Below are positions 1-64,000 of a stretch of DNA of 64,000 nt, piece after piece. The translations under genes and the position numbers were made by a program. The stretch covers positions 194,804,001-194,868,000 of the forward strand of contig OZ024742.1 in assembly GCA_964016885.1 (NCBI GenBank). Reading direction: 5' to 3'. This DNA comes from Eledone cirrhosa (lineage: Eukaryota). Position 1 is the stretch's first letter; every line of letters begins with the position of its first letter. A model generated the notes under the pieces. The model searched no databases. It saw only the letters and a program-made list of their open reading frames with translations, and was not told the DNA's origin.

Positions 1-293
1 ATCCAAGATACACCTTTAGCTTCATACCCATCATTATTGGAGCTACGGGTTATATACCAACCCGCTTGGACCAAAGTATGACCGAACTTGGATTTGCGGA
101 AAAAAAGCGCAGCTCCCTAATTCATAGTCTACAAATGGCTGCGATAGCTGGCACCTTCAAAATTTTCAAAACATTCTTGCGATTCAAGGGATGACAATTT
201 CTTTTCTTTTACAACCTTGCTACCAGGAAGGTGGCCGGTCAAAAAAATATACTCGAAATTAAGAGAAAGAGAAAACATACATACATACATACA
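1..293 (+). mobile_element. 3' end of an RLE-type (R2/R4/NeSL-group) non-LTR retrotransposon ending in (ACAT)n
   Basis: Frame from nt 3 reads PRYTFSFIPIIIGATGYIP...LQMAAIAGTFKIFKTFLRFKG* (TGA 192-194), paralogous to the C-terminus of the 881-1276 ORF. A short 3' UTR follows, then (ACAT)n. Confidence 0.7.
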
Positions 294-835
294 TGATGAT
301 GGGTGCAACTCGATTTCGGTTGATACTTAAGCATCACAGACGTGGCTTTTTAGTCTTGCTAGTGACTTGCCTATGACCAACAATACCATGCAACGCAATA
401 ATGTCCTATCAAGCGATGACTGGGCTTGAATTTTATTGAAGTGAGGAAAGGCTTTGCACGGAGCCAATCCTACTCTCTTAACATCGAATTCATTTGCCCC
501 AAACGAAATGGTCTACATCATAGGATGCAAACGCAGTCGCAGGTTTTATATCAGAGTTACTTTCTAGAGACATTCCTTAATGAAGACTAGGAATAACTCG
601 CTCCTCAAAAAATCAAAACAACTTTATTGGATGGCCGTGGACTCTCCTTAGTTCCTCCGCCTTTTGACGGGTTTTGTTTTTCATCCAGCAGGATGTGCAA
701 AATCACCCTCCTCACCAAGCAAGCTTTGTGGGGTTACCGGTTTAGACGCTGACGAACCGACCATGCACAGGTTGTACTGGATTACATACCTACCTGCCTA
801 CACTCATACATACATGCATACATACATACATACAT

Positions 836-1519
836 AGAAACGATAGCCCCGATAATAAACACATTAAAAGCTACAGCACAGTGGAAGACATAGATATACA
901 TAATGTGAAAGAGTGCTGGTGGAATGTTCCAGTAAAAACCCCAATAAAATGCAGGCATAACAGACGAGATTTTATGATATGGGACGGGGAAAAGAAGGCA
1001 TGCACAGTAGTGGAAGTTAGCTGCCCAGCAGATGCCAATATAATATCAAAGATTAGCGAAAAGGAGGATATGTATGCAGAACTAATGAGAAATTTGCAGA
1101 TACTCCACCCTGATTATACCTTCAGATTTATGCCTGTGATTATTGGGGCACTGGGATATGTTAGTAACTGCCTCAAAATCTTGAGAAGCTTCACAGGAAC
1201 AGAAAGAACACAACTAGCTAGGAAATTACAAGTACAATTCATTAATGGAACAGTAAAAATATGTAAAACGTGCTAAACATTTTGCATCTAATAACTGCAT
1301 ATACACATGTACAGATACTAAGCATACACACATGCACACGTACAACTCAGAACATACACATCCGCACATACAATAACATCCATATCTACACATGCAGACA
1401 TGCATACATATCTACCTAGTTGATGTTGTGTAAATTCCAATGAGAGAGTCTTGTGTCTATGTTAGAAACCGACTCTCTCTCTATTGGTAAAACTTTGTGA
1501 AATTATAAAACCAGAAGAA
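836..1519 (+). mobile_element. 5'-truncated RLE-type non-LTR retrotransposon (ORF 881-1276) between (CATA)n tracts
   Basis: WWNVPVKT..HNRRDFMIWD..VVEVSCP..KEDMYAEL..PVIIGALG is a PD-(D/E)xK restriction-like endonuclease C-terminus. (CATA)n lies at about 806-835 and from about 1519. Confidence 0.75.
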
Positions 1520-1816
1520 CATACATACATACATACATAAATACACACACACATACATACATACACACACACATACATACATACATACACACACATACAT
1601 ACATACATACACACACACATACATATATACAGACAGACAGACATACAGACAGACATATTACATACATACTTACATACATGTATACATACATACTTACATA
1701 CACATGCATACATGCATACATACATACATGCATGCATACATACATACATACAGACAGACAGACAGACCCACAGGCCGACATGCATCCATACAGGCACGCC
1801 TAGATAGATAGATAGA
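1519..1816. repeat. Compound microsatellite (ACAT)n/(AC)n/(ACAG)n ending in (TAGA)n
   Basis: Directly visible; it generates the MYVC-repeat ORFs. Confidence 0.95.
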
Positions 1817-2031
1817 TTTCTTTATTTACCATAAAGGCATAAAAAGAAGGGACAAATACAAAGGGGGAGTTTACATATAATCGAGTAAAAAGGGTGTAAC
1901 ATGAAAATAATCGAAAATAACCTCAAAAGGGAGGGGACGTGATGGGGGTTGCACACACCCCCGAAAAAGTGTGCAATCCTTTGCCCGGGGAGCACATGGA
2001 GAAGGTGCTCCCCTCTCCTTTACTTCTTTAC

Positions 2032-5000
2032 CTACAGGATGGTATACAGAGAAGGCCCATTTACACGAGCCATTCTCGCCACTATCACCCACCTTTCATA
2101 AAACTGCCTGTGGCCAAGCACCTCTCTCTCCATTCTTATCCTTCTTCCGAAGTGATATCGGAAGAAGTAGACCAGACTATGGCCAGAGAGGAAGTTGCCT
2201 GACCTCAGACCTTTCAATCGTGTCCACCAAACAACCTCTTTCAACATGGCTATTACGCACAGAAAAACCGCCTTTGCTTCCTTTGTGAAGAGGGGAGGCG
2301 GTTTGATTGTCATCACGGACTCGGCGGTCAATTTAATCGGCGCCACCCGCGACAGCAGTCGTTCGGCGTAGCCCCACAGATCAGCCACGCCCGGACATTG
2401 CACCAATGCGTGCGCAACGGTTTCTTCGTGACGCACGCATCTAGGGCAAATCTTTTTTGAGGGATCCCTGCCCGGGCGCCCGTGTCTGTAGAGCCTCTCT
2501 CGAACGGGTAGAGCCCCCCGGTAGCACTGCCAGGCCAGTGACTTCTGGAAGTTGTCCATTGGTCCTGGGCCGAAAGTCCTACCGAACAGGCTGGCCAGTT
2601 CGTCTTCTTCCATGTCCAGCGACTCTCCAAGGGTGTCATCGCCCCTGCTAGCCACCAGCCCTCTATAGAATGATGAGGTGGATTCTCCACCGATGGCCTG
2701 GCCCGCTTGCCAGAGAGCCCTGAGCGCCTGAGCACACTCAGTGTGCCAGTCTCCCAGTTTTCCGGATCTTTGCTTGACCCAGGACTGTAGCTCGGTGAGT
2801 GAGACGAGTCTCGGAAAGGCTCGTTTCACGAACGGAGCCCACACCGGTTGACCAGTGAGGAATACCTGTAGGTGCCGTAGCCTTAATGCGTGCCTACGCA
2901 TCATCAACCACGGCATCCCCAGCCCTCCTTTCGAAGGTTGTTGGCAGCAGATGGATCTTCTCACCATAGGAGGACGCTTCTTCTAAAGAAATTAGAAGAG
3001 CATGCGTTCCATGGTGGTGAGTGTTTCCTTAGGGCAAGGCACGACAGTCAGGCGGTAGTAAGTGACGGACGCTATGTAAATGTTCGCCACCTCCGCCCGG
3101 CCTTTTAGGGACAGCTTACACTTGGCCCATTTCTGGGTTAGTGCAAACACCTTGTTCGTAACCTCGTTCCAGTTCTTTTCCACCTGGAGGTCCGGTCCAA
3201 ACCAGACCCCAAGCAACTTTACCGGGCCCTCCGTCCAGTGTCCGACGACACCGTCAGGAGGCATCGGTCTGCCTCTCCACGTTCCGAGTTGCAGCCCGAT
3301 GGATTTTTCCCGGTTCAGTTTCGCTCCTGGCAACCTTTCGTACTCCTCCAGTAAGGTACCGATCGCCTCGATCTCCGAGTCGGTCGATACCATTACTGTT
3401 ACGTCATCGGCGTAGGCCGACACCGCTTTGCTCAATCCTGGTTCCAGGGGGATACCCTGCAACAATTCCAACTTCCTCAGTAAAGGCTCGAGAGTCAATA
3501 CGTACAGAAGGGAGGAGAGAGGGCACCCCTGTCGAATGGATCGTGTGATTTCGAACGGCTTCGAAAGGTAGCCGTTCACCTAGATCCTAGAACAGATGTG
3601 GTTGCTATGTAGGGCAGTGATCCAGCCTCTGAAAACAGGACCGAACCCAGCCGCCGCTAGCACCGCATCCAGGTAACCATGGTCGACCCTATCGAAGGCC
3701 TTAGACTGATCTAAATTGATCAGGGCCCCACCGAAGCCGGGTTTGTTGCCAACCCTCTCTATGATGTATCGCATGAGGTGGAGGTTATCGTGAATGGACC
3801 TGGATGGGATAGCACATGTCTGCGCATCTCCCACCAGGCCACCCACGACAAGCGCCAACCTCTTTGCTAACACCTTGGCCAAAATCTTTAACTCTGTGTT
3901 TAGCAGGGTTATGGGCCGAAAATTATTTATATTATCCCCCTTGTTCTCGTCCTTTCTCACCAGCGTGACTACGCCCTTGGCTACAGAACAAGGAATTCTC
4001 CCGTTCTGCTGCCAATTGCAGTAGACCGCTTCGAGGAGTTCGGAGAAGAAGACCGGCATTGCTAAATAAAGTTCGTAAGGTATACCATCGAGACCTGGAG
4101 ATTTGCGTCTGCTGCATTGGCTCAGCGCATCTCCGATCTCATCAGCCGAGATTGGTCCCTCGCAGGACTCTGCCTCTTCGTTCGAGAGACGCGGCAGGCC
4201 GTCGAGGTATATACCGAAATCCACGCCCCCGCCCGGACCCTCGCCTCCCCCGAACAATCGGGCAAAGTGCCTTTGAAAGGCCTCGCACATCTGCTTAGGC
4301 TCCCGGATCTCCCGTCCATCTTCGTCTTGCAACGACCGGATGGTGGATCGATTTCCACTCTTAGCTTCTGTCACGCGGGCCCATCCAACGGCTTTGGCCC
4401 CCTCATTACCTAGAGCACGTATTTTACTTCGAATGACGCAGCCTTCGTGCTTTGCATCGAAAAACTGGTTCAAGGCCGTCCTCGATGCCAGCACTTTGGC
4501 CACATCTTCGCTCTTGATTGCCTCTTCTAATTTACCTGTTAATTCTTTCTCGTTTCTATTCTTATCGGCAGCTAACATCTTGCTATAACTTATTGATTCT
4601 GTTCTAATCTCTCTTTTGAGAGATGCCCACCATCGGTTGTTGACGATTTCACCCGTCAACCTCTCCTTAACTAATCTGCTAATCCGGTTTCTGTAAGTCT
4701 CTTTTGCCGGTAAAGACAAATTAAGTTTCCAGTAACCGGGACCCTGTCTATGTGTTTTCTCGAGATTGACCACGCAGGTCACTAATTTGTGATCCGTGTA
4801 GCCAACCGTGCGCATATCTGGACAGCTTAATATGTCCCTATCCTTACTTCTAACTAAGAATCTATCTAAGTACGATCTAGATTGACCACTGTGGTTTCTC
4901 CAAGTCCAGGTAGGCACAGTTGGAAAATCTAGTCGATATCTATCGACCAAGTTAAAACGGTCGAGTAACCCCTTGAGGCTGTTACACCCCCCTCTATTAG

Positions 5001-5469
5001 GACATGCTCCTGCATAGTCCCAACGTGCATCCAGGATGTTATTCCAATCCCCCGCTAGAAGCAGGGAACGCGACGTTCCCAGAAAAGTCTCCAAACGCTG
5101 GAAGAAGTCGGGCCGTTCAGCTCCGAAAGGGGAGTAGACGGCGACCAGTCACAAGGCCGCACTTTCACTACTGCCAACGTCTAGCACCAACAAACGACCC
5201 TCCGGGTCCGAGTGCACAACCTGTACGGCAAGACCCAGGTGTTTTTGCAGCAGTACGACAACCCCACCCCCACCTCCGGGTTGACAGAGAGATGCATGCA
5301 CCTCAAAGTCATCGAAGGTGGGGGCCAGCTGCCGCACGACGCTGATTCGAGTCTCACAGATAACCATTACATTTATACTACATGACCTGAGGTCATTTAG
5401 AAGCTTTGCTTGCTTCCAAGTTGAGCCCAGGCCACGTGCATTCAAACATCCTACTCTTAACACATCCAT
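2032..5469 (-). pseudogene. T1 ORF2 (APE endonuclease, reverse transcriptase, CCHC) split into 4 pieces
   Basis: Motifs CLNARGL, LAGDWN, SYLDRF, TDHK, SPGLDG, FRPITLLN, LDQSKAFDRV, RQGCPLS, AYADD and CPRC..H..C. In-frame TAG at 3580-3582 and frameshifts near 2980 and 5150. Confidence 0.9.
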
Positions 5470-5502
5470 GTGGGCGGCAGAGCCAAAGGAGAGTGTAGAG
5501 AC

Positions 5503-7424
5503 CTACATTTCCGCTTCCCGGGGTTCGGGTTGCACGACTTCCATGGGGTCGGGGGTGTTGGGTGAAGGGGTGTCTTGTGGTGGTGTGGGGTCGTCAGTGT
5601 GTGGTGGGGTTGGGGTGTTTGGAGTTGTGTTGGGGAGGGGAAGGGGAGGGGGAAAGCTTTTTAGTAGGACGCGGTTTATGGGTTTGACAGAGGGTGGTCC
5701 TACGTCCTCCTTAAAATCCTTTTTTAGTTTTTGGTAGAGGTTCATTGGGATCTTTATTAATTTTAAATGTGGGTAGTTTTCTGAAGAAACAAAGTTTACA
5801 CCTTCGGTTTGTACCGAAGGATTATTGTATATGAGTTCATTTAATTTATTATTGTTTCTGTTGATGTAAGTATAGTGTAATGTCTTTTTTTCGGATGGTG
5901 TGAGTGTTTCGAAGAGGGGGGGGGGGGGCAGATTTGGTTTTGTTTGTTGCTGGAGGGGTGTTTTCTGTTTTGTTGGATCGTGTTGAGATTTGGGTGGGGG
6001 TTGTTTGGCCTTGTGTGTTTTGCACATGTTTTCTTTTTTTCCTTTTAATCTGTCTGAAGGACTCCGTTTCTTCCTCCGAATTCGTTGGGTTATCTTCAGT
6101 GTTGGAGGGAAGAGGTATGTTTGCTGGTAATGTTTCCGTGTTGGTTTTCTTTGTGGGGGAGATGGATGTCACTATGTTAGACTGTGTTGTGTGTTGTGTA
6201 TGCGGTGGTTGTGTTGTTTTATTGAGTGAGGGGTTGGGTGGGCCTGTATTTTGTTTTGGGGTAATGTGTTGTGACTGTTTGTGTTGTGGTGGTGGTGGAG
6301 CTGGTGTTGGTAGCAGGGTTTTCTTTTTGTTGAGTTGGGGACAAGCGGCCTTCAGGTGCCCTCTGCCTGCACAGATATGGCAGGACGGCCTTCTCCCCTC
6401 CACGCTAATGTTTATATACCCGTGGCCCTCTAATAGGATTCTGTCGGGTATTTGGGCGATGCGTTCAGGCTTCATTTGCACTACCAGCTCTATACCTGTT
6501 CCACTGAACGCATTGCCTGTGGTTTTCCCAATGGAAATCACGTTGTCATTCACTGGATCGATGAAGCCAGCTATGAGCCAGCAGTAGTCCACATCTGGCA
6601 TCATTGCATCCAGCCATATGCGTTGAGTTCTTTTACCCATATAAGATGGATAAAAGGTAAAATTTTTCGAACGAATCGGTGACAAAGCACATTTTTTTGC
6701 CGCCGATTCGTTCTTCATGATAATTGCTAGGCTTCCATACAGTCTGTCTTTTCTTATGAAAGTGGTTTCATTAAGTACTTCTGTGAGTACTGTTTTGATA
6801 TCTGCTTGAGTTGGCTGTTCAGGTTTTGTTGTACTGTTGTTGATGGTGCGAAACTTGACCGTTCGGCTTTCAATGTCTTTGGTGAATTCTTGAGGCATTT
6901 TTACCGATAAAATACCATTCTCTCCTTCACTTATGTATTGTTTGGCGTCTGTAATTCTTCGTGCCACATCTGAAATATTTTCCGGTATATAAGTCAAAGA
7001 TTTCTTTGTTGTCTGTGCAAATGAAATCTTGTCGTCTGCTTTGCTTTCTGTTATGGTGTTATTTTCAAATGTTATTTTTGTGTTTGTTGTGTCTTTGTTT
7101 GTGTTATTAGTATTGTCATGCAATTTTTCAAATTTTTTTTTTTTCGTTGTTGGAATCCATGTCCAGATTTGTGTTTTCGTCATTTTTTTTCTCCGCAGAT
7201 TCGTCTGTTTTTATTTTAATTTTTCCTTCCTTCTCTATGACGTTAGTTGGGAAGGAAGGGGGGACTAAAGCGTGCGAGCTTACAACTCTTACCGCTGTCC
7301 CCCCACCACTATTTTCGTTCGCTGCGTTTAACATTTCTGTTAGACGATTGAAATTTTTTTTGCCACAAATTTTTTTTAAAACAGGTTTTTCACCTCTAGG
7401 AGGGGTAAAGATGAGCTGACCCAC
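5503..7424 (-). pseudogene. T1 ORF1 (gag-like, CCHC zinc knuckle), frameshifted
   Basis: EGRRPSCHICAGRGHLKAAC. Frame changes coincide with homopolymers (G run near 5915-5928, T run near 7133-7144). Confidence 0.8.
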
Positions 7425-7569
7425 CGCCTGACAGTTCAGACGGGGGGGTCAAGCTAGAAAATTGTATCAAAATTAAATTTGAACTCACAAAATTTCCGCA
7501 ATAAATTTGAACAAAACTTCTGCACGAAGTGAATTACATCCACACTGTAAAACAGACGACAGCTAGATT

Positions 7570-7570
<1 letters not shown>

Positions 7571-7649
<79 letters not shown>
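7571..7649. repeat. (GATA)n microsatellite separating T1 and T2
   Basis: Directly visible. Confidence 0.98.
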
Positions 7650-7650
<1 letters not shown>

Positions 7651-10022
7651 CTTTCTTTTTATTTGCCACCAGGGCATCAAAAAGTGGGAAAAGTACAATG
7701 GGGGGAGTTTAAATGAAAAGGCGTCCTCAATAAGGAGGAGGCAATAACAAAATATAAAAAATAAAATATAAAATATAACAAAAATAAATTTAATAACAAA
7801 ATCATAATTCGGGAGGATGCGCCTTGGGGGGATCGCACACACCCCGAAAAAAGTGTGCAACCCTTCTCCTGAGGAGCTCAGAAAAGGGGTGCTCCCTTGA
7901 TATTTCATCTTCCTCACCTATAGTCTTATGTAGAGTGAAGGCCCATTCACACGGGACATTCTCGCCACTTTCACCCATATTTCATAAAAACGGCTGGGGT
8001 GCAGCACCTCTCTCTCCCCCCTGATCCTTCTTCCGAAATAATATCGGAGGAAACGGGCCAGTTGTTGGCCAGAGAGAAAGGTGTCTGACCTCAGTTCTTT
8101 CAGACGTGTCCACCATACAACCTCTTTCATCATGGCTATTACGCACAGAAACAACGCCTCTTCTTCGTTTTTGAAGAGGGGAGGCGGCTTGATCGTTACA
8201 ATAGACTCGGTGGTCAACCGGATCGGTCCCACCCTTGACAGCAGTTGTTCGACATAGCCCCACAGATCGGCAATGCCGGAGCAGTGTACCAATGCTTGTG
8301 CAACGGTTTCCTCGTCGCACACGCATTTGGGACAGATCTTTTTCGAGGGGTCCCTACCCGGGCGCCCATGTCTGTCGAGTCTTTCTCGAACGGGCAGAGC
8401 CCCTCGGTAGCACTGCCAGGCTTTTATTAAATTGTTGTTGTACACAATGTTTAACAGTTTTTTGTTTCTTGTGTTTATGTATGTGTATGCATGTTTTTGT
8501 TTTTGTGTGGTGTTTTTTGTTTGCTGTTGTTGTGATCTCTTTTGTGTTGGTGTCAGTTTTGGGGAGGGGTTGTTTTCATTTCTGTGTCTGAGGAGTGTTT
8601 TCTTTTTTTTCTTTTGATTGTGTGGAAGTTCTCCTCCTCGTCTGACGACGAACTAGGGTCGTCTTCCGCGTTGGAGGGGAGGGTATATTTTCGGGTTGTG
8701 TTTGCGGTGTGGGTGTTTTGGAAATTGATTTTTTTTAGTGGGGGGGATGGGTTGGACATTGTTTTGGTTTGGTTTGAGCTGTGGTTGTTGTTTTTGTAGT
8801 GGTAGTTGTGGTGGTTGTGTTGGTTGTGCAGTTGTTGGTGGTGTAGGCAGGATTGGGGTTTTCTTATTAAGTTGGGGACAGACAGCCCTCTGGTGACCTC
8901 TGGTTCCGCAGAGGTAACACGGGGGCCGCCTACCCTCAACGGTAATGTTGATGAAAGTTTGATCATCCAGTATGACGCGTTCAGGGATCTGGGTGATCCT
9001 TTCGGGCCTCATTTGAACTACAAGTTCGAGGCTCGTTCCACTGAACGCGTCACCCGATGCCTTTCCCATGGTCACCAGCGTGTCATCATCCAGGTTCAGG
9101 AAACATGTCAAAACCCACCATATGTCCATAATCGGCAGGATGGTGTGGATTTTTATTTTTTGTGTCCTTCTACCCATGTACGTAGGGTAGAATGTATATG
9201 CGGTGGATGTGATTGGTTTGATGGACAGTTTCACTGCTGTGTCCCTGTCCTTCATGGGAATGGATAGACTCCCGTAGAGTCTATCCTTCTGGATGAATGT
9301 GACGTCCCTCATGACGTCCTTTAAAACCAGCTCTATCTTACTCTGTGATGGTTGAGCTGGATTTTTGCTTTTATTTGAGATTGTCCTAAACATGACAGTG
9401 TTTAGAAGTCTCTGGCTTTTTAGCTCCGGAGGGGGGGATCGAAAACGCACCATTCTCCCCGTACATTATGTATTTTTTTGCCTCTGCCAGTAGCTCCTTC
9501 GCTTTGGTTATATCTACTGGCAGATAGTCGAGGGTTTTCCTTGCCGTCTGGGCGAAGGAGACTTTTTCCTTGTTTGTGTTGCTGTTGTAGTTGGTGGTGT
9601 TGTTGTTATCACAGTTATTGGTCTTGTTGTTGTTGTTATTGTTATTGGTGTTGTTTTCGTCCGTAGCATTGTTGTTGTTGTTGTTGTTGCTGGTGCCGCT
9701 GCTTCTTTGGTTTGTTGCCATGGCAACGTCAAGTTGTCGGTCAGCAGGTGGAGAAAATCCTTCCTCTGGCTGGCCTTTGTTTTTGCCTCTGCTACTGTGA
9801 CAGTGGCAGGGGGAAGCTGTAAGCTTATCTTCCCCTTTCCTGCTTCGAATTTGGGTGAAGAAGCTTCAGCCATTTTTTAAAAATGTTAACTTTTCAACAA
9901 AAAAGAAACTTTTTTGTTTAACTATTTCGCCTAAAGGCCTAGAGTATGTTGAGAGACTAACCAGATCAAAGTTTGACCTGGCAGTCCCTCTACAAAATGG
10001 TACAAAAATTAATGTTTACAGA

Positions 10023-12282
<2,260 letters not shown>

Positions 12283-12289
12283 TTGCGAA

Positions 12290-12388
<99 letters not shown>

Positions 12389-12603
12389 GCACATGTATAT
12401 ATAGGCACTTACATAGATGTATACACCTCACAAACACATAGGTTTGTATTTGTGCGTGCGTGAGTTCGAGTGTTTGTATGTGAGTGTATATGGTAGTTAG
12501 GACATCATTGTTATGTGAAGAGACTTCAATATCGTCATACAATAGCTATGGTCAAGTCCAAAGTTTTCAAATTACCCTATACAGGTTTCGTAGTTGGATA
12601 TAG

Positions 12604-12965
12604 TGGACGCCGCATGGTTAAAGATTTCGCTACGTAATCTTTAGAACTCCGGTTCAATCCCACTGGGTGGCAGGTTCGACAAATACTAGTATTATTCACT
12701 GTAGCTTCGATTTCACTCATGCCATGTGACTGAAATTATCTAGACACAAACTCTTTGGAATCTCATCAGATAAATTGTAGCTGTAATCCAAAAGGCCAAA
12801 CCTATCATGATACATACTCTGTATCGTCGAGGATCGCCCTGAGAATTGGGTTAAGGTTGCGACATGAGTCTGTGAAATACTCGACCAATTTCACATTAAT
12901 TGCATGAAGCTGACTGATTCTACTCATCGCACAACTGGAACATTCATCGACGAAACCAACGAAGG
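12604..12965 (+). mobile_element. Degenerate tRNA-derived SINE
   Basis: A-box-like CATGGTTAAAG and B-box GGTTCAATCCC (12652). Related pieces lie near 54950-55140 and 60820-61240. Confidence 0.6.
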
Positions 12966-13267
12966 ATCATTCCGTCTTTCCTTTCCCTCTTTCTTTCGGG
13001 GCTAAAATGAATTTTCCAATCCGCTCATATATTGAAATGTTTATTATAGCATGGGTTTTTACGGGTGAACGTTTAGCTATTCACATTTGCATTATTGGGG
13101 GATTTCGTTTGAATGTGTTAAGCCTCAATGGATACCAAGTGCAGAAATATCAAATGAACAAGGAGATATTAATCTAAATTGTATTTTCAATTTGAAATGG
13201 TAGAATATTAATCGTTTATTGCCAAAATATTTTACACGGTTGGTGTGTTTAGAAGTTTCGTAATGCA

Positions 13268-13372
13268 TGTGTGTGTACATACACACACACACAGACACAC
13301 AGACACACACACACAGACACACACACACACAAACACACATATATATATATGTGTGTGCGTGTGTGTGTGTAC

Positions 13373-13403
<31 letters not shown>

Positions 13404-13456
13404 TAGATAGATACATGCATGCACATATATAGAGAGTTAGATAGATAGACATAGGG

Positions 13457-13524
<68 letters not shown>

Positions 13525-13850
13525 ATGCATGCTTACATATACATATATATATATACTGACATAGCTAAATGTATACGTGCACATATAGATATACGAATAC
13601 ATACATGTATGCATGACTACATACTTGCTTGCATTCATACATACGTACATACATATATACATACATGCATACATAAATACATACATGCATACATACATAA
13701 ATACATACATGCATACATAAATACATACATGCATACATACATGCATACATAAATACATACATGCATACATACATGCATACATAAATACATACATGCATAC
13801 ATAAATACATACATATATACATACATACATACTTACATACATACATACAC
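13268..13850. repeat. Compound (CA)n/(TA)n/(CATA)n microsatellite
   Basis: Directly visible. Confidence 0.95.
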
Positions 13851-14071
13851 ATTCAAATCAGTGGTAAATGTTCAGTCTTTAATCTGCATCATATTATGAT
13901 GTTTATGAAGTTAGTTATATGAAAGTCAGCGAATCTGGAGTTCGTTCTCTTTGATTTATACGAGAAATACTAAAAACTATTGATATTACATTTCAACCAA
14001 GAACCAATACAGATGCATATCTAATCGTTTGATTTATTTCAATATATGTTGAATTACTCTGCTGTATAAAC

Positions 14072-14150
14072 AAGGGTGCCCCACAAAAATGTATACACAC
14101 CTTAACAGCATACTAATCAAAGTATGTATACATTTTGTGGGGACACCCTT
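14072..14150. mobile_element. About 80-bp Tc1/mariner-type MITE
   Basis: TIRs AAGGGTGCCCCACAAAAATGTATACA and TGTATACATTTTGTGGGGACACCCTT in a TA-rich context. Confidence 0.6.
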
Positions 14151-14252
14151 TATATATATATATATTATATATATATATATATATATATGGATATATATAT
14201 ATACACATGTATATATATATATATATATATATGTATATTTATATACATATAT

Positions 14253-14432
14253 AGGTAGACCACGAAAAACATGGGCGGAGGTGGTGAGAATAGACCTCAG
14301 ACCGCTGAAGCTCACGGTGGAGATGACGAAGGACCGTGACAAGTGGAGAGATGCTGTGCTGAATAAGACCTGTCCTACCCTTGCAAGCAGGGAAAAGCGG
14401 ACGTAAAATGTTGATGATAATGTAGATGATGA
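14253..14432 (+). mobile_element. 3' tip of an RTE-clade LINE
   Basis: [27 protein letters not shown] is the typical RTE C-terminus, followed by a (GAT)-like tail. Confidence 0.75.
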
Positions 14433-14863
14433 TATGTATATATATATATATAATATATGTGTGTGTATGTATATATATATGTATGTATATATATATATGT
14501 ATATATATATATGTATATATATGTATGTATATATATGTATATATATATATATGTATGTGTGTGTATATATATATCAAAGATTTCTGAAAAAATAAATACA
14601 TTTGTTATAACGTACATTTTACATTTATTTTCCTCATAGTATAATCGATTCATTATCGAGATTTATTTAATTTGTGAATTTTGTGTTTATTATCTCGATT
14701 GCCCTCGTTGTTTCGTGTTAAAACAAGGTAGAATCGTACAAAAGATTTACCGTCTTTCATCCCTTTTATGCCGTACGTCTGTTTTTATCATGTTCATATA
14801 CGGAAATTGTAATAGAGTGTAAATAATTTATGTAACTATGCATATATATATATACATATATAC

Positions 14864-14909
<46 letters not shown>

Positions 14910-15072
14910 TGGCTGCGAACTTGTATTCGAGTGCGGCCACTACTTTGAATCCTTGTAGGAGAACCCCTATCGATGCGCTGAACGAGTGTGACTTTTTAGT
15001 CCAGCCAGCGAATTGAAAACTCTGGTACAAACACTACACTTGTGACAATTACTGAAACATATATGTATGTAT

Positions 15073-15175
<103 letters not shown>

Positions 15176-15198
15176 ATATATATATATATATAATATAT

Positions 15199-15242
<44 letters not shown>

Positions 15243-15245
15243 ATA

Positions 15246-15995
15246 TTCCTATCTACGGTTAGCTTTCCTCTTTGTTGTTTACTTGTCTCACTCGCTTTAC
15301 GCGTTTTAATTGTCCTAATAACTTAATTTAGTTATTATTGCACCAACGTGAGGTATATGATTTTTAATGCTATGAAATATCTATGATCGTTGGCAAATCC
15401 CTGATGAGGGACTCATTTTATAACATGTTATCCATGTGCAACCTGCAGTATTCTTCTCCCCATTTTTTCACATATATTTACCTAGACTGCGATTCTTTTT
15501 TTTCTCTCTCTCTCTCTTACTGCTCCCTCGTTCTCTCTGTTTCTCTTACTTTCTTTCGCCCCCTCTGTCATGTCAGTTAACACTTTCTCTCTACTGACCT
15601 CTTCCTCACACTTCCACTCACTCACTCACTGTTTCTCCCCTTCTCACTTCACCCCGTTCGCGACGAATACAATTTCCTTCTTTCTTACATTTGGATTCAT
15701 CTCGAAAGGTCTTTTTCTACGCGCTCCTATATTCACCCAGCTTAAGCTGACAGAATAACTATGTAGCTTGTGCCCTTCCTATCTACGGTTAGCTTTCCTC
15801 TTTGTTGTTTACTTGTCTCACTCGCTTTACGCGTTTCAATTGTCCTAATAACTTAATTTAGTTATTATTGCACCAACGTGAGGTATATGATTTTTAATGC
15901 AATGAAATATCTATGATCGTTGGCAAATAACTGATGAGGGACTCATTTTATAATATGTTATCCATGTGCAGCCTGCAGTATTATTCTCGCCATTT

Positions 15996-16000
<5 letters not shown>
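15246..16000 (+). repeat. Partial tandem duplication (about 530-bp unit, 1.4 copies) between (TA)n tracts; pLTR/retrozyme-like
   Basis: TTCCTATCTACGGTTAGC recurs at 15246 and 15776. Each copy carries CTGATGAGGGACTC (15401, 15931). Confidence 0.8.
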
Positions 16001-16073
<73 letters not shown>

Positions 16074-16084
16074 GTATATATATA

Positions 16085-16562
16085 TATATACGTACATACA
16101 TATATGTATACAGATGTACAGTAGTATATATGTATATATATATACATACATGCACATATATATATATATGTACGTATGGATCACCGAACATTTATTATAA
16201 TGCTCGGTGTGTTTGTAAACAAACATCCCGAATTAAGCCGTACAGTGTCTAGCAACCACCGTTGGTCATTTGTTCAACACTGACAAAGGAACGCTGTACT
16301 AGTTTCAAGCTTATTAGCTATCGTCAGCAACGTATACCTTCCTGCCAGATGATTGAACGTCTGAAAGTATATACTTTCCTTATGCATATTAACGGCTGAG
16401 CAGCCTCATTTGCATATCGAGTGAGTTAATCGGCCGGGGCACCGAAAACGATAAACGGAAAAAATGAAACGAAATTCCATTTCTCACTCTTAGTACGGCT
16501 GTTACTTAAATATAAGTATGTATACGTAGTATACGTATAAATATAAGTATGTATACGTAGTA
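16085..16562 (-). mobile_element. Single copy of the non-coding hammerhead-containing unit (family B, as at 22091-23362)
   Basis: Near-identical to the 22.1-23.4 kb units. Confidence 0.85.
16291..16333 (-). ncRNA. Type I minimal hammerhead ribozyme
   Basis: ACGUUG-CUGACGA-UAGCU AAUA AGCUU-GAAA-CUAG-UA-CAGCGU: 6-bp stem I, complete core, 4-bp stem II and palindromic stem III. Confidence 0.85.
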
Positions 16563-16574
16563 TAGATAGACAAC

Positions 16575-17925
16575 TTGCAGATTTTTCTTTATATTCGTAA
16601 AAGAGCATTTATGATTATTAAAACGCTCCTTAAAATCTGTTTAAAATTAGTTTTTACATTACAATTATATACTATATTTTTAACTAAGCAATTGTTATTT
16701 AACGGACAGTTAGATTTATTTCTACAGTTACGTTTATCAAAATTTGAGTTTCTATGTGTCGTATTATTCAGTTGGATATTGCTGGGGTTATTAATGGTAT
16801 TCTGGTTAGGTTTTAAGTTTCTATTATTTAATTCTATTGATATTCTGTCCTAAATTACTGGTGGTTGAATAAGTTAATTTTCTCGTATGTCTATTAAATA
16901 TTGAGTAATACCTGTGTTCTAGGGAAGCATTTATCTAGAGCTTTAAAGAATAATTTAGCAATAGGAGTTTTATTACTTAATGAGAAAGGAGGAGCGAACC
17001 ATAATATATTCCTAGTTCTATTTCTTTTTTGTTTTCCGAATTATTGTAAGGTTTTCTATTATAGTTGTTAAAATTAGAGTTATTTGTCATAATATTACTA
17101 TCAATGTATTTAATTTTATTGCTATATCCCGCTCTACCTATCGCATCGTTATAATATTGCGCTTTATCTTCAAAAATATTCTTATTAGCTGAAATTCTAG
17201 AAATACGTTGCTGCACGGAGTTTACTATAGTGTTTTTAACGGATCTGGGGTGATTTGAATTAAAATTAACGTAGTTTAAATTCTCGTCTATTTTGTGAAA
17301 TGGATAATAAAGACCTGTGTTAAGGTTTAAAGTTACATCTAGAAAGTTAACTATTTTATAGTTATTCTGTATTTCTACTTCAAGATTAAGGTAATTAAAA
17401 AATTGTATAATTTCTTTTCTTTTCCTATTTATTTCACAGTTATTATTATTTTCTATAAGTAATAGCATATCGTCGCGATATAAACCTCCGGTCATCTCCG
17501 GTATTTTTCTATGTAGAGTATTATTAACAAAAAGCCCCACAAGATCTGTTACCTGGGCGGAATCCGATGACCCCATAGTGATATCGAAATTATTATCTCT
17601 GTCCGCTCTAGTCTAGTCCAGAGGTGGTTGTTAAATTTAATTAATGTTTTCTGTGAAGTTAAGATAATGCGCATTTCATTACTAGTTAAGTCTGTATGTT
17701 TAAATGCATATGTTAGGGCTTTGTTAAGTAGATTAGGAGTGATGGATGAGTAATAATTAGCAATATCCAATTGAATAAACTTATTATTATAGTTATAGTT
17801 AATGTCTTTAAACCAGTCGATAACTTCGTTAGTTCCTTTCCACAATTGTAAATAAGATAATTCTTTAATTTATGGTATGATTCTGTCTAAAATGTTCTTG
17901 CTAAGTATGCCAAGGTCCGATTTAG
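16575..17925 (-). pseudogene. Penelope-like element RT fragment (Naiad-type), the inverted 5' part of the element
   Basis: FIQLDIANYYSSI, MGSSDSAQVTDLVG, GGLYRDDML, VNFLDVTLNL and SNHP, with IIWFAPPF in a shifted frame. Frameshifts and stops present. Confidence 0.85.
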
Positions 17926-20160
17926 ATGGTGCAATCAATCCAACTGGTAATTCAATTTCAAAATTCCTTGTATGGTCCTTCAACTTCTCTATCTAATTTA
18001 CTATGGGACCTAAAATCAAAGAACACTAACTATTCCTTACTTTGGAATATTATCTCTAGAACTCCCCCATTCAATGCTTCTTCTGAAAATGGTGCTCTTT
18101 GTATAGAGGAAATATTCTTTATATTAAAAAGTAAAAATTCTATTAATTTAAGAAGCAATCTTTTCAGTTCTTGCAAACATAGATTGAACTCAACGTTTAA
18201 ATATATATATAAATTGTAATACATAACTCATCTCTATTAAACCTATCGATAATTTATTGGATTCCTTCATATGATTGCTTGAGGACATTTTTTCTTGAGG
18301 AACTTTTCTTGATGCATGCACTGAAAAATTTGAAGAGAGGCTTTTTCTGATATTCCTATGAAGTAATTCATAATTTAAATTATAATTAATATTTTATATT
18401 GAATATATTGTTATATATCTTTCTAATGCTTCATGTATGTATATATATATATTTATGCATATATGTGTAGGTGTGTATGTGTATATATCAGGGTGTTTAT
18501 ATATATATATTAGAAATTTATACTTTAAATGTATTCTACAGATGTACTCTTGTGAAAGATTTTTTTATGGTTTATGCTTTGGATATATTCCAACGTATGA
18601 ATTTTTTGAATTTTTTAAATGTTAACACGTTATAAAAAAAATGTTGGTTTTAACAGTCATAACCGGATGACAGGTTGAGTTATGATTTTATAACTTGATA
18701 TAAAATAACATAAAATTCATGCTCTAATTACACTATTAAGATGGATAATTAAATTTTTTTTTAACATCTTAACTTTATAACATTTAGCTTTATAACATTT
18801 AATCCTTAGAGCTATCTTAATAATTATTATTGGATCGCTAGCAATTTCCTTTACGCTCTACTGCTATTATATATAAGTAATTATTCTTCGGTAAACTTTC
18901 AGAAATTCCATGAGCTTAGAAATATTCGAATATTTTAAACTTAAAATTTTTTTATAATAATTAATTAATTAATTAATTAATAATAATAAAATTATATTTG
19001 GTTTAATAATAACATATTTTTTAATAATATATATTCTTTAATAATAATATATAGGTCTCAACTTTAATAATATAACATAAACATTTAAACATTTAAACAT
19101 TTAAACTACGGATTGAATTGATAAATTATTAATTAAACATTTAATCAAATTTATTAATTAAACATTAAATAAATTCTTCAACTTAGCTTTATCCATGTTT
19201 ATTAGTATCTGTTATTGGTTGTTATTAGTATTCATCTACGCTATGTTTTTTCTTCGCATCTTCCCTCAAAATTACGCTATTCTCTCTCACTATAATATAC
19301 TCAGATTTCTCTCTTTCTTTCTTTCGTTGTTTCCCTATTCCAACGGCTTAATTTAAATATACTGTTTTTAATAATATATATTCTTTAATAATATAATTTT
19401 TAATAATATATATTCTCGAATAATAATATAATATAACATACACATTTAAACATTTAAACTACGGATTGAATTGATAAATTATTAATTAAACATTTAATCA
19501 AAATTATTAATTAAACATTATTAATTAGACATTAGATAAATTCTTCAACTTAACTTTATTATTGTTTTTATCCACCTTTTTATTAGTATCTGTTATTAGT
19601 TGGTATTCATCCACACTATATATTTTTTATTAGTATCTGTTATTAGTTGTTATCATTGATTTATCCATCTTACGGTATTCATCCACTCTATATTTATTTT
19701 CTTCGTCTCTTCTCTCAAAATTACGCTATTCTCTCTCACTAAAATATACTCAGGTGTCTCTCTTTCTTTCTTTCCTTCCTTCGTTTTTTCTGTTTCTTTT
19801 CTTTTTCCCTATTCCAACGGATTAATTTAAATATACTGTTTTAAAACTTTCCAACACTAATTTGCATAATAAACCAAAAATAAATCTAATAACTCCACTA
19901 TCCAGGAGATTCCAACCAGAATGGTTGCATTTTTTAAGGGTATGTCAATATTTATTTATAAAACTAACCTATATTATATTTTATCTGATGAAAGCGCACC
20001 ATAGTTTGATCTGGTGGCCCTTGAAATATGTATAATGAAATAAATATAGTTTCCATTTGTTAATATATTGTATATTTACTCCAATAATTTGTGGAGTGCT
20101 TTATATCAGTTATAAAAATATTTAGCTTGTTGTATCACAACAAATTAAATATAACCTCTA
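17926..20160 (+). mobile_element. 3' part of a Penelope-like element: GIY-YIG C-terminus, long AT-rich 3' region with tandem duplication, and hammerhead
   Basis: STSLSNLLWDLK..WNII..LCIEEIFFIL..INLRSNLFSSCKHR (17926-18219), homologous to the 58886 ORF. Direct repeat at about 19020-19365 and 19366-19845. Ends at (TA)n. Confidence 0.7.
19968..20052 (+). ncRNA. Type I hammerhead ribozyme motif
   Basis: UAUUUUAU-CUGAUGA-AAGCGCACCA..UGGUGGCCCUU-GAAA-UAUGUA-UA-AUGAAAUA. Confidence 0.7.
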
Positions 20161-20255
20161 CATCTATATATCTACATATATATCTATATATATATATACA
20201 AGTTCGGATAATGTAGAATGTTTGCTTTTGCCAATATTGTCTAAGAAACTAGTAT

Positions 20256-20290
<35 letters not shown>

Positions 20291-20659
20291 TGTTATACTT
20301 TGGGAGGGTCACGCTTCCAATAAACCACACGCACCTGTTGGTTTTCACTTTAATTTATTACACATTTCCAGTTGGTTAGTTTAATAACCGGATGGTTGTT
20401 TATATTTTTATTGTTAAAGATCTTTCGTCACACATTCTGTGACTTTCTGGGTGACTAATTTGTTATTTTGTGTCTCTCCTTTGTTCGGTCTTAAAGAAAA
20501 CATGTGATGCGCAAAGGGAAAAATATAGCCTGGTTTTAACCGCTCCAGATGGATGGTGAGTAAGACAGCAAACCAAAGAAAAAGTCCAAAGTTATGTAAT
20601 ATGAGAGGCGACATGTCGTGGTAAATAGTTTATGTCTAAAACCTGTCTCAAGCCAGGAT

Positions 20660-20915
20660 ACTCATCAGGCCGGTAATTACCCCGGCTTCGTGGCGTGAAA
20701 CGTCTGATAGCACAAGATTCCCTCGGTACAGGGCATCAGTCTATCACAGGCTTAAACCCCCAGTTTTTGTTGATACTCATTTTCAGCTGAGTATACTAGA
20801 GCAATGTGAAATAAAACTATTTTGCTGAAGAGCACAAAACACAACCCAGCCAAGGTATCGAAACCTCGACATTATGGTTGTAAGTCCAAAGCAATTACCA
20901 TAAGGCCACGCACCT
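20660..20915 (-). mobile_element. Degenerate tRNA-derived SINE
   Basis: The minus strand begins CGTGGCCTTATGGTAA..GGTTTCGATACC (A/B boxes), followed by a core-like GTGCTCTTCAGCAA..TTTCACATTGCTC..CTCAGCTG. Confidence 0.6.
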
Positions 20916-21512
20916 CCACACTAAACAGCTACCAAAAACATATAATACTATAAAGAATGTAAAACCAATCTAAACCTGTAAAATCATACCCAACCATGTT
21001 AAATATGTCAACTAAACCAAAACCTATTACGCCAACACGAGGCACGCATAATATGAATATAAATTTCTCCAGCAGATATTTCATACGCAAAATTTATATG
21101 AGATCTATTTTCCACGTTGTACTAAGCGTGTAGGCATCATTAATGATGGATAAAATATCATGAAACAAGTATCTGTCGTTATAATACGACTAATGATATA
21201 GCTATGATGTGATCACAACATAAAATTTCATACTGAGATTATGTTTAATATGCATAAAGCTATTGAATGTGCATTCATATGAGCCAATAATATATATATA
21301 TGTGTGTATGTGTGTGACTGTGTGTGTGTGTGTGTGTGTGTGCGTGTGTGTGTGTATGTGTGTGTGTGTGTGTGTGTGTCTATGTGTGTATACATACATG
21401 TATATAAAGAATATGTATATATATATTTATTTATTTATTTATATACATATATAAAATAATAATGTTATTTATTGCTCTAGCACAGATGGTACGTAAAAGT
21501 AACTATGCTTAC

Positions 21513-21568
<56 letters not shown>

Positions 21569-21584
21569 TAAAATAACAGATTAA

Positions 21585-21635
21585 AGTTTAAGCAAAGAAT
21601 CGCTGCTTTCACCCTTAACGGGATCTTTTGAAACT
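21585..21635 (-). ncRNA. Degenerate hammerhead motif (core CUGA mutated to CAAA)
   Basis: AGUUU-CAAAAGA-UCCC GUUAA GGGU-GAAA-GCAG..UUGC-UU-AAACU. All three stems are intact but the core is mutated. Confidence 0.5.
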
Positions 21636-21733
21636 AACAAATTCAATCTGTGAACGCAGAAGTCAATATTTCAAAAAACGTTGCAGCCAGAGGAAGACAG
21701 GAAGACGATACTTTGGTTCGTGGAAACTTTCCC

Positions 21734-21992
21734 TGGCATAGAACGGGAAAAAACGAATATAATACGTCATTATTTGGAGCGGTGAAAAACAATTACACGC
21801 AAAGACAAAACCACGTTAATAGTATAAAAGAAGTCGTAGACTAATATTCTATTAGGTGGTTCATAGAGACGTTCTCTGGCAATGAACGGAAAAAATGAAG
21901 ATAATACGTCATATGTGGAGCGTGGAGAACAATTTCACGCATAGACAAAACCACGTAAATGGTATAATTGAAGTCGTAGACTAAAATTCTAA
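21734..21992. repeat. Two diverged direct repeats of about 120-145 bp
   Basis: TGGCA..GAACGG..ATAATACGTCAT..GACAAAACCACG..GAAGTCGTAGACTAA occurs twice. Confidence 0.85.
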
Positions 21993-22272
21993 CTAGGAAA
22001 CCGAATGATTCTCGGCATCAGAGTTAAGAATAAAGTAAATAAAATACAGAGGTAATTGAAAATTATATATATATATATTTATGTATATATAAATATAAGT
22101 ATGTATACGTACATACATATATGTATATACATATATGTACACATATATATATGTACGTATGGATTCACCGAACTTTATTATAATGCTCGGTGTGTTTGTA
22201 AACAAACATGCCGAATTAAGCCGTACAGTGTCTAGCAACCATCGTTGCTCATTTGTTCAACACTGACAAGGA

Positions 22273-22315
22273 ACGCTGTACTAGTTTCAAGCTTATTAGC
22301 TATCGTCAGCAACGT
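22273..22315 (-). ncRNA. Type I minimal hammerhead ribozyme
   Basis: Same motif as 16291-16333. Confidence 0.85.
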
Positions 22316-23109
22316 ATACCTTCCTGCCAGATGATTGAACGTCTAAAAGAATATACTTTCCTTATGCATATTAACGGCTGAGCAGCCTAATTTGCATATA
22401 GAGTGAGTTAATCGGCCGGGGCACAGAAAACGATAAACGGAAAAATGAAACGAAATTTCATTTCTCACTCTTAGTACGGCTGTTACTTAAATATAAGTAT
22501 GTATACGTACATACATATATGTATACAGACGCACAGTAGTATGCATATATATACATACATGCACACATATATATATATGTACGTATAGACTCACCGAACA
22601 TTTATTATAATGCTCGGTGTGTTTGTAAACAAACATCCCGAATTAAGCCGTGCAGTGTCTAGCAACCATCGTTGCTCATTTGTTCAACACTGACAAAGGA
22701 ATGCTGTACTAGTTTCAAGCTTATTGGCTATCGTCATTGAACAAATGAGCAACGACGCTTGCTAGACACTGTACGGCTTAATTCGGATGTTTGTTTAAAA
22801 ACACACCGAGCATTATAATAAATGTTCGGTGAATCTATACGTACATATATATATGTGTGCATGTATGTATATATATATGCATACTACTGTGCGCCTGTAT
22901 ACATATATGTATGTACGTATACATACTTATATTTAAGTAACAGCCGTATTAACAATGAGAAATGAAATTTCGTTTCATTTTTTTCGTTTATCGTTTTCGG
23001 TGCGCCCGGCCGATTAACTCACTCGATATGCAAATTAGGCCGCTCAGCCGTTAATATGCATAAGGAAAGTATATGCTTTCAGACGTTCAATCATCTGGCA
23101 GGAAGGTAT

Positions 23110-23152
23110 ACTTTGCTGACGATAGCTAATAAGCTTGAAACTAGTACAGCGT
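23110..23152 (+). ncRNA. Type I minimal hammerhead ribozyme (inverted copy)
   Basis: ACUUUG-CUGACGA-UAGCUAAUAAGCUU-GAAA-CUAG-UA-CAGCGU, with one stem I mismatch. Confidence 0.8.
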
Positions 23153-23825
23153 TCCTTTGTCAGTGTTGAACAAGTGAGCAACGATGGTTGCTAGACACTG
23201 TACGGCTTAATTCGGGATGTTTGTTTACAAACACACCGAGCACTATGATAAATGTTCGGTGAATCCATACGTATATATATATATATGTGCATGTATGTAT
23301 ATATATATACATACTACTGTACGTCTGTATACATATATGTATGTACGTGTACATACTTATATGAAAGATATATATATATTTATATATATATATATATATA
23401 TGTATTATATATATATATATATATATATATTCTATAGTACAGCGATAGGAGACTGATTTTTTTAATAACTGTTTTTCTCTCGTTGGCTGAGAGCTTGTGG
23501 CAGAAACTATTTGAATTTCGTCTCTTGCCGTCACGTACAATTCTGAACCAAAGGCCAATCGACTTAGGGCATTGTGAAGACTCGTAGGGATTTCAGTTGC
23601 CAATAACTTATCGTGTTGACCGTCACATTCTGTCATAGCCGACTGGAATCGAATTCTGTCGATTGATTGGTTATTGATTAGATGAAACCCGCTGATGAAG
23701 CTACATTTATGTGTGTGTGTGTGTGTATGTGTGAGTGTGTGTATGTATGTGTGTGTATATATATAAAGTCTCGAACTAGCTGTTGAAAAGGCAAGAGTTC
23801 AGCCGTCGTGTCTCGACACCTTATC

Positions 23826-23912
<87 letters not shown>

Positions 23913-24005
23913 CATATGTATAAGTATGTTCATATATATATATTTCCAAGGCTCTGAATCCATAAACAGCAAAAACACAGAGCTGGGATATCTAAGAACT
24001 GACTA

Positions 24006-24061
24006 ACTGCCTGATGAGGTCATAGCGATTCAATGAGTATCATCGAAATATATATAGCAGT
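24006..24061 (+). ncRNA. Type I hammerhead ribozyme motif in a short island between (TA)n tracts
   Basis: ACUGC-CUGAUGA-(weak stem II)-GAAA-UAUAUA-UA-GCAGU, followed by AATAAA. Confidence 0.75.
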
Positions 24062-24127
24062 AAATAAAGGATTATGATTTCATGCAATTGACTTATGTTT
24101 CGTAACTATATATAATATGTATATATA

Positions 24128-24217
<90 letters not shown>

Positions 24218-24505
24218 AATCAAAAAAGAAGAGTGACATAGTTTGCTATACAATAAGAGCTTTATTCACGTTGCTGACAATATAATACTACCCAAGCGTT
24301 AATACTATCCACTACTCGGAGTACCCTAACTGGACTACATCTAAGTGGACTACCTATAACAATAATTTGTTACCCCGTATATATATATATATATATATAT
24401 ATGAACATACTTATACATATGCATGTATATATACACATATATATATATATGATAAGGATTCGAGACATAACGACTTAGCTCTTGCCGTATATATATATAT
24501 ATATA

Positions 24506-24892
24506 TATTAATAAGAGGAATTCCAACTTTGTCTGATTTACTCGTTTTATTTACAATCCTTTAAAAGTTATAATGGTATTATAATGAAATAGTATGATAG
24601 AATATTAAATTCTAAGTGTTAATTGAACAAGTACTTTCATGCTTTCGCAATCTTGAGGTTCATAATATGTGGTGACAGTCAAGTTTGCAATTTTCAACTG
24701 TTGAAAATTGCAAACTTGACTGTCACCACATATTATGAACCTGAAGATTGCGAAAGTATGAAAGTACTTGTTCAATTAACACTTAGAATTTAATATTCTA
24801 TCATACTATTTCATTATAATACCATTATAACTTTTAAAGGATTGTAAATAAAACGAGTAAATCAGACAAAGTTGGAATTCCTCTTATTAATA
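24506..24892. repeat. Near-perfect 387-bp palindrome centred at 24699 (family D)
   Basis: ..TTTGCAATTTTCAAC T GTTGAAAATTGCAAA..; the arms match to the ends with very few mismatches. Confidence 0.95.
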
Positions 24893-24958
24893 TAATCTTC
24901 TATACACAATCATACACACCCGTGCATATTTATCTATCTATATATATATATATATATA

Positions 24959-26227
24959 TACATTATGAAGAGAGAAGAAACATTTAGATACAATTAGTAA
25001 TAAGATGTATCATACCTAAACTGCTTCTAGATTCCTCGACTACGTAGTTTCGTGGCATAATCAAAAACAATACATCATAGAGATATAGAGCTTTTGCGAG
25101 GTCTGCCGACTTATCAAGAGGATACCTCGTTTTACTAGCCTCAAGAACACGTCTATATGATGTGAGATAGAATCCCAAAAGGGGGAGGGGGAGTCAGTCA
25201 CGTGATACAACGGTCAAGAAACAGAGCTAAGCCCCTTATAACCCCGAAAAAAATACCACGGAGGCGGAGGGGGTATTTATATCGAAGCCGTAGAAGAGGT
25301 GGTTAAGGAGGGAGAAGTATGAGTAATGGCAGCTTTCCAGCAGTCACTACACTTCAAAGATTACTCGACCAGAGGGAGTTATAAACAATATATTGAAAAA
25401 CACACAGATACATTCGGACACACACATATACATGAATATATCCACATCCATCCTTGAGTTAATGGTGCCAACCTTAACCGATGTTGCTCTATGAATACCT
25501 GGGACAAACCAATCCGAATGGATTAGACTGAACCAGTATCAGAGCTAAAAGTACATTATGAAGAGAGAAGAAACATTTAGATATAATTAGTAATAAGATG
25601 TATCATACCTAAACTGCTTCTAGATTCCTCGACTACGTAGTTTTATAACTCCCTCTGGTCGAGTAATCTTTGAAGTGTAGTGACTGCTGGAAAGCTGCCA
25701 TTACTCATACTTCTCGCTTCCTTAACCACCTCTTCTACGGCTTCGATATAAATACCCCCTCCGCCTCCGTAGTATTTTTTTCGGGGTTATAAGGGGCTTA
25801 GCTCTGTTTCTTGACCGTTGTATCACGTGACTGACTCCCCCTCCGCCTTTTGGGATTCTATCTCACATCATATAGACGTGTTCTTGAGGCTAGTAAAACG
25901 AGGTATCCTCTTGATAAGTCGGCAGACCTCGCAAAAGCTCTATATCTCTATGATGTATTGTTTTTGATTATGCCACGAAACTACGTAGTCGAGGAATGTA
26001 GAAGCAGTTTAGGTATGATACATCTTATTACTAATTATATCTAAATGTTTCTTCTCTCTTCATAATGTACTTTTAGCTCTGATACTGGTTCAGTCTAATC
26101 CATTCGGATTGGTTTGTCCCAGTTATTCATAGAGTAACATCGGTTAAGGTTGGCACCATTAACTCAAGGATGGATGTGGATATATGTATATGTGTGTGTC
26201 CGCATGTATCTGTGTGTTTCTCAATAT

Positions 26228-26232
<5 letters not shown>
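24959..26232. mobile_element. Family C: about 593-bp monomer plus partial tandem copy, followed by one inverted, circularly permuted monomer
   Basis: CATTATGAAGAGAG at 24961 and 25554, with the flip at about 25642. Flanked by (TA)n. Contains the hammerhead-like 3' half CGAAACTACGTAGTCGAG. Confidence 0.85.
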
Positions 26233-26296
<64 letters not shown>

Positions 26297-26629
26297 TATG
26301 TGTTTGTGTGTGGGGTGTAATCCATAACATGCATAGTTAAAGCTTGAAGAAGAAGACGAATATAATTGATATCGTCCGTAAAGAAATGGGATATGTATTA
26401 GTAAACTTTACAGTTTTCTGACGACATATTTCCAAATAGATGATGTCTATTTGAAGTATTCCTGTTACCTGCAGCTTCAATATCGTGGTATACAAATATG
26501 TCATATCATTTACCATTCACATATTAATATTTACCGGAATACAATTATGCATGTTATTCTGAATTCAAGAGTTTTAAATGTATCAGTTTCGGAATACCAG
26601 TTCACTCTGATATAATCTACTACAATAGC

Positions 26630-26649
26630 AACTACTACTGCTACTACTA

Positions 26650-26707
<58 letters not shown>

Positions 26708-26797
26708 CAGCACCACCACTGCTACCGCCACCTCTACTAATAGTACTACTACTACTAATTCTATTACTATTACTACTACTACTACTACTACTACTAC

Positions 26798-26841
<44 letters not shown>

Positions 26842-26842
26842 T
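26630..26842. repeat. (ACT)n/(ACC)n/(AAT)n compound microsatellite
   Basis: Directly visible. Confidence 0.97.
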
Positions 26843-29800
26843 TGATTTCATTTATTGGCCACAAGGGCCGACATATAGGGGACAATACAACAGACTGGGA
26901 CAGTGGGGTTTTACAGAAAAATCGAGTAAACAATATGAATAAACAAAGTAACAATAACAAAGTAACAATAAAGTAACAAGAAAATTACAACAAGAAAACA
27001 TTCCCCAATAGGGGGGATGACCACCTAGGGATTCGCTCAGGTACCCCACCAGTCTTAAACGACCCGACGCTTCGAGAGAACCCTGGAAGGGCACCCCTCT
27101 CTTCTTCAAATTTACCTACCTACAGCCGCATGACCAGAGTAGGCCCACTCACACGGGCCATTCTCGCCACATTCACCCACCTTTCAGCAAATGTACTGGG
27201 GGGGGGGCAGCACTTCTCCCTCCACCCTCACCTTCCTTTCCAAGTGAAACTTGAAAAAGTTGATGAGGGATTGGCCGAAGAGAAAAGTGTCTGTCTTCAG
27301 TCCTTTCAACCTCGTCCACCATACAACCTCTTTCGCTACTGCCACCAGACAGAGGAAAATTGACTGCCCTTCCTGGCCAATAGAAGGCAGCGTGTCGATC
27401 TTCACTATGGACTCGGCCGATAGCCGGATCCGTACTACACGCGACAACAGCTGTTCAACATAGCTCCACAAGTCAGTAATGCACGGACACTGGACGAGTG
27501 CGTGCAGAACGGTTTCGTCGCTCTGCGCGCATCTCGAGCAGGTCCGTCTGACAGCACTTCCGTGCCTGTAGAGTTTATCTCGAACCGGTAGTGCGCCCCG
27601 GTAGCACTGCCAAGCGAGGGATTTTTGGAAATTATCCATCGTCCCCGGCTCGAAAGTCCTCCGGTACAGACTGGTTAGTTAGACTTCGTTGACTCCCAGA
27701 GCCTCTCCGAGTGCGTCGTCGCACTTGCCCACCACTAATCCTTTATAGAACTCGAGAGTGGAAGTTCCACTGACCGCATTGACCGCCTGGCAGAGGGCAG
27801 TGAGTGCCTGGCAACAGTCCAGATGTCAGCCACCCAGTCTCGGTCTCTTCTTGACCCAGGACTGCAACTCAGTCAAAGAAACGAGCTGCGGAAAGGCCCG
27901 TCTGACAATCGGCGACCACACTTGTTCACCGTTTAGGCAGAATATCTGGAGATGCCGCAGCCTCAGCGCGTGCCTGCGCATCATTAGCCACGGCATGCCC
28001 AGCCCTCCACGTAGAGGGTGCTGGCAGCAGATGGACCGCCTCACCAGCGGAACCTGACCCCCTCCACAAGAATTTGAAGAGATCCCGCTCCAAGATGGCG
28101 AGGCGCGAACGGGGCAAGGGACGACAGTCAGACGGTAGTAGATGACGGACGCGATGTACGCGTTCGCCACCTCCGCCCGACCTTTTAGTGATAGCTTCAT
28201 CCCAGCCCATTTCTAGGTGAGACTGACTACCCTGCCCGTCACCTCGTCCCAATTCCTATCCACCTGGAGGTCTGGGACGAACCAAACCCCTAGCAACTTT
28301 ACCAGTCCGTCCGTCCAGCGTCTAACCACGCTGTTGGACGGCATGGACTTGCCTCTCCAGGTGCCGAGTTGCAAGTCCATTGACTTTTCCGGGTTAAGTT
28401 TTGCTCCCGACAACCTTTCATATTCCTCCAATAAGTTGCCGACCACCTCGATTTCTGAGGTGTCCGACACCATCACGGTGATGTCATCCGCATAAGCCGA
28501 CACAGCCTTTCCGCGTCCCTGTTTGAGCGGGATGCCCTGCAACAGCTCCATCTTCCGCAGTAAAGGCTCGAGAGTCAATACGTACAGAAGGGACGAGAGA
28601 GGGCACCCTTGACGGACCGATCGGGAGACCTGAAACGGTTCCGAGAGGTGGCCATTAATTTTGACCATCGAGCAGGTGCCGCTGTGCATTGCAATGATCC
28701 AGCTTCTGAAGACGGGGCTGACGCCAGCCGCCTTGAGGACAGCCTCCAGGTACTGATGGTCGACCCTATCGAATGCTTTCGATTGATCTAAATTGATCAG
28801 AGCTCCACCGAAGCCAGGTTTACACCCTACCCTCTCTATGATGTATTGCATTAGATGGAGGTTGTCATATATGGACCTGGTTGGGATTGCGCAAGTTTGC
28901 GCCTCCCCAACCAAATCCCCGACGACAAGCGCCAACCTCTTCGCTAACACCCTGGCCAAAATCTTAAACTCTGAGTTGAGCAGAATTATGGGCCGGAAAT
29001 TGTCTAATGTGTCCCTCTTGTTCTCGTCTTTCCTTATCAGCGTCACTACGCCCCGTCTCACAGAACTGGGAATACTCCCGTTTTGCTGCCAGTTGCAGTA
29101 GAGCGCATCGAGGAGATTGGAGAACAAGTCTTATATATTTACGTAAAGCTCGTAGGGCAGACCATCCAAACCGGGTGACTTGCAACTCATGCAGCCTACA
29201 AGGGCATCCTGAATCTCGGCTGAAGTAATTGGCCTTTCGCAGCGCCCAGCGTCAGCCGTCGAGAGTTGCGGCAAGCCATCGAGGTAGGGACTAAAGTCCG
29301 CCACCATCTCTGACCCGCCACTTCCCCCGAACAACCGAGCAAAATGTTGGCGAAAGGCCTCACACATCCTCTTGGAATCGCTCAGCTCGAGCTCGTCTCC
29401 GTCCGTCAAAGACCGAATTGTGGTTTTATTACCACGCTGCGCCTCTGCCACGCGGGCCCATCGAACAGCTTTGATTCCCTCGTTTCTCAGAGCACGCGCC
29501 TTAGCTCTGACAAGGCAACCTTCGTGTTTCGCATTGAAGAAATGGTCTAATGCCATTCTCGCCGCTAGCACATCAGTTGCAATGCCACTACCAATAGCCT
29601 CGTCTAACTTATCTACCAACTCTCCCTCCTTTCTATTTTTCTCTAATGCTACTTCTTTGCTAAACTTTATCGACATTACTCTAATCTCTCTTTTGAGAGC
29701 CCCTGACCCCCACCACAACCACCACCACCACCACCATCTTTTGTTGACGACTCCCCCTGTCAACTTTTTCTAAACTAAATTGTTGACCTAGTCCCTGTAA

Positions 29801-32718
29801 GCCTTACGTGCCGGAAATGACATGTTTAGGTTCCAGTAACCAGGTCCTAACCTACGCGTCTTATCTAGGTCGACCATACAGATCATAAACTTGTGATCTG
29901 AATAGGCGACCGTTTCAAAACGTGGACAGCTTACACAATTTCTGTCTATTTTCCTAATGAATATCCTGTCTATATACGATCTAGATGACCCTATGCGGTT
30001 AGCCCAGGTCCACACTGGCGCTTTAGGGAAATCTAGTCGGTACCTCTCAGACAGTTGGAACTGGCTGATCAGGTTCTTGAGGCTTTTGCACCCCCCGCTC
30101 CTATCGGATACTCCCACACAGTCCCAGCGTGCGTCTAAGATGCCGTTCCAGTCCCCCGCTAACAGTAAAGGGCGAGACGTACCCAGAAAGGCTTCCAGGC
30201 GTCTAAAGAAGTCCGGCCGTCCTGCCCCAGTAGGAGCATAGACGACCACCAGTCTAAAGGCACCACCTTCATTATTGTTCACGTCCAGGACCACCAACTT
30301 CCCGTCCGGGTCCCGGAAGATCGACCTTACCTCAAGATCCAGACCTTTCCTAAACAGCACTGCCACCCCGCCTCCCATTCCCGGCTGGCTAACAGATGCA
30401 AAGATCTGATAGTTGTCGAAAATGGGGGCTATTGCGCGCGTGTCGGAAATCCTGGTCTCGCTGACTACAATTACATCCATTTCTATAGACCTAAGGTCGT
30501 TGAGCAGGTGACCCTGCTTCCAGGACGATCCCAGGCCTCGAACATTTAAACATCCTACTCTTAATACGGCCATGTTGGCAGGTTAAACAGAGAGAGAGGA
30601 AGGTTTACTTACCTTCCGGGCTCTTGTGAAGGTCGGGTTGTTCGACCTCCATAGTTAGTGGGGTTTCTTTTGGGAACCCGTTTAAAAGTCTTGAAGTGGG
30701 TTTTACGTTCGGGGTTCCCACGTCCCGAAGAAAGCTGTCTCGTATATCTTTGGTATACGAGAAATGTGCTCGATTTAAACATTTCCCCCTCTTTTTGTAT
30801 ATTTTCACTTCGTGCTACGAGGGCCATCAGTTCCTTGTTGGCCCTCCTGACGAGCACGAAGTTTTGTATGTTTTGTTGGTGTGATTTTATTTGTTTGCGT
30901 GGCTGGGGTGGTGATGGTTTTGGTGGTGTTGTTTCGGTTGTATCTGTGTTTGTTGTGAGTGCGATGTCTGTGGTTTCAGATGTTTGTGTGTATATTTGTT
31001 CTTGCGTCTGTTTCGGTTGTTTTCGTTTGGGTGATGGTGATGGTGGTGTTGATGTTGGTGTTATTGGAGAGATGTTTGCGTGAGTGGTGTTTGCGTTTTT
31101 TATTGTGGGTGCTTTTGTGCTTTGTTGAGTTTTTTTTTTCTTTTTGTGTTTCCTTTTTTGTATTTTGGGGGATTTGGGATTTCCCTCATCTTCACTACTG
31201 GTAGATGTGGGGTCTGTGTCTGTAAGTGTGTTTGTATGTATGTTTAAGGTTTTATTGGTGTGTGTATTTTTAGGGGGAGGGGGATTTTGACAGCTTTCCT
31301 CGTTTCCCCCCTCGGTGGTCAATGTTGGTGGTGTTTTTTCTATTGGTGTTGTTGATGGTGGTTTTGCCGGTGCAGATGTTGGTTGTGGTCCTCGCCCCGG
31401 CGTCGGATCGGCAGCAGTGGAGCCTTTCGACCCTTTGCCTCTTTCAACAGTTGAGGGCAGAAGGCTCGCAAATGGGTTTTTTCCCCACAAACAAAACACT
31501 GCGGCCTTTTGCCTTCGGTCATAATGTGAATGACAGTCCCATTCTGAAGTCGGATATGGTCTGGGATTGTCTTCACATTCTCGGGCCTGATCTGGAGAAG
31601 GATCTCCAGGTCAACCCCGGACCACTCCTCTCTGGCCGTTCTGGTCACTTCTATAGGGACTGTATCCGTCCCCTCCACAATCACACATCGCAGAAGCCAC
31701 CACATGTCAAGTCCTGGTGGGATTCTGGGAATGCGGAGACGGGCCGTTCTTTTTCCCATGTGGGAGGGGTACATTATGACCTTGCTGGTTTTGCAAGGAG
31801 TCATAGCGTGTTTCTTAGCGAGGGCTTCTGACTCGAACAACACCGAAATGGTGCCATACTGTCTGCCTCTCTCTATGTACTGGGTGTCTTCTCTGATGCA
31901 CCTCAGCGCGACTTCGACATCTTCTTGTGTGATTAACGCTGCCCTTTTGGTTTGTGCTGAGATGCATCTATAATGCACCGTTTTGCGCTCCACTGCCTCA
32001 ATAGCTTCTACCGGGACAGTTAAGTTGGCCCAAGTTTGCTCTTGCTTGATGAGCTTCCATGCCTGGGCCAACTTTTCATCTTTGTTTGAGAGGTCCATGT
32101 TGAAGCATGGCCTCTTTTTTGCTGCTGCCGCAGCGAAAGTGGTCTTGTTTTCGTTGGGGGTGTTGTTGACGTTGTTCTTGTTGGTGTTGTTGTTAGCACT
32201 GTCGCTGTTATCATTGTTGTCTTTGTTGCCACCGTTGTTCTCGGTGCAGTTGGCATTGTTGCTGTTGGTGTTGTCGCTATTTGTTTTCATGTTAGTGGTG
32301 TTGATATTGTTGTTGTATTTGTTATTTTTTTTTTTATCTGTATTTTCGGTGTAGCTGTTACTGTCATTTTTTCAAAATTAGAGTTCTTATTGATATCATT
32401 GGTGTCTTGGTTTACCTTGTTTGTGGTGGTGTTTGTGTTATCAATGTGTGTTAATTTCGCTGTAGCGCACCTCTCAACTTCTACGTCGTTGTCGCACGAC
32501 AGCCGACATATCGCTGGGGGGCATGGCTCAGCCATGTTTTTTTTCTTCGTAAATTTTTTAATATGTAAAAAAAAGTTCAAATATTTACTTTCCCCTTCAC
32601 GGGGCAAAGTCTAAGGGCTTATATCCCTTACACAACAAGAAATATTTAACAACAAATAATTTAAACAGGCAAATAAAGCGACTTACTGTGAGCGAGCAAA
32701 ATACGTCCGCTTAGACCA
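26843..32718 (-). mobile_element. Full-length disrupted L1/Tx1-like element (T3) inserted in (TAA)n
   Basis: ORF1 (about 30605-32535, EGKRPQCFVCGEKTHLRAFC) and ORF2 (about 27120-30573, APE-RT-ZnF), both with several frameshifts or stops. (TAA)n on both sides. Confidence 0.92.
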
Positions 32719-32730
32719 ATAATAATAATA

Positions 32731-32761
<31 letters not shown>

Positions 32762-32763
32762 TA

Positions 32764-33780
32764 CGACTACAAATTTCAGAAGTCCCATTTACTGCTGAAA
32801 CGGAAAACACAGAAAACACAAAGCAGGTAAAAATAACTGCAAAGAAAGAACTGCTACAGAAACTGGCTAAGAAATGGCAAGAAAAGCCTCTGTATGGAAA
32901 ATACCCAGAAAGAGCTAACAATCCTGATGTTGACAAAACTTTAACCCATCAGTGGTTGGCATCCTCTGGACTGAAATCGGAGACTGAAGGACTGATTATA
33001 TCAGCACAAGATCAGTGTCTGCCAACAAAAAATTACCAAGCCAACATAATAAAAAATGGATGCAGCCCATTATGCCGTGTATGTATAAAACAACCAGAGA
33101 CCATTGATCCTATAATTTAAATGTGCAGTCCTATAGCTCCAACCGAATACCTAAACAGGCATGACAGAGCTGCACAATACATACATTGGATAATGTGTAA
33201 GCATTTTGACCTGCCCCATCTAAAGAATTGGTGGAAGCATCAACCACCTTCCATACTTGAAAAAGATCACATCTCAATCTTGTGGAACTTTAGCATCCAA
33301 ACAGACCGAAAAATAGATGCAAATAGACCTGATATAATACTGAAGGACTTTAAAAAGAGGTTATGCCTGCTAATTGATATATCCGTTCCAATAGACAATA
33401 ATATATCTATAAAAACATTTGAAAAATTGAGCAAGTATAAGGACCTGGAGATAGAAATTGGAAAAATGTGGAAATTGAGAACTAAAACAATACCAGTGGT
33501 TGTAGGCGCTCTGGGAATGATACCTAAGGGGTCTATTGATTACTTATCACAAAACCCAGAAACCAGCGTATAGGAGAAATACAAAAGATAGTACTAATGG
33601 GAACTGCCCATATACTAAGGAAGATTCTGTCAACATAAGTACATCACAAGTCTAAACACCTAAAGATGCATGTGTGTATTTATGTTCTTTCTTGAACATG
33701 GTGGACTTTGTTGTCTCTTGAGGTCACTGGTTGAGAATTGGTGATAACTCATATGAACATAAAGCAAGATAGATACAACT

Positions 33781-33782
<2 letters not shown>
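32764..33782 (+). mobile_element. 5'-truncated R4/Dong-like RLE element (family R-a, copy 2)
   Basis: Highly similar to 42705-43725, with RHD and RPDIILKD..LIDISVP..KLSKYKDL. Premature TAA at 33118. (TAA)n on both sides. Confidence 0.9.
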
Positions 33783-33829
<47 letters not shown>

Positions 33830-34090
33830 TTTCTTTATTAACCACAAGGGTTTACATAAAGTAGACATTAAGGACAGTGCAGGACAATGCAGGACGGTAC
33901 AAATGGGCATTTCTGCGTGTAAAAAAAACAAAAACAGAGGATGTAACAAAAATAACAATGAAAATAACAATGAAAAATTCCCCAATAGGGGGGAGACTTC
34001 GGAGGGACATTTGTGGAGAAAGCCCAGTAAAAAGCCACAATGACCCTGACCACCAAGGCAAGTGCCCTCTCCCAGTTTTCCACCTTTAGT

Positions 34091-37000
34091 TTACAGATAT
34101 ATACTCAGAGTCGGCCCATTCACTCGGGCCATTCTTGCTTCTCTCACCCATCTTTCAACAAAATGCTGGGAAGAGAGCACTTCCTTCTCTACTCTGATTT
34201 TCCTTTTCAAATGAAATTTGAAAAAGTCAATCAGAGCATCACCGAAGAGGTAAGTGCTCGTCTTCAGCCCTTTCAAACGTGTCCACCATACTATCTCTTT
34301 CGCCATGGCCACCAGACAGATAAAAACTGCCTGCCCTTCCCGGCTAAAGGAGGAGGGCGGGGCAATCCTCACGATAGACTCAGATGATAGCTGGATCCGT
34401 CCTAAACGCGACAGCAGGTGTTCGACATAAACCCACAAGTCAGCAATTTTCGGACACTGGACGAGTGCGTGCAGGACGGTTTCGTCGCCCTGCGCGCATC
34501 TCGGACATGCCCGGCTGACGGCACCTCCATGCCTGTAGAGTTTATCCCGAACTGGCAAGGCTCCTCGGTAGCACTGCCAGGCCAGAGATTTCTGGAAGTT
34601 GTCCATAGGCCCCGGCCCGAAAGTTCTTCCGAAGAGATTGGCTAGTTGATTTTCGTCGACGCCTAGAGTTTCCCCAAGTACGTCGTCGCTCTTCCCCTCC
34701 ACTAATCCTCTATAGAACGCCGAGGTGGAGTTTCCACCGATCACATTGCCCGATTGGTCGAGGGCTGTGAGCGCCTGAAGACATTCCAGTCTCCAGGCGC
34801 TCCCTCTCGGTCTTCGCTTGACCCAGGACTGCAGCTCCGTCAAGGAAACGAGCTGGGGAAAAACGCGTCTAGCAAACGGCGACCACACCTGATAACCGTC
34901 GAGGAAGAGGTGGAAATGTCGTAGCCTGAGCGCGTGCCTGCGCATCATCAGCCACGGCATGCCCAGCCCTCCACGTAGCGGGTGTTGACAACAGATGGAC
35001 CGCCTGACCATCGGAGCACGTCCCTTCCACAAAAAGCGAAAGAGCAAACGCTCCAGCGCAGTCAGGCGAGGCTTAGGACAAGGTACGACGGTTAGGCGGT
35101 AGCAGATGACAGACGCGATGTACGCGTTAGCCACCTCCGCTCGACCTTTCAGGGATAGCTTCCTCTCCGCCCATTTCTGGGTGAGAGAAGCCAACCTGCT
35201 CGTCACCTCGTCCCAGTTTTTGTCCGTCTGGAGGTCCGGACCGAACCAGACCCCTAGCAATTTAACCGGTCCGTCCGTCCAGCGCCCGACGACGCTGTTG
35301 GACGGCATGGACCTGCCTCTCCAGGTGCCGAGCTGCAGGCCCACTGACTTTTCCTGGTTGATCATTGCTCCTGTCACCGCTTCGTATTCTCTTAGTGTAG
35401 TGCCGATCGCCTCGATGTGTTTGGCGTTCGACACCACTACGGTGACATCGTCCGCATATGCTGACACGGATCTTCCGCATCCTAGTTCGCGCGGGACTCC
35501 CCTCAACGTCTCCAGTTTGTGCAGTAATGGCTCGAGAGTCAATACGTACAAGAGGGACGAGAGGGGACATCCTTGGCGGACCGAGCGCATGATGTTGAAC
35601 GGTTCCGACAGGTGACCGTTCACTCTCACCACAGAGCAGATGTCGCTGTGCATGGCAGCGATCCAGCCTCTGAAGACGGGCCCAAAGCCAGCCGCCCTCA
35701 GGACTGCCGCTAGGTAACGATGATCGACCCTATCGAAAGCTTTCGACTGATCTAAATTGATCAAGGACCCACCCGTGCCAGGTTCCCTAGCTACCCTCTC
35801 TACGATGTATCGCATGAGGTGGAGGTTGTCGTGGATGGATCTGTCGGGAATGGCGCATGTCTGCGCCTCTCCCACCAGACCACCAACGACAAGCGCCAAC
35901 CTCTTTGCTAGCACCTTGGCCAAAATCTTAAACTCTGTGTTTAGCAGAGTTATGGGCCGGAAATTGTCTATGTTATCCCCCTTGTTCGGATCCTTTCTCA
36001 GCAGTGCCACCGCTCCTCGGCTCACAGAACTGGGAATTCTCCCGTTCTGTTGCCAGTTGCAGTAGACGTCCGCCAAGAGGCCTCCGAACAAGTCTGGCAT
36101 CTGTACGTAAAGTTCATAGGGCAGACCATCCAAACCAGGCGATTTACCCCTTGTGCAGCCAGTCATTGCCTCCCTTACTTCAGCGGCTGTTATCGGCTTT
36201 TCGCAACACTTCGCCTCAGTGGCCGAGAGCCGCGGCAGTCCGTCGAGGTAGACACTAAAGTCCATCCCTCTACCCGGCCCACCGCTGCCCCCGAACAGCT
36301 GAGCGAAGTGTCGCTGAAAAGCTTCACACATTTGCCCGGGATCGAGTAGCATGCGCCCGTCGTGGTCCACCAAAGACCGGATCGTGGCTTTGTTGCCACG
36401 ACGCGCCTCCGCCACTCGGGCCCATTGAACGGCTTTCGTCCCCTCGTGTCTGAGAGCACGCACCCTAGCTCTGACAACGCAGCCTTCGTGCTTTGCATTG
36501 AAGAATTGGTCAAGGGCCAATTTCGCCGCAAGCACGTCGGTCGCAATGCCTTTGCTAAGCGCCTCGTCTAATTTTCTAACTAGTTCTCCCTCTGCTCTAT
36601 TTTTCTCTATTGCTAAAGCCTTACTAAACCTAATCGATTCTATTCTAATCGCTCTTTTCAGAGCAAACCACCACTTGTTGTTGACGATGGCCCCCGTCAA
36701 CGCCCGCTTAACTAGTTCGCTAATCCGGTCTCTGTAGGCCTTGCGCGCTGGTAAGGACGCGTTTAGCTTCCAGTAGCCGGGTCCTCGTCTATGAAGCCTA
36801 TCTAAGTCAAGCACACAGATCACGAATTTGTGGTCCGTGTAGCTGACTATCTTGAATTGTGGACAGCCTATGCTAGACCTATCTATTTCCCTACAAAATA
36901 CTCTATCTAGATATGATCTGGATGACCCTATGCGGTTTGTCCAAGTCCACATTGGCACATTCGGGAAATCCAATCGGTACCTGTCAGACAGTTCAAAACG

Positions 37001-37510
37001 CCTGAGCAGGTTGGTGAGGCTCTTGCACCCTCCACCCCTATCCGCTAATCCCACACAGTCCCAGCGTGCATCTAAGATCCCGTTCCAGTCGCCCACTAAC
37101 ACTAAAGAGCGGGACGTTCCAAGAAAGGTCTCCAGACGCCGGAAGAAATCAGGCCGCCCTGCTTCTGTCGGGGCATAGACGGCCACTAGCCTGAAAGCTT
37201 GCCCGTCTCCGCTGGTCACGTCCAGCACCACCAGCTTACCCTCTGGGTCCAGGAAGATGGCCCGTATGGCGAGATCCAAACCTCTCCGAAAAAGCACAGC
37301 AACTCCTCCACCGGATCCAGGACGGCTGGGAGATGCGTACACATCGAAGCCACCGAAGATCGGTGCGAAGGCCCGTGCTTCGGAGATTCTGGTCTCGCTG
37401 ATGGCCACTACATCTATGTTTAGTGACCTGAGGTCGTTGAGCAGGTGACCCTGCTTCCATGACGACCCCAAGCCACGCGCATTTATGCTGCCTATTCTGA
37501 GTGAGGTCAT
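34091..37510 (-). CDS. T4 ORF2: APE endonuclease, reverse transcriptase and CCHC zinc finger (1139 aa)
   Basis: SINARGL, ISETR, VYAP, GDWN, SYLDR, TDHK, FRPITLLN, LDQSKAFDRVDH, RQGCPLS, AYADD, CPRC..ETVLHALVQC. Confidence 0.95.
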   Translation of the reverse strand: MTSLRIGSINARGLGSSWKQGHLLNDLRSLNIDVVAISETRISEARAFAPIFGGFDVYASPSRPGSGGGVAVLFRRGLDLAIRAIFLDPEGKLVVLDVTSGDGQAFRLVAVYAPTEAGRPDFFRRLETFLGTSRSLVLVGDWNGILDARWDCVGLADRGGGCKSLTNLLRRFELSDRYRLDFPNVPMWTWTNRIGSSRSYLDRVFCREIDRSSIGCPQFKIVSYTDHKFVICVLDLDRLHRRGPGYWKLNASLPARKAYRDRISELVKRALTGAIVNNKWWFALKRAIRIESIRFSKALAIEKNRAEGELVRKLDEALSKGIATDVLAAKLALDQFFNAKHEGCVVRARVRALRHEGTKAVQWARVAEARRGNKATIRSLVDHDGRMLLDPGQMCEAFQRHFAQLFGGSGGPGRGMDFSVYLDGLPRLSATEAKCCEKPITAAEVREAMTGCTRGKSPGLDGLPYELYVQMPDLFGGLLADVYCNWQQNGRIPSSVSRGAVALLRKDPNKGDNIDNFRPITLLNTEFKILAKVLAKRLALVVGGLVGEAQTCAIPDRSIHDNLHLMRYIVERVAREPGTGGSLINLDQSKAFDRVDHRYLAAVLRAAGFGPVFRGWIAAMHSDICSVVRVNGHLSEPFNIMRSVRQGCPLSSLLYVLTLEPLLHKLETLRGVPRELGCGRSVSAYADDVTVVVSNAKHIEAIGTTLREYEAVTGAMINQEKSVGLQLGTWRGRSMPSNSVVGRWTDGPVKLLGVWFGPDLQTDKNWDEVTSRLASLTQKWAERKLSLKGRAEVANAYIASVICYRLTVVPCPKPRLTALERLLFRFLWKGRAPMVRRSICCQHPLRGGLGMPWLMMRRHALRLRHFHLFLDGYQVWSPFARRVFPQLVSLTELQSWVKRRPRGSAWRLECLQALTALDQSGNVIGGNSTSAFYRGLVEGKSDDVLGETLGVDENQLANLFGRTFGPGPMDNFQKSLAWQCYRGALPVRDKLYRHGGAVSRACPRCAQGDETVLHALVQCPKIADLWVYVEHLLSRLGRIQLSSESIVRIAPPSSFSREGQAVFICLVAMAKEIVWWTRLKGLKTSTYLFGDALIDFFKFHLKRKIRVEKEVLSSQHFVERWVREARMARVNGPTLSIYL

Positions 37511-37545
37511 GTTTAAAATAGAGTGGAAAAGATGGGAAAGACCAC

Positions 37546-39672
37546 TTACCGTACTTTTGGTAGAGGAGGGATGGTTTTTACATCCCTTTTCACTTGATCG
37601 TCTGGTGAAGGGACCGTTGAATCGTCCCTTCGGCTGGTCGTCGGCTCTTCTAAGAGAATGTCTGAGTATACTCTTCGATTGATGGTTCCTCCTAGGTCCC
37701 TGAAATCACCAACTGCGTTGGGGAATTTCGTTTTAATGTTTGTGTATTGTTTCTGTGCTATTTTTAGCAGTCTTATGTTAGTTGGCGTTTTGATTGGTGC
37801 TGGTATTATGTAGTCCTGTTGTGAAATGTCTGTGTGTTCAATTATGTAAGTCATTAGTTTCTTGTTGTGTGTGTTTATTGCCGTGCATTTGTTTTTCTGG
37901 GGGTGGGGTGTGGTTCTGCTATTTTCTTGTCGTTGTTGCTGGGTGTGTGTGTTTTGTTGTTGTGTTTGCGATGTTGGTGCTTGTGGTGGTGGTGTTGAAG
38001 GTGTTGTTGGCGGTGGGGTTGTCGCCGGTGGTGATGGGGGTGCTGGTGTGGGTGGTGATGGTGTTGGTGGTGTTGCTGCTGTGGGTCTCTTTGCAGTAGA
38101 CTTTACCCTTTTCTCATTTCTTTCCTCCCTTTTCAAAGGCGACGATGCGCTGCTTCTGCGTTTGTGCCTTCTTGCGACCTTTTGCCATCCCTCTCCCACC
38201 TCACACTCCATGTCTGATTCTGTAAGGTCGGGGAGGGGTACCAGCTCCACTCTTTCACTTGTTGTTGTTGGTGATGTTTGCACTGGAGTCTCTGTTGCAG
38301 CTGCATTTGGTATTGCTGTTGTTGTTGTTAATATTTCTACTGCTGCTGGTGTCTTTGATTTCCGTGGAGTGGGTATGGGTGCCACGGACCTATCGTTCCT
38401 GGTTGCCGCTTGTCCTGTTGCTGGTAGCCGTGGAGCCGGATTCGGAAGGAGGGGGGTTTTCTCCTTTCTCAGGGTCTTCTCGTTGCAGAAGGCCCTGAGG
38501 TGAGTCTTCGATCCACAGCGAAAGCATTTCGGGCGTTTGCCCTCAACACTTATGGGCAGTTGAGTGCCGTTATCGAAGTCTATCACATCCGGGATAGCTT
38601 CGATGCACTCCTGGTTGGTTTGGATTAGCATCTCAATGGAGGAGCCGACCCAATCTTCTCTTACTTTTTTCTGTACTTGCAGTACAGTTGTTTTGTCCTC
38701 GATTCCGACGAGGACAGACGCGGCCAGCCAAGAAGGGGTCATTCCGGGGGGGACGTGGGTCAGTTTGACCCTCACAATTTTTTGCCCGCAGTAGGAGGGC
38801 ACCAACACCATTTCCTCGCTCCTTAGGGTCACTACTGATTGGGCCTTTGCCTCCTGGGGTGTGGCAAAAAGTACGTCTACGGTGGCGTATTTTTTGCCTC
38901 GGGTGATGTGCGTTTTCCTCTGCCACACAGACCCCAAGGCTTTTTGTATTTGGGCCTCTGTGGCTCTTTCCACCCTACGGGATTTTGTACTTACTGTACA
39001 GTACGTGACCGTACAGTGCTCTTGGGTTTCGAAAAAATTTTTCGCTGCCTTGCAGATTGCTCGGTGTCCGTTCTTTGTCACCATCTTCTTCGCTTCCTCT
39101 AATTCCTCATTTGTTATGAGGATTGTTTCCAAGTTTTTCGCAATACCTGCAAATGAGATTGGTTTTTCTCTGCTGTTGTTGTTGTCGTCAGAGCTGCTGG
39201 TACTTTTGTTGCTGCAGGTACTACGACTACTGCCTCCGCCGCTGTTGCTGTGGTTGTTGTTGGTGTTGCTGCTGCTAATGCTGTTGTTGTTTATGCTGCT
39301 GGTGATGCTGTTGCGGCTGCTACTGTTGTTTTCATTGTCACTGTTGCTGTTGTTATTACGGCTGCTACTGCTATTATTCCTGACGTCAGACGAATGAACT
39401 GGGTTTTCGTATTTCCCGCACACCTGTTTCGTCGCTGTCGTCGTCGTCGTGGAGAAACCTTGCACGCTTTGCACGAGACTTTTCTTTTCTTTCGTCGCTT
39501 GCGAAAGAGAAGGGAGGGAGAGAGACACATTTAAAGAAGGGAGGGAGAGAGACAATCTTCTCTCTGCTGTAGTGATGATTGAGGAAGAAGAAGACGGAAT
39601 GAGTGGGAGTGACGTATGAAATTTCTTTTTGGTAGCCATGTTTTTTTGTTTAAAATGAAATTTTGGGTACAA
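37546..39672 (-). CDS. T4 ORF1: nucleic-acid-binding gag-like protein with CCHC knuckle (start uncertain, probably ATG at 39639)
   Basis: EGKRPKCFRCGSKTHLRAFC, with an Asn/Ser-rich N-terminal tract and a Pro/Thr-rich C-terminal tract. Lies upstream of ORF2. Confidence 0.85.
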   Translation of the reverse strand: MYPKFHFKQKNMATKKKFHTSLPLIPSSSSSIITTAERRLSLSLPSLNVSLSLPSLSQATKEKKSLVQSVQGFSTTTTTATKQVCGKYENPVHSSDVRNNSSSSRNNNSNSDNENNSSSRNSITSSINNNSISSSNTNNNHSNSGGGSSRSTCSNKSTSSSDDNNNSREKPISFAGIAKNLETILITNEELEEAKKMVTKNGHRAICKAAKNFFETQEHCTVTYCTVSTKSRRVERATEAQIQKALGSVWQRKTHITRGKKYATVDVLFATPQEAKAQSVVTLRSEEMVLVPSYCGQKIVRVKLTHVPPGMTPSWLAASVLVGIEDKTTVLQVQKKVREDWVGSSIEMLIQTNQECIEAIPDVIDFDNGTQLPISVEGKRPKCFRCGSKTHLRAFCNEKTLRKEKTPLLPNPAPRLPATGQAATRNDRSVAPIPTPRKSKTPAAVEILTTTTAIPNAAATETPVQTSPTTTSERVELVPLPDLTESDMECEVGEGWQKVARRHKRRSSASSPLKREERNEKRVKSTAKRPTAATPPTPSPPTPAPPSPPATTPPPTTPSTPPPQAPTSQTQQQNTHTQQQRQENSRTTPHPQKNKCTAINTHNKKLMTYIIEHTDISQQDYIIPAPIKTPTNIRLLKIAQKQYTNIKTKFPNAVGDFRDLGGTINRRVYSDILLEEPTTSRRDDSTVPSPDDQVKRDVKTIPPLPKVR

Positions 39673-39881
39673 AACCCCAATAACTGGTTATTTAACCCCG
39701 AAGGGCCAAATAACGGACAGAAAGACCCCTCTCACGAGGAGGAGGGTGTCTTTATCAACAATTTGGTTCAAGTTTTAAACAATTTACAATTGTTTTAACG
39801 GTTAAAAATTACTATACCTTACAGAGCCGAGCCTCCGTCAACCATGGCATTCAATAATAATAATAATAATAATAATAATAA

Positions 39882-40400
39882 TTCCAAATCCTTTTCACCT
39901 CCCACTTTAGGTCCTGGTATCGGTTAATTTTCTCCCTCTCCTTCTCTTGCACTCTCGTGTCGAACGGGCAGGCCACATCCACAATCAGGCACGATCTTTT
40001 TTCTGTGTCCACAACCACCAGGTCAGGTCTATTGTGTTCCAGTTTTTTGTCCGTCTGTATCCTAAAATCCCACAGCACCTTCACCTGATTGTTCTCCATC
40101 ACCGCCTCTGGCCTATGCTCATACCATTTCTCAGAATGTGGTAGATTGTTGGAACTGCCATGAAGTCAAAGTGATCCCGATTGTCATAGGCGCACTGGGG
40201 ACTATCTCCAAAAGTTTCCAGGGATGGTTAAAGAAAATCGGCCCCTTCACGCTTTTTGGAACGCTTCAAAAGGCATGCTTGCTTGGAACAGCAAGAACCC
40301 TCCGATACGTCCTGAATATCTGAGGCTGCAGGTAGTGGCTTGATATTCAATCCAACGGACTTTCCAGTTAACCAACATCAATGACTGAGATTCAAGGAAT
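39882..40400 (+). mobile_element. R4/Dong-like fragment (family R-b) with 5' inversion
   Basis: 39882-40150 is antisense (HNRPDLVVVD..VKRIWN) and 40149-40323 is sense (WNCHEVKVIP..YVLNI*). (TAA)n on both sides. Confidence 0.88.
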
Positions 40401-40409
40401 AACAATAAC

Positions 40410-40445
<36 letters not shown>

Positions 40446-43400
40446 CCCAGGGTTGGGGCGGAACCACTGGCAACAGAACAAATTAAAGAAAGGATCGAAA
40501 AAGTGGAGGGAGTGAATGCTCAAGATGAAACTCCAAATGAAAATTATGAGATCGTAAATGATAAAGAAATGAATGAGAATGAACTTGCCAACTTGAAGGA
40601 TGAAATTATGATCGAATGGATGAAAATGAAAGAATCTGACATGGAGAAACGAGACACCCTCCCTAAGATCCAGAACTCCAAACAGAACCAAAAGATAATA
40701 CACAAGAATAACATAATTCTCAAAAACATTATCATCACAAACAAACTAAACATTACTGATTTAAATCATCTCTATTATGCATCGGCTAAAGTCACCACTC
40801 ACTTATGTGGAGTGAAGATGAAAAAAAAAAGGAATTCCCACAAGAAATCTACTTGGCAAGAGAACATCAATCGCCAAATAAACCTTCTCCGATCTGACAT
40901 AGAAATTTTAACAAACTATAAAATAGGTGAACATGTTAAACAAACTAAACTTAGAAAATTGAAAAGAAAGTATAGTATAAAATCAACAAGTGACATAGAC
41001 ATGCTGATAGAAATAATCAAGCAAAAAGTGTCGGCCAAAGCTGCTCGTATAAGGCGCTTTGAAAACGATCTAGATTCTATAAGGACAATAGTATGTTCAA
41101 AAACAACCAAAGAAACTTCTACAGAAAAATTGGTAAGTCAACAATAACTGCTAAATCAATACCACCCAAGGAGGAAGCGCAAGAATTCTGGGAAAAGATC
41201 TGGGCCGAAGAAAAAGTTCATAATATACATGCCCCATGGATAGACAGACAAATGAAAGATATAGCTCACCTTGAGGAACAAATATGGGAAAACATAACAG
41301 TTGAACAGTTGCGCTTGGCTCTAAGAAAAACCAGCAAATGGAAATCCCCAGGAAAAGACAAAATACAAAATTTTTGGATAAATGCCTTCACAGAGTCTCA
41401 TGAGCTGTTAGCCCAACTTTACAATGAAATAGTTAAGGAGCCAGAAAAGATACCATCATGGCTAGTTAACGGCATTACATTCCTGCTTCCGAAGAATGAT
41501 GAGACAAACAATTCCAAAAATTACAGACCGATAACTTGCTTGACCACAATGTATAAAATGTTAACATCAGTCCTAACTGAATACACATATGACCACCTGA
41601 TAACAAATGACCTATTTCCCATTGAGCAGAAAGGGTGTAAACGAGGCTCATATGGCTGTAAGGATCAGCTTTTGGTTAACAAAATGATACTGGAAGATTG
41701 TCATAATAGACACAAAAATCTATCAATTGCTTGGATAGATTATAAAAAAGCATTCGAAAGTTTGCCACACAGTTGGATTGAAAAATGTTTAGAGATTTTC
41801 AAAATATCCCCCGTTGTCAGGAGGTTTTTGTCATTCAGTATGAAGACATGGAAAACGACACTCCTTTTGAATAGTGAAACAAAATCACTGGAAGCTGGAG
41901 AAGTTAATATTAATTGTGGAATTTTTCAGGGTGACTCTTTATCACCGCTTTTATTCTGCATCGCACTTATACCATTAAGTAAAATGCTCAATGAAACAAA
42001 ACATGGATATAGAGTCTATGACAAAACCATTAATCACTTGTTCTACATGGATGACCTGAAACTATTTGCAAAAAATGATGAACAATTGCAAGGGCTATTA
42101 TTCAGTGATGACATTAAAATGGAGTTTGGACTAGATAAATGCGCCAAAGCAACGTTCACCAGAGGAAATCTGCTGAAGAGTTCAGACATTAATCTTGATC
42201 GGGGGAACGTGATAAGAGAACTTGATCAAGAAAAAACTTACAAATATCTAGGTGTTTGTGAAGGAGACGGAATCAAGCACTCGACAATGAGGGAAAGGAT
42301 AAGGAAGGAATGTTACCGTAGAGTAAGAGCAATCTTAAGAACGGAATTGAATGCAAGGAATAGGATCGATGCCATAAACACGCTTGCCATACCAGTAGTA
42401 AACTACAGTTACAATGTCATCAACTGGTCAAGCACAGAGATCCGTAGGCTCAATACAAAAATTCGAAAATTCTTAACCATGCACAGAATGCATCACCCTA
42501 AGGCAGATATAGATAGAATATATCTCCCTAGGAAAGAAGGAGGACGTGGGTTAGTCCAGTTAGACATTGCGTTGAAAACTGCAGCAATTGGATTATCTAC
42601 ATATCTAAGGGAATCACATGATTGGATGATCAAACTCGTTTTGAAACACGAAAGCATCAAAAGATCATATTCCATTACAAAAGATGCACAAAGACACAGT
42701 AATGGACTACAAATTTCAGAAGTCCCATTTACTGCTGAAATGGAAAACACAGAAAAAGCAAAGCAGGTAAAAGTAACTGCAAAGAAAGAACTGCTACAGA
42801 AACTGGCTAAGAAATGGCAAGAAAAGCCTCTGTATGGAAAATACCCAGAACGAGCTAACAATCCTGATGTTGACAAAACTTTAACCCATCAGTGGTTGGC
42901 ATCCTCTGGACTGAAATCGGAGACTGAAGGACTGATTATATCAGCACAAGATCAGTGTCTGCCAACAAAAACTTACCAAGCCAACATAATAAAAAATGGA
43001 TGCAGCCCATTATGCCGTGTATGCAAAAAACAACCAGAGACCATTGACCATATAATTTCAATGTGCAGTCCTATAGCGCCAACCGAATACCTAAACAGGC
43101 ATGACAGAGCTGCACAATACATATATTGGATAATGTGTAAGCATTTTGACCTGCCCCATCAAAAGAATTGGTGGAAGCATCAACCACCTTCCATACTTGA
43201 AAAAGATCACATCTCAATCTTGTGGAACTTTAGCATCCAAACAGACCGAAAAATAGATGCAAATAGACCTGATATAATATTGAAGGACTTTAAAAAGAGG
43301 GTATGCCTGCTAATTTATATGTCCGTTCCAATAGACAAGAATGTATCTATAAAAACATTTGAAAAATTGAGCAAGTATAAGGACCTGGAGATAGAAATTG

Positions 43401-43725
43401 GAAAAATGTGGAAATTGAGAACTAAAACAATACCAGTGGTTGTAGGCGCTCTGGGAATGATACCTAAGGGGTCTAATGATTACTTATTGCAAATCCCAGG
43501 AAACCCGCGTATAGGAGAAATACAAAAGATTGTACTAATTGGAACTGCCCATATACTAAGGAAGATTCTGTCAATATAAGTACATCACAAGTCTAAACAC
43601 TAAAGATGCATGTGTGAGTATGTATGTTCTTTCTTGAACATGGCGGACCTTGTTGTCTCTTGAGGTCACTGGTTGTGACTTGGTGATAACTCGTATGAAC
43701 AGAAAGCAAGATAAATGCAGCTGTA
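40446..43725 (+). mobile_element. R4/Dong-like RLE non-LTR retrotransposon (family R-a), probably 5'-truncated, in (TAA)n
   Basis: ORFs 40503-41147 and 41093-43579 are separated by one frameshift. (TAA)n on both sides. Confidence 0.92.
41093..43579 (+). CDS. Reverse transcriptase, CCHC and restriction-like endonuclease (828-aa remnant of a single ORF)
   Basis: WKSPGKD, YRPITCL, IDYKKAF, GIFQGDSLSPLLF, HLFYMDDLKL, YKYLG, CRVC..HIISMC, RHD, RPDII, KYKDL. Confidence 0.9.
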   Translation: MFKNNQRNFYRKIGKSTITAKSIPPKEEAQEFWEKIWAEEKVHNIHAPWIDRQMKDIAHLEEQIWENITVEQLRLALRKTSKWKSPGKDKIQNFWINAFTESHELLAQLYNEIVKEPEKIPSWLVNGITFLLPKNDETNNSKNYRPITCLTTMYKMLTSVLTEYTYDHLITNDLFPIEQKGCKRGSYGCKDQLLVNKMILEDCHNRHKNLSIAWIDYKKAFESLPHSWIEKCLEIFKISPVVRRFLSFSMKTWKTTLLLNSETKSLEAGEVNINCGIFQGDSLSPLLFCIALIPLSKMLNETKHGYRVYDKTINHLFYMDDLKLFAKNDEQLQGLLFSDDIKMEFGLDKCAKATFTRGNLLKSSDINLDRGNVIRELDQEKTYKYLGVCEGDGIKHSTMRERIRKECYRRVRAILRTELNARNRIDAINTLAIPVVNYSYNVINWSSTEIRRLNTKIRKFLTMHRMHHPKADIDRIYLPRKEGGRGLVQLDIALKTAAIGLSTYLRESHDWMIKLVLKHESIKRSYSITKDAQRHSNGLQISEVPFTAEMENTEKAKQVKVTAKKELLQKLAKKWQEKPLYGKYPERANNPDVDKTLTHQWLASSGLKSETEGLIISAQDQCLPTKTYQANIIKNGCSPLCRVCKKQPETIDHIISMCSPIAPTEYLNRHDRAAQYIYWIMCKHFDLPHQKNWWKHQPPSILEKDHISILWNFSIQTDRKIDANRPDIILKDFKKRVCLLIYMSVPIDKNVSIKTFEKLSKYKDLEIEIGKMWKLRTKTIPVVVGALGMIPKGSNDYLLQIPGNPRIGEIQKIVLIGTAHILRKILSI

Positions 43726-43726
43726 C

Positions 43727-43756
<30 letters not shown>

Positions 43757-43757
<1 letters not shown>

Positions 43758-44827
43758 CTATTGACTATCTACAACATGTTCCACAAGAGGAGTGATATCG
43801 ATAGACTCTACTTAAGGAGACTGAAGGTGGAAGAGGTCTTATCAGCATAGAGGACTGTGTTCAGATGGAGAAAAACAATCTGCACAAATACGTGACTAAC
43901 AGTAGGGAGCCAATGCTCAGAATTGTACTGAAGGAGAGGACAATAGACAAGGGGATGTCCAAGGAGGAAATAACAACAAGGAGGAAGAACAACCTTCATG
44001 AAAAATCCCTTCATAGTACCTTATTTGAATAAAATGAATTTAGAGATCCACAGACATGGAACTGGTTGAAAAGAGGAGACCTTAAAAAGGCTACAGAAGG
44101 AATGCTTATTGCTGCGCAAGAGCAGGCCCTCAAAACGAAGTAGGTGAAACACCATATTTACAAGGAGGAGGCTAACCCACTGTGTAGGATCTGTGGAGAG
44201 AGAGAGGAGACTGTGGCTCACATTGTATCCGAGTGTAAACACCTAGCCCAGACTCACTATAAAGGCTGGAGACATGATGTGATGGGCAGGGTGATCAACT
44301 GGCACCTATGCAAAGTAAATAATTTACCACATTGTGAGAAGTGGTATGAGCATAAGCCAGAGTCGGTGATAGAAAACGATCAGGTGAAGGTACTGTGGGA
44401 TTTTAGGATACAGACGGACAAGAATCTGGAACACATTAAACCTCACCTGGTGGTTTTGGACAAGGAAAAAAGATCGTGCCTGATTGTAGATGTAGCCTGT
44501 CCATTCTACACGAGAGCGCAAGAAAAGGAGAGGGAGAAAATTAACCGATACCAGGACTTAATGTGGGAGGTAAAAAGGATTTGGAACTGCCATGAAGTCA
44601 AGGTCGTCCCGATTGTCATAGGCGCACTAGGTACTATCTCAAAGAGTTTCCAAGGATGGTTAAAGAAGATTAGTCCAGCCCCGCTTTTTGGAACACTCCA
44701 AAAGGCATGCTTCCAAGAACCCTCCGATACGTCCTGAATATCTAAGGCTGCAGGTAAGCGGCTTGATATTCATTTCAAACAATCTTTCCAGTTAAATAAC
44801 ATCAATGACTGAGACTCAAAGAATAAT
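43757..44827 (+). mobile_element. 5'-truncated, decayed R4/Dong-like element (family R-b, copy 2)
   Basis: FHKRSDIDRLYL, CRICGEREETVAHIVSEC, WRHD, LIVDVACP. The 3' UTR matches 40324-40400. Confidence 0.88.
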
Positions 44828-46727
44828 GATTTCTTTATTGGCCACAAGGGTTAACATTACAGAACAAAAACATTACAGACTGCACAGAACAGTAGAGGAC
44901 GATACAAAGGGGGTTTTGGTCGTGTAAACAGGTTATAACAAAATAGAAATCGGGATAGAAATGAAAAAAATAAAACAACAAAAATTCCTCAAAAAGGGGA
45001 AACCTCCAAGAGTCACTCGTGGCGAAAACCACACGAAACACCAAGGCCACCCTGACCACCAGGACAAGGGCCCTCTCTCAGTTTTCCACTCCTCAGTCGA
45101 CAGGCGCATACTCAGAGCGGGCCCGTTCACTCGGACAAGACACGCCACTTTCACCCACCTTTCAACAAACTTACTAGAAGACAGCACTTGCCTCAAGTGA
45201 AACTTGAAAAAGTTAATCAAGGATTGGCCGGAGAGGAAAGTGTCCGTCTTCAACCCTTTCAACCTTGTCCGCCACACATTCTCTTTCGCCATGGCCACCA
45301 GGCAGATGAAAACTGCCTGCCCTTCATCCTCTTTAAAGGAGGATGGCGAGGCTATCTGCACAATGGACTCAGTCGATAACCGGATCCATCCTACACGCGA
45401 CAGCAGCTGTTCGACATAGCTCCACAAGTCAGCAATCGTCGGGCACTGAACGAGTGCGTGCAGGACAGTTTCATCGCCCTGCGCGCATCTCGGACAGACT
45501 CGGCTGACAGTACCTCCGTCCCTGTAGAGCTTATCCCGAACCAGTAACGCTCCCCGATAGCACTGCCAGGCCAGGGATTTCTGGAAGTTGTCCATAGGCC
45601 CCGGTCTGAAGGTTCTCTCTTCCCATTCTCTGTATTTGCAGTATGGTGGTCTTCTCCTCGATTCCAGCAAGTACAGACGCGGCCAGCCAAGGTATGGGCA
45701 CGTCGGGCGGGACCTGGGTCACTTTAACCCTCACAATTTTCTGTACGCAGTAGGAGAGCACCAAGACTATCTTCTCACTTTTTAGGGTTTCCAAAGAGTG
45801 AGACTTCGCCTCTTGTTGGGGTGACGAAAACTACGTCTACTGTGGCGTACTTTTTGCCTCGAGTGATGTGGGTTTTGCGCGCCCAGACGCACCCCAAGGC
45901 CTTTTGGATTTGAGCCTCCGTGGCCCTCTCCACCCGATGTGAAATTTTGCTTACGGTGCTGTAAGTCACCGTGCGCAGCTGCTGTTCTTTGAAGAAATCG
46001 GGTGGAGATTTCATCTCCTCCTCCGTGACTAGCCCTGTCTCTATATTTCGGGCCACATCTGCGAAAGAAATGGCCCCTTTTTCACTGGCACCATTATTGC
46101 TGCCGCTACTGCTGCTACTGGTCTTGTTGTTGGTGCTGTTGCTGTTACTACTGCTACAAACGGTGTTGTTGGTGTTGTTATTATCACTGTTGTAGTTGGT
46201 TATGTTTTTGGTGCCAACGTTGTTGTTGTTTTCGGTGCAATTTCTATTGTTGCTGTTGGTGTTGTCGTTGTTTATTTTCTTAATGGTGTTAATATCGTTG
46301 TTGCATTTGTTGTCATTTTTTTATGTTGTCTGTATTTTGGTTGTCGCTGCTATTGTTGTAGTTGGTGTGGTATTTTTTTTTAAATTAGTGTTCTCAGTGT
46401 TGTCTTTGTTCACGTTGTTTGTGATGGTGTTTGTTGTATCTATTTCTGTAACCCTCCTCTCAATTTTTACGCCGTTGTCACACGACAGCAGACATATTGC
46501 TGGGGAGCGTGGCTCAGCATGTTTTTTTTTATGTTTAAAAGTAAAATGCTCAAATATTGTTGTAATATTTGGACCAAAAGGCTCAAATATTATACTTTCC
46601 CCTTCACAGGACAAAGTCGAAGGGCTTATATCTCTTACACAACAAGAAAAATTAAAGAACAAATAATTATAACAGGTAAATAAAGCGACTTACTGGGAGC
46701 GAGCAAAAAGACGTCCGAACAGACCAA
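44828..46727 (-). mobile_element. Internally deleted Tx1-like element (T5)
   Basis: 5' UTR similar to T3. ORF1 core HITRGKKYATVDV as in T4, joined at about 45615 to ORF2 RTFRPGPMDNFQKSLAWQ..ZnF. 3' end AATAAAGAAATC. Confidence 0.88.
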
Positions 46728-46729
46728 TG

Positions 46730-48112
46730 AAATAACAGTAAATATAGCCAGCAAACCAAGATTATTATATTAGAAAAGAACCAATGAGCTCTACGAAAAG
46801 TCTATTTTATGTATGGATTGTCTCCATCATACACATTTATTTGTTAACACTTGAACCACCACAAGCGAAATATACAACAGCTTGAAAATAAGCCAGAATA
46901 CTGAGAGTTTACAACCAAAACAAAGTCGAAGGGAAGAAATATATACTAATGAAGAAAGAATAAGGATGCATGTAAGTAACATGAAATTTATCAGTTGTAT
47001 TACAAGGGTTTATATTATAAAAATTGCGAAAGATTTATATAAAGGAATCATATAGATCTAGGATCTTCGTTCTTCAAATTTAAGAAAACAATTGTACGAA
47101 GACAGATCCGCGCAAAAACGTACAAATTTAGAAACTCAAAGACCGATACCTACCAAAAGTGATAACATTCTAAATGATGGGTAGGGTTTTACCCCTCAGG
47201 TACAACAAATATAATGAAAAAACATAAATGGATACATGAGGAATATGGTTCGATGTTACATGCATATTTTACGGCAACACTATACCCTAGAAATGATAAC
47301 ACAACATACAAATATGAAATCTACCAGAAAACAATCCCCACACTGATATAAACCTCGACTCCAAAAAATTTAAAGAGATACATAATAAGAATCAAACAAA
47401 ATATCAGAAATGGAAATGGAGCAGTGAAAAGAACAAATACACAATGAAAACTCAAATAACGAATATATATATATATTGAGATTTTAAAACATGAAGAAAA
47501 AACTAACATATCCAAAACAAACAAAGTTAACAACAAAATACAATAAATATCAACACTAAAAGACATAAAAAATACTAATCAATAAAAACAAATTCAAGAG
47601 AACACAACCAGAAAGAAATATGAAGAGAATATTGTACGAAAAAGAAACCATAAAGACGAAACTCAAAATCACAAGCTGGAAATAATCCAAGAACTCCAAA
47701 CAGTCGAAGATCTTCCATGGAACAAAGAATAAATATCCCAAAGATAAAATAATAATAAATTAACAACAAATATAAAGAATGCTAATCTAGCCATCATAGA
47801 GTTAATAAACACGAATAAGAACATTGGTATCACAAGGTTAAATAATATATTATATGCAGCAGACACTATTACAAAAGAAAGTGGGTACATCCTTTGATCT
47901 ATACAATCAAGAAAAAGAAACACACAAACATGGCAATAAAAGACACAAAAAGATAGTAAATGAAATAAAAGACGATTCAATAGAAAAGAAAAGAACAAAA
48001 CTAGGAACAGGAAAGAAAATAAAAATACTAAATATATATATATATAACAGAACAGAAAAGGAAATCCCGGAGACTGAAGAATGCCTAAAACAACAAATAT
48101 TTGCAATTGCAT
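46730..48112 (+). mobile_element. Highly decayed N-terminal region of an R4/Dong-like element (tentative)
   Basis: A-rich strand. At about 47830 it reads ITRLNNILYAA, resembling ITDLNHLYYAS of ORF 40503-41147. Confidence 0.4.
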
Positions 48113-51100
48113 AAAGAATCCTCTCTACACCCATATTCCTTTCCGAACATTTTAATGTCATTGAGGGCTTGGCCGAAGAGAAAATTGTCTGCCAGTCCTT
48201 TTTGTCGGGTCCACCACACAATCTTTTTCACTACACAGGAAAACTACCTGTTATTCCCAGCCAATAGAATCGACAGTTTGATCTTCACGATGTAGTCGGT
48301 TGATAGCCGGATCCGTCCTACACGCGATAATAGCTGTTCGACAAATCTTCACAAATCAGTAATGCTCGGTGTAGGATTTATGGAAATTTTCCCTAGTCCC
48401 TAGATCGAAATTTCACTTGAAAAACTGGTTAGTTCGTTCTGTTTGACGCCATGAGTTTTTCCGAGAACGTCATCACTCACGCCCATCACTAGCCCTCAAT
48501 AAAACGCTAACATGGAATTTCCAACAACCGCACTGTTCGTTTTGAGTGACTGCGGGTTTTGACAATATTCTAGATGCCTGGCACTTAGTTACGGTCTTCG
48601 CTTGACCCAAAACTACAGAATGATATAGCTGACAAAGAGTGACCACACATATTCATCTTCAAATGGCGTTGCCTCAGCGTACGTTTGCTCATCTTCAGTC
48701 ATGACATAGCTACCTCTCGGCTTATATCTGGGTGAGAATGATTACTCTGCTCGTTACCTCATCCCAGTTCTTATCTGCATGGAGATCTGGACCAAACTAG
48801 ACTCCGAGCAACTTAACCAGTCCGTTTGGCCAGCGTCCTATTACACTGTTCAAGAGCAAGGACTTGCTACAGCAGGTGCCGAGCTGCAAATATGCTGACC
48901 AGACTCTTGCCCACTACCACCAACCACTTGGCTAAGACTTTGGCCAAAATTGTAAACTCTGTGTTGAGTAGAGCCATGGGCCGGAAACTTTCAATTATAT
49001 CTCTCTTGCTCGCATCTTTTATCATCAGTGTTACAACTTCCCGGCTTACAGACTAGGGAATTCTCCCACACTATCGCCAATTGCAGTAAAGAACTGCGAG
49101 GATATCGGTGGATATATCTGCCATATCTACGTAAAACACGTAGAGTAGACCATCCTAACCTCGTAGAGCTACCTTTCGCTGCACTCTGCATAATCAGTTG
49201 AGAATTGCGGCAACCCGTCGAGGTATCATCTATATGCCAGCATCCTCTCCGCCTCCTCTCCGATTGTCCCTAACATTTGTGTAAAGTGCGGTTGGAAAGC
49301 TGCACACATCTGCTGGGAATCGAGCCGAACTCGTCCTCCTCGGTTGGTCAAAAACGAATTGTGTATTTATTGCCACGTTGCCCATCTGCCTTTCTGGGTC
49401 GTCAAATAGCTTTCGTTCCCTCCCATATTAGAATATGCGACCATTTGTAATTTTGAACAATCTATCTGCTAGCCTAATAAAAAAAAAACTATCTAAGTAC
49501 AATGTTCCATGTCTAAATCGGCAAATTCCGGAAACCTAGCTGGAACCGTCTTATTAGGTTTTTGAGCATTTTGCTACTCAAAAATATTCCATTTTTGTGC
49601 CGAAGATACCATATCAGAAAACCTGGTCTCGCTGACGGCTGTCTCATCTATAGCTAGTAGCCTCAAGTAATTGAGCAAACAGCCTTTCTTCTAGGACGAC
49701 TCCAGGGCATGGCGTGCATCTGAATCTGATAGTTGCTATGCTGATCGAGAAGAATGGGGAGAAAAAGAAAGGGGTACTATTTACACTGCTTGTGCTGATG
49801 GAGTTTCGCTGATACGACCTTCATATCTGTTTGATGTTTGGAAAACCCTTTTAAAGCCTACTGGTGGCTTTTACATTAGAAATGTTAATACCTTGTGGGA
49901 AATTCTTCCTCGTAGTTTTCAAAGATAGTGACATTATAACAATGTCGGTGCTAAATTGCTACTACTCTGTTACGATGTCATCACTTTGGACCATGAGGGA
50001 AACAATTTTTTCTTTCATCCTCCTCACACACATAAATGTCGGTATACGCGAGGTTAGATTTTATTGTTGTTTTGTTGGGGTTGTAATTAGTGGTGTTTGT
50101 GGTAGTGAAGGTCGTAGGTGTGGAGATGGTGGTGATGTTAGTGCTGTTGCATATATGGCAGTGTATAGTTTGAGTGTATTGTACACGTTTTCTGCAGTGT
50201 GTATTGGAGCAAGACAAAATGTTTTGTTTTTGAAAAGATTTTTGTGCTTTTTTTTTATAGAGGATTTCTTGTGAGGTTTTCAGATTTTCCTTCCTCTTCA
50301 CTGCGAGATGATCAGGTTCCCTTGTTTGAGAAATCAACTCAGAAGTGGATGGGCAAGTGTTTGTGTGTATGTTTCAATGAGGGTTAGAGGGAGATGGCGA
50401 GAGGAAGAGCTGTATTGAGAGAACCCTTGGTCGGTTTTGTTCATAATTTCCTTCTGGCATTTTCTTGTTTAAGTTGGTGCTGCTGCTGCACTTGCTTCTG
50501 CTGCTACACTCAATGTTGTTGGTGTTTATGTTGCTACTATGGATGGTGTTGCTGTTGCTGTTGTTGTTTTCCGCCAAAATCTTGATGTTTGTATTTAGGA
50601 GAACTATAGGTGGAAAATAGTCTAATACACAATCCTTGTTGGCGTCTTTTATCAGCAGTGTCATCACGCCCGACATCATGGAGCTGAGTATTCTCTCGAT
50701 CTGCTGCCACTTTAGAATACGTCTGCCATAAACTAGATGACTTTCATATTGTGCATTCACTCATCACCTCCCGTAACCTGGCAGATTTTATCGGCTGGTA
50801 GAAGCTAGTTGCCTCTTTCAGCGATAGACGTAGTAAATGGACAATCTCGGCTCTGTAGTATGCTACCGTTTATGATGAACCCTCGCACGTAACGGACAGT
50901 TGAGCAAAGTGGCACTAAAACATCGCACATATCTGTTCAAGACTGAGTAAGGCACATCAGTCTTAGTCTGTCAAAACCCAAATCGTGGCTTTGTTACCAC
51001 GTCGCACCTCCACGATGTAGTCCCAATACTCGGCTTTCATCCTCTCAATCCTAGTGCATGAGAATTTGCTCTGACTAGCTATCTTCATGTCTGGCATTAA

Positions 51101-51560
51101 AGATACGGTCGAGGGCCATTCTCACAGCCAGCACATCGGTTGCGATGTCTTTTCTAATTCTCAAATCTAGATCACACATTAGTGGCCCCTCTAGTTTATT
51201 ATTCTCCACTGTAAATTCTATTCTATACCTTGCCGATTCTACTTTAAGGTCTCATTTTAGAGCTCCCCACCGCTGGTGATTGATGCGTGCTTCATAGACG
51301 TGTTCAGCTTCCAGTAGCCGACTCTTGTCTGTAGATTCCAAATTTGAAATTATGGGGATCCTACTATATACATGTCTGCTTACCTAATAAATACTATTTC
51401 TTGATATGGGATGGATGGGCTCTGTGGATGCTTCAGGTCCACATCGAAAAATATGGGAAATCCAATGGATATTTGTCGGATAATTGGAAACTTCTGTAAA
51501 TTTGTGAGTCTATTCCCACACTCTATTATGAGCTAACTTACACAATCTCATTTTTTTGTC
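48113..51560 (-). mobile_element. Old, multiply deleted Tx1-like remnants (at least two partial copies)
   Basis: Patchy similarity to T3/T4 ORF2 (ZnF near 48180-48360, RT near 48750-49200 and 50570-50760, APE near 49620-49710 and 51300-51540). Confidence 0.7.
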
Positions 51561-51939
51561 AGGAGAAAGAATTTCGTTTTGGTGATTATGTTTCAACCAA
51601 TCTATCAGTTCTTCCCGATGTTATGAACAAAAATAAAATTAAAATAGAAATTAAAATACAAAAAGAAAAAGATTCAAAATCGGATAATTAAAAATGTTTT
51701 TCCCATAATTAATGACTTGTACTGTTATATAATTAAAGCATTCATTAACTCCAGAACGAATATGTCTGCTACAAGTATTAGAATATAAATGTAGTAATTA
51801 AATTGTATCTATATTAATTATATTGTATGTGTATTAATTATGTTGTTTATATCTTCATTACAAGGATTAATTAAAAAGATCTACTCAACAATGTATTTTT
51901 TAAATTTGGTTTTTTCACTTCAAAATGTTAGGTAATTTT

Positions 51940-52140
51940 TCTTATTTCACTGGTTTCAGTCATTATATTGCGGCCATGTTCAGGCATCAATTTGAGTGAA
52001 TTGTATTCTATCATATTGACACCAGTACATTTATAAAAATCTGGTACTGATTTTATCGATCTTTTTTGTCGAACTGCTAGTTTGCGAGGCATAAACTGGC
52101 AGTAAACACGGAGACGGAGACATACACGTGCTTATAAACA
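51940..52140 (+). repeat. Dispersed short repeat (SINE/MITE-like); second copy at about 57140-57315
   Basis: Shared TTTCAGTCA..GGCCATG..GCA..AACTGCTAG/AACCGCTAAG..TAAA layout followed by a microsatellite. Confidence 0.5.
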
Positions 52141-52851
52141 TACATACATACATACATATAACTTTCTGCATTTACTGCGGTTATGAGAAGCGGTTCTTAT
52201 TCGGGTACAACTTCTCTGATTTAGCCTAAGAAAATATCTATACGTGTGTAATTTATACAAGCATATATTTATTTTTTTATTTTCAATTGAGTTCTTAAAC
52301 ACGTCGGATTGATAATGTTTTCAAAAAAACTAATTAACCCGCGTGTATATTATTTTTTTCCTCATTTCGTGGGTTGTCTCCCCTTCCCGCTTCGTGTCGC
52401 TATGATACTTCCTCAGTCAAAAACTGCTGGAATTTCAAATTTGGCGGTCATTCGAGGTGAGAGAGAGATACTGTACGGACATGATTTTTGACAGCGGTAA
52501 GAAATTTGTTTTCTTATATCAATGTTTAATGGGCTTCCACTGACGATTTATAAGTGCCCACCTAAATATATTCTTACATGAATATATATTAGGCTTCTAC
52601 ATAAACTGGAAACATTCTCCCAAACTTGTAAAAAACTTATAATGAAACAATTGTTTGGAAAGAGAGATGTACTTTAACTTTAATTATATCTCATAAAATA
52701 ATACAACTGGTTTTTCCACATTATACATTTTGTTAGCACCCCAAACACATATATTGGGTTTATATTTTAATATAACCTAATGGTTGTTGAGTGAGATGGT
52801 TACCAGTCAGAGTTTAGCTTTAAACTATCTCTGTTATTGTATTAAATATAC

Positions 52852-52929
<78 letters not shown>

Positions 52930-53004
52930 TATACGCAAATATACGAAACGCTTTCACATATTTTTCGTCTACCAACCTTTACTCATAAAGTTTGGATGAC
53001 TCGA

Positions 53005-53320
53005 CTCTATTTTAGAATATAATGGATGAAAAACTCAGAGGTGTATGGGAGCCTCCCAAAAGTCAGCTCAAAAGTGACACAGAGGAGACTGAGGTTAGCT
53101 GGACATGCTCATCGACATCCAGAGTTGACACTGAACTCAGTGCTTCCGAGAGAGCTCCTTCATGGACACACTGGAAGAGAAAGACCAAGGTTAACGTATG
53201 TTGATGCCCTAAGGACAGACACTGGTCTGTTGGAGACGCAGGACATGGCAGCGATAATTAGGGACAGAGACCGTTGGAGAGAACTCGTCCATGGATCTCG
53301 GGAATTTTACCCGCCCTAGA
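53005..53320 (+). mobile_element. 3' fragment of an RTE-like LINE
   Basis: RRLRLAGHAHRHPE..GRERPRLTYVDAL..RDRDRWRELV. Confidence 0.75.
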
Positions 53321-53546
53321 TAGATGCTATGGGACTCAAACTGAAATCTCATGATTTCGAAGCAAATTCTTAACCACACAGTCATGCCGTTTTGTTTTGT
53401 TTTTTTAAATAACTTTATTTAATTTAGAAAACATGTAATTATTTCTTTTAATTATGAGATATAATTTGAAATATAGTCGTTCCAACGCCTCTGTCCAACA
53501 TCTGTCCAAGGATACTTTAGCTAGTTTTCTCATCTATTATTTATGG

Positions 53547-53665
53547 GCTTACGGCCATATCACTCTGAAAACACCGGTTCTCGTCCGATCACCGCAGTTA
53601 AGCAACATCGAGCCTAGTTAGTACTTAGATGGGTGACCGCTTGGGAAACCTAGGTGCTGTAAGCA
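53547..53665 (+). rRNA. Full-length dispersed 5S rRNA copy (retroposed; pseudogene or SINE head)
   Basis: GCTTACGGCCAT..CTCGTCCGATC..AGTTAAGC..AGTACTTAGATGGGTGACCGCTTGGGAA..GCTGTAAGCA. 119 nt, with terminal stem GCTTACGGC/GCTGTAAGC. Confidence 0.93.
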
Positions 53666-54665
53666 TTTACTTTTACGTGCCTTGTGCCAGAAACAATTAT
53701 TTATGGTGATACACTATTATTATGACCATCCATGTTGGTACGTCTACACCTAACCCTATAAAACCTGTGGGTTTTAGGGGATCCGTAAATCTTGGAATGG
53801 GGCTGTGTATTCCACCTGTTTTGATCCTGAAACGCTAAGGCTTTGACAATGTAATTTGGCACATGTATAGACCATTAAGTGACAGATATTTCTACATTAG
53901 CAATATGGTGATGGCCTGATCATTTTTCTCGTGACGTCATCAGTTTTGCTCGGATGTGTTAAAATTTAGTACTTTTATATTGTTCAAATGTTTCCAAAAC
54001 CACTGCATATAGGTACTGTTCTCTAACTTCTCATTGCCATGAATGCTACTAAATGAACCAGCAACAATGCAATATCAAACATTTTGCAAAGTGGATAAAA
54101 AATTGTTTCCAAGCTAACCATCGAGGTATAATAGGGCTACGTCCACCAGCTGTGTACACGTCCAGCAACATGCTTAACTATATCTGAAAGACGGAATTGA
54201 TGGCTAACAGCTATTTATCGTAATTGTTATATATTCATCCAGCATCTGATAGATACGAAATTCCCTCCCTCACGGGTGCCGCTGTCAAATTGTTCTATCA
54301 CCAGGGGTACATACATTACCCATTTTTCCAACTACAATTTATACTGATCGACTATTATTATAGTTACTTGCGTTGGGACGCCTACATTTCAAATTTTAAA
54401 TGTTCCCAATGCTTCTTAAGTCAACCAGTCGTTAATTAAATAGAATGTTCGAATGTTGTATTTGATAAGAAGTAGTGTGTTAACACTGAACCAGATACTT
54501 CGTAAATGTTTTATGACTGCCAGTTAAAACACACATCTTTATCGTTAAAACGTTATATTCATTTTGTCATCATATTTGTATATTATACTATATATCATTA
54601 CTAAATTCTAATAATATTTTTAGTTAACATCAGTCATATGACGAAATATTTCGACAATTAATAAT

Positions 54666-54839
54666 TGTCTCTAATTTTGGCACAAGACCAGCAATTATTC
54701 CAGTGTATTACTGGTACTTTATTTTATCGACCCCGTAAGGATGAAAAGCAAAGTTAACCTCGGCGGGATTTGAACTCAGACCATAAAGGGCCGTAACTCT
54801 TTGCTGCAAAGCATGGCATCCGACCCTCTACCGATACTG
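54666..54839 (-). mobile_element. tRNA-derived SINE (same family as 61.3-61.9 kb)
   Basis: B-box GAGTTCAAATCCC and tail TCTTGTGCCAAAATTAGAGACAATTATT. TTAATAAT on both flanks is a possible TSD. Confidence 0.8.
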
Positions 54840-56227
54840 TTAATAATATATGATGGTTCTTCCGTAAGTTTTGACTACGAGCATTCAACCATTCGATGAA
54901 CTGAACCTCTGGCTTTTGAATTGACGTGTAAAGGGTTAAATATTCCACAGACCATTATACCCTTAACGTAATTCTTTGAATTAGAGATACAGTTCATATT
55001 ACTTTACAATTTAAGTGATTCAATATACCATGCATAGCCTCCTCGACTTGAACCGAGCTTGTGTGTGAAATTTGATAGACGAGAACTGTTTAGAGATTCA
55101 TCGAATGGACTGCACCTGCAATGTGAAAGGCCAAACTTGTCATAGAGAATCATGCTGAATTTCCTTGATATACATTAAGTATATATGTGTCCGTGGAGTG
55201 CTCATCCAGTTACAGGTTAATTTTACTAGCAGGCTGTTCCGTTGTTCGAAAAACTGGAACATTCATCGTCGAAACCGACGGAAAGCCATTCCATTTTCTT
55301 TCAATATATGTGTTTTAAAAAGGGCATATGTGTATTTAAAAAGAGCATATGTGTATGCAAATTATTATTATCATTCCTCCATCAATATCATCATTATCTT
55401 TCCGCGGCTGGTGCAGTTATTCGTTATTGCATCATCCTAGAGATTCTGGCAGTCAGCACTTACCATTGACCTCTGTCTACCATTACACATAGTAGAGCTG
55501 CAGTTGCAGATACGAATGAGAGAGATCATGAAATATGTTACAGTTGCATAACGCTGATTTCATTTATTCCCTATTATCAGAATCGCAAATGTTATTAGTG
55601 TTAAACGGGAAGTGTTTATGTAATAAGGAACATGATATTTGGATCACGGTATACAATTATAATGGTGCATGAAATCCACTTTCAATAGATTCAAAGTAAT
55701 ATGTTCACTGTGTCTTCAGTATTGCTGTTGATGTTAGTGATAAAACAGCCGATAATCGTTATTGTATTGAGATAAAATGGTGAAAGTATAAAGGTTATTC
55801 GTTAATATATCATTTATGTGTAATGATTTGTAAAATGAGCATTGTATTAATGTAAGCCTTTGATGAATAATCTAATAATCTAGTCAGAAATTCTACGGAT
55901 GATATCTGTATCTGCATTACACACGAAAAAATCATTTCAACTGTAGAGAGACAACGGAATTTGAAGTTATGAATAACTGTGGTCTTTCAAAATTAACATA
56001 ATCGTACAATTTTGGACTGTAGTCATATCAACTTCCATTGAAACTTCATATACACACAGACGTACATAAACACTTAATAAACCATAGATATATATAGATA
56101 TATATAGATAGATATATATATATACATTCAATACATTCAATACATTCAATACACACAGATACATGTAGAAATTCAATAATATGCACACACAGACATATAA
56201 CATATGTAAAAAGAGAGTGCGTGTGTA

Positions 56228-56341
<114 letters not shown>

Positions 56342-56486
56342 AAGAATATCCGTAGCCGATAGCCGCCGATGGCAACTTCTTATTCCGTCTTTTAAGGGTC
56401 TTCACCGAATTTTATAATCTATTTTTTTAGCATCTCTGCGCATGAGCACATAATTTCTCAAATTAACTCTCTCTCTCTCTCTCTCT

Positions 56487-56570
<84 letters not shown>

Positions 56571-56607
56571 ATATACACGGGTGTGTATCATTGTGTATAG
56601 AAGATTA

Positions 56608-56901
56608 TATTAATAAAAGGAATTCCAACTTTGTCTGATTTACTCCTTTTATTTACAATCCTTTAACATTTATAATGGTATTAGAATGAAATAGTATCAA
56701 ATAAATGTGATAATGTGAAAAACTTTCAACAGTTGAAAATTGCAAACTTGACTGTCACCACACATTATGAACCTGAAGATTGCGAAATCATGAAGGTACT
56801 TGTTCAATTAACACTTAACATTTACTAATACCATTATAAATTTTAAAGGATTGTAAATAAAACGAGTAAATCAGACAAAGTTGGAATTTTTTTTATTAAT
56901 A
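56608..56901. repeat. Second family D copy: about 75-bp terminal inverted repeats with asymmetric interior
   Basis: Same sequence as 24506-24892, but the interior is not mirrored. Confidence 0.85.
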
Positions 56902-57342
56902 TATATACATATATATACATGCATCCATACATGCATACAATAGTCATATGTACACATTCAACATAACCTACATGCACACAAACATATGTAAAACATTACA
57001 ATTCCGTTGTGATGGTGGTGGTTGTTTAAGCGCCATCGGTTCCGATGACGAGGTCCCAATTGTTCGCACAACGTAGCAGCCTGTTCATGAAATGAAACAT
57101 TTGAAAATGCAAGATGTATTTTAGTGTTACCTTTCTTTGCTGTTCTATTCTTTTACTTGTTTCAATCACTTGACAGCAACTAGGCTGGAGCACAACATTA
57201 AATGCATATGCACAATCATAATACCAGTTGTTAGTTTAGTATTTATTTTATTGATCTGCTTGTGTGAAACCGCTAAGTTAAAGGATATAAAAACCAGCAA
57301 ATACAATCAACAGCTGTGTATTCATGTATGTATGTATATATA

Positions 57343-57394
<52 letters not shown>

Positions 57395-57754
57395 CCGTGT
57401 GTGTGTGTGCGTGTGTGTGTGTGCGTGTGTGTGTGTGTTTGTGTGTGTGTAAATGCATACAGATTTTAACTAATATAGATATATAAAAAAAATTACAAAT
57501 TGATTTTGCGCAATTAGCATAGTAGATTACATAAATGTAAGTATAGGTTTATCGAATATGTATGTATTTATGTATATACACTTCTTTATATATTCGATAA
57601 ACCCATACTTAAATTTATATATAACGTTGAAATCCATATAAAACCGAACTATGCAAAATGGACTGTAAGCTGAGGTAACGCAAATTAAAAGTTGCCTGGT
57701 AATCGTTGTTTTGTTTTGTTGTTGTTGTTGTTCTTTTATCTGTCCAATACTTAA

Positions 57755-57787
<33 letters not shown>

Positions 57788-57861
57788 TTATATATATATA
57801 TATATATATATATTAATTCAAAATATTAATAAATATAGACATTCAACGTAATCAAAAAATG

Positions 57862-57922
57862 TTTTATTATATATATTTCGGAGGTATGTGCTGTTTTTTC
57901 AGTACGTCCTCATCAGGTAAAA
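57862..57922 (-). ncRNA. Type I hammerhead motif, within fold-back 57903-58081
   Basis: UUUUAC-CUGAUGA-GGA..UCC-GAAA-UAUAUA-UA-AUAAAA. The inverted arm ends after TTTTATCTGATGAGGACGTA. Confidence 0.7.
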
Positions 57923-58150
57923 TATATAAATTGATGTGTGGCATTCCTCAACTGTGCTGATGGTTCAATTCCAGTATTGGCAGTAATACTTGATGTAACA
58001 CTGCCAAGACTGGAATTGAACCATCAGCACAGTTGAGGTATGTCACACATCAATTTATATATTTTATCTGATGAGGACGTATATGAGGGAATGAATTCTG
58101 TGAGAGAACATCGTTTGTTTTCTCCCTCATATCAAGAATTTGAAGACAAT

Positions 58151-58238
58151 TCATTTTCACCTGATGAGATCAGTGATAATCGATCATGACTTAACAATCG
58201 ATCTATCTCTTATTAAAACATGTGTCGTGATTAAATGA
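58151..58238 (+). ncRNA. Degenerate hammerhead motif (GAAA mutated to AAAA)
   Basis: UCAUUUUCAC-CUGAUGA-GAU..AUCUC..-AAAA-CAUGUG-UC-GUGAUUAAAUGA. Confidence 0.5.
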
Positions 58239-58270
58239 TTGGAATTTTACCCTGCCTTCGGATTTTATTT

Positions 58271-58320
<50 letters not shown>

Positions 58321-58325
<5 letters not shown>

Positions 58326-60226
58326 TTAGTTAAGCAAAACAAGACCACAAATTTCACAAGGAAGACATTATTTAAAAATAGTCAACATAGTTGTAGTTTA
58401 ATGTAAGGGATGTAAAGAATAATAATAATACTAATAATGTCCGTTTACAAATGTTTCGCTACTCCATATAATATTTCTGGATCAAATGATTATAGATCAT
58501 TATTGATCTGGTTCAGTTGGAAAAATTGGAGCAGTACATCGGAACTTCAAAATGAATATAAATTAAGGTAAAGAAAGATAGTTATATGAATGTAATGTTC
58601 CATATATTGGTATTTGACTATGTAGCAAATTCAAAATCAACCCTAGAATTGGAATGAGCAATGGGATGACAAATAACAAATGCCCAGGTAATAATAACCC
58701 TATGAAGGCCCCTGCCAACTCCACTAGAACCCCTAGAAGGAATAGGCCTAGAAATATCATCTGGCTTAACTCATCTAACTTAGCCACTAATATCCCTAAA
58801 CGCTTCTTCTCTATCCTATCTAAACATCCCCCCACCCCACCATAGATATTACAAACTCTTTAATAAAAATAACATTAAAATCTCATTGTCCACAACACCT
58901 AACCTAGCTAGCCACATCGCATTCAGTAACCATAAACTAAGACAGTATAACTCCCACACCGCGGTACCAGCACCACTCTCAAATACACCACGCCACTACG
59001 CCAATACTTACTCTAGTAGCGTAGCTCCCCCATCTAATCCTTCTAGCACTGACCAACCGCTTAGGTTAAACTACCCTACTCTCACTAATCGCAGAGGTAA
59101 CTGCAACTGCTGTTACCCTAATGCATGCCCACTAAACGGACAATGCCTTACACCCAATATAGTTTATAGGCGCACAGTTAAAACAGTATCGCATACCAGC
59201 TCCTATATTGGCTCTACCTCTAACCCTTTTAAGGTACGCTATAACGCGCACTCATTTTCCTTCCGAGACCCTAGCAATAGATGTTCGACTTCTCTAGCTA
59301 GGCTCATTAAAAACCTTAAATTAACCAACATTGAACACTCACTATCATGGGATATCTTGGCTAGAGCCCAACCGTTCAATGGACGAAGAAACTCTTGTGA
59401 TCTCTGTCTTACCGAAGCCTATTACATAATTCTATCACGACCTCTACCGATTAATGATAGAACGGAGGTAACTATTAGCTGTCAACATCGAAGGGCTAAT
59501 TTCTTCGCCAACAGAATATTTGACCCAACATAGTCATCTAAATCCCACTTTTTCTTATAGCTAACATGTTAAATAGTTATAGCTAACTTAGATAATTATA
59601 AGTTATCTCCCTTACATTGTCTCTCACTTAAACTCATTAGCACTTCTTAACTATAAACCATCTACAATTTCTAATTTCTCGAGGAGTTACTTCCCCTGAA
59701 ACCAGCCTCTAATGAGTAAGATAAATATGTCCTTTGGCGGCCATCTTGTCACCCATAGGTAGATCTCGCATAATGCAGCCTCGACAGAAGATTATTGCTC
59801 GCCTATGGCAGACAATAGATCGACCCAGGACACCATAGTCAAATACCAATATATGGAACATTACATTCATGTAACTATTTTTCTTTACCTTAATTTATAT
59901 TCCTTTTGAAGTTCCGATGAACTGCCCCAATTTTTCTTAAGTTAATTATCTTCAACTGAACCAGATCAATAATGATCTATAATCATTTGATCCAGAAACA
60001 TTATATGGATTAGCGAAACAATTGTAAACGGACATTATTAGTATAAAGTACCAGTAATGTACTTGGTAATTACTAGCCTTGCGCCCAAAGTAGAAACAAT
60101 TATTAGTATTATTATTATTATTATTATTATTTACATCCCTTACATTAAACTACAAATATGTTGACAATCTTTAAATAATGTCTTCCATGTGAAATTTGTG
60201 GTCTTCTTTTCCTTAACTAATGAATA
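58321..60226 (+). mobile_element. 5'-truncated Penelope-like (Naiad-type) element with an inverted pLTR copy at its 5' end
   Basis: 58321-58622 is the reverse complement of about 59835-60226, and the pair encloses a linker plus GIY-YIG ORF. Starts at (TA)n. Confidence 0.85.
58886..59533 (+). CDS. GIY-YIG endonuclease domain of a Penelope-like element (fragment)
   Basis: CNC..CPLNGQCL, NIVY..SYIGST..FKVRYNAH, STSLA, CDLCLTEAYYI, INDRTE..CQHR. Frameshifted upstream linker RNIIWLN. Confidence 0.85.
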   Translation: MSTTPNLASHIAFSNHKLRQYNSHTAVPAPLSNTPRHYANTYSSSVAPPSNPSSTDQPLRLNYPTLTNRRGNCNCCYPNACPLNGQCLTPNIVYRRTVKTVSHTSSYIGSTSNPFKVRYNAHSFSFRDPSNRCSTSLARLIKNLKLTNIEHSLSWDILARAQPFNGRRNSCDLCLTEAYYIILSRPLPINDRTEVTISCQHRRANFFANRIFDPT

Positions 60227-60396
60227 TTTCCAGCTCTGTGCACCTAACCTCCGCATGAACCCAGCCACCTAGCTGCCTTCCACTACATATTGCACATTGA
60301 GCACATGCCTTTACGCTTTTGGCTTCTAACTAATTCACCAATCCCTCTTCTCCTCTCCTATCTCCATCTCTCTCTTTAAGATTGGTTACTCTTGAA

Positions 60397-60427
<31 letters not shown>

Positions 60428-61283
60428 CAGATTCCATTTACTATATTCATCAACACCTTCATAATGAACGCGAAATTACGTGTTTGCGGACCAATCACCT
60501 TAACCACGGAGGCAATCCTGCACCTATCTTTCAGTGACTGTATTCTATATTCTATTCTGTTCAAAAGAAATATTCAGATATTGCGTCAATGAAAGTGGGC
60601 AACAGTGAGAAGCAAACAAAAACAATATATATCGTTATTTATCTTTCATTAATCTTAATTAACTATTCACTCACATTGTTATCTTTTGAAACCTGCACAA
60701 AGTTGTAATGTTGTAGTCAAAACATAAAGGACAAAATCTTGCAGTAATTAATTGTAAGATTTTAATTAGATTAACTAGATATTGTAAATAATCTGTCAAG
60801 ATTTTTTCGCAATCATTCGGCTTTCGGTTCGATCCCAATTTCTAGAATGTTGGTCAAGTGGTCAAGTGTCATCTACCATAGTCTCGGGTTGATTTTATGC
60901 GTTGGGAGTAAAATTGCGTAGAGAGAAATTGTTTCGCATCCCGTCTGAAGGGGTGATTTTGTACTTCAAAGAGCCATCGTTCCTTCATAGGTATCAAGTA
61001 AAACAAAACATAAACTTCATCCAAACGCATCGCCTTTATAATTTGTGCATGGATTAATCAATTCAGCGGAATGGATTTCCGTCGGTTTCGACGATTAATA
61101 AGTGTTCTAATTTTCAGTCACTTGAACAGCCTACTTATAAAATTAATGTGCAACTGATTGAGCACACCAAAACATTGTATATACGTAACGTGCTTCGCAG
61201 GGTGATTCACTGTGACACGTTAAAGGAAGTCACAAGATCAAACCTGAAGAAAAGTGCGATGATTGTTATTGTTATTATCATTA

Positions 61284-61875
61284 AAGGCGGTGAATCGGCA
61301 GAATCGGTAGAGGGTTGGACACCGTGCTTTTCAGCATAGAGTTACGGCTCTTTACGTTCTGAGTTCAAATCCCACCGAGGTTAAATTTATCTTTCATCCT
61401 TACGGGGTAGATAAAATAAAGTACCAGTAATGCATTGGGATAATTACTGGCCTTGTGCCAACAGTATAAACAATTATTTTTTTTTTACTTTTCGCACAAG
61501 GCCAGCTATTACACCAATGCACTACTGGTACTTTATTTTATCAACCTCGTAAGGATGAAAGGCAAAGTTAACCTCGGCGGAATTGAACTCAGAACGTAAA
61601 GGGCCATAACTACCGATACTGCCAAACCACCACCCTTATTGCCAACAATTATTATCATTATGATTAGGGCGGTGGATTGGCAGTATCGGTAGAACGTCAG
61701 AGACCATGTTTTGCGGCATAGAGTTATGACCCATTACGTTCTGAGTTCAAATCCCGCCGAGATTAGCTTTGCCTTTCATCCTTACAAGGTCGATAAAATA
61801 AAACACTAGTAATGCACTGGGGTCGATTTAGTCGACTTGCCCCTACCCCAACAAAAATTTGTTGGCCCCGTTCCT
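61284..61875. mobile_element. Cluster of three tRNA-derived SINE copies (+ 61284-61478, - about 61490-61635, + 61667-61875)
   Basis: GGCGG..GGCAG.ATCGGTAG (A box), GAGTTCAAATCCC (B box) and TTTCATCCTTAC..GATAAAATAAAGTACCAG in each copy. Confidence 0.85.
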
Positions 61876-62410
61876 AACTCCATTGTTGTAATTTCTGCGT
61901 TGCGACAAATTGAAATTTAAAACAAATTAAATTAAAAAATAAACTAGAAGAAATATGTAGTGGACACTTGTAAATATGCTTGCCACGTAATGCAACATAT
62001 GCAATGCATTGAAGCATGTACAACATAAGCTAGAATGTGCAACGCAATTTATCATATGCAACACGCTGTAGAATGTCAACGCAATTCAAAATCTGAAATG
62101 GGATACAGAATGTGCAAGGCAATGCTAAAATGGGCAACGCTATGTAATATGTGCAATCCAGTGCAGAATTTGCAGCGTGATGCAGCGTGATGCAGAATAA
62201 GGTTTGTAACTTTTGCTGTGATATTTAGCTATAATACTTGACATCTGAATAACTAAATTAACGTAACATTTAGCCACAGATCAAAATACAAAATGACATG
62301 TTTCTTCATTATTCCATGTCACAAAGCTTATGTGCATACACACACACATACATGCAAACGCACACACATACCCACACACACACATACACACACACACATA
62401 CAAACGCACA

Positions 62411-62442
<32 letters not shown>

Positions 62443-62661
62443 GCCCTGTGGGCGTGGGTTAGTGTGTCAGTGAGTATATGTGTGAGTATGTGTATTTGTG
62501 TGTGTGTAGAAATAGAGAATTTCGTATCTATAAATTTGACGAGTTCAAAAATATTCCAATCAAGTGTGACTACTATCGTATGCTCAAGAAAGACCGTATC
62601 TCCTTTTTGGAATGTTTTCAGATCTTGATAAATAAACAGGGAGAGAACACCTATATTGTAA

Positions 62662-62870
62662 ACAGATACAAATTTGTTTTAAATATTCTTCGATATTTCA
62701 ATGGAAATGATTCTTTTTTTCTTAATCCTACTTGATGAAAGCAATGGACAAGCTTGATCCGAGATCAGATACAAATTTGTTTTAAATATTCTTCGATATT
62801 ACAGTGGAAGTGGATCTTTTTTTCTTATTCCTACCTGATGGAAGCAATGGACAAACTTGATCCGAGATCT
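62662..62870. repeat. About 105-bp tandem duplication
   Basis: CAGATACAAATTTGTTTTAAATATTCTTCGATATT..GCAATGGACAA.CTTGATCCGAGATC occurs twice. Confidence 0.9.
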
Positions 62871-63147
62871 CGTCATACTAAATCAATATGCATACCCACA
62901 CGTATACGACACACAGACACACACGTGCATACGAAACACACACACACACACACACATACATGCATATGAAATTACACAAAGGAACACAAATTCCCGCACA
63001 TACATGCACACACCACTACCACCACAACCCTCAATATATAAAAACAAACACACAGACCACACAGAGAGTTAATTTTTTAAAAATAAATAAATTTGTGTTG
63101 AATTATATTTGGCATGTTTTATTAACATTTGAACTCGAATATTGCAG

Positions 63148-63289
63148 GCCACAGACTCATGGCCGACAATCGTAACGCCAACACAAACGCCCAGCTCCAA
63201 ACAAGACGTAAAGCTGCCAAGATGCTGATAACAGTGGTCATTGTGTTCGGAATATGTAATTTGCCAGTTCATATACTGAATATTGTCAG
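63148..63289 (+). CDS. Internal coding exon of a class A neuropeptide GPCR, allatotropin/orexin receptor-like (ICL3-TM6)
   Basis: Acceptor TTGCAG| and donor AG|GTAAGA bound a 142-nt open exon encoding HRLMADNRNANTNAQLQTRRKAAKMLITVVIVFGICNLPVHILNIV(R). Not in the supplied ORF track. Confidence 0.85.
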
Positions 63290-63382
63290 GTAAGATATAA
63301 AAAATCTCATAAATATATGATACCTTAGGCATTGAAACCTTAGGTACCTGCTTTTGTTCCGTGTAGGAACATAAATAAATTA

Positions 63383-63476
<94 letters not shown>

Positions 63477-63659
63477 TTAAAAGAATAGAGGTGTAACACA
63501 CAAGTTATTATATATTGGTAAACGGAATAGAAAATGCTGACAAATTGTTCACAGTTGAAAAATGGTTTAATTAGGAATAAAAGAGTATTAGTGATTGTAT
63601 GGGTTAGTATTCAGTTGTGGTTTTAAGTTTTTAAGTTTTTACCGGTTGCGCTTCTAAAT

Positions 63660-64000
63660 GCTTTTCAAAAATAATTTTGAGATAGAGTGTCCGTGCTGTT
63701 TGCTCTGATCTGATTAGTTTTGAGAATTCTACCTGTTTTTATGTTAAAAAAGTGGCTCCAGCGTTATTTTTGTGTTGCAAAAATGCTTGTGGTCAAAACA
63801 ATTTTGATTGGTCGGTAGAGGTCATGTGAATGTAAAAAGTTGATTTTGCGCCAAGACTTGTTTTGAACACAAGCATTTTTGCAACACAAAAATAACGCTG
63901 GAGCCACTTTTTTAACATAAAAAACAGGTAGAATTCCCAAAACTAATCAGATCAGAGCAAACAGCACGGACACTCTATCTCAAAATTATTTTTGAAAAGC
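63660..64000. repeat. Long inverted repeat running off the window end
   Basis: 63660-63801 is the reverse complement of 63858-64000 with about 2 mismatches and a spacer of about 55 nt. Confidence 0.92.

Follow-up and report, generated by a model that had tools for sequence, protein, structure and literature searches.

APE-type and RLE-type retrotransposons lie in opposite orientations in shared (TAA)n repeats of Eledone cirrhosa

Introduction

Seven retrotransposons of two kinds lie end to end in a 64,000-nucleotide stretch of the Eledone cirrhosa genome (GenBank assembly GCA_964016885.1, contig OZ024742.1, positions 194,804,001 to 194,868,000; hereafter the window), with TAA tracts at nearly all of the junctions between them. 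This arrangement raises the question of whether the repeat is a target into which both kinds of element insert, or a sequence that the elements bring with them, and of why the two kinds face opposite ways. In the original prediction, a Tx1-like lineage of APE-type elements had converged on the other strand of the microsatellite that is used by Dong-like, RLE-type elements, and each insertion regenerated the target for both groups.

Results

Layout of the train in the window

Along the forward strand the order is T3(-), R-a(+), T4(-), R-b(+), R-a(+), R-b(+), T5(-), as predicted, where T stands for the APE-type and R for the RLE-type elements, and the body of each member is uninterrupted by other members (Table 1). 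The further claim that every junction is a (TAA)n tract held for six junctions, at which the tracts are TAA of 9-15 units, but not for the junction at 44822, where only AATAAT is left, nor for the 5' end of T5 at 46730, which has no TAA tract. The tracts at 32720 and 39855 lie between two 5' ends, and thus cannot be 3' tails. The internal deletion of T5 joins ORF1 to the end of ORF2 at 45616. Beyond 46730, a decayed R-like N-terminal piece on the plus strand (47211-47339; one weak match, E = 3e-5) and decayed T-like ORF2 pieces on the minus strand (48145-51565) keep the polarity of the train, so that its right edge is not its end, and it likely continues, decayed, to about 51.6 kb.

Table 1. 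Elements, reading frames and TAA tracts of the train, in window positions.
Feature	Position	Strand	Remark
(TAA)14 tract at T3 3' end	26798..26839	.	follows degenerate (ACT)n at 26631-26799
T3, full-length APE-type LINE with stops and frameshifts	26842..32719	-	ORF2 70% identical to T4 ORF2
TAA4-TAG-TAA9 tract between two 5' ends	32720..32761	.	
R-a, 5'-truncated RLE-type LINE (zinc knuckle and part of RLE)	32762..33781	+	
(TAA)15 tract, tail-to-tail junction	33782..33826	.	
T4, intact 6,027-bp APE-type LINE	33828..39854	-	
T4 ORF1, 697 aa	39639-37549	-	
T4 ORF2, 1,139 aa, APE-RT-zf-RVT	37510-34094	-	
(TAA)9 tract, head-to-head junction	39855..39881	.	
R-b 3' fragment	39882..40400	+	first 268 bp (39883-40150) inverted: 5' inversion
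(TAA)11 tract, after CAA/TAA end of R-b	40412..40444	.	
R-a, 3.3-kb 5'-truncated copy, one frameshift	40445..43723	+	97% identical to full-length 4.9-kb copy
(TAA)10 tract	43727..43756	.	
R-b, 5'-truncated RLE-type LINE	43757..44821	+	C-terminal part 36% identical to R-a
Remnant junction, AATAAT only	44822..44827	.	
T5, internally deleted 1.9-kb APE-type LINE	44828..46728	-	5' UTR 75% like T3
Likely decayed continuation of the train, R-like (+) and T-like (-) pieces	46730..51565	.	

Identity of the two kinds of element

The T4 ORF2 carries the Pfam domains Exo_endo_phos, RVT_1 and zf-RVT, and is accompanied by a separate ORF1. Its best PDB match is human L1 ORF2p (E = 5e-52, residues 5-854), with R2 at E = 1e-21. 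The APE catalytic motifs are in place when ORF2 is aligned to L1, the residues having the roles that we presume from this alignment. A CX2CX4HX4C motif is visible in ORF1 of T3 and T4, while the Pfam zf-CCHC domain scored below cut-off in T1 and T2 and was absent in T3 and T4. The nearest named homolog is in Argonauta hians (73% in the RT), and no named Tx1 protein was among the T4 homolog matches. Taken from architecture and nearest relatives, T4 thus appears to be L1/Tx1-like. Both ORFs are kept in 31 of 39 distinct young full-length T4 copies, which were selected by best match to the 5' end and have a mean distance of 34 substitutions in 6 kb; the elements may be active at present.

Full-length R-a is 4.9 kb long with a single 1,216-aa ORF (loci L390 and L393) that contains an RT, a zinc knuckle and an RLE. 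Pfam reported RVT_1, and the PDB matches were to R2 proteins only. We take its motifs to be the knuckle, RHD, PD..D and K..KY. For an N-terminal Myb-like domain of R-a there was no Pfam match, and the Atlas lead to a Rap1 Myb cluster scored 0.87, below the 0.9 bar. No protein named R4, Dong or Rex6 was found among the 120 matches listed for the R protein, and the ESM Atlas and cluster look-ups returned no Tx1 or Dong names. The single-ORF architecture of R-a together with the sense-strand (TAA)n target suggests that R-a and R-b are Dong-like. R-b is a second RLE-type family; that it could be a fixed 1.07-kb non-autonomous unit was ruled out, since genome copies extend further upstream. Exact 3' ends number 3,534 for T4, 4,146 for R-a and 7,570 for R-b genome-wide.

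Flanks of the elements genome-wide

Tabulated over the genome, as the original prediction had proposed, the element termini have repeat flanks and a fixed orientation at thousands of loci. In pattern counts, an in-phase (TTA)3 precedes 2,407 of 2,490 T4 5' ends (96.7%), and none of the T4 5' ends was preceded by the opposite-polarity AATAATAAT in the one phase searched. At the other end, (ATT)3 follows 2,933 of the 3,534 T4 3' ends (83%), and 17% lack it. Both ends exceed the level of more than 20% of flanks of one type that has been used as a mark of target specificity (PMC4494074). The view that the repeat is only a templated 3' tail, with most 5' flanks non-repetitive, therefore fails.

Truncated copies were inspected by eye. 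Thirteen 5'-truncated T4 copies, drawn from the first 30 T4 3' ends by position, abut TTA in six cases, TAC or TTC repeats in two and no repeat in five; T4 targeting is strong but leaky. R-a and R-b are located in sense-strand (TAA)n, and among 60 R loci the true 5'-truncation junctions lie at TAA-rich tracts in 14/15 cases for R-a and 12/15 for R-b, the remaining loci having run past the locus edge or being internal deletions.

Polarity and clustering of neighbours

Among the matches listed for C1, 0-56.9 Mb, an R end lies no more than 7 kb away from 23 of the 56 T4 ends, compared with 2.2 expected. All 23 of these near T-R pairs are in opposite orientation and none is on the same strand; pairs of like kind show the reverse pattern, with T-T pairs within 7 kb on the same strand in 17/17 cases and R-a/R-b pairs in 22/23. 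Widening the distance to 15 kb gives 32 T-R pairs, of which 30 are opposite and two are on the same strand. R matches in 40 T4-centred stretches are opposite to T4 in 28/28 cases, and of 11 full-length R-a stretches with a T piece a single one (L399) carries that piece on the same strand as R-a, on the far side of a SINE. Orientation relative to the repeat is thus not random. The claim of strictly opposite orientation stands for the order in the window and for the near pairs, but not in its strict form, given the two same-strand pairs at 15 kb and, in the window, the inverted part of the R-b fragment, which lies locally on the same strand as the T elements.

The same polarity was seen from the side of the repeat. 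About 38,400 genomic tracts match a six-unit TAA pattern; T(-) or R(+) elements adjoin 18 of the first 30 of these, and wrong-way neighbours are absent once two matches to a SINE fragment within the leader of R-a are set aside. Of 30 T4 5' ends, 21 are likewise next to a T or R element. Because most of the sampled long TAA tracts already flank T or R elements, the clustering needs no preference for arrays.

Spacers and duplications at T4 junctions

To separate a tail from a target, tracts marked by interruptions are informative. The array at C1:441.08-441.14 Mb has ten T4 starts, separated by interrupted spacers whose sequence matches the upstream flank exactly, with no extra ATT at the junctions; six spacers measure 49 bp, one 34 bp and one 28 bp, and a further one follows a 3'-truncated copy. 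The same spacer-copy pattern occurs at C1:57.09-57.10 Mb and at loci L357 and L368, and off-target T4 copies are likewise without an added ATT tail. Since interrupted-spacer arrays carry no added tail, the tract at the 3' end belongs to the target. Incoming T4 copies insert upstream of an older T4 and duplicate the spacer, which bears out the claim that insertion regenerates the target. The nine complete copies at C1:441.08-441.14 Mb fall into several subfamilies, a single clade being rejected in a quick tree (p-AU 0.007); neighbours are partly near-identical (ARR3/4 and an ARR6-8 cluster), so that local duplication or gene conversion has likely played some part.

Forty stretches chosen for interrupted 3' flanks comprised 25 full-length and 12 truncated T4 copies, with three unresolved. 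In three of the 12 truncated copies a segment is duplicated together with its interrupting letters, its length being 8 bp in one, about 14-16 bp in another and 18 bp in the third, and the other nine have no clear duplication; these stretches rejected the idea that every T4 copy makes a duplication of exactly 16 bp. In 23 of the 25 full-length copies (two of the 23 being duplicates of each other) the TTA run on the 5' side lacks the interrupting letters, with nine at TTA/TTC boundaries, and the two exceptions sit just upstream of another T4. The 5' TTA run reaches at least five units in 48/49 cases, and at 3' junctions there is microhomology between the element end and the target. Full-length T4 begins in TTA even where plain duplication would not produce it, which makes a (UUA)n leader on the RNA likely, and part of the 5' TTA in these copies is probably RNA-carried. 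A nick within the tract that leaves a very short duplication may be an alternative source of the clean run.

Sister APE families and the endonuclease loop

Sister APE families use (TCTA)n (T1), (TCTG)n or a satellite, and share nearly the same 3' motif despite their different targets. In a quick ORF2 tree with three rows under half filled, whose named rows are turtle, fish and Argonauta only and in which the Argonauta and P0001 rows carry no assigned target, the TTA families branch basally, and a derived clade with support 100 unites those of (TCTA)n, (TCTG)n and the satellite. The endonuclease hairpin loop, which has been implicated in L1/Tx1L target specificity (PMC1950540), has the sequence NRIG in T3, T4 and T6 and NHSG in T1; the satellite family has NRSG there, and the single TCTG copy NYSG. 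The predicted loop thus appears to track the target, as a correlation on few independent lineages.

Discussion

The reading that we consider highly probable is that an L1/Tx1-like APE-type group and two Dong-like RLE families insert into (TAA)n in opposite orientations, likely by nicking opposite strands, and that repeated insertion into tracts that are likely rebuilt each time gives rise to mixed trains. In target-primed reverse transcription the nicked strand sets the orientation of the insertion, which would put the nick of T elements on the (TAA)n strand and that of R elements on the (TTA)n strand; the opposite orientation of T and R is likely due to their unrelated endonucleases nicking opposite strands. 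T elements would prime at their 3' end (...GAAATC, then ATT) with no added tail. A truncated T4 insertion would leave a target duplication of 8-18 bp, while for full-length T4 a (UUA)n RNA leader, or the element's own 5' end, would pair with the target to finish, and completion would restore at least about five TTA units. A full-length T4 that arrives upstream of an older T4 would duplicate the whole spacer. Each insertion would split one tract into two and add units, so that both flanks would be usable by either class. There is a parallel in R2 elements with 28S RNA leaders, for which a target-containing leader gives uniform 5' junctions (PMC3774820). As APE and RLE are non-homologous, the sharing of the target would be convergent. 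The predicted convergence of a Tx1-like lineage on the other strand thus stood in these two respects, non-homologous nucleases and opposite polarity, the Tx1 label itself being drawn from architecture and nearest relatives.

Targeting could instead be driven mainly by RNA-primer pairing wherever (TAA)n is nicked or unwound, the endonuclease being relaxed and the 3' end of the RNA (AUU versus UAA), not the nuclease, setting the polarity. The microhomology of the T4 end with the target and the leaky insertion into TTC, TTG and TAC repeats would fit this, as would the argument that DNA structure is what the L1 endonuclease recognises and that nicks can be filtered by pairing between RNA and target (PMC1950540). 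We nevertheless think it unlikely, although it carries some weight, in that sisters with nearly the same 3' motif differ in target and in hairpin loop, and there is no long tail to pair. That same-family tandem trains grew chiefly through unequal crossing-over and gene conversion following a single insertion, and not by serial retrotransposition, is distinctly improbable. Such growth would account for the identical copies at C2:28.18-28.20 Mb, the near-identical ARR3/ARR4 and the constant 49-bp spacer, but not for the rejection of one clade, the three spacer lengths and the 3'-truncated copy at C1:441.08-441.14 Mb, nor could it yield mixed T/R trains of unrelated families as in the window.

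We give very little credence to repeats that are carried by the elements (a 3' tail plus a co-transcribed 5' repeat), with untargeted insertion and clusters arising from permissive chromatin. That nearly all full-length T4 copies have at least five TTA units, even with an interrupted 3' flank, and that five of 13 truncated copies have no upstream repeat, would agree with it; against these stand the marked arrays and off-target copies without an added ATT tail, and the repeat that still borders the junctions of most truncated T and R copies, while permissive chromatin would not yield 23/23 opposite and 17/17 same-strand pairs. That the train is an assembly artefact is scarcely credible even in so repetitive a region, given that its members are 36-97% alike rather than identical, that the same junction types occur at thousands of loci, and that contigs of public run X2, which may not be independent of the assembly, span the T4 5' end into the TAA tract.

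Insertion into shared, rebuilt tracts, the preferred reading, also invites a broader and more tentative one, to which we would give somewhat less than an even chance. An undescribed octopod radiation of APE-type LINEs may have split microsatellites, (TTA)n, (TCTA)n and (TCTG)n, and a satellite among close sister families through a few endonuclease changes, the TTA branch and the Dong-like RLE elements using opposite strands of one shared target; given an R2-like leader, the two classes would make each other's sites and, with them, most long (TAA)n tracts of the 3-Gb genome. Our results suggest that many TAA microsatellites in the genome are maintained by retrotransposition. The young, intact APE endonucleases, about 30-35% apart and with different targets, form a natural series in which a change of specificity in APE-type LINEs is directly testable, and insertion that is precise, mostly full-length and directed at an abundant repeat is relevant to efforts to insert genes by means of retrotransposons.

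Several parts of this arrangement are known from other systems. Kibi, Koshi and crocodilian Tx1 are, like T4, two-ORF APE elements with microsatellite specificity; the reported microsatellite targets of Tx1 families are (TC)n, (TTC)n, (TTCC)n and (TTTC)n, and tandem copies of SINEU-3 sandwich a target duplication (PMC4494074). In contrast, T4 occupies (TTA)n/(TAA)n, and its sisters (TCTA)n and a satellite. Dong, of the R4 clade in Bombyx, Anopheles and Biomphalaria, targets TAA repeats and resembles R-a in its single ORF with RT, zinc knuckle and RLE (PMC3812793, PMC3774820; PMC4640811 and PMC5678591 were consulted for comparison of RLE clades). A Bombyx Dong junction primer places sense-strand (TAA)n before the 5' end (PMC3774820), an arrangement shared by R-a and R-b. 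R-a differs in having a 1.1-kb 5' leader, and for an HDV-like ribozyme at its 5' end no Rfam family matched, with only sub-threshold matches on simple repeats. The annotation of Octopus vulgaris describes L1-Tx1 and Dong-R4 elements as both recently active, in passages that do not mention target sites or shared arrays (PMC13282606). The sections of the literature searched, with Repbase and the 2004 primary paper outside this scope, contained no APE element on (TAA)n and no shared Tx1/Dong arrays; within that scope, an APE family on (TAA)n and the sharing of this target with an RLE class are new, while opposite-strand arrays in one repeat, microsatellite-specific Tx1 and Dong on TAA were known already. 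The closest precedent is that of TRAS and SART in the telomeric repeats of Bombyx, where two LINE families occupy one tandem repeat in opposite orientations and form mixed arrays (PMC10088271). However, TRAS and SART both belong to the R1 clade, with one endonuclease type and a telomeric location (PMC10088271), whereas in E. cirrhosa an APE group and an RLE group, two non-homologous nuclease classes, occupy one interstitial trinucleotide repeat with opposite polarity, outside telomeres and at thousands of loci.

APE-type families and their targets

The T group of APE-type (L1/Tx1-like) LINEs is a large radiation with several targets. A genome-wide pattern search for the common T-group 3' motif returned 35,358 matches, against 72 for a control, and an endonuclease search gave 37,747 candidates. 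T1 and T2 are sister families on (TCTA)n: among the best 30 T1 5' ends, 28 had TCTA-containing runs upstream and 2 had only TA, and the 5' junctions of T1 and T2 are heterogeneous, in contrast to those of T4. A family related to T1 is inserted at one position of a satellite of ~70 bp. In T6, the ORF2 of T4 stands behind another 5' UTR and ORF1, with the break near T4 position 2261; relative to T4, this is a modular exchange of 5' UTR/ORF1.

An abundant SINE-like repeat, which terminates in sense-strand (TTA)n, often adjoins T4 insertions, and may be a seed for new target tracts.

RLE-type and other elements

Full-length copies of R-a, a Dong-like RLE family, carry a variable 5' leader of 1.1 kb that contains TAA remnants and a SINE fragment, and was possibly captured from an upstream array. 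Elsewhere, four full-length R-a copies form a tandem array (period, 4,955 bp) with short TAA tracts between them. Another RLE family (~31% identity to R-a; one open frame of 1,174 codons) forms a separate train, with sense-strand (ACAT)n tracts between its members. Two open frames in the window, picked out by eye, look like Penelope-type reverse transcriptase fragments, judging by their motifs.

Features of the window and of other genome stretches (L-numbers; G000, the genome; C1, C3 and C28, its contigs)
Feature	Location	Remarks
T1, T2	window 1818-7563, 7650-10088	both (-); sense-strand (TCTA)n flanks
T1-related family in satellite	L178-L183, L239-L240 (G000:C1:4.226-4.260 Mb), L271, L274, L289, L290	
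T6 arrangement	L227, L232, L234-L237	also TTA-flanked
SINE-like repeat with (TTA)n end	window 60108-60227, 58319-58438; L018, L296, L298, L343	
Full-length R-a, variable leader	L130, L134, L137, L140, L150, L381-L399	
R-a tandem array	L386-L387, L400 (G000:C28:114.44-114.46 Mb)	
(ACAT)n RLE train	L401:9200-10000, L402 (G000:C3:194.794-194.804 Mb), window 1-1764	
Penelope-like open frames	window 16980-17612 (-), 58784-59530 (+)	by eye

One RLE-type element, a piece of R-b, has a 5' inversion at window 39883-40150. This resembles twin priming, which is known from L1.
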